The position numbers and the translations under genes were made by a program. A stretch of DNA of 64,000 nt from Geosiphon pyriformis uo1 (taxonomy: Eukaryota > Fungi > Glomeromycota): contig JAAOMT010000200.1 of assembly GCA_016748015.1 (NCBI GenBank), positions 618,984-682,983 of the forward strand. The letters run 5' to 3'. The notes beneath the pieces are model-generated. The model made no database searches, was not told where the DNA came from, and worked only from the letters and a program-made list of their open reading frames with translations. The stretch's first letter is position 1; each line of letters begins with the position of its first letter. Shown piece after piece: positions 1 to 64,000 of the stretch.

Positions 1-847
1 AGAGCAAAAACTAGAACAGCTAAATATGAGACTGTGTAAACACTGCCTAATTTTCAGTGACTTTAAATATTGTGATGATTGTGATTTTATCTACAATCTA
101 CTACCATACATAATTTATTCAATCTTTGAAAAAAAAAACCAATCAGTAAATATACAGTAGAATTGGAATCAAGATTTAATTTTAATTCAGACTTTGATAA
201 TAATAACAACAATTGTTTTAACTCTATCCACTATAACAATAACAATAACAATTTAAACTCTGATTACAATCCTAAACAATATATTATGTTTACAGATCTA
301 TTAATAAAGCAAAAACTGAAATGGTTTAGTGATAATGATGAAAATATTATGCTAAAATGTGTATATAATACTGATGCAGAGTTTGATCTTAAGTATTCAA
401 AAAAAACTGTCATTAGATTGGAACCATATTTACACACCAGTATAAATTTGAAATTAGTACTAGAAATTCTAACAACAACAATAGTTCAACTAGCTTCTAA
501 ATCTAGTTTAGCAAAAAAAGAGATTAATATTAAAGAAAAAATAATTAATACAGAATATATAGGAAATATTATTGCAATGCTACAAAATAACTCAAAAAAA
601 AAATATATTGTTAAACCAAATAAAAAAATAATATAGGCAATATTTCTGTTTTTGGTTAAAATAGCTTAGTTAGTTTTAGTGAAAAAGAGAAAAAAATTAG
701 GAATTACAACAAGAAGAATTAATGGATTCAGATCTATGAATAGAATAAATATACCAGTTAATATGGCAGAAAAAAAAACTATTAATAAGGAAGAAATTAT
801 CTCTACCAATTAATCAGTTTCTATCCTATTATATAATCAATATATGT

Positions 848-1884
848 TGTTACCTGAATAGAAAAACTGATCCAAAGTTATAAAGAAACATGACCAAAAC
901 ATAACATAATACAGAATAGTACACAATAATATTAGATAATGCATTATAACTTAGGATAACATGTTACAATGTAGAATAACAAAAAATAATATGTAATAAC
1001 ACTAGATAATATGTTATAACATAGGATAACTAGGAATAACATAGAAAAATAAAACAATAACAAAAATAGCAAAGCAATAGTTAACAATAATAAAACAATC
1101 AAAAGCAATCCTATAAAACCAAAAAAATATATAAAAGCGAATAGTTATAGAAGTTAGAAAAAGACATCTAGATACAAATAACTAGACAAAAAACAAATAT
1201 TCTTTCCCTTCCATCATTTATTCTATTCCATATTCATCTTCTGAAATAAATTAATTATTGAGAAATCAGAATCACAAATTCATGTTCTTAAACTTTGTAG
1301 AATTTATGTAAATTAACCATTGTTTTATATCTTTGTTCCAGAACAAATGCTCTTAATATAACCATCTCAAACTATTAACAATTTGGACCAGTTGTTCTTG
1401 ATCATAGTAATTAATGATACTAATTTATCTTCTTTTATTTTTTTTATTTTTTATTTTTTTTATTTTTTTTTATTTTTATTTTTATTTTATTTTCTCTTGT
1501 GGAGTGGCAACATAGTAAAATTGACTGTCTAAAAATAAACTTTGTAATAGTTTGATAAAAGAGAGAAGCTCCCTTTAAGTTTTGAATATTGACATTATCT
1601 TATTAACTTATTAAAAGAGTGAAAAAATAACACCAGATCCTAACAACTGTGCTCATTAGCTTGGAAAAAATAGCTTACATTTATAAGAAGTTGTAATTAG
1701 TAAAAGCCAAACTTCTGTGTCTTATAACCAAAAAACTTAATAGGTAAATTTACAACCAGTAGATAAGATCTTTAGAGATTAATAATCAAGACTAAGTTAA
1801 TGGAATTATGTAAAACATGCTTTACTGATAATTAAGAGCACTAAATGTTACTATTTTCTTACTCCACCAAGTTTACCCATAACA
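848..1884 (+). mobile_element. Solo-LTR-like insertion (1037 bp) inside element 1 pol
   Basis: Termini TGTTAC...ATAACA with 4-bp TSD ATGT at 844-847 and 1885-1888. Removal restores the frame YNQY-MLIIKRK. Has ~10-bp tandem repeats (900-1080), a TATA-like tract and the TGATCA stem-loop. Confidence 0.85.
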
Positions 1885-4800
1885 ATGTTAATAATAAAAA
1901 GAAAAGTGAGGGACCAACTTCAGATTTTTGAAGTGAAACCAACTATTTGTGAATCAGAGAAGATTGGAATCACTAATCTTTATATACTAGCCAAAAATTA
2001 TAAACACATTAAAATTTCCATTTATAATACAACTAAAAACACTATTAAAATAATAAGTGAAACTATTATTGAATACATAAGCACTAAAGTTGAGAACCAA
2101 TCACCAAACACTAATACAGATTTTTTACAACTGTATAGATATGTAAATATTACATCACAAACAATATATAAATAAGAAAAATGTTATTTGCTACAACCAA
2201 AACAATTGGAACAAATGAATTTGAAAAACTTAGATCTATTTCAACATATACAACTTAAGATACTATTTAACAATTTTACCAATATTTTTGCCAGTAAAAA
2301 TGAATTTGACAGAACTGATATTATTCAACATCAAATTAAAACTAAAGATACAATGTTAATCAAACAAAGAGCATATAGAATATTATTAATTAACCATAAA
2401 ATTATTTAACAAGAAATTAACAGAATGTTAGACAATAGATTAATTCAATTATCTATGAATCCATGATCATTATCAGTAGTATTAGTTTGAAAAAAAAATA
2501 AGAAAATTCGTTTTTGTGTAGATTACAAAAAGCTTAACAATATAACTTATGGAAACAGCTATCCAACTCTATAAATCCAAGAATTATTTAATGCTTTTGA
2601 AGAAAAAAAATGGTTTTCCACTTTAAAATTGGACAGTAGTTATTGACAAGTAATTATAAACTCAGCTAATAAAAAAAAACAGTATTTACCACCAGAAAAA
2701 AGAACTTTAAATTCGATATTATGTCTTTTGGCTTAATAAATGCTTTAGTTATCTTTCAATGATTAATGAAAATTGTCTATACAGAATTATTATAGAAGTC
2801 AGTAGTAGTTTACTTGAATAACACCAATGTGTTTTCCAAAACATTTGATGATCACTTCTATCACTTTCAATAAGTATTTGAAAGACTAAAAAGAGCCAGA
2901 TTAAAATTGAATGCTATAAAGTATTTCTTTGACAAAACAAAACTAAAATTTTTGGGAAATGTCATAAGCAAAAATGGCATCAAAACAGATTCAGATAAAA
3001 TTAAAATAGTCAAGAACTTTTTAGTATCAATAAATCTTATAGAATTAAGAGCATTCTTGGAATTTGCTGGATACTATTATTATTTTATCCAGAACTTTTT
3101 CAAATTGGCTTAAATATTTAACCAGTTTAAAGCAAAGAATATGAAATATGAATAGACCAAACCCAACAAGAAGCTTTCAACATCTTAAAAAAAAAGCTTA
3201 TTTAGACATCAGTATTAATCTATTAAGATTATAGTAAGCTATTTATTATTACTACTAATACATTTAGTTAAGTATTGAAAGCAGTATTGTTTCAAAAAAG
3301 AGCAAATGAATGAGAACACCCAATAGTATATGCCAGCAAAAGTTTAAGTCCAGCTAAAAAAAACTATAAAACCCTAGTATTAAAACACTTGGCTATCTAT
3401 TGAACTGTTATCAAATAGAAAAAATATTTAAATCAAAAGTTTGATGTATATACTGATCACAAAAGATTGACATTAATCCAAAAGCAAAAATTTGGAGACA
3501 ATTACCATGCAAGATAGAAAATAAAACTATTATCATTCAATTATATAATATATTATAAAAAGGGAAAAAAAAACAGAAGTGCTGATAGTTTGTTATGAAT
3601 AAAACAAATCTAAAAACATTTTCAACCCAAAAATATAACAAAAGATAAATACACAAAAATATTAACAACTTCAACATTTTATTAATACTCAATAGTTCAA
3701 GGAAAAATTATCTTAAAAAAAACAAAACAACATAAAACAACAAGCCAAATATTTTATTATTTACCAAGATATATTATACTAAAAAAACAAAAAATACCTA
3801 AATTAGCCACTTAGAGTAATTACAAAACCAGAAAAAAAAACAATACTATTTAAAATACACTTAGATTCAACAGCAGAATATTTTTATAAAGAAGCAACCA
3901 TAAAAAGAACCAGAAAAAGATATTATTAGCCACTTATGTATTCAGATATCATCTAATATGTTCAAAATTATGATGCTTGTCAAAGAAAAGAAGAAACAAG
4001 ATCCAGTAAACTATTAAAACCAATTAAAATAGAACAACCATTTGATTAAATTGGGATTAACTTAGTCAGACTATTAACAATAACCAGCAGAAGCAATTGT
4101 TATATAGTAATAGCTATAAACTATCTTACAAAATAACCATAAACAAAAGCAATTCAAAGAGCAAATACAAAATTAATAGTCAAATCTGTTTACCAAGATT
4201 TAATTTGTTGATACAGATGTCCAAAAAAATTATTATCAGATCAAAAAACTTATTTTGTAAACAGAACACTAACAAAATTGAGTCAAAAATTTGGAATCAA
4301 AAGACTATTATCATTATCATATTATTTATAAACAAATGGCTTAGTCAAAAGATTCAATAGAATATTGTGTAAAACAATAGACAAAATCAGCCAAGAAAAC
4401 CAAGACAGATAAAATTTGTTTATAACATTAGTATTATTTGCTTATCAGACAATAAAACAAGATACTATACAAGTAACACTATTTAAACTTGTTTATAATA
4501 AAATAGCAATATTATTAATAGAAATAGACATTAACACATATCTAACCAAACCAATAACAGAATTCAACTTTCAAAAAACATTGCTGAAAAGAACATATGA
4601 CTTAATAAAAACATTAGAAAACAAAAGATAAAAAACAGCTGATAATATCCAAAAGTTACAAAAAAAATAAAAAAAATGACATGATAACTAATTACTAAAT
4701 AAATCAGTTAAATTCAAAATTGAAAACAAAGTATTTTTACATCATACCAAAGTAAAAAAACAATATAATAAAAAATTTGACCTCAAATAAGATGAACTAT

Positions 4801-5735
4801 TTCATATTGAAAAAATTCTAGAAAATAAAGCTTATAAACTAAAATGAAACAACAAAATTTTAGCTAAAACAGTATATAAAGATTGATTAAAATTATATCA
4901 CAATATAACATCATCATTTACCAGTAATATTTCACAACTGAAAGTATAACAAATACTAGTCCAACCAGATAAAATTTCATAAGATTTAGAACCAATCATA
5001 ATTATTAACACAAATATGTTAAATTAAGATAGTAGAAAAGTATATAAAAACCAATATATATGACAAAAACAAACAGAAAATAGAAATTACTAATGACATC
5101 TACTAATTTGCACAACAACTATTTCAGTTGATCTAATACTAACAACTAAACATAAAAATTACAATTAATTAACAAATCATTCAATATAAAAATAAAATAA
5201 AAAAGCCAAAACACCAATATAAAGTACACAAAAAATCGAAAAACATAGTAAATAATATATTAGCAAAAGTAAAATTATTAATAAAAACATCCAGGACAAC
5301 AACACCATATAAAAAATTAACAGAAAAAATCTGAAAATAGTAAACACAAAAATTTTCAAAAAACTTTTGCTATTATTACTTAAGACAAAAACTCAATATT
5401 TAGAACTTGTATACTAACAAAACAAAGCAATTGTTTGATACAACAATATTGCACCAACTCAAACAATTTGTAAGAAAAAACAACCTATTTACATAGACAC
5501 AAGCCATATACTAGTTACAAGCAAAATTTTAAAACCAACCAAAAATATTACTTTATCTAACAATAAATACAATTATCATTAATCAATAGAGAAAAATTAT
5601 TAATGTCCAATTTGAAAAATTACAGATCGAAATTTTCCAAGTAATTTTTAAAAAAGAAGTTAGAGAGTTAATCCAAGAAGAAGAATTAGAAAATTGAAAA
5701 AATTTCAACAAACCTTAATATTAAAAAAAAATATA

Positions 5736-6599
5736 TATTACTTATAAAAATTTAAGAATTTTTAATAAGAATATAAAGTAACTAATTAGAAATAAGCATA
5801 ATAAAAGAAAAATTTCAGGATTTTTCTTGAAAAATTACAAGATTTCAGAAATTTCAAAATTTTTGATTAAAAAAATTAAAAAAATTCAAGAAATTTTATA
5901 TAATAGTAATTATATATATATAACAAGAGTATTAAAAGCAGAAAAAACAGAATTCAGTTTAGAATCAATACTCACAATTAATTAATTATCCAATACTTCT
6001 TCTTTTAAAAAGTAGTTTTCTACAATTTGAAGTGAAATCCAAATTACATATTAATAAAATATTAATTATTACCTGAATCTATATTATTGTTGTTAATTAA
6101 AAAATATTATTCACTGCCATTTTATCAACATTTTATGTTGATAAAATCTATTATTTAACCACATTGAATCAATAGCTCTTGATTATAGCTATTGACAGAA
6201 TACAAATTTTATTATTTTTTTATTATTTTTTTTATTTTCTTCTATTTTTTTTATTTTTATTTTCTTTTGTTTTGTTGTTTACTAATTGATTAAAAGATTA
6301 ATATATAAAGTTATTAACATTAAGAAAAACTGGTAAAAAACCCAAAAACAAGAATAAAAACTCGAAAATTAAGAATAATTTACCAAAAAAGACTGGTCAT
6401 TAAGCTAAGAAAAAAATTCAGAGAATAAGCTTTTGAGAAGGTACTGAAACAATTATTGAATCTTTGTATATTATACAAAAAACTTAACTAAAATCTTCAA
6501 ATCATGAAATTTTTAGAAATTACCAATATCACTAAGCTATTGAGCACTAAATTACAGATTTGTTATTTGTACCAACACTCTAAATAATTATCTATAACA
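5736..6599 (+). repeat. 3' LTR of element 1 (decayed)
   Basis: Termini TATTAC...ATAACA after an A-rich decayed polypurine tract. Colinear with the solo LTR at 17911-18786 (AATAGCTCTTGAT.A.AGCTATTGACA, ACTAATTGATTAAAAGATTAA). Confidence 0.8.
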
Positions 6600-7440
6600 A
6601 TAACAGTTGGGTTTTACTCAATAAAATATTAATAAAAAAATTAAAAACTTAATAAAATTTTTATATTTTTTAATTTTTATTAAACTGTTTTTTAAATAAT
6701 AATATTTCTAATTTTTTTTAAAGTATTTTTAATTATCAAATATATTATAAAAATAAAAAATCAAGTTAAAATACAAATAAAAAAATCTAATTAGAACAAT
6801 TTTAATAGGTATTTTTTTGGCAGTTTTAATTAAAAAATAAGTTAAATATTTTTTTTAATTATATAACTGAAAAATTATTAATATTTAATCTTTTTTTTAT
6901 AATTTAAAATTTGATTTACTTAGCAAATATTTTGTTATTTAAGTAAAAAAACCAATTAATTATAAATAATATATAATAACAAAAAAAAAATACAAATTAC
7001 TATATAATAATACAAAATAATTAACATTAATATAAAATAATAAGCAATAATATAAAATAATTAATAATAATATCAAATAATTAAAAACAATTAAAAATAA
7101 CATAAAATAATATATAATAATATATAATATTAAATTATAATTTTTTTTTTTAATGTTTTATGAGTAAAGTCCAAACACTATCTAGCACAATACATCAACA
7201 TAAGTGATCTAAACTAGGTGTAAATTATGCTTTTTTTACATGTAACCAGCTACTCAAGTTGATCAAAACAACACTAAACACCTATATAAACCAAAACAGG
7301 GTCACCAACTCCCCAAAAAAATAAACAAGACTTATGAAACCTGAAACAAACACCAAATGTCTTAACAATACCAAATAATCTAACAACATCAGCAGACAAC
7401 CCCAAAGACAGACCAGAAATCGAGATAGGAGCCAAACCAC

Positions 7441-8419
7441 TGTTACCAGTAGAATTTTAGCTATTAATTAGCATGAAATTACCCTCATAATTTCTATTAT
7501 TAATTAGCATATATTAGTATTATTTCGAATATCACTTATTATTTAATCAAATTATCAAATATTATTACTCAATCAATCATCCGATTTGTACCATAGAAAT
7601 TAAGATGATCAAATTACACAATATCCTGAACCATTTAACATAGTCAAAATTCGCCGAAATTAATGAAAATTGGTCGAAATAATCAATAGTTCAGTGAAAT
7701 AACTTGTAGTTTGCCGAAATGTATCTTTAATTCACCCAAATTGTAGCAAAAAGAAAAATGCAAGTTCAAAGACTAATACTACAACAAGTTGTATAAAAAA
7801 AGAGCTTCTTTTTTCAAGAAAATATATCTTCTCTTAGTATCTTCCCATATCTTACCATAGCATCTTACTTTAGATATCTTAATTAAAACAAATCACTTTT
7901 TACAAAATTAAATAAAAATTAAATATTCAAAAACCAAATCCTTAAATTATTACACTTGAAATTCCCTCAACACAATTAACATTTTGAATTTGATTAGCTA
8001 CCAATTTCAATAAACTGTTAGTGACTCCAGGCCTGAATAGAAAATGTTTCCATTGACAAAATTCTATTTTTTTTATATTTTTTTTATTTTTTTTTATTTT
8101 CTTATTACAATCATTAGGGTAGCCTACAGACAAGATTCCTGTAAAAAAGTTGACTTTCACAGCAAAGTAACTACACATTTTAGTAAGCTTCTAGATGAGC
8201 AATTTCTGGGAAAAAGTTGATGTTTACTACAATGTAATTACACAAAGTAACTGGCACAGAATTGGTTATTTTACTTATAAGCCCAGCAGTTCAAATTATA
8301 AGAAATAATTTGAAGATAAATTCAGTTATTGGAGGTTCAATTACTTCTAGAAAACGTGAATTTACAACAAACAGACATTAACAATATTCAAAAAAAAAGA
8401 CCAAAAACTTCCAGTAACA
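7441..8419 (+). repeat. 5' LTR of element 2
   Basis: TGTTACCAG...CCAGTAACA; direct repeat of 17779-19632, 51401-52358 and 60804-61772. Confidence 0.95.
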
Positions 8420-8440
8420 TTTAGTGCTCTTCTATGGAAA
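8420..8440 (+). promoter_or_regulatory. Primer binding site (decayed here; better preserved at 61773-61791)
   Basis: TTTAGTGCTCTTC immediately after the LTR. The other copy reads TTTGGTGCTCTCCCAC, where TGG complements tRNA CCA. The priming tRNA was not identified. Confidence 0.7.
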
Positions 8441-8464
8441 CAACACAGCAAAAACAACTTCAGA

Positions 8465-11400
8465 GTGGTGACCACATTAGACACAACAACTCTAGAGTAT
8501 TATCAGTCAATCTATACACACTGTGAGCAAAGATTCAACATCCAAGACGGAATTGAAATTTTCAAGAAATCATTATATCAATACATTAAAAATTGCATCA
8601 ACAACTATCTTTTTGGAAACTACAACATTTTAGAAGTCAGAAACAACTTCTACAATAATTTAGTACACTATTTACAATTGGGAATAGAAGACCTGAACAG
8701 TGAAACACTTGCTACCTACTTTCAAGAACTTAATTTTAATATTATTGAGTATTGTGAAGAAAAATACCCAGTACAGTCCAAATACTCTTTTGACTTTAAA
8801 TCAGAAACAGAAACAAGCAACAAAGGCAAACAAAAAGTGAAACAACACTCAAGAACCACTCCAAATACTCCAATACTACCTAAGACAACTGCCAAACACT
8901 TGCAAACACCTGAACAAGAGACTAGTGTCAAATTACCACTTTCTATTACACCATTTCCAATTTCATTTGCTCAACCACAAACACCAAATTCACCACTTAT
9001 CCATTTTTTAAGACTAGAAGATTTTCAGTCACCTAAAAGTTCTACTCAATAACAAGAACCCATATCAACAAGCACCAATATTATTGATTACCTACAAAAA
9101 AACGAAAGTAATCAGTCAGAAAACTTGGAAAGTAAGGAAATTAAATCAGAACAAAAAGAAACTACAGAAAATGAAGAAAAAATGGCAACTGCTTACATTG
9201 CAAAAATCCCAGAATTTACTGGTAAAGACAATAATACCAGTCTTCAAGAATGGCTTAACAAAGTTCAAAAAGCAGAAGATGCAAATGGTTGGAATGCAGC
9301 AAGAATGCTTAAAGCAATTCCATACTTTCTCCAAGGAACTGCAGAAGAATGGTTTGAAAACTTAGAAAAACCATTTAAGAACTGGCAAGCATTTAAAGAT
9401 GCTGTTACTGGAAGATTTTCACACTTTTCAATACAAAAATTACAACACATACAATGGAAATTAACATCAAAATCATGCAAAAAAGACCTACATTATCGCA
9501 CTTAATCAACAAAATCAGCCAGCAATCTGGAAATAAATGATCAGCAATCAATCTAATTACAACAAAGAAATATGGCACAATCCAACAGTTTAACTAAGTT
9601 GGATATAAAGAAATCTTGGCAAACTAAGAAACACCAATGGAAATGAATGATTGATGCATGTAATCAGATAACAACAGGTTTTGTTATGCTCCAAAATTTT
9701 CATACACCCTTATTGAAACAATCTAACATTTCAGATCTGTGATTAATAGTTAAAAGTAGTTACCAAGAAATATAATCAATTGATCTACTTCTGATTATGT
9801 TGATTATAATCACAATTGATATCATTGATTTACAATCAATGTTCTAGATCCAGCCATCTAAAATCTGATTATCTAAATTACTAGCTCTTGGATAAATAAC
9901 AGGCCAAGTAAGCTCATCATGAATTAATTAATTAAATGTATATAAATAATTAATGTATTTTAAATAGTTATAATATAGTATGTAGATCTGATATAATTTA
10001 GCTATATATACAGCCCCTCTGTTAGCTCAAGAAAGTATTAGTTCAATACTGAGCCAACTCTTTGTTATAGTTTTATAATAAGCAGTTAGTCCTTTCTTCT
10101 ACTCTTTACACTCTCTCTTCCCTTTCTATGTTCTAAATACTTGTTATCACAATCTCAAGTATGTCTTCTCATATTTCTTATCACCATTTGGAATCATGTT
10201 GTTTATAATCTTTTACTTACTTGTTATTACCATTTCAAGTTGTTCTATTACTTCTGATCTTTCAAATCATGTGTTATCACCATTTCACATTAAGTCTTGT
10301 TTCACCGAACAAGTTGTTAAATATAAAAATAAGTAATAAAGTATCATATTGTTAGAGAGTAGTCTCAACAATAAAAAGTTTAAGCAAAATCTATTTCAGT
10401 TATGTTTGACTTTCATAATTCCTTTTATAATTCCTATAACTTTGTTTTCAAAGTGGGCATTTGAATACCACACCCTTTTGACGACTAATTGAAAAAATTC
10501 TGGTTATGTATTTCTTTGAGTAGTTGGTTTCACTTCTTGTTGCTGGTTGTGCTTCTGATACATATAAAGAGATGTAACTTTTTTTTTCCCCTTTTCAAAT
10601 ACCTAAGACTGGTTCTTGCCCAAAAACAAATAATAATAACAATATTTTCTTTTACTTTTAATAACATTATCACATACCTCTTTTTGCTCTTCCACTTACT
10701 GAAATAGTCCATACATCCATGATATGCTATAGTCTATAGCATAATTATGATAATGTGTGTTCCAGATGAAAGTTATTGTCATTGCTAAGAAGTTACAAAT
10801 TCATAGCTTTCACCTGGTAACAATGCTTTCTTACAACAATTTACCAATAACAACATCTCTATTACTCTTCGCAATCGCTTTCACAATATCAAACAAGAAA
10901 CATCTAAAACTGTTATAACTTATCTTGGAAGATTCAATAAACTTTTTCGATGAATTTGACAATTAGAAACCAATGAATACTATTCCAATACCCAGATTTT
11001 GGATCAGTTCATAGCAGAATTAAAAGACAAATTCATTAAGAAAGTTTGTTCACATGCTCCAAAAGACTTAGCAACTGCCATTAGACATACAAAAAACTAT
11101 AAAATAGCAATAGAAGAAGCAAATCACACCAAACTTGTAAACCTAGCTATTGGAGAAACCAGTTCAACAGCTGAAAAGAAGATAGACCAACTTACAAAAA
11201 AGGTTGAAAACTACTTTACAAACCAACAACAGTAACAGCAACCACAAAGATATTAACCACCATAACAATACAATTAAAACAACTTTGGATCATTATTCAA
11301 CAACCAATCTCAAAATTGTCATTATTGTAAGATCTCAGGACACTGGAAACAAGATTGTAGAAAATTACAAAAAGACCAACAAAACAGAAATAATCAACAT

Positions 11401-14400
11401 TACCCTTTACTACAACAATCTTACTACCAACATCTACTAATAACTTATTATCCACCAAGACCACAAAATCAAAACAGTTACTATCAATCAGCTCCACAAC
11501 CAATGCAGCAACAATATTAGCAATCTTTACCAATTCAACAATATCAGACATTACCCACTTAACAATATCAAGTACCAGCCAGAAGATTGATACAACAAAA
11601 CCAATTCACACCACAAAACCGTTTTTTAACAAACAACAACAGATTTAATCATAATAATTAATTAGTTTCTCGAAATTCTGTTCAACAAAGACCCACTCAG
11701 TTTTACACTCAACCCAGTTATTTAACAATATAAGAAGAATCGGATTTTCAACAAACTGCACTTTCTGAAGGTGAAGCTGCAACACCAAAATCAAACCCTT
11801 CTAACAATATCATTTTACCAACTTAAATTGCCCAAAATGCCAATCTTTCAGATATATTTCCATTCGAATTTGAAGCAAATGAATCACCATTTTTACTTAG
11901 CAATACAGCAGCTAATGAACAAAAGACTATTACTGCCATGTATACTGAAGCTACAGTAGAGGGAAAACCCATCCAATTAATTCTAGACAGTAGATCTACT
12001 GAAAGTATTATTACCTACCAATTAATGCAACAACTTTAAAGAACTGTTGACAGACTAGACCAGACTGTAATTGTTATAGCTGATGGCATGAGAAAAACCC
12101 CAGTAAGAGAAATTGATAACTTTCCATTCACCATTGATGGAATTACCATTCTAGTCAAAGTCCTAGTTATGAATACACCCCAATACCAAGCTCTTGTTGA
12201 AAATGATTAGCTTCTTAAAGCCAATACAAACTTAGACTGGAAAACTCAGGAACTCAAAATATCATATCAAGAACAATACACTATAGTACCTACAACCTGT
12301 GATACTTTCAACAAATGGTCAGAAAAAGCCCCAGTGTTTGAATTTAAGAAAGAAAAGGAAATACCACTTACTGAAATCTACATGGCTCTTAAATCAACAT
12401 CCAATTGGGTTGAAGAAACAGAACAGAAAATTTTTGAAGAATCAAGAGGATAGAAGAAAGTTAGATATTCCACACTGGAATTATGAAAAGAACCACCATA
12501 TATTCTACTAAAATGCAAAAATTGCAAGAAGAAGCTTTTATTTATGAGAGCTTGTATATCTCCAAAAGAGGAATATAAAACCCATATTTGCTACTTTTGC
12601 AAGCATGTCATAGAGAACAATTTAGATCCCCCAAAAAAAGTGGAAAATAGAACAACACCTCATGTCTTATATGTAAAAATATACTACCAGAAAAATGCAA
12701 CTAGATTAATATTGCAATAAAAGGAAGAGTATGTGACTAAATCTGCCAATATGCCCTATCAATTTCGAAAAAAGTGAAAAGAGAAATCCTATTTAATGCA
12801 GCATATAACAGTGCTCTTAATAAACTGTATCATTATTCTCATAATGCTGAAATAATTTTTGACTTAATAGAGCCACCCAAGAAGATATTTGCCAAATAAA
12901 AGAAGCCGAATACATTGAATATATCATGGAATTAGCCGAATTTGATTATGAAGATGAAGTAGAAACCTACCACCAAATTGCAAATCATACATATCCAACC
13001 AAAGAAGCTCAAATTCAACAATTAGAGCAAATAAACATTCAATTATGTGAAGAATGTGTTTTGCCTTGTGATGACCAATGGTGTTTAGAATGCTATGTTT
13101 TTAACATTCTCCTGCCAGATGAGAATGATGAAAATGAAATCGAATTTGGAGTATTTAAACTGGTAAAAAAACTACCAACCATTCCTATCTATCTTTTTGA
13201 AAATCAACTACCTTCACAACTTAAATATTTTGACAACCATGGCCAAGGAATCAGACCAGAAAAAGCACACGAAATTGATGTTGGATATGATCTAAGATAT
13301 CCAGGAAAAGATACTTTGGTTCTCCCACCAAAGTCCTTGACAAAAATCAACCTTAAAATTGCTCTTGAAATTCCACCTAGAGCAATGGTTCAGATTGCAT
13401 CCAGATCATTATTGACAAGCAAAAAAATCAATGTTAGAAGAGGAGTCATAGATACAGAATATACTAAAGACATTACCATCATGCTACAGAATGAAACAGA
13501 CAAACCATTTAGGATTGAACATGCTGAAAAAATTGCCCAAGCAATTTACCTATCCTTAATCAACATTTTGGGTCTACAATCAGTTAACAACAGAGAACAA
13601 TTGGGAAAAAGTAAAAGAGGAATGCAAGGTTTTGGTTTAACTAAATGATTTACAGTGCCAGTAAACATAGCTTTCAAAGCACAGAATAAATCTCACCAGA
13701 TTCTTCAACTTCCCCAACCAATTACTATTTCACCTTTTGGTAAACATTACGAAATTTACACTTGCTCAAAACCTACCACTACCCAACAAATTTTTGAATT
13801 CAATGAACAAATCTGTTTAAAGCATGAAATATCAATTCCAAATGTTTATATTCCCAAAGGAATGAAAAAATTTTGAGTTATATTTTACAACCCCAATAAT
13901 TACTCCATTGTCTTATTGAACAAATTAGAGATTGGAATCATATACAGTAACATCTTTCAAGATAAAAACCCTCAAATTGTTTCTAATTTCATCGAAATTA
14001 TAAGATATACACTACTTCCAAACCCAAACATTATCTCTACTACTGAAAACTACCACCTTTTAAAAGAAAAACTCTCTTGAATCAACATGGATTCCTTGGA
14101 ATCTCAACAACAAAGACAATTGAAACAGCTAATAACTGAATTTGCAGATATATTTGCAAAAGACAACAATAACCTTAGAAAAACTGATATTGTTCAATAT
14201 TAGATCCACACAGAAGATGTTCCATTAAAATGACAACAAGCCTATCAAGTTCTATTTGCTAGCCACCAATTTATTAGAGAAAAGATTCAAAAAATGCTTA
14301 ATAACGGATTGATATAACCATCAAGAAGTTCTTGAGCCTTACCAGTAGTTTTTATTAAAAAGAAAAACGGAAAAATCAGATTCTGTGTAGATTATTGTCA

Positions 14401-16930
14401 GCTTAATAGCATGACAATTGGAGATGCCTATCCTTTTCCAAGAATTGATGATATGCTGAATGTCTTAAGAAAAACCAAGTTCTTTTCAATTTTAGACTTG
14501 GAAAGTGAATACTGATAAGTCGAAATAGACCCAAAAAATCGACCCAAAACAGCATTTACCACTTAAGAAGGAAACTATAAGTTCAATGTTATGCCTTTTA
14601 AACTCTGCAATACACCAGCAATATTTTAGTGACTCATGGATATTGTATATGAATGATTTTTATGACAATCAATAGTTGTCTATCTTGATAACACTGATAT
14701 GTACTTACCAAGCTTTGAAGCCCATCTTATCCACTTGTGAAAAGTTTTTCAATGGCTACAAAAAGCAAAATTAAAGTTAAATATTGAGAAATGTCACTTT
14801 GGAAAAACAAGTTTGATCTTTCTTGGACACATAGTTAGTAAAAATGGAGTCAAACCAAATTCAGGAACAATCAGTGCTGTCAAAAACTTTTAAACTCCCA
14901 AAAATACCACAGAACTACAAAAATTTGTAGGATTGGTCTCTTACTATTAAAAATTCATAAAAGAATTTTCAGAAATTGCTAAACCACTTAATTATCTTAC
15001 CAACAAAAACATGCCATATTAATAGACTGAAGAACAACAGAAAGCCTTTGAAACTCTCAAAACAAAATTAACAACAGCCCCAGTTCTTGCTTATTCAAAC
15101 TTCAACAAATGGTTTTAACTAGCCACTGATGCTTCACACATAGCTTTTGGTGCCATCTTATCACAATTAGATGAAAATGGCTAAGAACAAGTTATTGTCT
15201 ATGTCAGTAGAACACTCAAGCCAACAGAATTCAAATATGACTTAACTGAATTAGAAGCTGTTGCAGTTATTTGGGCTTTCAAACACTTTCAACAATACTT
15301 GAAAAATAGAAAAAAATTTGATATCATAATTGACAACATTAGTCTCAAATGGCTTAATAAAAAGAAAACAGAGCAAAGTGCCAAACAATCTTGATGGAAT
15401 AACTTTCTAGCAGACTACAAATATATTGTACATTACAAACCAGAAAAACTACACACCAATATTGATAGCCTCTCAAGAATAAGACAAGATTAACACTAAC
15501 AACAATCCCATTACAACTTACCAACTTACCAACCAAAACAACAAATGGATTTCAGAAATTACAACAACATCAAAAATTACTTGGAAACTCTTACCATGCC
15601 AGAAGATTGGTTTCCAAGTGAAAAACATTGTTTACAATACCAGTCAAAACAATATTTCATACACTACAACAAAATTATTATAAAAATCACAGAAACCCAA
15701 ACCAACTACTCAGATTAATACAAGAACATAAAAAAAAAACAATCTTATACAACATGCACACAAATTTTTTTTCAGTAAACTTGGAAAAAGATGGAACAAT
15801 TCAAAAAACTCTTGAAAATTACTTTTGGTCTCACATGCAAAAAGACATTTGACAATATGTAGAATCCTGTAATAGTTGTCAAAAAAGAGAAAAAACTCAC
15901 CCCACAGAACCTTTAAATCCAATCAAAGTTGAACAACCTTTTGACAGAGTTGGAATTGATTTAGTTGGACCATTACCTATTACAACTTAAGGAAATTGTT
16001 ATATTGCAGTTGTAGTAGATTATCTCACCAAATGACCTAAAGCTAGAGCCATTCAAAGAGCAGATGCAAAATCAGTAGCAAATTTCATCTATGAAGACAT
16101 TATTTGTAAACATAGATGCCCAATTGAACTTTTATTTGATCAAAAAACACATTTTGTAAACAACCTAATACAAAAAATTTGTGAATGGTTCAATATCAAA
16201 AGACCTCTCTCATTACCTTATCATCCCCAAACAAATAGACTTGTAGAACGTTTTAACAGAACATTATGTGAATCATTAGCCAAAGTCTCAACTGATTTTG
16301 AGCAGGAATGGGATATCTTTATTCCATCAGTGTTATTAGCATACAGAACACTAAAACAAGATACTATAAAATACACACTATTTAATTTGACTTATGGAAG
16401 GACAACAACATTACCAATTAATTTTACAGTAAAAACATATCCTGTGCAACCAATTAATGAAGAAAACTTTTAAGAAACACTCCAAAGAAGGGCCTATACA
16501 TTTCTTAGTATACTAAAAAAAAAGACAGATAGCAGCAACTCATATTAAACACTTTTAAGCTCAACAAAAAAAAAGACATAACAACAAATTATCACCCATT
16601 ACCAACAAATTTAAAGTCGAAAATATAGTTTTTTTACACAGAACAAAGGCTGAAAAACAATGAAATGAAAAATTTGAAAACAAATAGAATGGACCATTTT
16701 ATATTCACGAAATTCTAGACAATGGATTATACAAGTTAAGACTTGATAACAAAATACTAGCAAAAGTTGCACATGGAGATCAATTGAAACACTATCACTT
16801 CAGAAACAATCTTGAACCATTAATTCCACAAATTAGTATATATTCTCTTTTAATTAATCCTGAAGATATTCCCCGAAATTTAGAACTAATAATTATAATA
16901 GAACAACAACCAAACTTGAACACTTAATTT
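8465..16930 (+). pseudogene. gag-pol polyprotein of element 2, disrupted
   Basis: Capsid 'KIPEFTG...QEWL...ANGW' (~9180 on), CCHC knuckle (~11317-11358), aspartic protease 'LILDSRS' (~11975), dUTPase 13220-13645 ('DVGYDL', 'IASRS', 'GVIDTEY', 'RGMQGFG'), RT ~14200-14870, RNase H 'ATDAS' (~15120), integrase 'VGIDLVGP', 'PQTNRLVERFN', GPF motif (~16690). No chromodomain seen. Confidence 0.92.
9403..10822. mobile_element. 1420-bp non-coding solo-LTR-like insertion in gag of element 2
   Basis: TGTTAC...GTAACA with TSD ATGC (9399-9402, 10823-10826). The empty site GATGCTTTTTTACAACAA is present in the sister copy at ~62752. Confidence 0.88.
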
Positions 16931-17090
16931 AACATTTTCACAAACCCCTTTAAAATACACAAAACATAAATCAAAAATAGTAAATAATTAGAAGAAGCAT
17001 TCAAACCCAAAAACAAATAAAAACCTTATACCCAAAAATAATTTTCTTTATTCTTTTTCAAATTTTGTTTATTAATTAGTCATTTTTATC

Positions 17091-17798
17091 ATGATTATTT
17101 CTCGAAATATCTAACAAATATCCCAAAAATTAATGTTAGCCTTGAAAACACTTCTTGACTTATCTATAACGATTAATAGAAGTCAAATTAATTACATTCA
17201 GAAAGAAATCACAGCTCCAATAGTAAATAATTCTCAGAACTATCACCCCTATAGAAAAAAAGCAAAAAGTTACTCTGAAAATAAGTTACCAGAACTGTTG
17301 AAGCAAGCACTAAAAGAAAACCTTTTAATTGCCTCTATTGACATTCCACCAAATGCCACAATATAACAAAAACTTTTACTATTCTTTAATGAACAGAACA
17401 ATAAATATACTCTTATATATAGATATTTTCATATTGGAAAAACACTTTATGAATGAAAACTGGAACTTGAAGCAACCAACATTACTTCTGAGACTATACA
17501 AAAACAAATTCACAATGAATTTAAAACAGCAGCTGGACCAACAAACACTTGCTACAAATTTAGAGCAGCTTTTAGACTCTATGATTTGTTCAATACTTGT
17601 GAAAATGTTCTACAAAATCCAATACTACAACCAATAAAAGTTCAATACATTGGCAAACTCACAGAACTGAAATTTCAACAATTTTCAGACCAGATTACTT
17701 CAATTATCTTGGACTACTATCTTAATATCACAGATAGTGCTTGGACTTTGATGGAGCTCAGTCTTGAGGAGGAGATTATGTTACCAGTAGAATTTTAG
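17091..17798 (+). pseudogene. Additional ORF (ORF3, ~235 codons, unknown function) between integrase and the 3' LTR
   Basis: One frame from ATG 17091 to TAG 17798, broken only by three stops that revert by single C-T changes (TAA, TAA, TGA). It reads through the polypurine tract into the LTR. The same C-terminus recurs at 51247-51420. Confidence 0.75.
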
Positions 17799-19632
17799 CT
17801 ATTAATTAGCAAGAAATTACCCTCATAATTTCTATTATTAATTAGCATATATTAGTATTATTTCGAATATTACTTATTATTTAATCAAATTATCAAATAT
17901 CATTACTCAATGTTACTCATAGAAATATAGGAAATATATTAATATGATTATTAGCTAATCAGAAGTAGGCATAGTAAATATGGAATTCCAGGATTCCTCT
18001 CAAAAATTGCAGGATTCCAGGAATTTCAGGATTCCTTAACAAAGAATTGCAGGATTCCAGAATTCCAGGATTCCTCTCAAAGGAATTGCAGGATTCCAGG
18101 AATTCCAGGATTCCTGTTGTAAAGAATTGAGGAATTGGGGAATCTCAAATATGTATATATAGCAGTAGTGGTAGAAACAGAAAAGACAGAATTGATATCA
18201 CAGAATCCTTAGCCTAAAAACAAAATCATCAAATAAATAATTATTTCATATCTCAATCCACTCTCCACTATCAACACTTCATGTTGATAGTAATTGATAT
18301 TTAACCATGCTGGAACAATAGCTCTTGATCACAGCTATTGACAAAGATACTAATGTACCAAATTGCCTTGGCTTGTTTTCTCTATTTTCTTTATTTTTTA
18401 ATTTTCTTTATTTTATTTTCTTTCGTTTTTGATTTTGTTGTTGTATACTAATTGATTAAAAGATTAAGCACTGAGTTATTGATGTCAAGGATAGCCTGGT
18501 AAAAGACTCAGAAATAAGAGTAGGATTTTATATATTATCGGATAGCTTACTAGAAGGGCACAACTGCCAGACTAAATCCGGCCACCATGCTAAGAAAAAA
18601 ATTGGGAAAACTCTTGGAAAAATACATCTACTATCAACACTATTGAATCTCAGTCCATTATACAAAAGACTCCATCAAAACCTTCAGATACAACACTTGC
18701 AGAACCTCATCCACGGAAGTAGCTTTTTGAGCACCAAGTTACGGGTTTGTTATTTAATTCAACAGCAGAAATAATCACTTGTAACATCAATCAATAATTC
18801 GATTTATACCATAAAAATTAAGATAATCAAATTACACAATATTTTGAACCATTTAACATAGTCAAAATTCGTCGAAATTAATGAAAATTGGCCGAAATAA
18901 TCAATAGTTCAGTGAAATAATTTGTAGTTTGCCGAAATGTATCTTTAATTCACCCAAATTATAGCAAAAAGAAAAATGCAAGTTCAAAGACTAGTATTAC
19001 AACAAGTTGTATAAAAGAAGAGCTTCTCTCTTCAAGAAAATGTATTTTTTTCTAGTATCTTCCCATATTTTACCATAGCATCTTCCTTTAGATATCTTAA
19101 TTAAAACAAATCACTTTTTACAAAATCAAATAAAAATTAAATATTTGAAAACCAAATTCTTAAATTATTACATTTGAAATTTTCTTAACACAACTAACGT
19201 TTTGAAATTGATTAGCTATCAATTTCAATAAACTGTTAATAACTTCAGACCTAGATAGAAAACATTTCCATTGACAAAATTTTATTTCTTTTACATCTCT
19301 TTTATTTTTCTTTATTTTCTTATTACAATCATTAAAGTAGTCTACAAACAAGATTCCTGTAAAAGAGTTGACTTTTACAGCAAAATAATTACATATTTTA
19401 GTAAGCTTTCAGACAAGCAATTCCTGGAAAAGAGTTGACATTTACTACAATATAACTACACAAAGTAACTGGCATAAAATTGGCCATTCCACTTATAAGC
19501 CTAGCAGTTCAAATTATAGGAGATAATTTGAAATTCAGTTATTGGAGGTTCAATTACTTCTAAAAAACATGAATTTACAACAAACAGACATTAACAACAT
19601 TCAAAAAAAAAGACCAAATACCTTCAGTAATA
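17779..19632 (+). repeat. 3' LTR of element 2, containing a nested solo LTR
   Basis: Preceded by polypurine tract GAGGAGGAGATTA (17766-17778); matches the 5' LTR once 17911-18790 is removed. Confidence 0.95.
17911..18786 (+). mobile_element. Solo LTR (876 bp) related to the element 1 LTR
   Basis: TGTTAC...GTAACA with TSD TCAA (17907-17910, 18787-18790). Tandem GGAATTCCAGGATTCC-type repeats at 17982-18145, TATA ~18154. Confidence 0.9.
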
Positions 19633-22600
19633 CCATCTGGTAAAATCAGCCCATTTTTTTTCCATAAAGACACAATACTTAGTCTGAACTAACCAAATTT
19701 CATCCTTAAAAATAAGGCAAAAGGTTCGCACAAATTCAATGACTTTTAGACATACCACTTTGAAGTCACCAAAAATTGATACTGCCTTCTAGAGCCAATT
19801 TGCAAAGACAAAACCCTTACAAATGGCCATATACACATTAACAATAGAAGCACAAGATAATATTAGCTAAGACACACAAGAAAATAAATGAGAAAGACCA
19901 GAAAGTGCTCTCCAAGAAACCACATAAGCATTCAACAACTGGCTATGAGCAGACTTGTCAGCCATACAAGAAAAAACATGATCCAATACTTCAACATCCT
20001 CACAATATAAATATGTCACACCAGGATAGCATTTGTTGTAAAAACACTTTCATACAGCAATAGAGAGTCGATAGTACAGAGCTTTCATAAAATAAGTATG
20101 GACACCAGTAGAGGGTCTACTAGTAGAATCAGCAGCCATGTGTAAGTCCAGATACCACACCAAAGATAAACTAAATCAATCAACATCTGAAAGCAAACTA
20201 TTTACCAGAAACCTAGAACCAGAACCAGCCTTCCAACAAGCATGATGCATGGACCAAAAAATATCATGAAAAAAGTGTCTTAAGCTACCAAAAACAACCT
20301 TATTTCCAGCCAGTATATAATATTCTTTTAATTGGAGTGGGAGGTGCCATTTAGAAAGAGAAGTAGTATCAGCAAGTATGTCTGCACATTTGTTTCCCAA
20401 CACATCTAAATGACCCTTAACCTTATGCCAACTAACTCTTAAACTCTTATTACAAATAATGCCCACAATGTGCTGGCATTCTACTCAATACTGGTTATGA
20501 AAATCTGGATATATCAAATTCAACTCTGACTTGCATGCATCCAGAACAGCTTGAATGTTTATAAACAACCAAACTAAACTGAGAGAAGAAACACACTCAA
20601 AAACCAGTACTATAGCTTGTAACTCAGCCAAAGTAGAGAACATCAAACCAGAAACACTAACATCCAGATCCAAGTCAATGTTTTCAAAAAAGACAACCAT
20701 GCCAGCTTTTTTGTTAACTATATCCATGTTCTTTAAAGAACTATCTGTATAGACTGACAAAGTATCAAAACTGATACAAGATAGTTGACTAAAAATAGAC
20801 TTAAACTCACAAGACACAAGGACATTTGAAGATTCAAAACCACCCAAAACTAAAAGACTATCAGAGGAAAAATTTGCATCATTGAGAAAAATAACAGATA
20901 ACTTGAACCAGTCAGGAACAAGACCATGAGGATCAAGTCTTTTCTATCATTTAAAAGTATTTCAACTGAAGACTACACTATGACGATCACAAAGCTGGTT
21001 CATAAAAGCAATATTGTATCACTGGAAAAAAAGAAAAATTTTAAAAAACTTAGACTTACCAAAGACAGTTGACATAGGCATGTCATCCTGAAGATGAAAA
21101 AAGCTATTCAAAGACTCACTCAAGGACAAATTGCACTTAAAAAACACACATACTACATTTGTCAAAAATTTATTAGAAGAACTGACCCCCATGCAAACTG
21201 GAAAACACAAAAGATGGAGTGGATACCAACTTAAAACTTGCAAGTCATGAGACCTGTAAGAGAATAAACACCATAAAATCCCACCAGAATTTGCAAAGAT
21301 CACAAAAGAAGCCAAATTTTTTTCAGATTGAATCTGCTCAAAAGTTTTTAGATTGTAAAAAGAAAAGTGGTAAATCACATCACCAGGAAAATCACAAGGC
21401 AGACAAGTCTTTGATTTCAAATTTCTGTAAATCAAAGCATCTCATTTATTGCACATATTAATAGGAATAAAGCTGAATTATGTTCTGTAACTAATGATAG
21501 GATAAAGCATGGCTAATACCAAATACAAAAACTGCTTGTTTGAGATAGCCTTTTTCAAAATGAGATTGGCAAAAAACCAAACATCAAAATGTGTCTTAGC
21601 CAAGCTAGGCTTCAAAAATTCATCAGTAGACAAATAAATACCAAGATAGTGATGAGATTTGCCCCTTTTGGCAATAGAAATAGATAACTTACTAATCAAC
21701 AGAGAAGAACATTCAACACTGCAGTTGATAAAAATAGCTATTGTTTTGTCATTATTTATTAAGATGTTATTAATACAGAAAAAATTACTGGCAATATTCA
21801 GAATATATTGAGTAGCCCTTAAATTGCAGCCAATCCAAATAGTGTCATCTACAAATGCACCAGCAGTGAGAAAAAAAGTCAGCCCAGCTTAAGTTTCAGT
21901 ATGACTTGTCTTGGAGATGAAGTGAGAAATTAACCTATATCCATATAAGCTCTCTTGTCTCTTGACTTCACACAACAAAAAATCATAGAATATATGCCAA
22001 AAAAGAGGTGAGAACACCTCCTCTTGATCCAAACCATCATGTATTGAATATTTATTTGTCAAACCAAAGTCAGTCATAACCCTGTTAATGTGACTACTAT
22101 GAATACTGCCAAAAAATCGAATAAATTTGTTGTATATTTTTATCTTAACCAGACTTTTTTTAAGATGCTTTCATCTAACAGAATCATATGCCTTCTACAT
22201 ATCTAGCAAAACTAACCATAACTCATGGTTCTTCTTTAATGCATCTTTAATCACTGACTCAACTGCAAAGATAGGAAACTGTGTAGTTGTATTCTTTAAA
22301 ATCAAAAAATTGTCTCCACAGAGAACATTATGCATGCTGCATGCCAATAAAATTCTATCAGAGAGAACCTTAGAAAAAATTTTACATGCAGTTTTAATTA
22401 AAACAATAGAATGGGTATTCATTAAAAGACCCTTTCATTCATATGATTTGGGAATCATTAAAATCCAAGCCTCTCTTCAAGAACTAGACACCAATTTACT
22501 AACTAAACAAAAATTCAAAAGCTTTAGAAATATATCCAAAATCATCTTGTCACAATGTTTCCAAAGTTCATTAAAAATACCAGTAAGTCTAGCAGCTTTG

Positions 22601-25600
22601 CCATCAGAAAGATTAGATACCACACAGAACAACTCTTTAAAACCAATTGGACACATCAACTCTGAAAAAGCCTTATTAAAAACATATTCTAAAGATTGAT
22701 ATTGACAGCACCAATCTCTGGATACATCAGCAACAACTGCATGTTTTCTGGTCCAACCCTTCATAATCATATCCACTTTGGCTTTAACTCAATCAGATTT
22801 TAGAACCAGTTCATTATCAACTACCAGATGATCCAAAACCACTTTATGGAAAGAATGCTCCAAAACACTCCTGATAGTGTGGCTTTTGTTTACCTCAAAA
22901 CTCTCTATTCTCCTATTAATGACATGTCTAATGCTTGCTTCTTTAGTCCTCTTAGATTTTGCAAGTTTGCTGATATAATATGACTTTTTTATTTTAAAAA
23001 GAGCAGAATATACACAATCGGAGTTGACACCAAAGTCTAGAAGAGTCCTGATATTTGAGGTGTTATTATCATTCAAAAAAGACCAAAGATTCAACAGAAA
23101 TATAAATTCACTTTCAAGAGTTACATGGGAACACCTAACAATTTTTGATACTAAAAGCTCTAATCTGTGAAATTTAGAAAATTTCTTGGTAAACTTTCTA
23201 GTGTAATCCTTGTACCATTTTTTTTTAAACATTTCATTAGCTGATAAAATCATAATTTTATAAACAATGTCTCACATTGTATCCAAATCTGAGAACTTCT
23301 TACATGCATCAAATTCACTTGAGAACATAGCAGCATTAGCCACTATAGCACCCATAAACTCACACCATTTCAACTCATCAGCATTTTTGAAGTCAAATTT
23401 CCAACAATCTCTATTTGCTTGTTTGTGTATTGAGTTCAGCCACACATTCAGTAATCTACTCAAATTCACAGAGACAGAAACAGCTTTGTGATTAGTATCA
23501 AAATGTTTACTGACATCCATGACATTATGACTCACTATTATATTAATCAAATTTGAAGAAATAAACATGTAATTAATTGTTTTTTCTATGTCTCTTGAAT
23601 TTTTTCATGTAGAATCTTTCATGATTAGACTTTTTAACAAAGAATTGACCAATTCCAAACCAAAGCACTTTCTAAAACTCACATACCTGTAAGAATCATC
23701 TTCATTGAAATCACCATCTAAGATGACAAAAAAAGACTTATTCATAGCCTTTACAATCAGAAAATTAATATTACCAGCTTAAAAAAACCAAACCACAGAA
23801 GAAGCACCAGTATAGAGTCCTAAAATTGAGACAAAAAGTTTATTTTTAAAGAATAACTTGACAAAAAGGAGCTGACCAGGCACTTCAGAAATTCTATACA
23901 TGTGATGAACCAGAGAAATGTTCATGATGATGGCAACACCAGAACCCAAGTAATCAGAGTCTACACCAGAAATAAAGACATAAACACCATCAAACTTATT
24001 AGCAATCCATGAATGGACTTTATCCTTTAACTTAGTTTTAGTAATAATCAAAATCAAATTGCCTATATTTTTGTGTCAACAAACTATATCTTCCTGCTTT
24101 ACAGGATTGTTTATACTCCAAGCATTATATGTAGTAATTTTCCAAACCAAACTGATCATTGAGATAAAAAGGGAACTAATGAACCCAAACCAGAACACAG
24201 ATGATCTAACCTCTCCAAAACTGAATTAATTGATATCTCCAAAGCCACCATTTTCGACTCCAAACCACCCACCTTGGTGGTCAAAATCTTAAAACTACTA
24301 GAGCTAAAGTTAGCAAGTATATCAAAACCAGCAAAAAAAGAGGAAATGAATGACACCAACACATTATCCAAAATCATATTCAAATCCAAAACAGAAGCTA
24401 GAGAAGCAAGGGCAACTGAAGAGAGAACAGAAAAGAAAGTAGTCAAAGGCACCAACTCCACAAAGCTCAACTTTTTCAATAAAACAGAAACCTGATCCGA
24501 CAAAAGCTTCAAAGAGTATTCTAAGACTGTCAAACAATTACTTAAGCCAGAGGTATTAGCTGAAGTGGGAGAAAGAGTACTACCCAAACTTGAGACATCA
24601 AGTGAAGGAGAACTAGAACCAAACCTAAAGCAAATATTACCAGAAGAATTAGCTAACAAGACCACTTGGGCCCAAGATTTGTCACCAAAAACAGCAGAAC
24701 AAGAAATTAAAACATCTTTTTTCTCATACAACTTAGTAAGCTGAAAGCAAACTTTCTCTGAAGCAATCTTTTTCTTAGATGACAGCAACACAAGTATGTC
24801 TAAAGTATCACATTCAAGAGCTAAATGTCCAAAATGCTCACACTTTTTACAATGAACTAAATTTATTCTAGTTCAAGATAGTTTTATTCTACCATAGATA
24901 GACTCTATGCAAAAGACAGATTCCAGATTATCATCAGAGTTAAAACCAATCACAGCACAGCAAATCTTATTGCCAGTTTCTATAGATCTGTTTATAATAC
25001 AGGTTTTTCCACCAGTCTTTTCTAGAAGAGTTTCAAGATTATGTACCATTGTTCTTATTAGCAAAGTAAACAAAAGCACTCTGAACTAATCTCTAGATGC
25101 CCAAATCTCATGATCTTTCACAGCTTTGGCTATGCACACAAAATCTTTATCAATCAGAAATGACCACTTAAAAGCCAACAAATTAGCTTGATCCAATTTA
25201 GCAAACTCCACTACAGTTTTTTGCCACATTCTAATTAATTGAATTTTGATCGACTTAATTTTCCCAAATTTGGGTTCTATGGCGATGATCATATCTTTAG
25301 GTGTATTCATGGGAATTTTTTTGATTACTACAGCCTGATCTGACCTTATTTTTTGTCTCTTAAGATTGCTGTTTATGTTGATCTCTTTTTCTCTGGCCAA
25401 TGAAATGGCTATTTCCATGATTTTTTCTGAAATAAAGGTAGATCTGATAATTCTCTCAAATTTTAAAGGGGTAGTGACCCTCCCAAAATCATTGACTAAT
25501 GAAAAATTTTTTCTAACCAACTGAGTTTTTGCTATTGCCAATTTCTTTTTCATAGCTGAAAAATTAATATCTAAAACAAACAACTTTTTAATTAACATTT

Positions 25601-25696
25601 CTACTGGAGTTTTAATGATTTTAAGGTCAATCCACTTTTTGTCAAAAGAGATAAGCAAGCAAAGAAAGAAAACCACTTTATTATTATCCATACTAA

Positions 25697-26357
25697 TGTT
25701 ATGGTTAAAATCTATACTTCTTATTAATTATTACATGTATTAGCCACTGATGTCATATAATTAGCCACTCTATTTTTAGATAGTGATCATTAATTTGATT
25801 ATTGACCTAATTGTTAATCTGATCATTGATCACTTTTAATAGTTATATAAGCAATAAATTTCTTAGCTATAGAAAAACATGTTCAAATAATCAAAAATAA
25901 ATAAAATAACAACTTTCATCTCAATCATTTTCTTATTACTAATTTCTTTTTCCTTACCTTCAAGTATCTGAACATCTTGGAATAAAAAATTACTTGTTGG
26001 TATTTTTTTATCTTTTTCTTGAAACGTATAAGTATAACATTTGAAGATTATTGAATAAAATATAACTGAAGAACACATCTAATACTTAATATTGAATTCT
26101 AAGAGCACTAATGTGAAGCATAGAATTATACCAAGTGTGATTATTTGTTGACAGTACAGACTATTCCTTTACCTTCAAATTCTCTAGTTATCTTTTGAAA
26201 AAAATAGTAACTGAGATATATTATGAGACTGATCTTGCACATTAAATCTATACTCATTTAATTCACTCTTTGAAGTTAAATTCTTTTGATTATTTCTATT
26301 ACCCTACAATTTTGTTCTCTCTTGCTATTCATTAGTTTGTTATTCTAACTCATAACA
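25697..26357. mobile_element. Solo-LTR-like insertion (661 bp) in LINE A ORF1
   Basis: TGTTAT...ATAACA with TSD CTAA (25693-25696, 26358-26361). Removal restores SPNFS-MDNNK on the minus strand. Confidence 0.85.
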
Positions 26358-26991
26358 CTAAAATTGGGAGAACTAAGTGGAGAGCCAAAAACAGCACCAG
26401 TATTAATTTGCTTTATCTTAAGTATAGTAGCAGCTGAGTCCAGAAGAGACCTACTATTTGCATTAGACATGCTAACACTATTATTATCACCAGATAAACT
26501 TTTCACATCAGAATATACATTATTAATAGGCCCAGATTTATTTAAGAATATATCTCTTTCATTATCAGAGTGTTTAACATTTTTAAGGATGACTTTCTTT
26601 TTTTGAAAAAAGAAACCACCAGCAGGGCCATGAAAAGCAACCTTAGATGCCTTCTTTTTAAACATGATGTTACTTATAGGAGTCTTCAAATCCACGAAAA
26701 ATGGGTTATTATTAAGCAAAAAAATGTTGATGTAAATTAACAAGAAAAAATAAAAAACTTTTTTTCAGAAAATACATTCTTTGAAATTTTTTGAAAATGA
26801 GAGAGAAAAAAGTTTTTTTCTATTATAATTAATTATAAAAAATATCAAGCTTTTAAAAACTATTTTATAAAATTAAATATATATATATATAAGTTTAATT
26901 TAAAAAAAAAGTATTTTTTATTTTATTAATATTAAAACTAAAAAATATATATTAATATAATTTTTATTTTTATTTTTATTTTTTATTAATA

Positions 26992-29900
26992 TTTAATGAG
27001 TGAGGCCCAAATGTTATCTAGCACAATACATTAAACTAAGTGATCTAAACTAGGCACAAATTATGCATTTTCTACACATAACCAGCCACTCAAACCAATT
27101 AGAGCAACACTACAAATCTATCATAACAGACACCATCCTATCAAAATCAGAAAAGAAACAGCAAAAATTATGAAAACCAAAATGAACACCAAATGCCTTA
27201 GCAATACCAAGTAACCTAACCACCCCAGCCAAAAGTGAAGACAACAGACCCCAGGTAACAGGAAAAGCAGAACCATCATGAAGAATTAAGCCACATTTTT
27301 CTATAAAGGCCCTATATTTGGCCCTAATCAACTATATGTTAGCATGGTGAGCAGCATCAAAATTCCAAACAAAGTCAATAATAAATTTATTTGCTAACTT
27401 AGTATCATCCAAAACAGATACAGCTTCCAGATACCAATCTTTGAACAAGAAGTCTTTGTCCAAAGTGGTGTATAGCACATCATTAGAAATGCTCAAAGAA
27501 AGCATCTGCAAGATCTAAAACAAATGGAAATTCACACCAGACATGGAACACTATTTGGCCAAATGTGAAATAAGCAGATCTTTATGGACCCCTGAATCAA
27601 ATGCACATATAAAAGAGTGGTCAGAGCTCTCCATCTCTCCATAATAAAGACATAGAACACTTGGATAACTTTTGTTATACAAGCACTTTCGTACAGCAAC
27701 TGGCAAACGGTGATGCAATGTCTTCAAAAAATATGAGTGCATACCAGCCATAGACCTGTTGGTAAATCCAGCTGCCATGTGCAAATTGGGGTGCCAGACC
27801 AAAGTAGTATGAACCCAATCCACATCACCAATCATGTCTTTGCCAATAACAGCAGAATCAGGTCCAGCCTCTCAACAAACATGATTCACTGATTTAAAAA
27901 TATCTTTAGTAAAATGCCAAATATTACCAGACACCACCATTCCACCAGCCTTAATAAACATCTCCTTAACCAAAACAGGAAGCACCAAATTCAAGCTTAC
28001 AGCAGAATCAGCCAATTTGTCAGCACGCTCATTATCTGCAATATCTGAATGTCTTTTAACCTTATGCCAAGAAACACCAAGCCCTTTTCTTTTGATCAGA
28101 TTAAAAATACCATGCCACTTCAACCAGCAACAGTTTCGGAAGTCTGGAAAAGCCAAAACTGACTCAGCAGCACAAGCATCTAAGACAGCTTGACTGTCTG
28201 AATAAATTATAACAGAACTGTGAAAAGAAACACACTCCAATGCCAAAACAATTGCTTGCAATTCAGCTAAAGTGGAAGAAACCAACTCACCAATCCTGAT
28301 GCCAATACCTTGATCTACATTCAGAAAGTAAGCAGCTGCACCACACTCCATTTTCTGTATACCAAAATTTTTCAAAGAACCATCAGTGTAGATCTCAATA
28401 ACACATAAATTGGAAGTGATGAAACTTTGTTTCAGACAAAAAATGTCATCTGAACCACCAACATCCTGCAACTTAAGTTCTGTGACAGGTAAACCAACAT
28501 AAAGAGAGTGAACCAAAAATTCACACACCAAATTGAACCAATGAGGGACCGAACCACGTGGATTAAGTCTTTTCTAACAACAGAAGCTTTTCCAGTCAAA
28601 AACCAAATCTTTTTTGGTATACAGCTGTTTAACAAAAGCAACTCTAGATCTCTTGAGTGAGTGCAAAACCTCATAAAACAAACAATTACCCAAAACTGAG
28701 GACATTGGTGTCCCACCAGAAAAATGGAATGCTGTATGAGAAAAATTCCCAAGAGACATATTACAATCCAAAAAAACTTTAACAACACCAGCCAAAAAAT
28801 TGTTGACTGGGCTGATATGTAATCTGACCAGATGACACAAAGGGTGAATAGGTGACCAACTCAGAACTTGTAGGTCAAGAGATCTGTGAACAAACAAGCG
28901 ACCCAGAAGTTCACCAGCATTAGAGAAATTCAGCACAGAAGCCACTTTGCATTTGGTCTGCAACTGTTTGAAAGACTTCAGACCATATAAAGATGGATGA
29001 TAAAAAGCCTCGTTGGAAAAATCTTTTGGGAGTTCAGTCTTAAGTCTCAAATTTTTCCTAATCAATGTGTCCTATTTAACACACACATTCTTAAAAAGAA
29101 AATTAAACTGAGATTTATAACTGACAATGGGCTGTAATATAGCTGACACCAGATAGAGAAACTGCTTGTCCGAAATAGCTTTTCTCAAAACCAAATTAAC
29201 AAAGAACCTAACATCCAAATAGGTCTTCATCAAACTGGGCTTGAACAAATCCTCAGATGACAAATAAATCTCAAGATATTTATGAGATTCTTCTTTACAA
29301 GCAATCAAAATTGGTGAACCACTTATTGATAGTGATGCCTCACTTACTCTTCTGTTAATAGAAATGACCACAGTCTTTTTGTTATTGACAGAAATGTTGT
29401 TTATACTGAAAAAATCACTAGCAATGTTCAGAATGTACTGAGTGGCAGCTTGACTACTCCCCACCCATATTGTGTTATCAACAAAGACACCAGCTGCCAA
29501 AAACAAAGTCAAACCACCCTGGTTTTCTAATCTGCCAGTCTTAGCAACAAACCTGGAGTCAATATAGTATCTGCACAAACTCTCTTGCTTTTTGACTTCA
29601 CATAAAAGGGAATCATAGAAAATCCTCTACAGCAAGAGAAAGAACACCTCATCCTGGTCAAGATCATTATACACCCGATATCTATCAGTCAGGCCAAAAT
29701 CAGTCATAACATGATTAACACAATTATTGTAAATACTCCCAAAGAATCTAATAAAATGATTATATATCTTAACTTGAACCAAACTATTCCACAAGTGGTG
29801 CCAACTCACAGAGTCATAGGTTTTCCACATATCCTATAAAACAAGCCACAGCTCATGATTTTTCTTTAAAGCATTCTCAACAACTGAACCAATGGCAAAA

Positions 29901-32900
29901 ATAGGGGACTGGGTAGTAGTGCTCTTGAGCACAGAGAAATTGTCACCATGAAGAACATCAAACACACTGCATGCTAATAAAATTCTATTAGAGAGTAACT
30001 TAGAAAAAATCTTCTGAGCAGTCTTAATTAAAGCAATAGGTCTAGTATTAATTAGAACACCCTTCTACTCATAAGGCTTAGGAATCATAGACACCCAAGC
30101 TTCCTTTCAGCATTGGAGAACAGATTCACGAACCAAACAAAGATTCAAGAGATCTAATAGCATACCAAGCACGGAATCATCACAATGTTTTCAAAGCTCA
30201 TTTGTAATATCAGATAAACCAGCTGCCTTGTCTTCTGGCAGATCTTTAACTACATGCACCAAATCTTCATAGCTGACAGTATTTATTACCTTAAAAAAAG
30301 CTTTATTGTTGACATATTCTAATGGCAGATATTAATGTTGCCATAAATCAAGAATGTTATATGGTACCACTCTTTTCCTTGTCTAACCTTCCATTATTTT
30401 GTTAATATTATTCTTAACATTAACCAGGTCCACAATCAAATTACCATCAAAAACCAGGTAATTCAGCACCATTTTTCAGAAAGAACATTCCAAAACACTA
30501 TGGATCATGTGACTTTTGTCAACTGCAAAACTTTTCATCCATTTTTTAATGGCAGATCTGATGCCTGACTCCTCAGCACACAAAGATTTAGCCAGTTTAG
30601 ATACACAATAAGATTTCCTCACACCAAAGAGAGCAGAACATATATGACCAGAGTTTGCATCAGAGTCAACAAGAACCTAAATGACCAATGCCTTGTTAGC
30701 ATCCAAAAAGTTCCAATGTTTCAAAAGAGAGAAAAACCTGCTAGACACCACCCCATAAGAAGCCTTTGTCAACTTTAAAACCAAGATTTCCAGGTTGTGA
30801 AACCTGGATGACTTTTTGGTAAACATTCTGTCATAATCCTTGAACCATTTTTTTTTAAAAATACCATTAGCTAAGAGAGACACCATCTTGTGAACAGTGT
30901 TCCACATTGTGTCCAGATCCAAATACCTCTTAGATATAGCAAACCCATTAGAGAACATAGCAGCATTAGCCACCATAGCATTCTTGAACTCACCCTATGT
31001 AATCTCATTAGCATTTTTAATATTAAACTTCCAGTGATCTCTGTTAGTTTGTTTGCGAAAAGAGTTCAACTGCATATCCAAAAGTCCATCCAAACCCACG
31101 GACACAGAAACAACATAATGATCCATATCAAAGTGCTTATCAACATCCAGAACATCACAGCACAAAATTACATTAACCAAATTTGAAGACACAAAAACAT
31201 AGTTAATTGTCTTAACAACACCTCTGGAATTCTTCCACATAGACATTTTGGCCACTGAGCTTTCAGCCAACAAATTAACTAGACCTAAACTGAAACATTT
31301 TTTAAAGCTTGCACACTTGTGAGAGCCATTTTCATTGAAGTCACCACCAAGAATAACAAAAGTGGACTTATTTGCAGCTTTGGCAATAAGAGAGTTGATA
31401 ATATCAGCCTAAGAAAAATGAATTGCAGAAGAAGCACCAGCATAGAACTCTAGAATCAAAACAGAAAGTCTATTCCTAAAGAGCAACTTGATAGAGATAA
31501 GATGACCAGGTACCTTAGAGACCTTACACACATGTCTTGTCAAAGAATTGTTCATAACTATAGCAACACCTGAGCCTAAGTACCCAGAGTTCAAACCTGA
31601 AATAAACACTCGGACACCACTGAATTTGTTAGCAATCCAAGGACAGATCTTTTCCTTCAGCTTTGTTTCTGTAAAAATCAAAACCAAATTGTTTATATTC
31701 TTATGCCAACGCACAATATCATTCTGTTTCGCAGGATTGTTCATTCTTTTAACATTACAGGTGGCAACTTTCCAAACTAGATCACTCATTGAAAAAGAGG
31801 TTGTAATACCAAACCTGCACCAAGATTATCCACTTTGGCTAAAAGTCCCAGAACTGTTTCCATCAAACACTTCATGCTGTTTTCCAGCTTTGATACTAAA
31901 AACATATCAAATGACATCGCTCTCACAACACTCACACTATCAGTAGATGCACCCAAACTCTTATTCATCACTACATCTGCCCCTTGATCTTGTAATGAAG
32001 AGGTCACCAATGGCTAACATTCAGGACTAGGCTGGAAAACTGTTGGCCCAAGTACATCCAACCTTTTAGCCAGCTTGTCTACCTGTTCCACGAGATTGGC
32101 GAGACTGCACTCAAGAGTGGCAAACCTATCATTGATTTCATTCACAACTGGTAGAGATGGCTTTATCTCTAAAGAGAAGCCAACATTAGCCAAAACCTTT
32201 CAACCAGAGAGAGGAGGGAAAGAAGATCCACTAACAACTTTTGTCTAGGAGAGACCACCAAAAGAAACCGGATGAGCAATAGAAGCCTGTTTTTTCTTAT
32301 ATATATTGACCAGGCAAATCTGATCCTGAGGAGTTACCACCTATTTTCCATGAATGCCAGAGAGACTCTTCAATAAACAAAAATCAGAAATATAACCATA
32401 TTGTTTACATTTGATACAACAAGCCAAAGAAAGACCAGTCCAATGCAAATTCACACCCTTGAAAACAGGCAGAGAACCAATGGCTGCCAATTTGGATGTC
32501 TCATCACTGAAACAAATTACAGCACACCTATTATGAACATACATTGCTGGATTACAGCCAATAAAACAAGTTTTCCCACTATAGGACACCAATAAGCCAG
32601 AAAGATCATGAACAGTGGTGCCAACAAATAGTGTATATAGCAATACTCGATGTTAGTTCCTTAATACCCACATTTGTTTGTCATCAACTGCCTTTGCCAC
32701 ACAAATGGAGTCCTTTTCCATGAGAACAGACCACTTAGCTGTGACCAAATCAGCTATCTCAGAAGACTCAAACTCTACCAAAGCTTTTTGCCATAGACCA
32801 ATCAGTTGTATTTTAATCAACACAATTTTGCCAAATTTGGAAAAAACAGATTCTACTGCCAATTTGGAAAGATTGACAGAAATTTTCTTAACAATAATTT

Positions 32901-33830
32901 CCTGATCTGAATGCTTGTTTACCTGCCTAATATTATCATTAACTAAAATTTTCTCATTGACAGCCAAATCTCTTGTCTTTTTCAAACTCCTTTCAGAAGT
33001 GAATGAAAATTTAATGATTCCTAAGAATTTTAAGAGAGTAGAAGTCTCTTTAAAATCATATATTTGATAAAAAATCTTTTTAATTATAATAAGCTTATCA
33101 CTATTAATTTTTTCAAGTACAGCAGATAGCTCAATATTTAATGCGAACAATTTTACTGGCTTGAAACTTTGTTTTTCCAGGGCATATAACTCAGTGGACA
33201 ACAGCCAATTGGATCCAACAAATTTAGGCACCAGGAGCACCAACTTATTATTGTCATTACTCACATTCACAAAAGAGAGTATCTTCAGTAGTTATCCCAA
33301 AACATAAGTTCTTGTCTGTGTTTTCTTAGAAGTTGCATTATCCATCATGTCATCCATTTCAGAAGTGTTGGAGTCAATGTAGCTCATTTTTCTAGCGACT
33401 GTGCCCTTCAAGTTCTCTACATCTAATACTTTACTCACACTGCTTTTTTTGTTTTCCATTTTACTGCCCCAAGATCTGTTATGCCTAATACCAGTAGCTT
33501 GTAACATTTTAGCAGACAAAGGCCCAGCCAATGAATTCACAATGACACTGAAAGCTCCAGGTTTGTTTGGCTTCTTGAAAAAAGAACTGTGAGAGTATAT
33601 ACTATCAACTCATGTTTTTTTTTTGGTATCTTTATTACCAGAATGAGACCTCAATCCAGCCAATAATGAACCAGAACCACTAGCAGATGCGCCCACCAGT
33701 TTTATTATGACAAAAAGAAGTGTGTTGGAAGAAATGACTTGAACAAACAAAGAGAGAAGAAATAAGGTAAAGAGATTTTTTCCAAATTTTCTTTCACTCT
33801 TATAGTGGTCAGGTAATTGATGAGAGAGTT
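26992..33830 (-). mobile_element. LINE copy B, full length but inactivated (L1-like, ORF1 + ORF2 EN-RT-RNase H-zinc finger)
   Basis: ORF1 ~33700-31786 with an RRM-like 'VFSKFGKIV.IKIQL' segment and a CxxC knuckle. ORF2 31789-27110: 'WKVATCNV', 'FTETKL', 'LGGDFN', RT 'DMWKTYDSV', 'FVDNT', RNase H 'IYTDGSL..AELQAI..SDSQA..WHKVKRHS..NERAD', 'LHHRLP...CLY.GE.E..DH'. Conserved 3' UTR and A-rich tail. Confidence 0.93.
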
Positions 33831-33834
33831 TTTT

Positions 33835-34990
33835 TTTTATTTTTTAAATTTAATAAAAAAATTATTGTTATAAAACACATAAATTAAGTTTTATTTTATT
33901 TTTTTATTTAAAGCCAAATACAATTTATATAATATTTTTAAAATTACTATTTAAATTAATAACTTATAATTATAGTTATTAAAAAAATACTAATTTATTT
34001 TAAAAAAAATATTATTGTTTAGCCCAAAAAAACCCAAAATACAAAAGTAATTTAATTGTTATAACAAATAATTTAATATAAATAATTTAAAAAAATATAA
34101 AAATACATTATAAAATTTAATCTTATAATTATTAGCTTATTAAAAAAGTAAAAAACAATATTAAATCTTATTTATTGTAATTAAATAATATAAATTAAAT
34201 TAATATAATTACAAATAATTATAATTATTTAACTAAAAACAATTATAATAAAACTTTAATATTTTTTGTTTTTTATAAAATATTTATAAGTAAATTATAA
34301 CAAATTAATTGTAAAAACTTTTAAATTAATAGAAATTTTAAAATAATATCATATAAAAACACTAAAAGTTATGATATTTTATTTAATTAAGTTATTTATA
34401 ATAATAAATTTTACAACAAGTTTAAAATAAAATTATTACAATGTTTTTATAATTTATTTGCAATTTTAAACAAATTCATTGCTTTATAATTTGATAAATT
34501 CTTAATTATATTTAACAGATTTTTATATTTTACTTTTTTTATTATATTTAAAAAAGGTTTATTATTAATATAGTTTAATAAAGCATATTAATAATATCAC
34601 AAAGCCGAAATTTTATTTAATACTATTTGTTTTTTGGTTTAATTTGATTTAGCTTAAATTTAATTTTTTTAGGCTTTAAAACTAGCTCTTTTTCTATAAT
34701 AAAATAATTCAAAATAATTTTTTGAAATGAATTTTTATGTAAAAAGTAGGTAATACATAATATAGATGCTATATGTAATAAATAATAATTAATTTTTATC
34801 TTATTATAACAATAAAATAATAACAATAATAATAATAATAATAATATATTAAATGTTTAATTTAATCAAAAAATTAGACTATTTTTTGCTCTTATTTTTT
34901 AACATAGAAAGAAATGTTGACTAATTGAATTATTTAATCTACAAAATTAATTTTTCAGTTAATAACTTTTTAATCTAAAACATTATTTGC
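33835..34990. other. Extremely AT-rich spacer between the transposon nest and the gene island
   Basis: Almost only A/T, no credible ORF, (AAT)n at ~34820-34845. Similar tracts at 6600-7150, 54125-55035 and 60190-60360. Confidence 0.7.
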
Positions 34991-35570
34991 AACATAACTT
35001 AAACAATAATAACTTTCGCACTGTTGCAACGTGTTAAAATGTTTAATTTATGAAATTTGAAGATTAAAAATTCATTGTTAAATGACACTAGAATTTTAAA
35101 ATCGTTGTATTGAAACTATTGTTTAAAGAGCAAGTCTATAAAAATCATTTTATCGAATGACAAAAAAATGGGCGCTGTGATAAGGAGAAATTACCCGGCT
35201 GTGTGATCGAGTTTCTTACCGGTTAATTCAAATTTAAAATCTTGTTGATCGTACGCTACCTTTCTAAATAATCAAAGCTTCATTGTGAAAATTAAACTTT
35301 TCAGTGTTTAGGACTTTTAAGTGATATGATAGAAAATTTTTTTGCTAGTATCTGATATTTTGAAGGGAGAAACAAATCATTCCAAATTCAATAACTATTT
35401 TTTTATCATTAAGAAAATCTTTGATTGTATTTACATATATGAAAGGAAAGGGAGGCGAGATGGATTGCGTGGTGGATTAATCCTGTTTTAGTTTTAAAGA
35501 GGAAAAAGGAGTAATTTAGTATGAGATTAATTATCATAAACAACTAATGGTGTATGGATTAGATTTCGTA

Positions 35571-36819
35571 TTAGACCTCTGTATGAATCCCTCTTGGCAA
35601 TTTTTTCTCATCATTCAACTCGGTGCTGCCATCACTCTCGGCAGATAATCTGCTTAGTGGGGAGGCCCCTGAAGGTGCAGTCGCACGTGTTTCATCTGCT
35701 ATGCTGTTTTTCGTTTTATAGTAATTAGCAGTTTGCTTGAGGCGTTTAGCATAACGTGAGACCACTGATGCGAAATATAGCTAGTTAAAAAAATTAATTA
35801 CTTGCTTGCTTTGCACGCATGTGTTATCAAATAGTGCAAAAAGCTTACCGAAAATGCGACTGTTAGAATTTCACTAACAGTTAAGATAACGGTATAAAGA
35901 CGGATGAACTTTACACATGTTTCGTCAATTGTTTTTTCATCTTGTGGGGTGGTGATGTTTCGGTTGTTGGGATCTGTAGCATTATTCAATGGGACAGTTG
36001 GATGGGATCCAATGGATAATGAAGAATCAGAAGTCACATTGTTTGACTGAGATGAGGTACCACCGTTTCCACTGTTTGATTGTGTTTGGGAACTATTGTT
36101 TTGCTGCTGCTGTAGCCCTTGTCCATTATCATTATTTGGTTGTTGTCCAGTTAACTGACGTTTCCATGGTCGAACCCATGAACTGGAAGGGTCATAATCA
36201 ACTCCATTTGCCAGTTGTTCGTGTAGTTTATCGACACATAGAGATTTCAAAGTTCCATGATTTTGAAACAAGTAAACAAGCTCCGAAATAGCGATCACTG
36301 CCGTCAAAAGCGCCATTACTGTAATAAAGATTGAAAAAATTCGGACAAGTTTTTCACTTTTCTGAAAATCATCAATGGACCGGTTAAAATTAAAGCTGAA
36401 ATCGTGAACAAGTTCAAAAAAAGCCGAAAATTATATTTACCACGATGGCGCCAACGAGACCACCATAACTCACTAATGCTTTGATTGTATAACCTATACC
36501 AAGTAAAAGGCACACGGTATTCGAAATATAGTACACACCTGTTTTTAACATTATATTAAAAATCAACTTTGATTAGCATTTCTTTAGGCAGGTAGTCGAT
36601 GTATATAAAATAGAGATAATGATCCTCACCGTAGGAATGTGCCGTGAAAGATCCAAAAGCATTCGCTGTACTCAAAATCTTTGATAATCAAGATCAAATA
36701 GATCAAGCATCAAACACAATTTTCGGGCAAGAATAAAGATGATTTCAGTTAAGAAAAAACAGAGAGGAAACTCACCGCCGTCAGAAGAGCAATCACTATC
36801 GTACCGGTACGAAGGCTGA

Positions 36820-36854
<35 letters not shown>

Positions 36855-36959
36855 TATTATAGAATTCGTAAGAAAAAAGTAAGCAATTGTTTTTTTATTG
36901 AATTAATTATTTTTTGCGTGTTTCTAAGAACCTCACCAGAAACAGCACCGCTCAACCAT
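35571..36959 (-). CDS. Four-transmembrane protein (~312 aa; LAPTM/tetraspan-like topology), 6 exons
   Basis: Exons 36959-36937, 36821-36776, 36678-36630, 36538-36441, 36361-35849 and 35780-35571, all GT-AG and in phase. N-terminus MVERCCFCISLRTGTIVIALL; four hydrophobic segments; Cys pair flanking a large N/Q/S-rich loop; ends YFASVVSRYAKRL plus a cytosolic tail. Confidence 0.85.
36823..36852. repeat. (TA)n microsatellite at the 3' end of intron 1 of the 4-TM gene
   Basis: About 15 TA units directly next to the AG acceptor. Confidence 0.9.
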
Positions 36960-38699
36960 AGTCGTTTGAAAGTCTTTTGAACCTCGAGGAACTATTATTC
37001 TCAAGAAATACCTTTAGTCTAGGGTGAAGGCAAGTTTTTCTAAGCAAAAATAACAGGTTAGATAATAAGTTGAGGATAAGGTGGGATTTCCTCAAGATGT
37101 TAAGTCATTCTCGAGTGCCAAATAGAGCCTTGAAAGAGAGATCTCAGGAGTCTCAATGCAGACAGAATTTTTGAAGGCAAGGCAAGGCAAGGAAAAAGAC
37201 ATGGGAAAACAACACGAACCTCAAAACCGTACCAGCAGACGTAGATAAAATATCATGAAAAATAGCTTCGTTAGGGGTCCAAAGCCTCAGCCAAAAAAAT
37301 ACCTTTATTTTATAAGCGCGACGTGGCTCAACACCCCTTGCCAAAAAATCCCCAGGTATATACATGCATATATGATATTTAAACATAATAGTGAACTATC
37401 TGATTATCTGTAATGTGCAAGAGAAAGCTGAGTACGCTCAACTTGCTCATTCGTAACGTGTCAAATAATACAAACATATGACTATTTATTGTGGCTTAGC
37501 GTTGGTAAGCCAAAAGCACTTGCAGCGGGCAAAGCAATTTGCCTCGCTCATATTTAGTAACTAATATTTGTTTGGGGAAAAAAAAAGCCGCACGAGTTTT
37601 ACGAAGACATGAAAATTTTGGGCTTTGATTCAAAACCAAAGATGAACTATCCTCAAAAGAAAAAAAATTATCAAAGCTTTCAAGTCGCGTCATCTGAAAA
37701 GATTATTATTTTTCAGTTTACTTTTGATCCAAATATTTATTCTGGGGATCATGGTAGACAACAAAAATTTGGCAAGATCTTTTTTAGTATTAGATCCTAG
37801 ATATTTGAGTAACATGAACAAACTTTAAATGTTGAGCTTTTATTAGAACTGTCGTGCGGGGCCAAAAATGGCAATTCAAGAAATTAGATTTGCCTCCTTT
37901 ATCAATGCATGCATTTTGTGCTAGTTTATTCAAACACTAAACATGCTCCTGGAATACTATTAAAAAATTAAAAATTAAAAATATATATAGGTGGCTCATC
38001 TACAATACTGATTTTACAGATTATAATATTTTATTACTTAATTTAGACAGTTTAAACTTATTTTTATCAGTGGATGTAAGAAAAATGATTGCTCTTTATT
38101 TCATAGCTCGGAAACGATTTAAAGGCAAAGAGTTAGGATCGATGTATCGAAAGCAAATTAGTGAGTCAAAAGTCTAACAGCAAAAGGGGAAAAAAAAGGA
38201 ATTGAAACTTTTGATAATATTTAACAAACCAAAGTAAAAACCCATTTATAAATGTGAAATTTTCGGATAATCACGTTCGTAATAAAGTTTTGAAAGAAGA
38301 CAACGACCAAAGTCAGATATAATTGTAAGAATAAAGTTTACTTATAGAAAGCAATAAATTTTCATGTCATAGAAGCCAGTTGTAAATTTTTTAAAATTCT
38401 ATCTTTTTATTATACACATAATTTTGGGGGAATCACTCAAAATAAAGTAAAATATGATGCTCTTTAATTTATATAATTTGTTTTTGAAAACTCAATAATA
38501 AAGTTATGTAATTTATTTGCTTTTTTTAGTTTTTAGTTTTTTTCATCTTGGAAAATTTTAGGACTCTATATGTTTTGAAGATCTAAGTTAATGTTGTCTT
38601 ATGAAAACCATAAATGCTATATATTTATAAACAATATTTATATGTTTATATAGATAAATTTATAACATATATCATATGGAATTATCTGAAAACGTTATT

Positions 38700-38990
38700 A
38701 AAATCTTTTTTCACGCTTGATATTCTGGTTCAAATGAACAACTTGATGAGACAGGTTCACAATGTCTTACGAGAGATTTTCAGAGAAATCTTTTCTGACA
38801 ATCCAAAATTAACTTTTCTACTCAAAACTTTAGATGTTTGTTCTAATGATCCAAAATTCAGAGACTCAGTTTGGGAAATTACACATGAACTGCTAATTTG
38901 AAAGAATGAAATCTGTAAAAGCAAAATGTTTTTGACTGATCAAAATTTCACTATTTCCATATATGAGTATGTTACAGAAATTGAGGTAAT
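38700..38990 (+). pseudogene. Possible decayed exon or gene fragment of unknown family
   Basis: Protein-like frame 'MNNLMRQVHNVLREIF...DSVWEITHELLI*KNEICK...VTEIE' with one internal TGA, ending at a GAG|GTAAT donor. CpG-poor. Confidence 0.3.
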
Positions 38991-39892
38991 ATCTTTATTA
39001 TAAAAAAAAAATTTTTTGATGTTTAAAATTCTTTTGGAAGAGATAACAACACTGAAAATAATAAGGTCTTTATATTTTAAAAATTTATTAATTTAAAAAG
39101 AATTTTTTTTAATTAAATAAAAAGAATTTTTTCATTTTGAAAACATAATGTGTAAGTTTTTAACCTTGTTTTTTCTTTCCAAAATGCTTCTAGTGGTAAT
39201 TCAATTTTTGGGTGTTATATTATATTAATTTCATATCCCCGCTCAAAATTGTGACGTTGAGGGATTGAATTTAAAATTCATTTCCTACCGAAGCCAAATT
39301 TTGAATCACAGGTCTTTGCGTATGTGAGAGCAACTAATACATAAGGGAGGAATTCAAAAATATACCCGGACATCATACTGTAGACACTCTTCATCTTGCG
39401 GAACTGAATTCATCTTCAAAAAAAAAAAACCGTGATCAGCCTTTTTTCTTTGACACTTGTTAGTAGCTTCAGAACTTCCTGGACTGCTTCTGAATCCTTT
39501 TAAACTCTACAAGATTACCAATCGACTTGAGTCAAGCTAGAAACTAGAAGTGTATATTCTGAAATGACAGCAGGAAACTGATGCATCGACACGATCTCCT
39601 GTACAAAGCCCTGTTGTAGGAATAGAAAATCACAGGTACAAAAAAAAAAAGGATCATTACTTGATTTGTCGTTGCTTCCGACTGATCTAAGTGAATGTCG
39701 GGTCAAAAAGGAACTTACGTGAGAAAAAATTCTTACTCAACGTCATATTCGATGATCTTAGCGTCGATCCCTTCTGCATGATGTGATCACGCGCCTTAAA
39801 CTAAACGCCTGATAATATAGTCACTATAATGGGAATATGGCAAGTTTTCTTTCCCAAAGTACAACTTTTTAAAACCAAAGAATTTATCAAAA

Positions 39893-40844
39893 ATGTTTCA
39901 CGAGTACGATCACTCGACCAAAAATAATGTGTATCGCCGTCGTTCACATGCTCAAACTGAACCCGAAGCTCGTAGTATATATGGAACTTCAGCCGCCCAC
40001 CGAATACGACGTCATTCCCCACCTCCTCCCCACGCGCACCACCAACCTATCTCGAAATTCAACTCCGAGTTTTGGATGCAGGTAACAATATATACACTTG
40101 AAAGAAGAATTGATCGAATTAAAGGGCCGTCATTACTTTTTCCTATGTGGGTGAAATTTGTTGGCTTTTTACACTAGGATTTTAGAAAAAACGTAATGGA
40201 AACACTTTTCAAAGAAGAAAGGTTCAAGGCTTTCCAAAAACGTCGCAACATAAATGAAGTAATTGATAATATGATGGATACAGAAGATGATGAATATGAT
40301 TGGGTTGAACAGCAAAAGGTAGCCTATTTTAGGTGGTTGAGGTTTGTTTGTCATGGGTATGAGAATTTTTTTTTTTTTTATACAATCCATTCCAATTTCA
40401 TCAGATCGCACAATCAAACCATATTTTGCAATTTTTCGGCGGGCCTACTTATTTTACCGCCACTGGATATCAGCCTCTACATAGTCAAGTAAAATCATTC
40501 TTTAACAATCTTCACTTATGTAAAATTTATTTCAACTGCAGTTAATTCAAGAAGTGGTTCAGAATCAGTGGGCACAGCACCAGATGTTTCCTTCTCCCGC
40601 TTATCAACAATGGGTTCAACAGCAGCAGCAGCAACACCTACAACACCAACAACAAGAAATTGCTTCTTCTAACCAATCCTCACAACAAACTTTAGAGGCA
40701 CAGCAATTGGAGTGGCAACATCAAATAGAACAGCAGCAACAAGCTTTCCTTACTAATTTGCCAATTGAAATTGCTAATGCCGTTCAATCAAAGAATTTAC
40801 CTCCTGAATTTTATCAATTTCGTGAGCGCCGTGAAGAACCCTAG
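39893..40844 (+). CDS. Hypothetical protein (~210 aa) with a Gln-rich C-terminus, 3 exons
   Basis: Exons 39893-40081, 40178-40318 and 40542-40844; phase-0 GT-AG introns join three ORF-track pieces into one frame. Confidence 0.8.
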
Positions 40845-41836
40845 AAAAGATTGAACCTTATTTATCACAATGAATGTCTTATGATGATTAAGACTAAGCA
40901 AAAGGTAAAATTGTGACTATGGTAATTGGATCATTTTATCTTATTATTTGTTTGAATTGCAATAGCAATCTTTGTATTTTTTTGTATATTTTCTTTTACA
41001 TTCTTAAATATCAGCTTCTAGTAAATTTACCTTCGTTTTTAAATTTGGCCAATCGTAAAATATTTGCTAAATGGGTGACCCTGTAAGTCGGTATAAATCA
41101 AAGCATCTGTAACTTTCCCTGGTAAACCAGACTATTTTCCAAAAATTCCAAAAATATCCCGAACAAAAAATTTCAAGACGCGTAATTATTGGAATGTAAA
41201 TGTAATCCTTATCTTTTTGAAGTAAAATAAATGTTCTTTTTTAAATTGTTTATATTGAAAAAATATAATTTTGCCATAACTTTTTATATATTCGCAAAAT
41301 TCAAAGAAATTATTTCAAAATTAATTTAAACTTAATTGTAGGAATTTATTTATTAACTTACAATATTAAAATTTTTCGAAAAATAAAAATTTGGTTTTAA
41401 AATAATAATGTCAAAAAATTTATTTAATATTAATTTCAATATTGGAATTTACACAAATTTCATTATTATGCATAATGAATATTCAATAACAAATTTTTTG
41501 ATGTTTTGAATATCACAGACTATATTGATATATTGCTATAGTCTCATTGAGTACCTTTTGTATAACACTTCATGATTCTATAACTTTTGCTCGATTTCTA
41601 TCAATCAAGTATGTGCATTGGCTAGAAATGCAAAGAGTTTGAAAAACGGTGTCCAAGAATTTTATTATATATCGGAAAATCCAACCATTTTGCCAAAATT
41701 GATTATTAAAATATATATTAGTATTATGTGTAAAGGAAAGGAACGAAAAAAAACATGGTGTTAAAATTTCGCATTCTTATAAATAAATCAAGTGTATAGT
41801 ATGTGATATAATAAATTATCAAAATTCATCAGGGCT

Positions 41837-42589
41837 CTATTTGCTGAAATTAAAAAGATTCTTAAGTTGCTTCCAAAAATTCTTCTTTTTTACTTTCTTG
41901 TCTTCAGTCTTGTTTTCTTCACTTGAGCCACCAGCAACCTCAGGTCGTGGACTTTCCGTGGTGGACACAGGAGTTGATCCAGGAGCGGTTTCTTCTTTTG
42001 TTGCGAGAGGTTTATCTTCATTACCAGGGATAACGGTTGGTGTCTGGGGGAGAGCTTTTTCTTCAGAGGGGCTGATCACTTCTTCCTTGGCTGGAGGTGG
42101 AGGGGCTACATCTGAAACAACTTCCTCTTCCTTTTTTCCTTCTTCTGCTTTAATTTCGACTGGTTCTGCTGTTTCTGTTATGTTAGTTGAAGTATCAGGG
42201 GCTTGAGAAGCCAGAGAGCTTTCGGTAACTGCTGTTATGGGTTCAGATTTTACATCAGACTTTTCGTCTTCTTCCTCGACTTCTTTTTTAATTTCTTCAT
42301 TCTCAGCTGTTTTTCTCTCTTCGCTTTTATCAACATCAGGTGAGCTTGAAATGTCTACCTTATTTTCAACTGCTTTCTCGGTAGGTTTTGCCTCTTTGGC
42401 ATCTGTCACCTCTTGGGCAACTGTCAGTTCTTGGGATGCCGCTTCAGGCTCTTGAACTTCGTTCGTCGTTGATGATTCTGAGGGTAAGGGAACCTCTTCA
42501 GGAACAACTGAAGGAACAGTATGTTCAGGGAAATCTAGTGAAGGGGTAACCACCGTAGTTACGATTGTCCCAGCCTCAAGCTCAGACAT
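41837..42589 (-). CDS. Acidic, intrinsically disordered protein (250 aa) with a basic amphipathic C-terminus
   Basis: Single uninterrupted ORF rich in E/P/T/S/K, ending KKVKKKNFWKQLKNLFNFSK. Confidence 0.85.
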   Translation of the reverse strand: MSELEAGTIVTTVVTPSLDFPEHTVPSVVPEEVPLPSESSTTNEVQEPEAASQELTVAQEVTDAKEAKPTEKAVENKVDISSSPDVDKSEERKTAENEEIKKEVEEEDEKSDVKSEPITAVTESSLASQAPDTSTNITETAEPVEIKAEEGKKEEEVVSDVAPPPPAKEEVISPSEEKALPQTPTVIPGNEDKPLATKEETAPGSTPVSTTESPRPEVAGGSSEENKTEDKKVKKKNFWKQLKNLFNFSK

Positions 42590-43609
42590 AATGATGAAAG
42601 GATAGAAGTTGGAGGTGATTTAAGAAATAGAGGGTATATTTCGGGTATATTTCTGAGAAACAACTTAAGTAAATAATCCATTTTTTAAGCTTTTTAAATG
42701 AAATCGCGGCAGGAGTGATTGTACGACGGTGTATAGAACGCCAACCGGAGGCTCTATACTGTAACAAGTGAATATGGGTCACATGTAGTGGATTAACGAT
42801 CGACAGCATTAACTTAATTTCATTGAATTCATTTAACACGCGTCATGTCATTTTTGTGTTCCTTGACTTGGAGCTTATGATTTTACTTGCTCAAAGGAAA
42901 AGATGCATCCACTCCACTTTTAACATTCAAATGTTCATTTTAAAAGCTTTACCGCATCTGCCTCCATGGAAAAGATCTAGAAGAAAGGACCGTCGACTTC
43001 CGTGTGACTCAACCATCTAGAATGTTAATTTCTCCGCTTCCTGGAATGAAAACCGAGTGGTTAAAAACTGACAGATACGTACACTTTCTTTGCTTCTTTT
43101 AAAGGACCAGGAACCTTGACTTATTCCAAGGCCTGCGAAATAGACTGCAACATACGGGTGTAATCCCAGTGTCGGGTTTCCTGAGCCCGTCGCAACATAC
43201 CAGGCTTTCTGGGAAAAAAAAGTAAGAAAGGCAAGGTTTTGTTGAGAATTATGAGTTATAAAAAGGCAGAGAAGATAGGTCTAGTAGGGAGATATACTGT
43301 AAGATCTTTTTCAATGTTTGTCATAAATTATTCGAATGAAATTTTCTATTAGTAGGAATATGTCCTTGATAGAAGGAAGGAGTTGAAAGAGTATGCCAAC
43401 TTCCTCAAGAATAAAGAAACAAAAACTCGGGTATAATAGTAGTATGGACTCGGATAACAGCGAAAATGTGACAACAAAAGTGCCTCTTCATAACTCATCC
43501 GAATCGAATATAAGGGTAAAGGAATCAAATGCATCGAATTATCTATAATGATAAAGTGACAATAATCTCTTGTCAATGTTCTTGTACAATCCTCACAAAG
43601 ATCCCATTG

Positions 43610-44518
43610 GCATCTAATTACCACTAGTTGGCAGACATTATCATGTGTTGTGCCCTTCGAAGCTCAATCTAGGAAAACGTATTGGGGAGTCAGTCTAACC
43701 TGTTCAGGGCCCTTTTTCCTGCTTATCAGATACTTTAGACACGCGTGACCTTAGTGATTGATACTTTTTTTTGTTGATTGGGATAATGGGTTCCTCGTAG
43801 TTCAGCTGGAAATCATCGATGTGTCGGACCGTGATTATCTTTTGATCTATTTGACGGAAGAGAACATCTCAATATGTTCGCCTCTGCAGAAAATAGCTGG
43901 AAGATTTTCTGGACCCTGCAACCGAAAGGTGTTCGTGGGGCTGTCAACCAGAACATTCATTTTGTGCCGTGGAATCTGAGGAGCCAAGTCTTGACAATGA
44001 TGAAAAATGGACCTTCTCAAGGAAGAAGAGTACAGGCGTACTGATGTCTGTTATGTCTTTGATCTGTTGCAATATTGGTAAGCTTGTTACATGTACGGCA
44101 CTACTCACCAAATGAATGTTCTGGTTGACGGCCTCATGAACACCTTTCGGTGGCTCCAGAAAAACTTCAGCTATTTTGTGCAGAGGCGAACATATTGAGA
44201 TCTAGGAATTCCTCTTTCGTCAAATAGGTCATGGTCCAACATATCGATGATTTCCAGCTGATTGCTCTATTAAATATCGGAGTTCAACTATGAGAAACCT
44301 GTATCCCGGCCACTTATCAAGGTCACCTGACAAAATATTTGATAGGCAGGAAAAAGAGGCCTTGGACAACCAATTTGGTTTAGGCCGACTCCCTAATAAC
44401 TTCGTTTGTCGATCCGAGTGTTTGGGTAAGACGCTTTACTAAATTGTGCTTCTTCGAAGAATGTTCAGCTTGTGACTAGGCATGTTAAGATTTGGCCACT
44501 CTTTTCAGGTAATTGTGC
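43610..44518 (+). ncRNA. Candidate long hairpin RNA (imperfect ~900-nt inverted repeat, ~120-nt loop)
   Basis: Arms pair in colinear blocks, e.g. 43921-43962 with 44110-44151 (42 bp, 3 G-U, no mismatch), 43866-43888 with 44179-44201 (23 bp perfect) and 43802-43835 with 44228-44261. The inverted repeat is directly visible; transcription and strand are inferred. Confidence 0.65.
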
Positions 44519-45211
44519 GTCTCTTCGTTTTTATACAATTCAAAATCGCATGAATTAATTTGATTAAAGACAATGATGAATAGAATCTCATTGAATTAGT
44601 ATTTATTCCACAACGAACTATTTACTTGGACACAAGACATTGTTTTAAGCTTGGTAACAAGTGGCTGGTTATGAAAGTTACTTAAACTTGATGAAGATCC
44701 TGTTCTGCCTTGCAACTCCACCCTCCTCAAAAATCTTCACCTTGAAATTGAACACTAATTTGTTCCCCAAGTACTTCGAAATGTCAGACCCATTCCTCAA
44801 TAGGCACTCCATACTTTAAAATCTGTTCAATTCTGGTCGAAACTGCGATTTGTATAAAGGCCTAAGATGCCATTGCTCGGGAAGTTATTTTAAAGTAGAA
44901 ATCCCGGTTACTCGTTGACTCCGCTTCCACCTATAAAGCAGATGCCAAACGTCCACGTTATAGGTGAAACAAAAGACAACGGGACGGTAGAGAAAAGGAG
45001 GGAAATAGTCGTAACGTTAATGCAATAAGAATTCGCGTACTCGTATGTCTGCGGGTCGAGAAAATTTTTTTCTAAAATCACGCCTGCGGCTATTCATTTA
45101 CACGGGTTATATACCAATTTTAACTTCATCATATAAGAATCTCTAATCATCCCAAGAATAAGACAATAAAATATCTGCAATTTTTGAAGTTTGGAAGGAA
45201 ATTGTTTAAAT

Positions 45212-46902
45212 TTATTTTAAAAGGACTGTGATGCCATCATCTGATACCAAAGCTGCATTCTTCCGAAACTGCTTTTTTAGATGTTCAGTAGAATATTTAT
45301 TCCGCTCATTGTTCATGATCTTCTGGATCACTAATTCTTCAAGCCGATGAAAGGAAAGCTCTTTGGTCTGAAATGATATTTTCGAAATGTTAACCAATAC
45401 TGTTATTAGGTACCAAATCAATTCCATAGAACATCTACCTTTGCAGTAACGAAGCTTTCGCGAATCATAGCTGGCACAACAATCGCGAAATCCAATTCCT
45501 CCTGAGCCACTTTTGACTCGACCTTCTTGTCTTTGAAATCAAGCTTGGTTTTTTTGTTTACAGCTTTCTCTTCATTCCTCTTTATAGAATCCTCAGACTC
45601 AAAATCCGAACCATCTTTTTTAGTCTTGAATGACTTGGTTTTGAGAACTCGAGTAGTAGAAGACTCCTCTATAACATCACTATCCGAGTTTTCAGACAAA
45701 GAAAGAGTCTCCAAAATAGCTTCAGCTTTACGTTTCATATTTCCATTATGAATCTTTGGGACCTCTTTTTGATGGCTGTCGATATTATCGGAATTTTCAA
45801 TGACTGCTATTTTGGTCTCGGTGAATACATTTCTGGAGAGGTCTTTCTTTTGCTTCTTATGGGACTCTTTGGAAATATTATCAATCGGAACAGTGTCAAA
45901 TGACGAGGAATGATGATCCGATGAGCGTTTCTTCGAACCTGACTTTTTGGCATTAAGGGGTTCAACGATGGTTTCAATCGGCTTGTTGGGGACAAGGTTT
46001 TCCGGCTTTTCGGCTTTTTTATTGTCGCGTTTCTTTTTGTTTTTTTTACTACCCTTTTTTTGATCAGAATTATTAGGAGCAACCGAAAAAAGATTCTTTG
46101 AGGCCTCTTTCTTATGGTCCTTTCCGGATTCTAAAAGTTTGATTTGAATCTCTTTCGCGTCAATCTTATTATAATCTATCTGTTTTTCGGAATACCCCGA
46201 ATTCTGTTCTTGGGAAGATATTGTTACGCCAGAGACTTTCTCGGGATTATTTTCATATATCTTGGAACCTTTTTCGAATAATGTTTGATCAAGAGAGTGC
46301 CTTTTATTTTTGTCTCTTCCGGCCTTGTCCTTTGCTTCTTTTTCAATTTGATGACTATTGTTTTCAGCTTTTTCTTCCATATTTTTTTTTTTGTTAATCT
46401 TAGGACTGGCTTTTTCAAGAAAAATGGTTCCATCCATTTTTCCATTCTTCTCTTTTTTATTGACATTGCCGCTTTTTCCATCCCCTTCAAAATTATTGAC
46501 CTTGATCTGATTCTCATAATCTTTACTTTTTTTCTGTTTATCAAAATGTAAAAACAATCATATCTAACGATGTTTTGAAACTTTGGCCAAATTCAAAGCT
46601 GTAAGAAAATAAACGGTACTAACCTTCTTACCTTTATACAAGGCTTTTTGATATTTCTCGGCCTCTGTTACACAGGCTGTATGAAACCTATAATCGCCCC
46701 CTAAGAAAGTAGTAGAACAATCTATACAAGTAAACTGAGCTTGGACACACCGAGCCACGTGTGCGTCAAGCTTTGGTTTTTTAAGGGTCTCTTTTTAAGA
46801 AGGGTTATAATAAGTAAGACACCACAAATAACCTTAGTTTTACCCAAGTGAGAGGGACAAGGTTGAAATACCTTGACAAGTATCACAGACAAAAGACACC
46901 AT
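45212..46902 (-). CDS. LYAR: LYAR-type C2HC zinc-finger nucleolar protein (~482 aa; yeast YCR087C-A/human LYAR family), 4 exons
   Basis: Exons 46902-46872, 46790-46624, 46533-45439 and 45367-45212 give MVSFVCDTCQETLKKPKLDAHVARC...FTCIDCSTTF...YRFHTACVTEAEKY, the zf-LYAR signature, followed by a Lys-rich region. Confidence 0.93.
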
Positions 46903-47064
46903 TTACTTGGTCTGCTTTTCAAAGAGAATAGAGTGGGGAAAAGTTTGACGAAGATTATTGGTTACTGCTATGGATATGATCAGCAATGCTATCCGATGAT
47001 TTCGGAGATTAATATTAGTTCCAGTTTTTTCCGTTCCAAACGTCTCTACCAATTCATTAGAATC
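46903..47064. promoter_or_regulatory. Compact bidirectional promoter region between LYAR and PEX5
   Basis: Divergent start codons separated by only 162 bp. Confidence 0.7.
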
Positions 47065-49871
47065 ATGTCTCTGCAACAACTGCTCTCTGGTGGCTCTGAT
47101 TGTGGTCAGAACAACTCTATGGCTGGTCTGAGGAAGCAGTTTTCACAAGATGAATCACTAAAAAAGGTGCGAATAAAGCACAAATCTCTTACAATACGTA
47201 GAAAGCCAATTTCATTTTATCACTTTCGGTTTATAGGATAAGTTCCTACATAACCCAGCTGGAGAAGGTTCTTCTCGAGGGGTAACTTCAGGTTTTATCC
47301 AGCTGATGTCGAGTTGGTTTCTCTGGTTCTTCCAAAAGCTAAAGTTCCTATCACGTTCATTAGTCGTTTAGAATGACAAGTAGCATAGGTCTCTTGCAGA
47401 AGGACGAAGTTGGTACCTTCCAGTTCCATTTGTTAAAATACTACACTTTTAAATCGGCTAAGTTTAATATCGGTTTTTTGCTAGTTCGAAGAATTTTTTG
47501 CTGGAAGTGACCAAGCAAACCCTACCAAATCATTCCAATTTAATCAAATGGGCAAAGAGCTGAATGAAATTCAGGGTCATAAAAAGCTAGACTGGGTTAA
47601 TGAGTTTCAAAATCGGTCTCAATCTACACCGTTCATCTCTTTGCCAATTTCCGAATATGACCATTTTGACAAAATTTTCGAACAGGGTCGCAATGGAGGT
47701 ATGCACTTCACTTTCAAAAAATCGTAATAACATCACACATCAATCTGAATTTTTAACTTGATTTAAAGAAAACTGGGTGCAAGGATTTTCCGAGTCTCAA
47801 AACGTTTCTCCCAATCGTGATGGAGAAATGTTACCGGAAGAACGTGCCGCGTTTGAGACAGCATTTGATGAAGCTAAAAGAGGTACAACAAGGAACGTTC
47901 TTTGCGTTATCATCCTTTCTAAAAAAAATTTAATATGAACTTCATTTGTAGGTGTTGAATGGCAAACTGAGTTTATTCATCAGAGTGGGTCATGGGTGAA
48001 AGAATCTCAAAAAGAGCTTGATTCGGTAGTGATCTCTAATGCCACGAAAACAAAGCTAGCAATAACCGCTGGCGCATTATTGGATGTAGTTGAAGGAGAA
48101 ACAAACCCAAAATTCCAAAATTCTGATTTTTTAAAACTTATGAAAAACTTTCGAGATCAAAAGATGGTTATTGAACGAAATAAAGTGGTAGAACAAAAGG
48201 TCCCTGTCTCACCAATATGGGCCCCTGAATTCAACTTACAACAAAAGTCCTCGTGGGCTTCCGAGTTCAATGAACAGAGATCAATGAATTTTAATCCGCT
48301 AATTAGTTCAACTGATAACGGTTGGAAATCGGAATTCCTAATGACTCTAGGTGAAAAAGCTTCCAGTTCTGCTATTAATCAAAATTTTGTGCTTCAAAAA
48401 AAAAGATTTGACGAGGAATTTGAAAAACAATGGAATAAAAATGAAACGCGAAACCGTGTTCTACAAGTTAAAAATCCAAATAATTGGTCTTCTGAATTTT
48501 TAGGATCTACCGGCGTTGAAGATTTTTCAAAATCAGCAATGGATTTTGAAAGAGAAAGTTATAATAAAGAACTTGAAAAAAAATGGAACGAATACGCTAT
48601 AAGGGAAAATTTCCTTCCACTTCCTGATTTGTCGGAATTGAAAGAATTTGACAGAAAATTAGGCCCAACAACTCAGGGTGAAGTTGTCAAACATCAATTC
48701 AATTCCCTTAATTATGCTCAAGAATTTACTAGAATTGATCAAGCAGCAGAAAGCCAAGAAAGGAGAGAGTGGAATGATATGCAAAACGATTGGGAAAAAT
48801 ATGAACCCCATAACACGGGCTATATCACAAGCTTTCATGATTATGACAATTACATATTCCAATCGAAAAATCCATGTTTTGATATAGGCAACCAAATAAT
48901 TAACCAAAATATATATCAGGGACATTTGGGAGAATCAATTTTGGCCTTAGAAGCAACTGTTCAAATAGATTCGCAAAATGCTAGCGCATGGTACCAATTG
49001 GGTATTAGGCAACAGGAGAACGAGCAAGAAACCCAAGCGATTTTAGCTTTGCGAAAAGCTGTTTCTGTCGATCCTACATTATCAGATGCATGGTTGGCCC
49101 TTGCCGTCTCGTACAGTAACAAAGACTTACTAGCACATCTATACGATGCATTAGAATCTTGGGTTAAAACACATGATCGGTACTTTCAGTTACTTGTACA
49201 AGAACGAAGTGAGAGTAATTTATCGAGTCGTCACCGCCTTCTTACAAATGCCCTTCTGGAAGCAGCGATCTCAAACCCTGGCAAAAATCTTGATCCCGAT
49301 GTACAAATTGGCTTAGGTGTATTATTTAATGTTGGAAAAGAGTATCATAAAGCTGCTGACTGTTTCCAAGCTGCCCTTACAATGCGACCCAATGTAAGGA
49401 GTAATGTTTATTTATTCTCAGCTTTTATAATATATTAATAAATTATTATTATTATTATTATTCTTGTTGTTATTATGATTATGATTTAAGGATTTTCTTT
49501 TGTGGAATAAATTGGGAGCAACATTAGTAAATGCCGGTGAATACGAAAAAGCAATAAACGCTTATTTCAATGTGCTTGAAATAAACCCGGCATATATTCG
49601 AGCACGTTATAATCTTGCCCTGAGCTGCCAAAGTTTAAAACTCTACAAAGAAGCAGCTGATCACCTTTTAGCGGCGTTGACATTACAAAATGAAATTTCT
49701 CTGCAAAAGGGTTGGAATGATGCAGAAGTTAGCAAACCATTTATGAACCGCATAACTACAAATCTTTGGGATTCACTAAAGGTCTGTTGCGAATCAATGC
49801 AGCGTGAAGATTTGGTTGCAAAATGTGTAGGACTAGACCTTGAGGCATTTAGGTCCGATTTCGACTTTTAG
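47065..49871 (+). CDS. PEX5: Peroxisomal targeting signal receptor Pex5 (long form with Pex7-binding motif), ~7 exons
   Basis: N-terminal conserved Cys (SDCGQNN), many WxxxF/Y motifs, 'KFQNSDFLKLM', and TPR region 'ALEATVQ...AWYQLG..QQENE...DPDVQIGLGVLF...LWNKLGATL...YIRARYNL'. Exons approx. 47065-47166, 47237-47281, 47364-47408, 47485-47698, 47769-47882, 47952-49393, 49491-49871; exon 3/4 borders are least certain. Confidence 0.93.
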
Positions 49872-50110
49872 TCAGACGGTGGGCAGATGATCCCACCTTA
49901 GGATTTGTTGAAAGTCTTTATACATTTTGAATATGAACTGCTTGTACCTTTCTTATTAGATTGATGTGCTAGGGTGTCCCTGTTAAAATTTAAAATATGT
50001 TATTTTTAAATTGCAAATTTCGTTCAATATGAGATATGAGCGTTGTTTATGTTAGTTTATTAATCCGAAAAAATATAAACTGGTAACTCAATGTGGTTTT
50101 CCGATATTTA

Positions 50111-50305
50111 GAGTCATCACGAATCAGTAATAGTCACCACGAATCAATAATAGTCACCACGAATCAATAATAGTCACCGCGACTCAAAAGTATATCTGTC
50201 ATTTCATCACTTCGAGTCATTGCTAACCATTACGAGTCATCTGTAGTCAATAAGACTCATTATTGAGTCATGTTTAATTTTCTTCGAAAATTCGAGTCAT
50301 CACAA
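50111..50305. repeat. 20-bp tandem repeat array with dispersed GAGTCA motifs
   Basis: TAGTCACCACGAATCAATAA x ~4 at 50111-50190, then degenerate units to ~50305. Confidence 0.85.
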
Positions 50306-51246
50306 ATCAACTATGATAAGAGAATTTGGAAAACCCAGCATGCTGGTAGAAATAATATTGGTTAGAAGGAGCTCACTTGCACAAATTCAAGAGCCTTTTG
50401 ATTATTGAGAGAAGGGTCTGGTCACTGCTTTATCTTCCCTCAAAGGCTGAAAGAGGGATTTGCTTTCTGTATTATACAGAGATAAATTCAAATAGCAGCA
50501 AATTTCTAAAATAGTTAATCCACGTGATAAACACAAGCCAAATCAAAGAAACCAAAGCAATCTTTTGAATTCAAAATGTGAGATTAAAAAATTAACATTC
50601 TCTGATGTTTTTTCCAAACGATTGAGTTTATTACCAGAAAGTTTTTTTTCAAAATTGTTCAATTTATTTATTATTTTTTAATTAACCAATGAAACAGTGT
50701 TTACTGAATTGTGGGAAGCTAGATAATTGAATTAAAATTGTGTTTACTTGAGCAATCTTTCTAATGATATTTTAAGGCTAATTCATGTTGTAAAATTTAC
50801 TTTTTCTTTAATCTTTTATGACTTTTCAACTTTGAAGAAACAATGTCCAAATTTCTTTCTCATGGAAAACTCTTCACACATCGAATTGAAATAGAAACCA
50901 CCAATATCTTGTTGAAAGAGCTTGCCATGAAATTAAGATTTCATCAAAATCATCCAGAATCCCTCTTTATGTTTTTTAAAACAAAGACTACTGAAAAGGG
51001 AATCATTCAAATTGACTCAAAAAAAAGTTATTCTTTTCAAAAGATACTTGACAATTGCTAAATGTGTCATTAACTACCAATATTTTCCCAAACAGGGATT
51101 CAAATTAAGTCATCCTTAGCTTTTTAGCTCTGCTTGAACACTCAATTTAATGGATTCAAATCATAGTAAATGAAAAAAAAAAGGTGTATTATCATTTTAT
51201 ACATGATTTTATGAGACCTAAGTTATGTACAATCAAACCTAAGATA

Positions 51247-52358
51247 ATCCAACCAATAAAGATACAATACATTGGCAAGTTCACAGAACTGAAATTTTAA
51301 CAATTTTCAGACCAAATTATTTTGATAATACTGGATTACTATCTAGATATTACAGATAGTACTTAGACTTCGATGGAGCTCAGTTTTGAGGAGGAGATTA
51401 TGTTATCAGTAGAAATTTAAGATATTAGTTAGCATAAAATTACTCTTATAATTTCCATTATTAATTAGTATATATTATCATTTCAAATTATCACTTATTA
51501 TCTCATCAAATTATCCGAATTACTAATCAATTAATAATCTGATTTATACAATACACAAATATGATGATCAGATCATGCAATACTCCAAATCATGTAACAT
51601 TTAAGAATTCACTGAAATTTGTAAAATTTTGTGAAATAATTTAATAGTTCACCAAAATCCTAAATAGTTTGTAGAAATAACTTGTAGTTCATTAAAATGT
51701 ATCTTTAGTTTGTCAAAACCATAGCAGAAAAAAAGTTCAAGTTCATAGACTAGTCCTATAACAAGTTGTATAAAAGAAGAGCTTCTCTTTTTGAGAAAAT
51801 ATATCTTTAGTTAGAATCAATTATTTTTTATATATCTTTACAAAAGTAATAAAAATTAAATACTTCAAAAACCCAAATTCCTTAATTATTTACACTTAAA
51901 ATTCTCTTAAATTCTAACTAATGTTTTGAAATTGATTAGCTACCAATTTTAAGAATTCGTTAGTGATTTCAGGCCTGAACAGAAGACAATTCTTTTAACA
52001 AAATTCCTTTTCTTTTACATTTCTTTTATTTATTTATTTTCTTATTATTATCATTAGAGTAGCCTATAGATAAAATTTCTGTAAAAAAGTTGACTTTTAT
52101 AGCAAAGTAACTACACATTTTAGAAAGCTTTCAGATGAGCATTTTCTGAAAAAGAGTTGACTTTCATTGTAAAGTAACTATACAAATAACTGGTATGAAA
52201 TTGGCCATTTTATTTATAAGCCCAGCAGTTCAAATTATAGAAGATAATTTGAAGATAAATTCAGTTATCAGATATTTACTAACTTTTAATAATTAAAAAT
52301 TAACAGCAAAATAACATCAATAACATACAGAAAAAGAGACCAAAAACTCTCAATAACA
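51247..52358 (+). mobile_element. Truncated Gypsy of the element 2 family: ORF3 end, polypurine tract and 3' LTR (51401-52358)
   Basis: Homologous to 17625-19632; GAGGAGGAGATTA|TGTTATCAG...AATAACA, followed by ATGG and LINE ORF1 sequence. Confidence 0.9.
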
Positions 52359-54125
52359 ATGGCTAACACCCAGAGTTAAGCTGGAAAACCATTAGTTCAA
52401 ATGTATCTAATCTTTTAGCTAACTTATCAACTTGTTCTACAAGATTAGTAAGACTGTATTTAAGAGCAGTAAACATATTATTTACTTTTACAGATATTAA
52501 TAAAGAAGATTTAACATTCAAAGATAAACCAATGTCAAAAAAAACTAAAAATACAACATAAATAGGAACACCATCAGCAATTTGTGTTCATATTTTACCA
52601 CCAAAAAAAACTGGATAAGCAATAAACACCTGTTTTTTCTTATATATACTAGCTAATTATACTTAATCTTAAAAAGTAACCAGTTTTATACTACAACTAC
52701 TCAAATTTTTATCAAATAAAACACATATCAAAAATATAATTAAATTGTTTATACTAAGCACAAACAGCCAAAAACATAACAGCCCAATATAAATACACAT
52801 TTTTAAAAACTAAAATAGAACTAATGACAGTTTTTTTTAAAGTTTTATTAAAAAAACAAATAATAATACATCTGTTATGCTTATATATTTCCAAATTATG
52901 GCCAATTAAACAAGTTTTTCTACTATATAATGCCAAAAAATCAAAAACTTATGTGCAATAGTATTAACTAATAAAATATACAGCAAAGTTTAATAACAAT
53001 CTCTAAATATTTATGTTTATTTATTTTTAACAGCTTTAACTACATAAACAGAATTTTTTTCCATAAATAATAACTATTTAACTGTAACCAAATCAGCAAT
53101 TTTAGCAGACTTAAACTTAATTAAAACTTTTTGTTAAAGACTAATTAGTTGTATTTTAATAAAAACAATCTTATTAAATCTAAAAAGAGCCAATTTTACA
53201 GCCAATTTGAAAAGATTAACTGAAATTTCTTTGATAATCACTTTTTAATTGATATAATTATTTATTTTTTTAATATTATTATTCATTAAAATTTTTTTAT
53301 AGAAAGCTATTTTCTTGGTCTTGTTTAAATTTAATTCAGATATAAAATATAATCTAATAATTTCGGAAAATTTTAAGAGAATAAACACTCTCCAAAACTA
53401 TTAACATAATAAAATATTTTTTTTACAGTTATTAACTTATTATTAGTAGTTTTATTAAACACTATAAAAAGCTTAATATTTAATGTAAAAGATTTAATTA
53501 AATTAAAACTCTGTTTTTCTAAAACATATAATTTAATTAATAGCAACTGTTTAAAGTTAACAAATTTGGGAAATAGAAATACCAAAACATTATTACTATT
53601 ATTCAAGTTCTTAAAAAAAATCTTTGGTGGACAACCTAAAATATATATTTTAATGTATATTTTTTTGGCATAATTTTTTTTATTAACTTTCAAAGCATCC
53701 AAGTTAGCATAACTAATTTTTTTAGTAACTGTATTTTTTATGTTGCTTGTTTTACTAACCACTTTATTATTCCAAGACTTTTTATGTTCAATGTTACCAA
53801 ATTTTATATCTGTAAGACTAAGAAAGCTAACAGATATATTAACTAAATTATTATTTGTTTTAAGTTTTATTAATTTCTTAGGCTTTTTATAAAAAACCAT
53901 AAAAATAAACACTTTTAACATACTTTTTTTTATGCCAAAACAGATTTTTAAATCAGCCAAACTAAAATCAAAATCATTAACAGAAAAATTCACTAGATTT
54001 ATAACAATAAATAAAAGTATATTAAAAAAAATAACTGAAAAAACATTAGATAAAAAAAATAAAAAACTATTTTTTTAACAATTTAATACTCTTATTATAA
54101 TCAAAAAATCAATAAAAAAAGAGTT
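52359..54125 (-). mobile_element. LINE copy C, 5' UTR/ORF1 remnant, very AT-eroded
   Basis: Colinear with LINE B 32010-33830 (ATGGCTAACA..., 'KKIFY', 'CLIGHN...NRC'). Confidence 0.85.
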
Positions 54126-55034
54126 TATAATTTATTATTTTATATTATTTAATATTTTTATTAATTATTGTATATTATTTTGTATTATTATATATTATTA
54201 TATATTAAATTATGTTTTTTCTTATAATTAATTAGTTTTTTATTTGAATAATAATACTTAATTCAAAATTTGTAAATTTAAAAAATTTGTTAAAAATGCT
54301 ATTAATAATTATAAATTATTTTACATAAATTATTTTTTTTAATTTAAATTTTTTTAAAAGTTTTTAAATTATATAAAAATAATAATATATAGTTTTAATA
54401 AAATTTTTTTTAAATAAGTTGGCTTTAAATTTTAATTTTTTTTTAATCAACAAATTTTATTTGTTATACAGACTTTTAAATATGAAATTAAATTAGATTC
54501 TATAATTAATTATATATTGCAAATTGTTAAAACTAAGTAAAAAAATTGCTTGTTTAAAATAATTATTTTTAAAATTATATTAACAAAAAATTTAATATTT
54601 GATTATATTTTTTTTAACCAAATTTGAACAGACTTTTAGTTAACAAAAATTTTTTAAATAACAGATTGATTATTTTTAATTTAAATTGTATTATTAATAA
54701 ATATATTAATTACTAAATAAAAAATTATATAAGTTTTAATTTTTGTTTTAACAACAAACTTGATATTAATTTTATATTTATTTAAACTTTTATGTTTTTT
54801 AATCTTACATAAAAAAAATTATACAAATTATAAGAAATTAATTTAAGCTATTATATATTTTGTAATTATTTGTTAAATTAAAATTTATTAAAATTTTGTT
54901 AATTTTATTATTATAAATACAACCAAAAAATTTGATAAATTTTTTGCATATTTTAATTTTAAATAAACTGTTTGTTAAATAGTAATAGCTTATTAAATTA
55001 TAAAATTTTCACATATTTTATAAAATTAATTACA

Positions 55035-58000
55035 AAAAAAAAACTTCTTTCTTTTGTTTATCCTAAATTCCCAAAAATAAGCCAAAATATTTTTTGAAAG
55101 AAGTTTTTTTCTGTTTTCATCATTCAGCATACTAATTCCAAACTGTTTGTGCTTGATTATGAGGCTATCATTGGCCCTAGTATTGCAGTTCTAAACAAGT
55201 CTATTATGGAGCCTAGCTTTAATATTGGTGTCAAATCTGCTGAGTTCAGAAAGAAGAGAAAAGGTGGTGTTTTGGAGAATAATATTGGTAATAGAAAATT
55301 TGCTGCTGCTAAAGTATCAAATAGTTGTTCTTGGGATTCTGAAACCAGTGATACTACTGAATCTGATAGTGTGGATATAGAAAAAGAATGTTTAATTGAG
55401 AAAACCAGCTTTGATTATGAAGATAGTAGAGCTTTTGCTGAAGAGAATTCAGAGCAAATACTTAAAAGTTTGAAGATTCTTACCAAGAAGGCACTTGGAA
55501 AGCCATTGGGGAAAATTAACTTCTTGGATGATGATATTGATAATATATTTTTGGACAAACCTGTGGTTTTCCCTCCCCCTCAAAAGAACTTGGTCAATGT
55601 TTCTGTTAGGAAGTTTTTTGCTTTGGACATTAGTTTGGATAATGTTGTTAAAAATTCTGTTCAGGAAAAGCTTGTGGTTGTCAAAAAATTATTTTCAAGA
55701 ATCAATGGTTTTGGGAGGACTTCTATCTCCTCAAAATTTGCTGGAATCATCAAGGCGACATTCACTTCTGAATCAAGTTTGGCACAGGCTTCTAAAAAGA
55801 CTGAAGAAGTGAAGATCTTGGTAAACTCTAATCTCAAAAAATCATCTGGGCATTCAGATCAGGCTGTGGTATTAAAAAAAATTTCTGTTGGAACATCAAC
55901 TGAGGCTGTACACACTGCGCTATCTAGTTTTGGTGTGGTAGTGTCAATCAAAATGCAGTTAGTAAATTTGTGGCAGAAGGCTATAATTGAATTTAGTAAG
56001 AGTGAACAGACTAATTTAATCACAGCTTGTTGATCTATCCTAATTGGGAAGGATGCTGTGCATGTAACCAGGGCTGATCAAAACAAAGAATCATGAAACA
56101 TGAAAGATCAACATAGGGCTTTGCTCTATACTCTGCCAATAGGAATGACTGTTTATGACATTTGGAATTATATTGGCTCTGTAGTGGAAAAACATATGTA
56201 ATAGATTGTCATTCTGTTATGTATGCTTGAGCCAGATGTGCTGTTGTTTGTTTTAAATTGGCTGATTCCTTTGAATGCTGTTATGAAAACTACTTTAGTT
56301 TTAAGGAATGTAAATATGCATTGGTCTCCTTTGGGTTTTTCTAAATGTGCTGAGTGTGAGAAATTGAGTCATATATCTTTGGGCTGTGCTGTGGATGGGA
56401 ATCTCTCCTCTGAGAAACCTTCTTGCAGACCTTTTTCAGACATAGATAAAAGCAGATTGGCAACCATTTATGCCAAGCATTCAGTTCTGATTGCTTGTTC
56501 TGTTGCTTTTGGTAGAGTTTCTTGGGCAAAAATTGCTGGTAGAAATGTTTTTTCCCCTTTCCTTGTGCGGAAAGTGTCAGTCAATTCTGGCTTCTCTTCG
56601 GAGATGAAGCCTACCTTCCTAATATGAGTGATGTTGAAAAAAAGTTTGCTGTTTTGGAAAGCAGTTTTACCAGTTTCATGAAACAAATTAGTGAGTTGGC
56701 TAAGAGGTTGGACTCATTAATGCTGACAGTTTTCTAGCCTAGCCTTGAATGTCAACTGCCAGTGACCCCTCCCATCACAGGATCGGATGGATGATGTAGT
56801 GATGGGAAAGGGTTTGGGTGAGGCTACAAGTGGTAAAACTGCTATGACTTCGGAATCTTCTGCTTCTTTTGAAGTAAAAAGATTGGAAAACATATTGGAA
56901 GAACTTTCTGCTTTGGTGTTATAGGGCTGTTTTCTTGGTATATTTTAATTGTTAATCTCCCATTTTAATTGCAATCAGTTTCTTATGAGTTTCTCTATTT
57001 TATGTGTTGGATATTAATGATAATGTACTGAAAGTTTTTTCTTAATGTTGTGATGTAAGTCTTCTCTTTAATTCTAGTTGTCTTTGTATGTTGTGTATTT
57101 TTTCCCAGAGACTAATCTGAAATCTACCCACTGTTTGGGATTTTTTCTGAGGCTATCCTTGCAATTGTCTAATGTGTTTTTCTAATCTAGAAACACGAAA
57201 TGTTAATGGTCTTTTCGCGATTTCCCCAAGTATATAATAAAGCTTTTTTAATTTAATTAGTAACCACATAAATAATCTTGATCAGAGATTATTCTTCCAA
57301 AGGGTTCAAAGATGGAATGATAGTTTTATTTGCTAAAAAGAGTATGTGAATTTTATTGTTAATCTCATAATTGTAATGTTCATTCAATTTATTATTTTTT
57401 TTATTAATTATTTTTGAATAAGATTTTATTTAGATATTTGTTGCTTTTAGTTGAAGCTTGTTCTATTCTTCATCATTAAAAACTATTGTATATATATATA
57501 ATTATTGTTTTACAAAATAATGTCTTGTAATACTCTATTTCTGTTATTTCTAAATAATGCTTGCTGCTATTGTGAAATAGTGCTTACTACTTTTGCATGA
57601 TAGTGCTTGCTGCTATTGTAAAATAGTACTTGCTGTTATTTGTAAATTATTTCTTTTTTATAACTTGTTGCTGTGCTATTTCATGATTGGCTAATTTATA
57701 TTATTTATAATTCTTATTAAATTCTTGAACTGTAACATTGGTTCTAAGTCTTACAGCAAGATTTGATGGTTCAATTTTGGCTGGCAGTGCATTTTCCAAA
57801 CCTTTTTCTCAATGACCAGTCTAGTGTGGAAAATTGCCACATGTAATGTTAGAGGTTTGAATAATCCTGTGAAACAGGATAATGTAATTTGTTGGCATAA
57901 AGAGATAAACAATTTGATTTCTATTGTTACTGAGACTAAGTTGAAGGGCAAGATCTGCCCATAGATCATGAATAAATTTGATGGTGTCTGGGTTTTCACT

Positions 58001-60200
58001 TCTAGTTTGGACTCTGGTTATTTGGATTCTGGCATTGCGATTATTATGGACAATTTTTTGGCAAGACATGTATGTAAGATTTTCAAGGTTTTTGGTTGAC
58101 TCTTCTTTCTCAAATTACTCTTTAAAAATAATCTTTTTGTGTCAATTTTGGGACTCTATGCTGGTGCCTTATCAGTGGTTCAGTTTTCTCAGACTGGTGA
58201 AATCAACTCTCTCATTGCAAAGGCAGTGAATAAGTCCTTCTTCATTATTTTGGGTGGTGATTTTAATGAAAATGGGGCCCAAAAGTGTGCTAGTTTCAAG
58301 AAGTGCTTTGATTTAGGTTTAGTTGATTCTTTAAGAAGAAGTTTGTTTGTTAAGATGTCTACGTGGACCAATTCTTGTGGTGTCGCTAAAGCTCTTGATT
58401 ACATTCTTGTTTCTTTATGTTTGGTCAATGCTGTAATAGATAGTAGTGTAACCAATGTTGAGAACTATTTTAATACTAATTACAAAGCTGTTTCTGCTTT
58501 CGTGGGTTTGGGTGGTTTGCTCAATATCTATTTGAGTTCAATACACAAGCAGGCAAATAAGAATTATTGAAAGTTTGATGTTAAAAGTGCAAATGAGAGA
58601 AAATGAAGTGAATTTAAGAATGCTACTGCAGCCAATGCTGTCATGTTCTTAGATGGGTTTAAATCAGCCAGAAAGTTTTCTAATCTGAATATTATATGAG
58701 ATATTGTTCATAAAGTAATGATTTTTTCAGCTAATAATGTTTTCAAGAAGAAATGGTTTAAGGGTTATAATGGGATGTTTATCAAAGAGTCTTTCAAGTT
58801 GCATAGCTTGGAGATTTTGGTTTCAAAAATTGTCAAGGCTTCTCACAAAGTGGACTCTGGAAGGTTTAAGTCTCTGTTGAAATGCTGGATTTCTATGGAT
58901 AGTGACAAAACTTCTGTTGTTTGAGATCTTGTGAGATCTGATGCGAGTTTGAATCATGTTCATTCTGCTTTTTGTGGTGTGAGGAGGTCTTATCATGTCT
59001 CTAAGCTTGCCGAGTCTTTGCAAGCTGAGGAGTCGGGCTTTAGATCAGCTATTGAAAAAAGAATGGAGAGTTTTGTGGCCAACAAAGGCCACACAATCCA
59101 TAGTGTTTTGGAATGTCCATTCTACAAAGTGGTGTTGGATTATTTGGTTTCTAATAGCAGTTTGATTTTGGACCCAGTAGAAGTTAAGAATAAGGTGGAT
59201 GGTATAATGAAGAGGTGGACAAGAAAGAGGGCTGTGCTAAAAAGTGTTCCCAATTTGTGATAGCATCAATACCTGCCATTGGATTATGTTAACAATAATG
59301 CTTTTTCTGGTGTAATGAATGCTATCAGTTTGGATGACTTGATGTGTGTAATTAAGGATTTACCAAATGGTAAAGCTGCTGGCTTGTCTGGCATTTCAAA
59401 TGAACTTTGAAAACATTGTGATGGTTTTGTGCTAGGCTTGCTTCTGGATCTTCTGAACATTTGTTTGGTGTGTGAGTCAGTTCTTCGTTGTTGGAAGGAA
59501 GCTTGGGTGTCAATGATTTTCAAGCCCTATGAGTGGGAAGGTATTTTAATTAATACTAAACTGATCACTTTAATTGAAACTGCTCATAAAATTTTTTCTA
59601 AGTTGCTGTTTAACAGGATTTCATCAGTGTGCAGTCTATTCAACATACTTCATAGGGACAATTTTTCTGTGCTTAAGGGTATTACTAATCAATCTCCTAT
59701 TTTTGCCATTGGTTTGGTTATTGAAGATGCTTTGGAGAAAGATTGTGAACTTTGGCTTGTGTTACAGGATATGCATAAAGCCTATGACTCTGTGAGTTGG
59801 CATTACTTACATAATAGCTTGGTTCAGATCAAAATGTACAGGCATTTTATTAGATTTTTTGGTTCTATTTACAATGATCATTTTAATTGGGTTATGACTG
59901 ATTTTGGTCTGTATATTCTGTGACTTGTGGTTTGTCATATATGTTTTCTGCTGGAGTGATTAGGTTGCTTGGGATTGCTGAGGCAGTTGGTGTCTGCTTT
60001 GGTTTTCATAAACATTGCTGCTTTTTTTCTGGCATAGATAGTATAGTTTCTGTTCTGATAGATTTATAGTGTTGCTCTGATTGGTCTAAGTGGCTGGTCA
60101 TGTATAAAAAGTGCATGATTAGCACCTAGTTTAGCTCACTTAGTTTGATGTATTGCACTAGGTGGCTTTTGGGCCTCACTCATTAAAAGTTAATAAAAAA
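55035..60200 (+). mobile_element. LINE copy D with an internal deletion and a nested solo LTR
   Basis: ORF1 ~55149-57815; ORF2 from 57812 ('WKIATCNVRGLN', 'LGGDFNE', 'LDYILV', 'LQDMHKAYDSV'). At ~59910 it jumps from mid-RT to the ORF2 end; conserved 3' UTR and A-rich tail follow. Confidence 0.92.
56917..57737 (-). mobile_element. Solo LTR (821 bp) in LINE D ORF1
   Basis: TGTTAT...GTAACA with TSD TTGG (56913-56916, 57738-57741). On the minus strand it shows tandem repeats, TATA, the TGATCA stem-loop and the ACTAATT..ATTAAAA motif in the same order as the other LTRs. Confidence 0.88.
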
Positions 60201-60359
60201 ATAATAATAATTACAATTTTTAATTTTTTTTTTAAAATATTTTTTATTATTAAATTTATTACAAAAAATTAAGTCAAAATAATCTTTAAAGCCAAAAAAT
60301 TATTATTATAAAAAAAATTGATTAAAAAATATTTTAAAAAGTATTTTTTTTTTATTATA

Positions 60360-60803
60360 TTTTATGAGTGAGGTCCAAACACTACCTAGTATAATACATT
60401 AACAACTGATCTAAATTAGACATGAATTATGTATTTTTTACATGCAACCAGTCACTCAGGCTGATCAGAACTACACTAAGTGCCTATATGTACTAAGATT
60501 GAATCCCCAACATCTGAGAAAAACAAATAAAACTTACAAAATCCAAAACCAATACTGATTGCTTCAGCAATATTCAGCAACTTAACAACACCTGCAAAAA
60601 GCTCCACAGAAAGCTCTATAACCAAAACTGGAACTAAACTGTCACGTAGTATTATTTTACTTTTCTCTATATAAGCATGATGTTTAGTGCAAACCAACCA
60701 AACTTCATCTTTAAAAGCAAGACACAAGTTATGTACAAATTCCATAACCTTCTGACCAGCTATTTTGGCACCTCCAAAAACAGACATAGCTTCCTGAAGC
60801 CAT
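60360..60803 (-). mobile_element. LINE copy E, 3' end, interrupted by Gypsy element 3
   Basis: Same 3' UTR and ORF2 C-terminus ('FAGVVKLL.IAEA..I.FGF') as copies A, B and D; tail-to-tail with copy D. Confidence 0.88.
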
Positions 60804-63800
60804 TGTTACCAGTAGAATTTTAGCTATTAATTAGCATGAAATTACCCTTATAATTCCTATTATTAATTAGCATATATTATTATTATTTCGATTATCACTT
60901 ATTATTTAATTAAATTATCAAATATTATTACTCAATCAATAATCCGATTTGTACTCTAGAAATTAAGATGATCAAATTACACAATACTCTGAACCTTTTA
61001 ACATAGTCAAAATTCGCCGAAATTAATGAAAATTTGCCGAAATAATCAATAGTTCAGTGAAATAACTTGTAAATTCGCCAAAATATATCTTTAGTTCACC
61101 CAAATTGTAGCAAAGAGAAAAGTGCAAGTTCAAAGACTAGTACTACAACAAATTGTATAAAAAAAGAGCTTCTCTCTTCAAAAAAATGTATTTTCTCATA
61201 GTATCTTACTATAGTATCTTACTTTAGATATCTTAATTGAAACAAATTACCTTTTACAAAATCAAATAAAAATTAAATATTCGAAAACCAAATTCTTAAA
61301 TTATTACACTTGAAATTCCCTCAACACAACTAACGTTTTGAAATTGATTAGCTACCAATTTCAATAAATTGTTAGTGACTCCAGGTCTGGATAGAAAACA
61401 TTTTCATTGACAAAATTCTATTTCTTTACATTTTTTTTATTTTTCTTTTATTTTCTTATTACAATCATTGGGGTAGCCTATAGACAAGATTCCTGTAGAA
61501 GAGTTGACTTTCACAGCAAAGTAACTACACATTTTAGTGAGCTTTCAGATGAGCAATTCCTGGGAAAAAGTTGACATTTATTACAACATAACTACATAAA
61601 GTAACTGGCAAGGAATTGGCCATTCCACTTATAAGCCCAGCAGTTCAAATTATCTCCTATAATTTGAAGATAAATTCAGTTACTGAAGGTCCAACTACTT
61701 CCTGAAAACGTGAATTCACAGCAAATTAACATTACCAACATTTAAGAAAAGAGACCAAAAACCTCCGGTAACATTTGGTGCTCTCCCACAGAAATAACAC
61801 AGCAACAACAAATTCAAAATGGCGACCACACCAGACACAATAACTCTAGAGTATCATCAGTCAATTTACACCCACTGCAAGCAAAGATTCAACATTCCAG
61901 ACGGAATTGAAATTGTCAAGAAATCAGTATACCAATACATTGAAAATCGCATCAACAATTATCTTTTTAGAAACTACAACATTTCAGAAGTTAGAAGCAA
62001 TCTTTACAATAATTTAGTGCACTATTCACAATTAGGAACAGAAGATCTGAACAGTAAAACACTTGCTACCTACTTCCAAGAACTTAATTTTAATATTATT
62101 GAGTATTGTGAAGAAAAATATCCAGTACAGTCTAAATACTCTTTTAACTTTGAATTAGAAACAGAGACAAGCAAAAAAGGCAAACAAAAAGGGAAACAAT
62201 ACTCAAGAACCACTTTAAACACTCTAATACTATCAAAAACAACTGCCAAACACTTGCAAACACTTGAACAAGGAACCAGTGTCAAATTACCACTTTCTAT
62301 TACACCATTTCCAATTTCACTTGTTCAATCACAAACACCAAGTTCACCACTTAACCATTTCTCCAGACCAAAAGATTTTCAGTCAACTAGAAATCCTATT
62401 CAACAACAAAAACCAATATTAACAAATGCCAATATCATTGATTACTTACAGAAAAACGAAAGTAATCATTCAGAAAGCTTGGAAAGTGAAAAAACTGAAT
62501 CAGAACCAAAAGAAATTACAGGAAACAAAGAAGAAATAGCAACTGCTTACATTGCAAAAATTCCAGAATTCACTGATGAAGACAATGATACCAGTTCTCA
62601 AAAATGGCTTGACAAAGTTCAAAAAGCAGGAGATGTAAATGGTTGGATTGCAGCAAGAATGCTCAAAGCAATTCCCTACTTTTTCTAAGGAACAGCAAGA
62701 AAATGGTTTGAAAATTTAGAAGAACCATTTAAGAACTGGCAAGCATTCAAAGATGCTTTTTTACAACAATTTACTAACAACAACACCTCTATTACACTCT
62801 GCAATCACTTTTGCAATATCAAACAAGAAACATCTGAAACTGTCATGATCTATTTTGGAAGATTCAACAAATTTCTTTGATGAATTTGACAATTGGAAAC
62901 CAATAACTACTATTCTAATGCTCAGATTTTGAATCAGTTTATAGCAGGATTAAAAGACAAATTGATTAAGAAAGTCTGTTCACATGTACCAGCAGACTTA
63001 GCAACTGTCATCAGACATGCAAAGAACTATAAAATGGCTATGGAAGAAGCAAACCACACCAAACTCATCAACTTAACTATTGGAAAAACCAGTTCAGCAG
63101 TTGAAAAGAAGATAGACCAATTCATGGAGAAGATTGAAAGCTACTTCACAAACCAATAATAACAGCAACAACAACCACAAAGATATCAACCTCCACAACA
63201 ATGCAACCAAAACAATTTTGGATCACTATCCAACAACCAACCTTAAAATTGTCATTATTGTGGAATTCCAGGACACTGGAAACAAGATTGTAGAAAATTA
63301 CAAAAAGACCAACAAAACAGGAATAATCAATGTTACTCTTTATCACAACAATCTTATTACCAATTTCCACCACCAACCTATTATTCACCAAGGCCACAAA
63401 ATCAAAACAGTTACTATCAACCAGCTCCACAACCAATGTAGCAACAATATCAGCAACCTTTACCAATTCAGCCATATCAAACACCACCCACTTAACAATA
63501 TCAAATACCAGCAAGAAGATTGGTTCAACATAACCAATTCACACTTCAAAATCAATTTCAGAATAACAACAACAGAATCAATCCAAATAACCAGTTGGTT
63601 CTCCAAAATTCTGGTCAGCAAAGACCCAATCATTATTACACTCAACCCAGTTATCTTACAATACCAAAGGAATCGGATTTTCAACAATCTGCACTTTCTG
63701 AAGGTAAAGTTGCAGCACCCAAGTCAAACTCTTCTAACAACTCTATTCTACCAGCTCAAATTACCCAAAATGCCAACCTTTCAGATAAATTTCCATTCGA

Positions 63801-64000
63801 ATTTGAAACAAATGAATCACTATTCTTGCTTAGTAATGCAGCAGCTAATAAACAAAGAGCTATTACTGCCATGTACACTAAAGCTACAGTAGAAGGAAAA
63901 CCCATCTGACTAATTCTAGACAGTAAATTAGCTGGAAGTATTATCACCTACCAGTTAATGCAACAGCTTCAAAAAACTGTTGACAGACCAGCCCAAACTG
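60804..64000 (+). mobile_element. Gypsy element 3 (element 2 family): 5' LTR 60804-61772, PBS, gag and start of protease; runs off the window
   Basis: LTR and gag are highly similar to 7441-12070; gag ATG at 61819, knuckle CHYCGIPGHWKQDC at ~63250-63291, protease 'ILDS' at ~63912. Confidence 0.95.

Follow-up and report, generated by a model that had tools for sequence, protein, structure and literature searches.

In the fungus Geosiphon pyriformis, the DNA that separates two neighbouring genes contains a single imperfect inverted repeat of 0.75–1 kb (43540–44572 in the window, by which we mean the whole 64,000-nucleotide stretch that was analysed), and where its two arms differ by a transition the difference is far more often G-U than A-C when the + strand is read as RNA. 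Selection that maintained a hairpin RNA read from the + strand would be expected to leave such an excess of G-U. The reading that we favour, tentatively and at a little under an even chance, is that the repeat is a + strand long-hairpin RNA locus and likely a Dicer substrate. Geosiphon is related to the mycorrhizal fungi and diverged early. The repeat, if real, would be a precursor of endo-siRNAs of the long-hairpin type, a kind of locus that we did not find described in the literature for this lineage.

Layout and predicted fold of the inverted repeat

A first-pass annotation made from the letters of the DNA had described a colinear fold-back at this locus, and both a repeat search and a local alignment recovered it there (Table 1). 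The local alignment of the two core arms contains 266 aligned positions, which divide into 234 Watson-Crick pairs, 15 G-U pairs on the + strand, 2 A-C oppositions on the + strand and 15 transversions. The arms are 88% Watson-Crick, and counting G-U raises the pairable fraction on the + strand to 93.6%; gap columns make up 62 of the 328 columns of this alignment, or about 19%. The repeat search returned seven colinear arm pairs between 43706 and 44362. Global alignment misplaces one block (43778–43802/44284–44309), and we therefore also made a block-wise count that takes the pairing of the first-pass annotation there; it gives 231 Watson-Crick pairs, 17 G-U, 3 A-C and 8 transversions. The loop proved somewhat longer than the approximately 120 nt previously estimated. 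An assembly or amplification fold-back artefact is ruled out by the roughly 12% divergence of the arms and by their indels.

Table 1. Positions in the window of the inverted repeat, its paired segments and its neighbouring genes.
Feature	Position	Strand	Paired with	Details
Left arm, core hairpin	43675–43966	+	44106–44407 (aligned to its reverse complement)	292 nt, GC 43%
Right arm, core hairpin	44106–44407	+		302 nt, GC 42%
Terminal loop	43967–44105	+		139 nt, GC 42%; small local stem-loops in the MFE structure
Outer left flank	43540–43674	+	44437–44572	weak, gapped complementarity
Outer right flank	44408–44572	+	43540–43674	weakly complementary
Arm pair (repeat search)	43918–43966		44106–44154	49 nt, 90% complementarity
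Arm pair (repeat search)	43866–43899		44168–44201	34 nt, 97% complementarity
Arm pair (repeat search)	43802–43834		44229–44261	33 nt, 91% complementarity
Arm pair (repeat search)	43706–43736		44332–44362	
Arm pair (repeat search)	43843–43862		44212–44231	
Longest uninterrupted helix	43921–43962	+	44110–44151	42 bp including 3 G-U; + strand MFE
Helix	43866–43888	+	44179–44201	23 bp, no G-U, no mismatch
Helix	43802–43824	+	44239–44261	23 bp, 1 G-U
Helix	43712–43732	+	44336–44356	21 bp, 2 G-U
Upstream neighbour, 250-aa acidic ORF	41837–42589	-		no Pfam family; start toward the hairpin
Downstream neighbour, LYAR-type zinc-finger gene	45212–46758	-		converges on the hairpin

Outside the core the pairing weakens. 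The first-pass annotation had traced a weaker outer pairing to 43610/44518, and we see it to about 43540/44572, where the outer flanks reach a local alignment score of 160; shuffled sequences score 119 on average (sd 15), and 4 of 300 score as high. It fades gradually, from 43675 to 43540 on one side and from 44407 to 44572 on the other, and sharp termini are absent; since the ends are undefined, a target-site duplication cannot be called. The outer flanks are probably what is left of the ends of the original inverted duplication, which, to judge from pairing over this distance, probably had arms closer to 0.5 kb each and was eroded from its ends inward. Pairing is also poor in a middle section (43737–43801 and its partner).

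The repeat lies inside a 2.8-kb gap between two - strand genes. The downstream neighbour carries a zf-LYAR domain at 46567–46758 (Pfam PF08790, E 9e-15), followed by lysine-rich exons down to about 45212–45418. A + strand hairpin transcript would thus be divergent from the upstream 250-aa ORF and convergent with the LYAR gene.

Folding of both strands had been suggested by the first-pass annotation, and RNAfold makes the + strand clearly the more stable of the two: the minimum free energy (MFE) is -430.7 kcal/mol on the + strand (z -22.9 against dinucleotide shuffles) and -368.9 kcal/mol on the - strand (z -16.5). The + strand advantage is 55–62 kcal/mol, the core alone giving a gap of -55 kcal/mol, and the core MFE structure contains 29 G-U pairs on the + strand and 8 on the - strand. 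Uninterrupted arm-to-arm helices in the + strand structure measure 42, 23, 23, 21 and 16 bp, and arm-to-arm pairs reach out to 43554/44525. With arms of 292 and 302 nt and a stability far above that of shuffled sequence, the locus has the structural form of the long imperfect inverted repeats of the hpRNA class.

Strand asymmetry of the differences between the arms

If mutation were symmetric, the transition differences between two arms that were once identical complements should appear as G-U and as A-C on the + strand in equal numbers. The core alignment has 15 G-U against 2 A-C (binomial p = 0.0023) and the helix-block count 17 against 3 (p = 0.0026), these p-values being post hoc, for about 20 sites at a single locus that had been picked by eye, and with a control region of 264 kb. 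The first-pass annotation had counted about 18 against about 5 by eye, which is close to both of these, and the formal test of asymmetry for which it called is significant in both counts, at p of about 0.002–0.003. We repeated the alignment under five scoring schemes, and the splits lay between 6:1 and 22:5. Four of the schemes aligned 263–377 positions and gave 14–22 G-U against 2–5 A-C; the 6:1 split came from a stringent scheme, which aligned only 149 positions (p = 0.125). The mismatch penalty was equal for all types, so that the alignment was unable to favour either kind of transition. When the 17 transition sites were flipped at random between G-U and A-C, the gap of -55 kcal/mol between the strands was reached in 1 of 120 trials.

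The local context of the differences was informative as to their source. Only 2 of the 15 G-U sites fall at CpG and the sites share no dinucleotide context; methyl-CpG deamination and RIP-like mutation were rejected as the source of the G-U differences on these grounds. No consistent T>A or G>C skew is present on the + strand of the unpaired flanks, and the lack of a matching skew counts against a regional, replication-type bias. Neither a poly(A) tract nor a target-site duplication, as for a retro-copied, ADAR-type hyper-edited dsRNA (A>G on one strand), is evident at the locus. Within the helix blocks the differences that break pairing, 8 transversions and 3 A-C, compare with 17 G-U; purifying selection on a + strand duplex predicts that A-C differences, and transversions inside helices, should be scarce next to G-U.

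Other inverted repeats nearby served as controls. A TE-type inverted repeat at 59945–60600, 16 kb away and the sole control of ordinary base complexity, is symmetric (21:15). The remaining palindromes of the 264-kb control region, most of them extremely AT-rich (GC 7–28%), lean toward G-U as well when pooled (88:58), and because of this lean the contrast between the hairpin and the pooled palindromes reaches only p = 0.046; against a 60:40 null the hairpin gives p = 0.016.

A strand bias of C>T or A>G that is tied to transcription would produce an identical pattern without selection, and this brings us to the rival account that survives best, a neutral local inverted duplication (made, for example, by a replication template switch) whose asymmetry is due to chance or to mutation. 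We consider it quite possible, although we would put it well below an even chance. In its chance version the asymmetry is one outcome among the many inverted repeats examined; in its mutational version C>T or A>G changes accumulated on the non-template strand of read-through transcription, which implies transcription of the + strand and no function. The small number of sites speaks for it (about 20, with p of about 0.003 uncorrected and 0.016 against the 60:40 null), as do the drift-like decay of the outer parts and of the poorly paired middle, an ordinary transition to transversion ratio (20:8), and the fact that no progenitor, target or orthologue was found (below). The observed splits of 15:2 to 17:3 are nonetheless far from the equal split that symmetric mutation predicts, and the flanks carry no matching skew. 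Transcription-associated mutational asymmetries known so far are modest, and an explanation by such asymmetry would still need + sense transcription.

Base composition also bears on this account. The hairpin has a GC content of 43%, its flanks 37%, the repeat-rich stretches of the window 20–31% and the genome about 30%; the observed/expected ratio of CpG is 0.68 in the hairpin and 0.82 in the gene island, whereas the window's repeat-rich flanks have 0.125 and 0.185, so the earlier remark that the repeat keeps its CpGs holds. Such a GC content and such retention of CpG are unexpected for old neutral DNA in this genome. Several of the points that favour neutral duplication also count against the + strand hairpin RNA that we prefer, namely the missing progenitor or target, an asymmetry carried by about 20 sites, and the poorly paired middle.

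RNAi genes, copy number and coding potential

Geosiphon has the genes that a hairpin RNA of this kind would need in order to be processed. Piwi-domain matches occur at no fewer than 10 loci, two of them full-length in open frames of 889 aa; a Dicer-like gene combines two RNase III domains in a single 926-aa open frame; and RdRP is encoded by two genes. A related-locus search found no relative of the fungus's bacterial-type RNase III. Dicer and Argonaute are both present and the helices are well above Dicer length, and a + strand transcript would thus be expected to yield small RNAs.

On the reading that we favour, the locus would have originated in one local inverted duplication of about 0.3–0.5 kb per arm. 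Transcription of the + strand would give an RNA of 0.75–1 kb that folds back into a nearly continuous duplex, in which the five helices listed above are separated by small bulges. After the duplication, G-U differences between the arms would have accumulated while pairing-breaking A-C differences and transversions within helices stayed few, as might be expected if purifying selection on the + strand preserves the RNA duplex and not the DNA palindrome. The Dicer-like RNase III would then cut the duplex into a population of small RNAs to be loaded into Argonautes.

The same fold and strand asymmetry could belong to a structured element with some role other than making small RNAs, acting either as + strand RNA or as DNA. 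It might, for example, offer its duplex to dsRNA-binding proteins, separate the convergent LYAR gene from a divergent promoter as a barrier or terminator, or form a cruciform as DNA. Its site, flanked by the 5' end of one - strand gene and by the 3' end of a second, suits such a role, and the absence of a trans target fits a cis or structural function better than silencing in trans. We nevertheless think it unlikely. A 42-bp helix of perfect and wobble pairs would be expected to be diced where Dicer and Argonautes exist, no known family of such a kind was matched in Rfam, and a role at the DNA level does not predict the difference between G-U and A-C.

The hairpin is single-copy in the 128-Mb assembly: searches with the whole element and three sub-queries, and six-frame searches with two arm ORFs, returned the self-match only, and no other copy of the loop (43967–44105) is present in that assembly. 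In the same search the TE-type repeat at 59945–60600, used as a positive control, gave 1965 first-look candidates. A decayed foldback or MITE-like transposable element surviving as a lone copy is accordingly very unlikely in our estimation. Its long inverted arms and short loop would have the matching shape, and the genome is TE-rich, with a multi-copy inverted-repeat element 16 kb away. Multiple dispersed copies are the mark of such elements, however, and the hairpin has 1 genome-wide candidate against the 1965 of the control; it lacks sharp termini and a transposase, and it differs from the local TEs in keeping its CpGs and from repeat-rich DNA (GC 20–31%) in its higher GC content. The statement in the first-pass annotation that the repeat matches none of the local TEs agrees with a blastn-short comparison of the hairpin with the surrounding 264 kb, in which there was no match of 17 nt or longer.

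A progenitor or target of the arms, which the first-pass annotation had proposed to seek by BLAST, was not found in the 128-Mb assembly by DNA or six-frame protein search, nor in the 264-kb comparison just described; the genome-wide target search used a first-look filter, which targets of about 21 nt could escape. The 23-mer of the helix at 43866–43888 is absent from metagenome, viral and bacterial/archaeal genome collections, and helix-pattern scans (two metagenome, one viral, one bacterial/archaeal) were all empty. Small RNAs with targets outside the fungal nuclear genome, for example in the Nostoc endosymbiont or in a mycovirus, would explain the absence of a target in the nuclear assembly, and Geosiphon is to our knowledge the only fungus with a cyanobacterial endosymbiosis. 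A selected small-RNA gene with targets of this sort seems to us highly improbable; if true, it would be an orphan, wobble-maintained long hairpin RNA in an inter-genomic interaction.

A counterpart in related fungi was likewise not seen. The ORF of the neighbouring PEX5 gene is 84% identical to the Geosiphon pyriformis protein; its next best hit is in Ambispora, whose species are the nearest sequenced relatives, at only 45% protein identity. The first-pass annotation had suggested looking for a syntenic hairpin next to LYAR, and on the Ambispora PEX5 contigs LYAR is not beside PEX5 and matches to the hairpin are at noise level only: in Ambispora gerdemannii a methyltransferase gene lies upstream of PEX5 in place of LYAR, and the Ambispora leptoticha contig reaches only 272 nt upstream of PEX5.

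The earlier judgement that the repeat holds no credible ORF and no transposase is borne out. No ORF in the hairpin exceeds 73 aa, and a search of 5.8 billion proteins returned no homologue for the one that reaches this length, in an arm. Six local ORFs match no Pfam family, ten are absent from an exact index of 15 billion proteins that includes assemblies of sequencing runs, and there is no transposase. An Rfam scan of 41000–47000 at E<=1 returned noise only (GAIT and sR3, E 0.17–0.92); no hammerhead, HDV-like, twister or other ribozyme occurs in 41–47 kb, and there is no tRNA at the locus. Integration of a viral RNA or of a rod-like, viroid-like one, the latter offered by the first-pass annotation as a lesser alternative, would account for the rod shape of the fold and for its one-strand G-U pairs, but we find it hardly credible given the empty ribozyme and Rfam searches, ORFs without relatives, a best-helix 23-mer absent from the viral contig collection, and helices of 20–42 bp with 88% arm identity that resemble a DNA duplication and not a viroid rod.

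Relation to known hairpin loci

Flies, plants and one budding-yeast lineage all have well-documented natural loci that give small RNAs from long hairpins. In Naumovozyma (Saccharomyces) castellii palindromic loci are the main source of siRNAs and give about 74% of siRNA reads (PMC7528652). Like the Geosiphon repeat these are non-coding genomic inverted repeats of a fungus; they are transcribed, and their hairpins are diced to siRNAs of 22–23 nt (PMC7528652). The two cases differ in that the N. castellii loci are defined by sequenced small RNAs together with Dicer and Argonaute genetics, whereas the Geosiphon locus is a candidate defined from its sequence. The Geosiphon lineage (Glomeromycotina) is moreover very distant from N. 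castellii, and its Dicer-like protein has two RNase III domains where the budding-yeast enzyme has a single one (PMC4521922).

Drosophila hpRNA loci share with the Geosiphon locus the form of a long imperfect inverted repeat; their transcripts come from a single strand and enter the siRNA pathway for processing (PMC8728187, PMC10317233). Drosophila hpRNAs are derived from, and silence, identifiable targets, often young selfish genes, and the arms of plant proto-MIR loci likewise come from their targets, whereas the arms of the Geosiphon hairpin were not found to derive from, or to be complementary to, any target gene. The first-pass annotation had regarded richness in G-U as the signature of Drosophila hpRNA and plant inverted-repeat loci. 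This could not be confirmed: the natural-hpRNA literature that we searched did not present G-U enrichment as a hallmark of natural hpRNAs, and the term was found in work on engineered dsRNA and hpRNA (PMC11381321, PMC13527466).

The engineered constructs offer a parallel of their own, since G:U wobble pairs are depicted in hairpin transgene constructs (PMC11381321). In G:U-wobble hpRNA transgenes made for plants the arms are not fully complementary as DNA, but in the RNA read from one strand G:U pairs join them, as they would here. [quoted passage not shown] Those constructs were designed and their target was chosen, whereas the wobbles of the Geosiphon hairpin are natural and any such benefit to it would be conjectural.

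The plant LIRs collected in LIRBase have the same arm-loop architecture and the same proposed route from LIR through hpRNA to siRNA (PMC8728187). For entry LIRBase asks that both arms be >400 nt, that 80% or more of positions match and that indels make up no more than 10%, and its coverage appears to be animals and plants only (PMC8728187). Measured against the three thresholds, the Geosiphon hairpin passes on matches (88%) and falls short on the other two, with core arms of 292 and 302 nt and about 19% gap columns. Its arms exceed 400 nt only if the weak outer pairing is added.

Precursors of fungal milRNAs are short stem-loops with one dominant duplex. The Geosiphon fold-back, at 730–1030 nt and with many helices, is thus hpRNA/siRNA-like and not miRNA-like. 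What fungal milRNAs have in common with our proposal is that they are derived from a hairpin, made by Dicer, loaded into Argonaute and read from the hairpin strand only, the criterion for hairpin small RNAs being that over 80% of reads come from that strand (PMC9757828). The same 2022 re-analysis of fungal hairpin small RNAs concluded that natural long hairpin RNAs still need clear demonstration (PMC9757828).

If it is not confirmed, the locus would be an ordinary decaying inverted duplication. The comparison of G-U with A-C differences needs a genome sequence alone, and could serve to rank the inverted repeats of a whole genome. If the + strand hairpin RNA that we favour is confirmed, it would provide a concrete endogenous RNAi substrate in the Geosiphon lineage, and a natural case in which G-U wobble preserves an RNA duplex while the DNA arms that encode it diverge.

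Inverted repeats in the window and upstream

In the genome search, the 656-nt inverted repeat of the window proves to be one member of a highly abundant family: there were 1965 first-look candidates, of which 40 were scored, and in many copies the match covers just one arm of ~270 nt, at 85–89%. Watson-Crick pairing joins 224 of the 284 aligned positions of its arms, and since arm transitions that keep pairing on the + strand (G-U) and those that break it (A-C) are split 21:15, we regard this repeat as symmetric. It looks like either a pair of copies of a common repeat in inverted orientation or a transposable element of the foldback type. Several long palindromes, which we used purely as controls, lie in DNA of extreme AT content (GC 7–20%) within the 200 kb upstream of the window (C729:418984-618983, on the same contig). 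In the largest of these, + strand G-U and A-C differences are split 35:18; such palindromes are probably of low complexity or derived from transposable elements.

Features of the window, the upstream control DNA and contig C701 of the Geosiphon assembly (G000)
Feature	Location	Strand	Remarks
Q-rich low-complexity ORF	window 40554-40844	+	96 aa
Low-complexity acidic ORF	window 41837-42589	-	250 aa; E/K/P/S/T-rich
Imperfect inverted repeat	window 59945-60600		656 nt; GC 28%; loop 49 nt
Largest AT-rich palindrome	L019:247-1482 = C729:539230-540465		1.2 kb; centre 9 nt
Another AT-rich palindromic stretch	L018:2027-2479		further sites in C729:418984-618983
Bacterial-type (class I) RNase III	L033:1396-2250 (G000:C701)	+	285 aa; no introns; single RNase III domain

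The gene island and its neighbourhood

CpG observed/expected is 0.82 in the 14-kb gene island (window 36000-50000, GC ~35%) but 0.125 and 0.185 in the repeat-rich flanks (window 1-34000 and 50000-64000, GC ~29–30%), and this sharp contrast suggests that in this region the repeats alone are under long-term CpG methylation. A Pfam scan assigned no family to the acidic ORF of the island. The PEX5-LYAR adjacency of Geosiphon is absent from the PEX5 contig of Ambispora gerdemannii (L027), where the upstream neighbour of PEX5 is a Methyltransf_16 gene; the corresponding A. leptoticha contig (L028) stops 272 nt upstream of PEX5. Downstream, both Ambispora species have a gene of 176–192 aa followed by a BTB/SPRY gene.

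A bacterial-type RNase III

The C-terminal third of the Geosiphon class I RNase III looks like a putative dsRNA-binding domain, and no close relative emerged when 185,579 prokaryotic species genomes were searched by pattern. It has been proposed in the literature that Glomeromycotina possess an RNase III of cyanobacterial origin, and the Geosiphon enzyme fits this idea.
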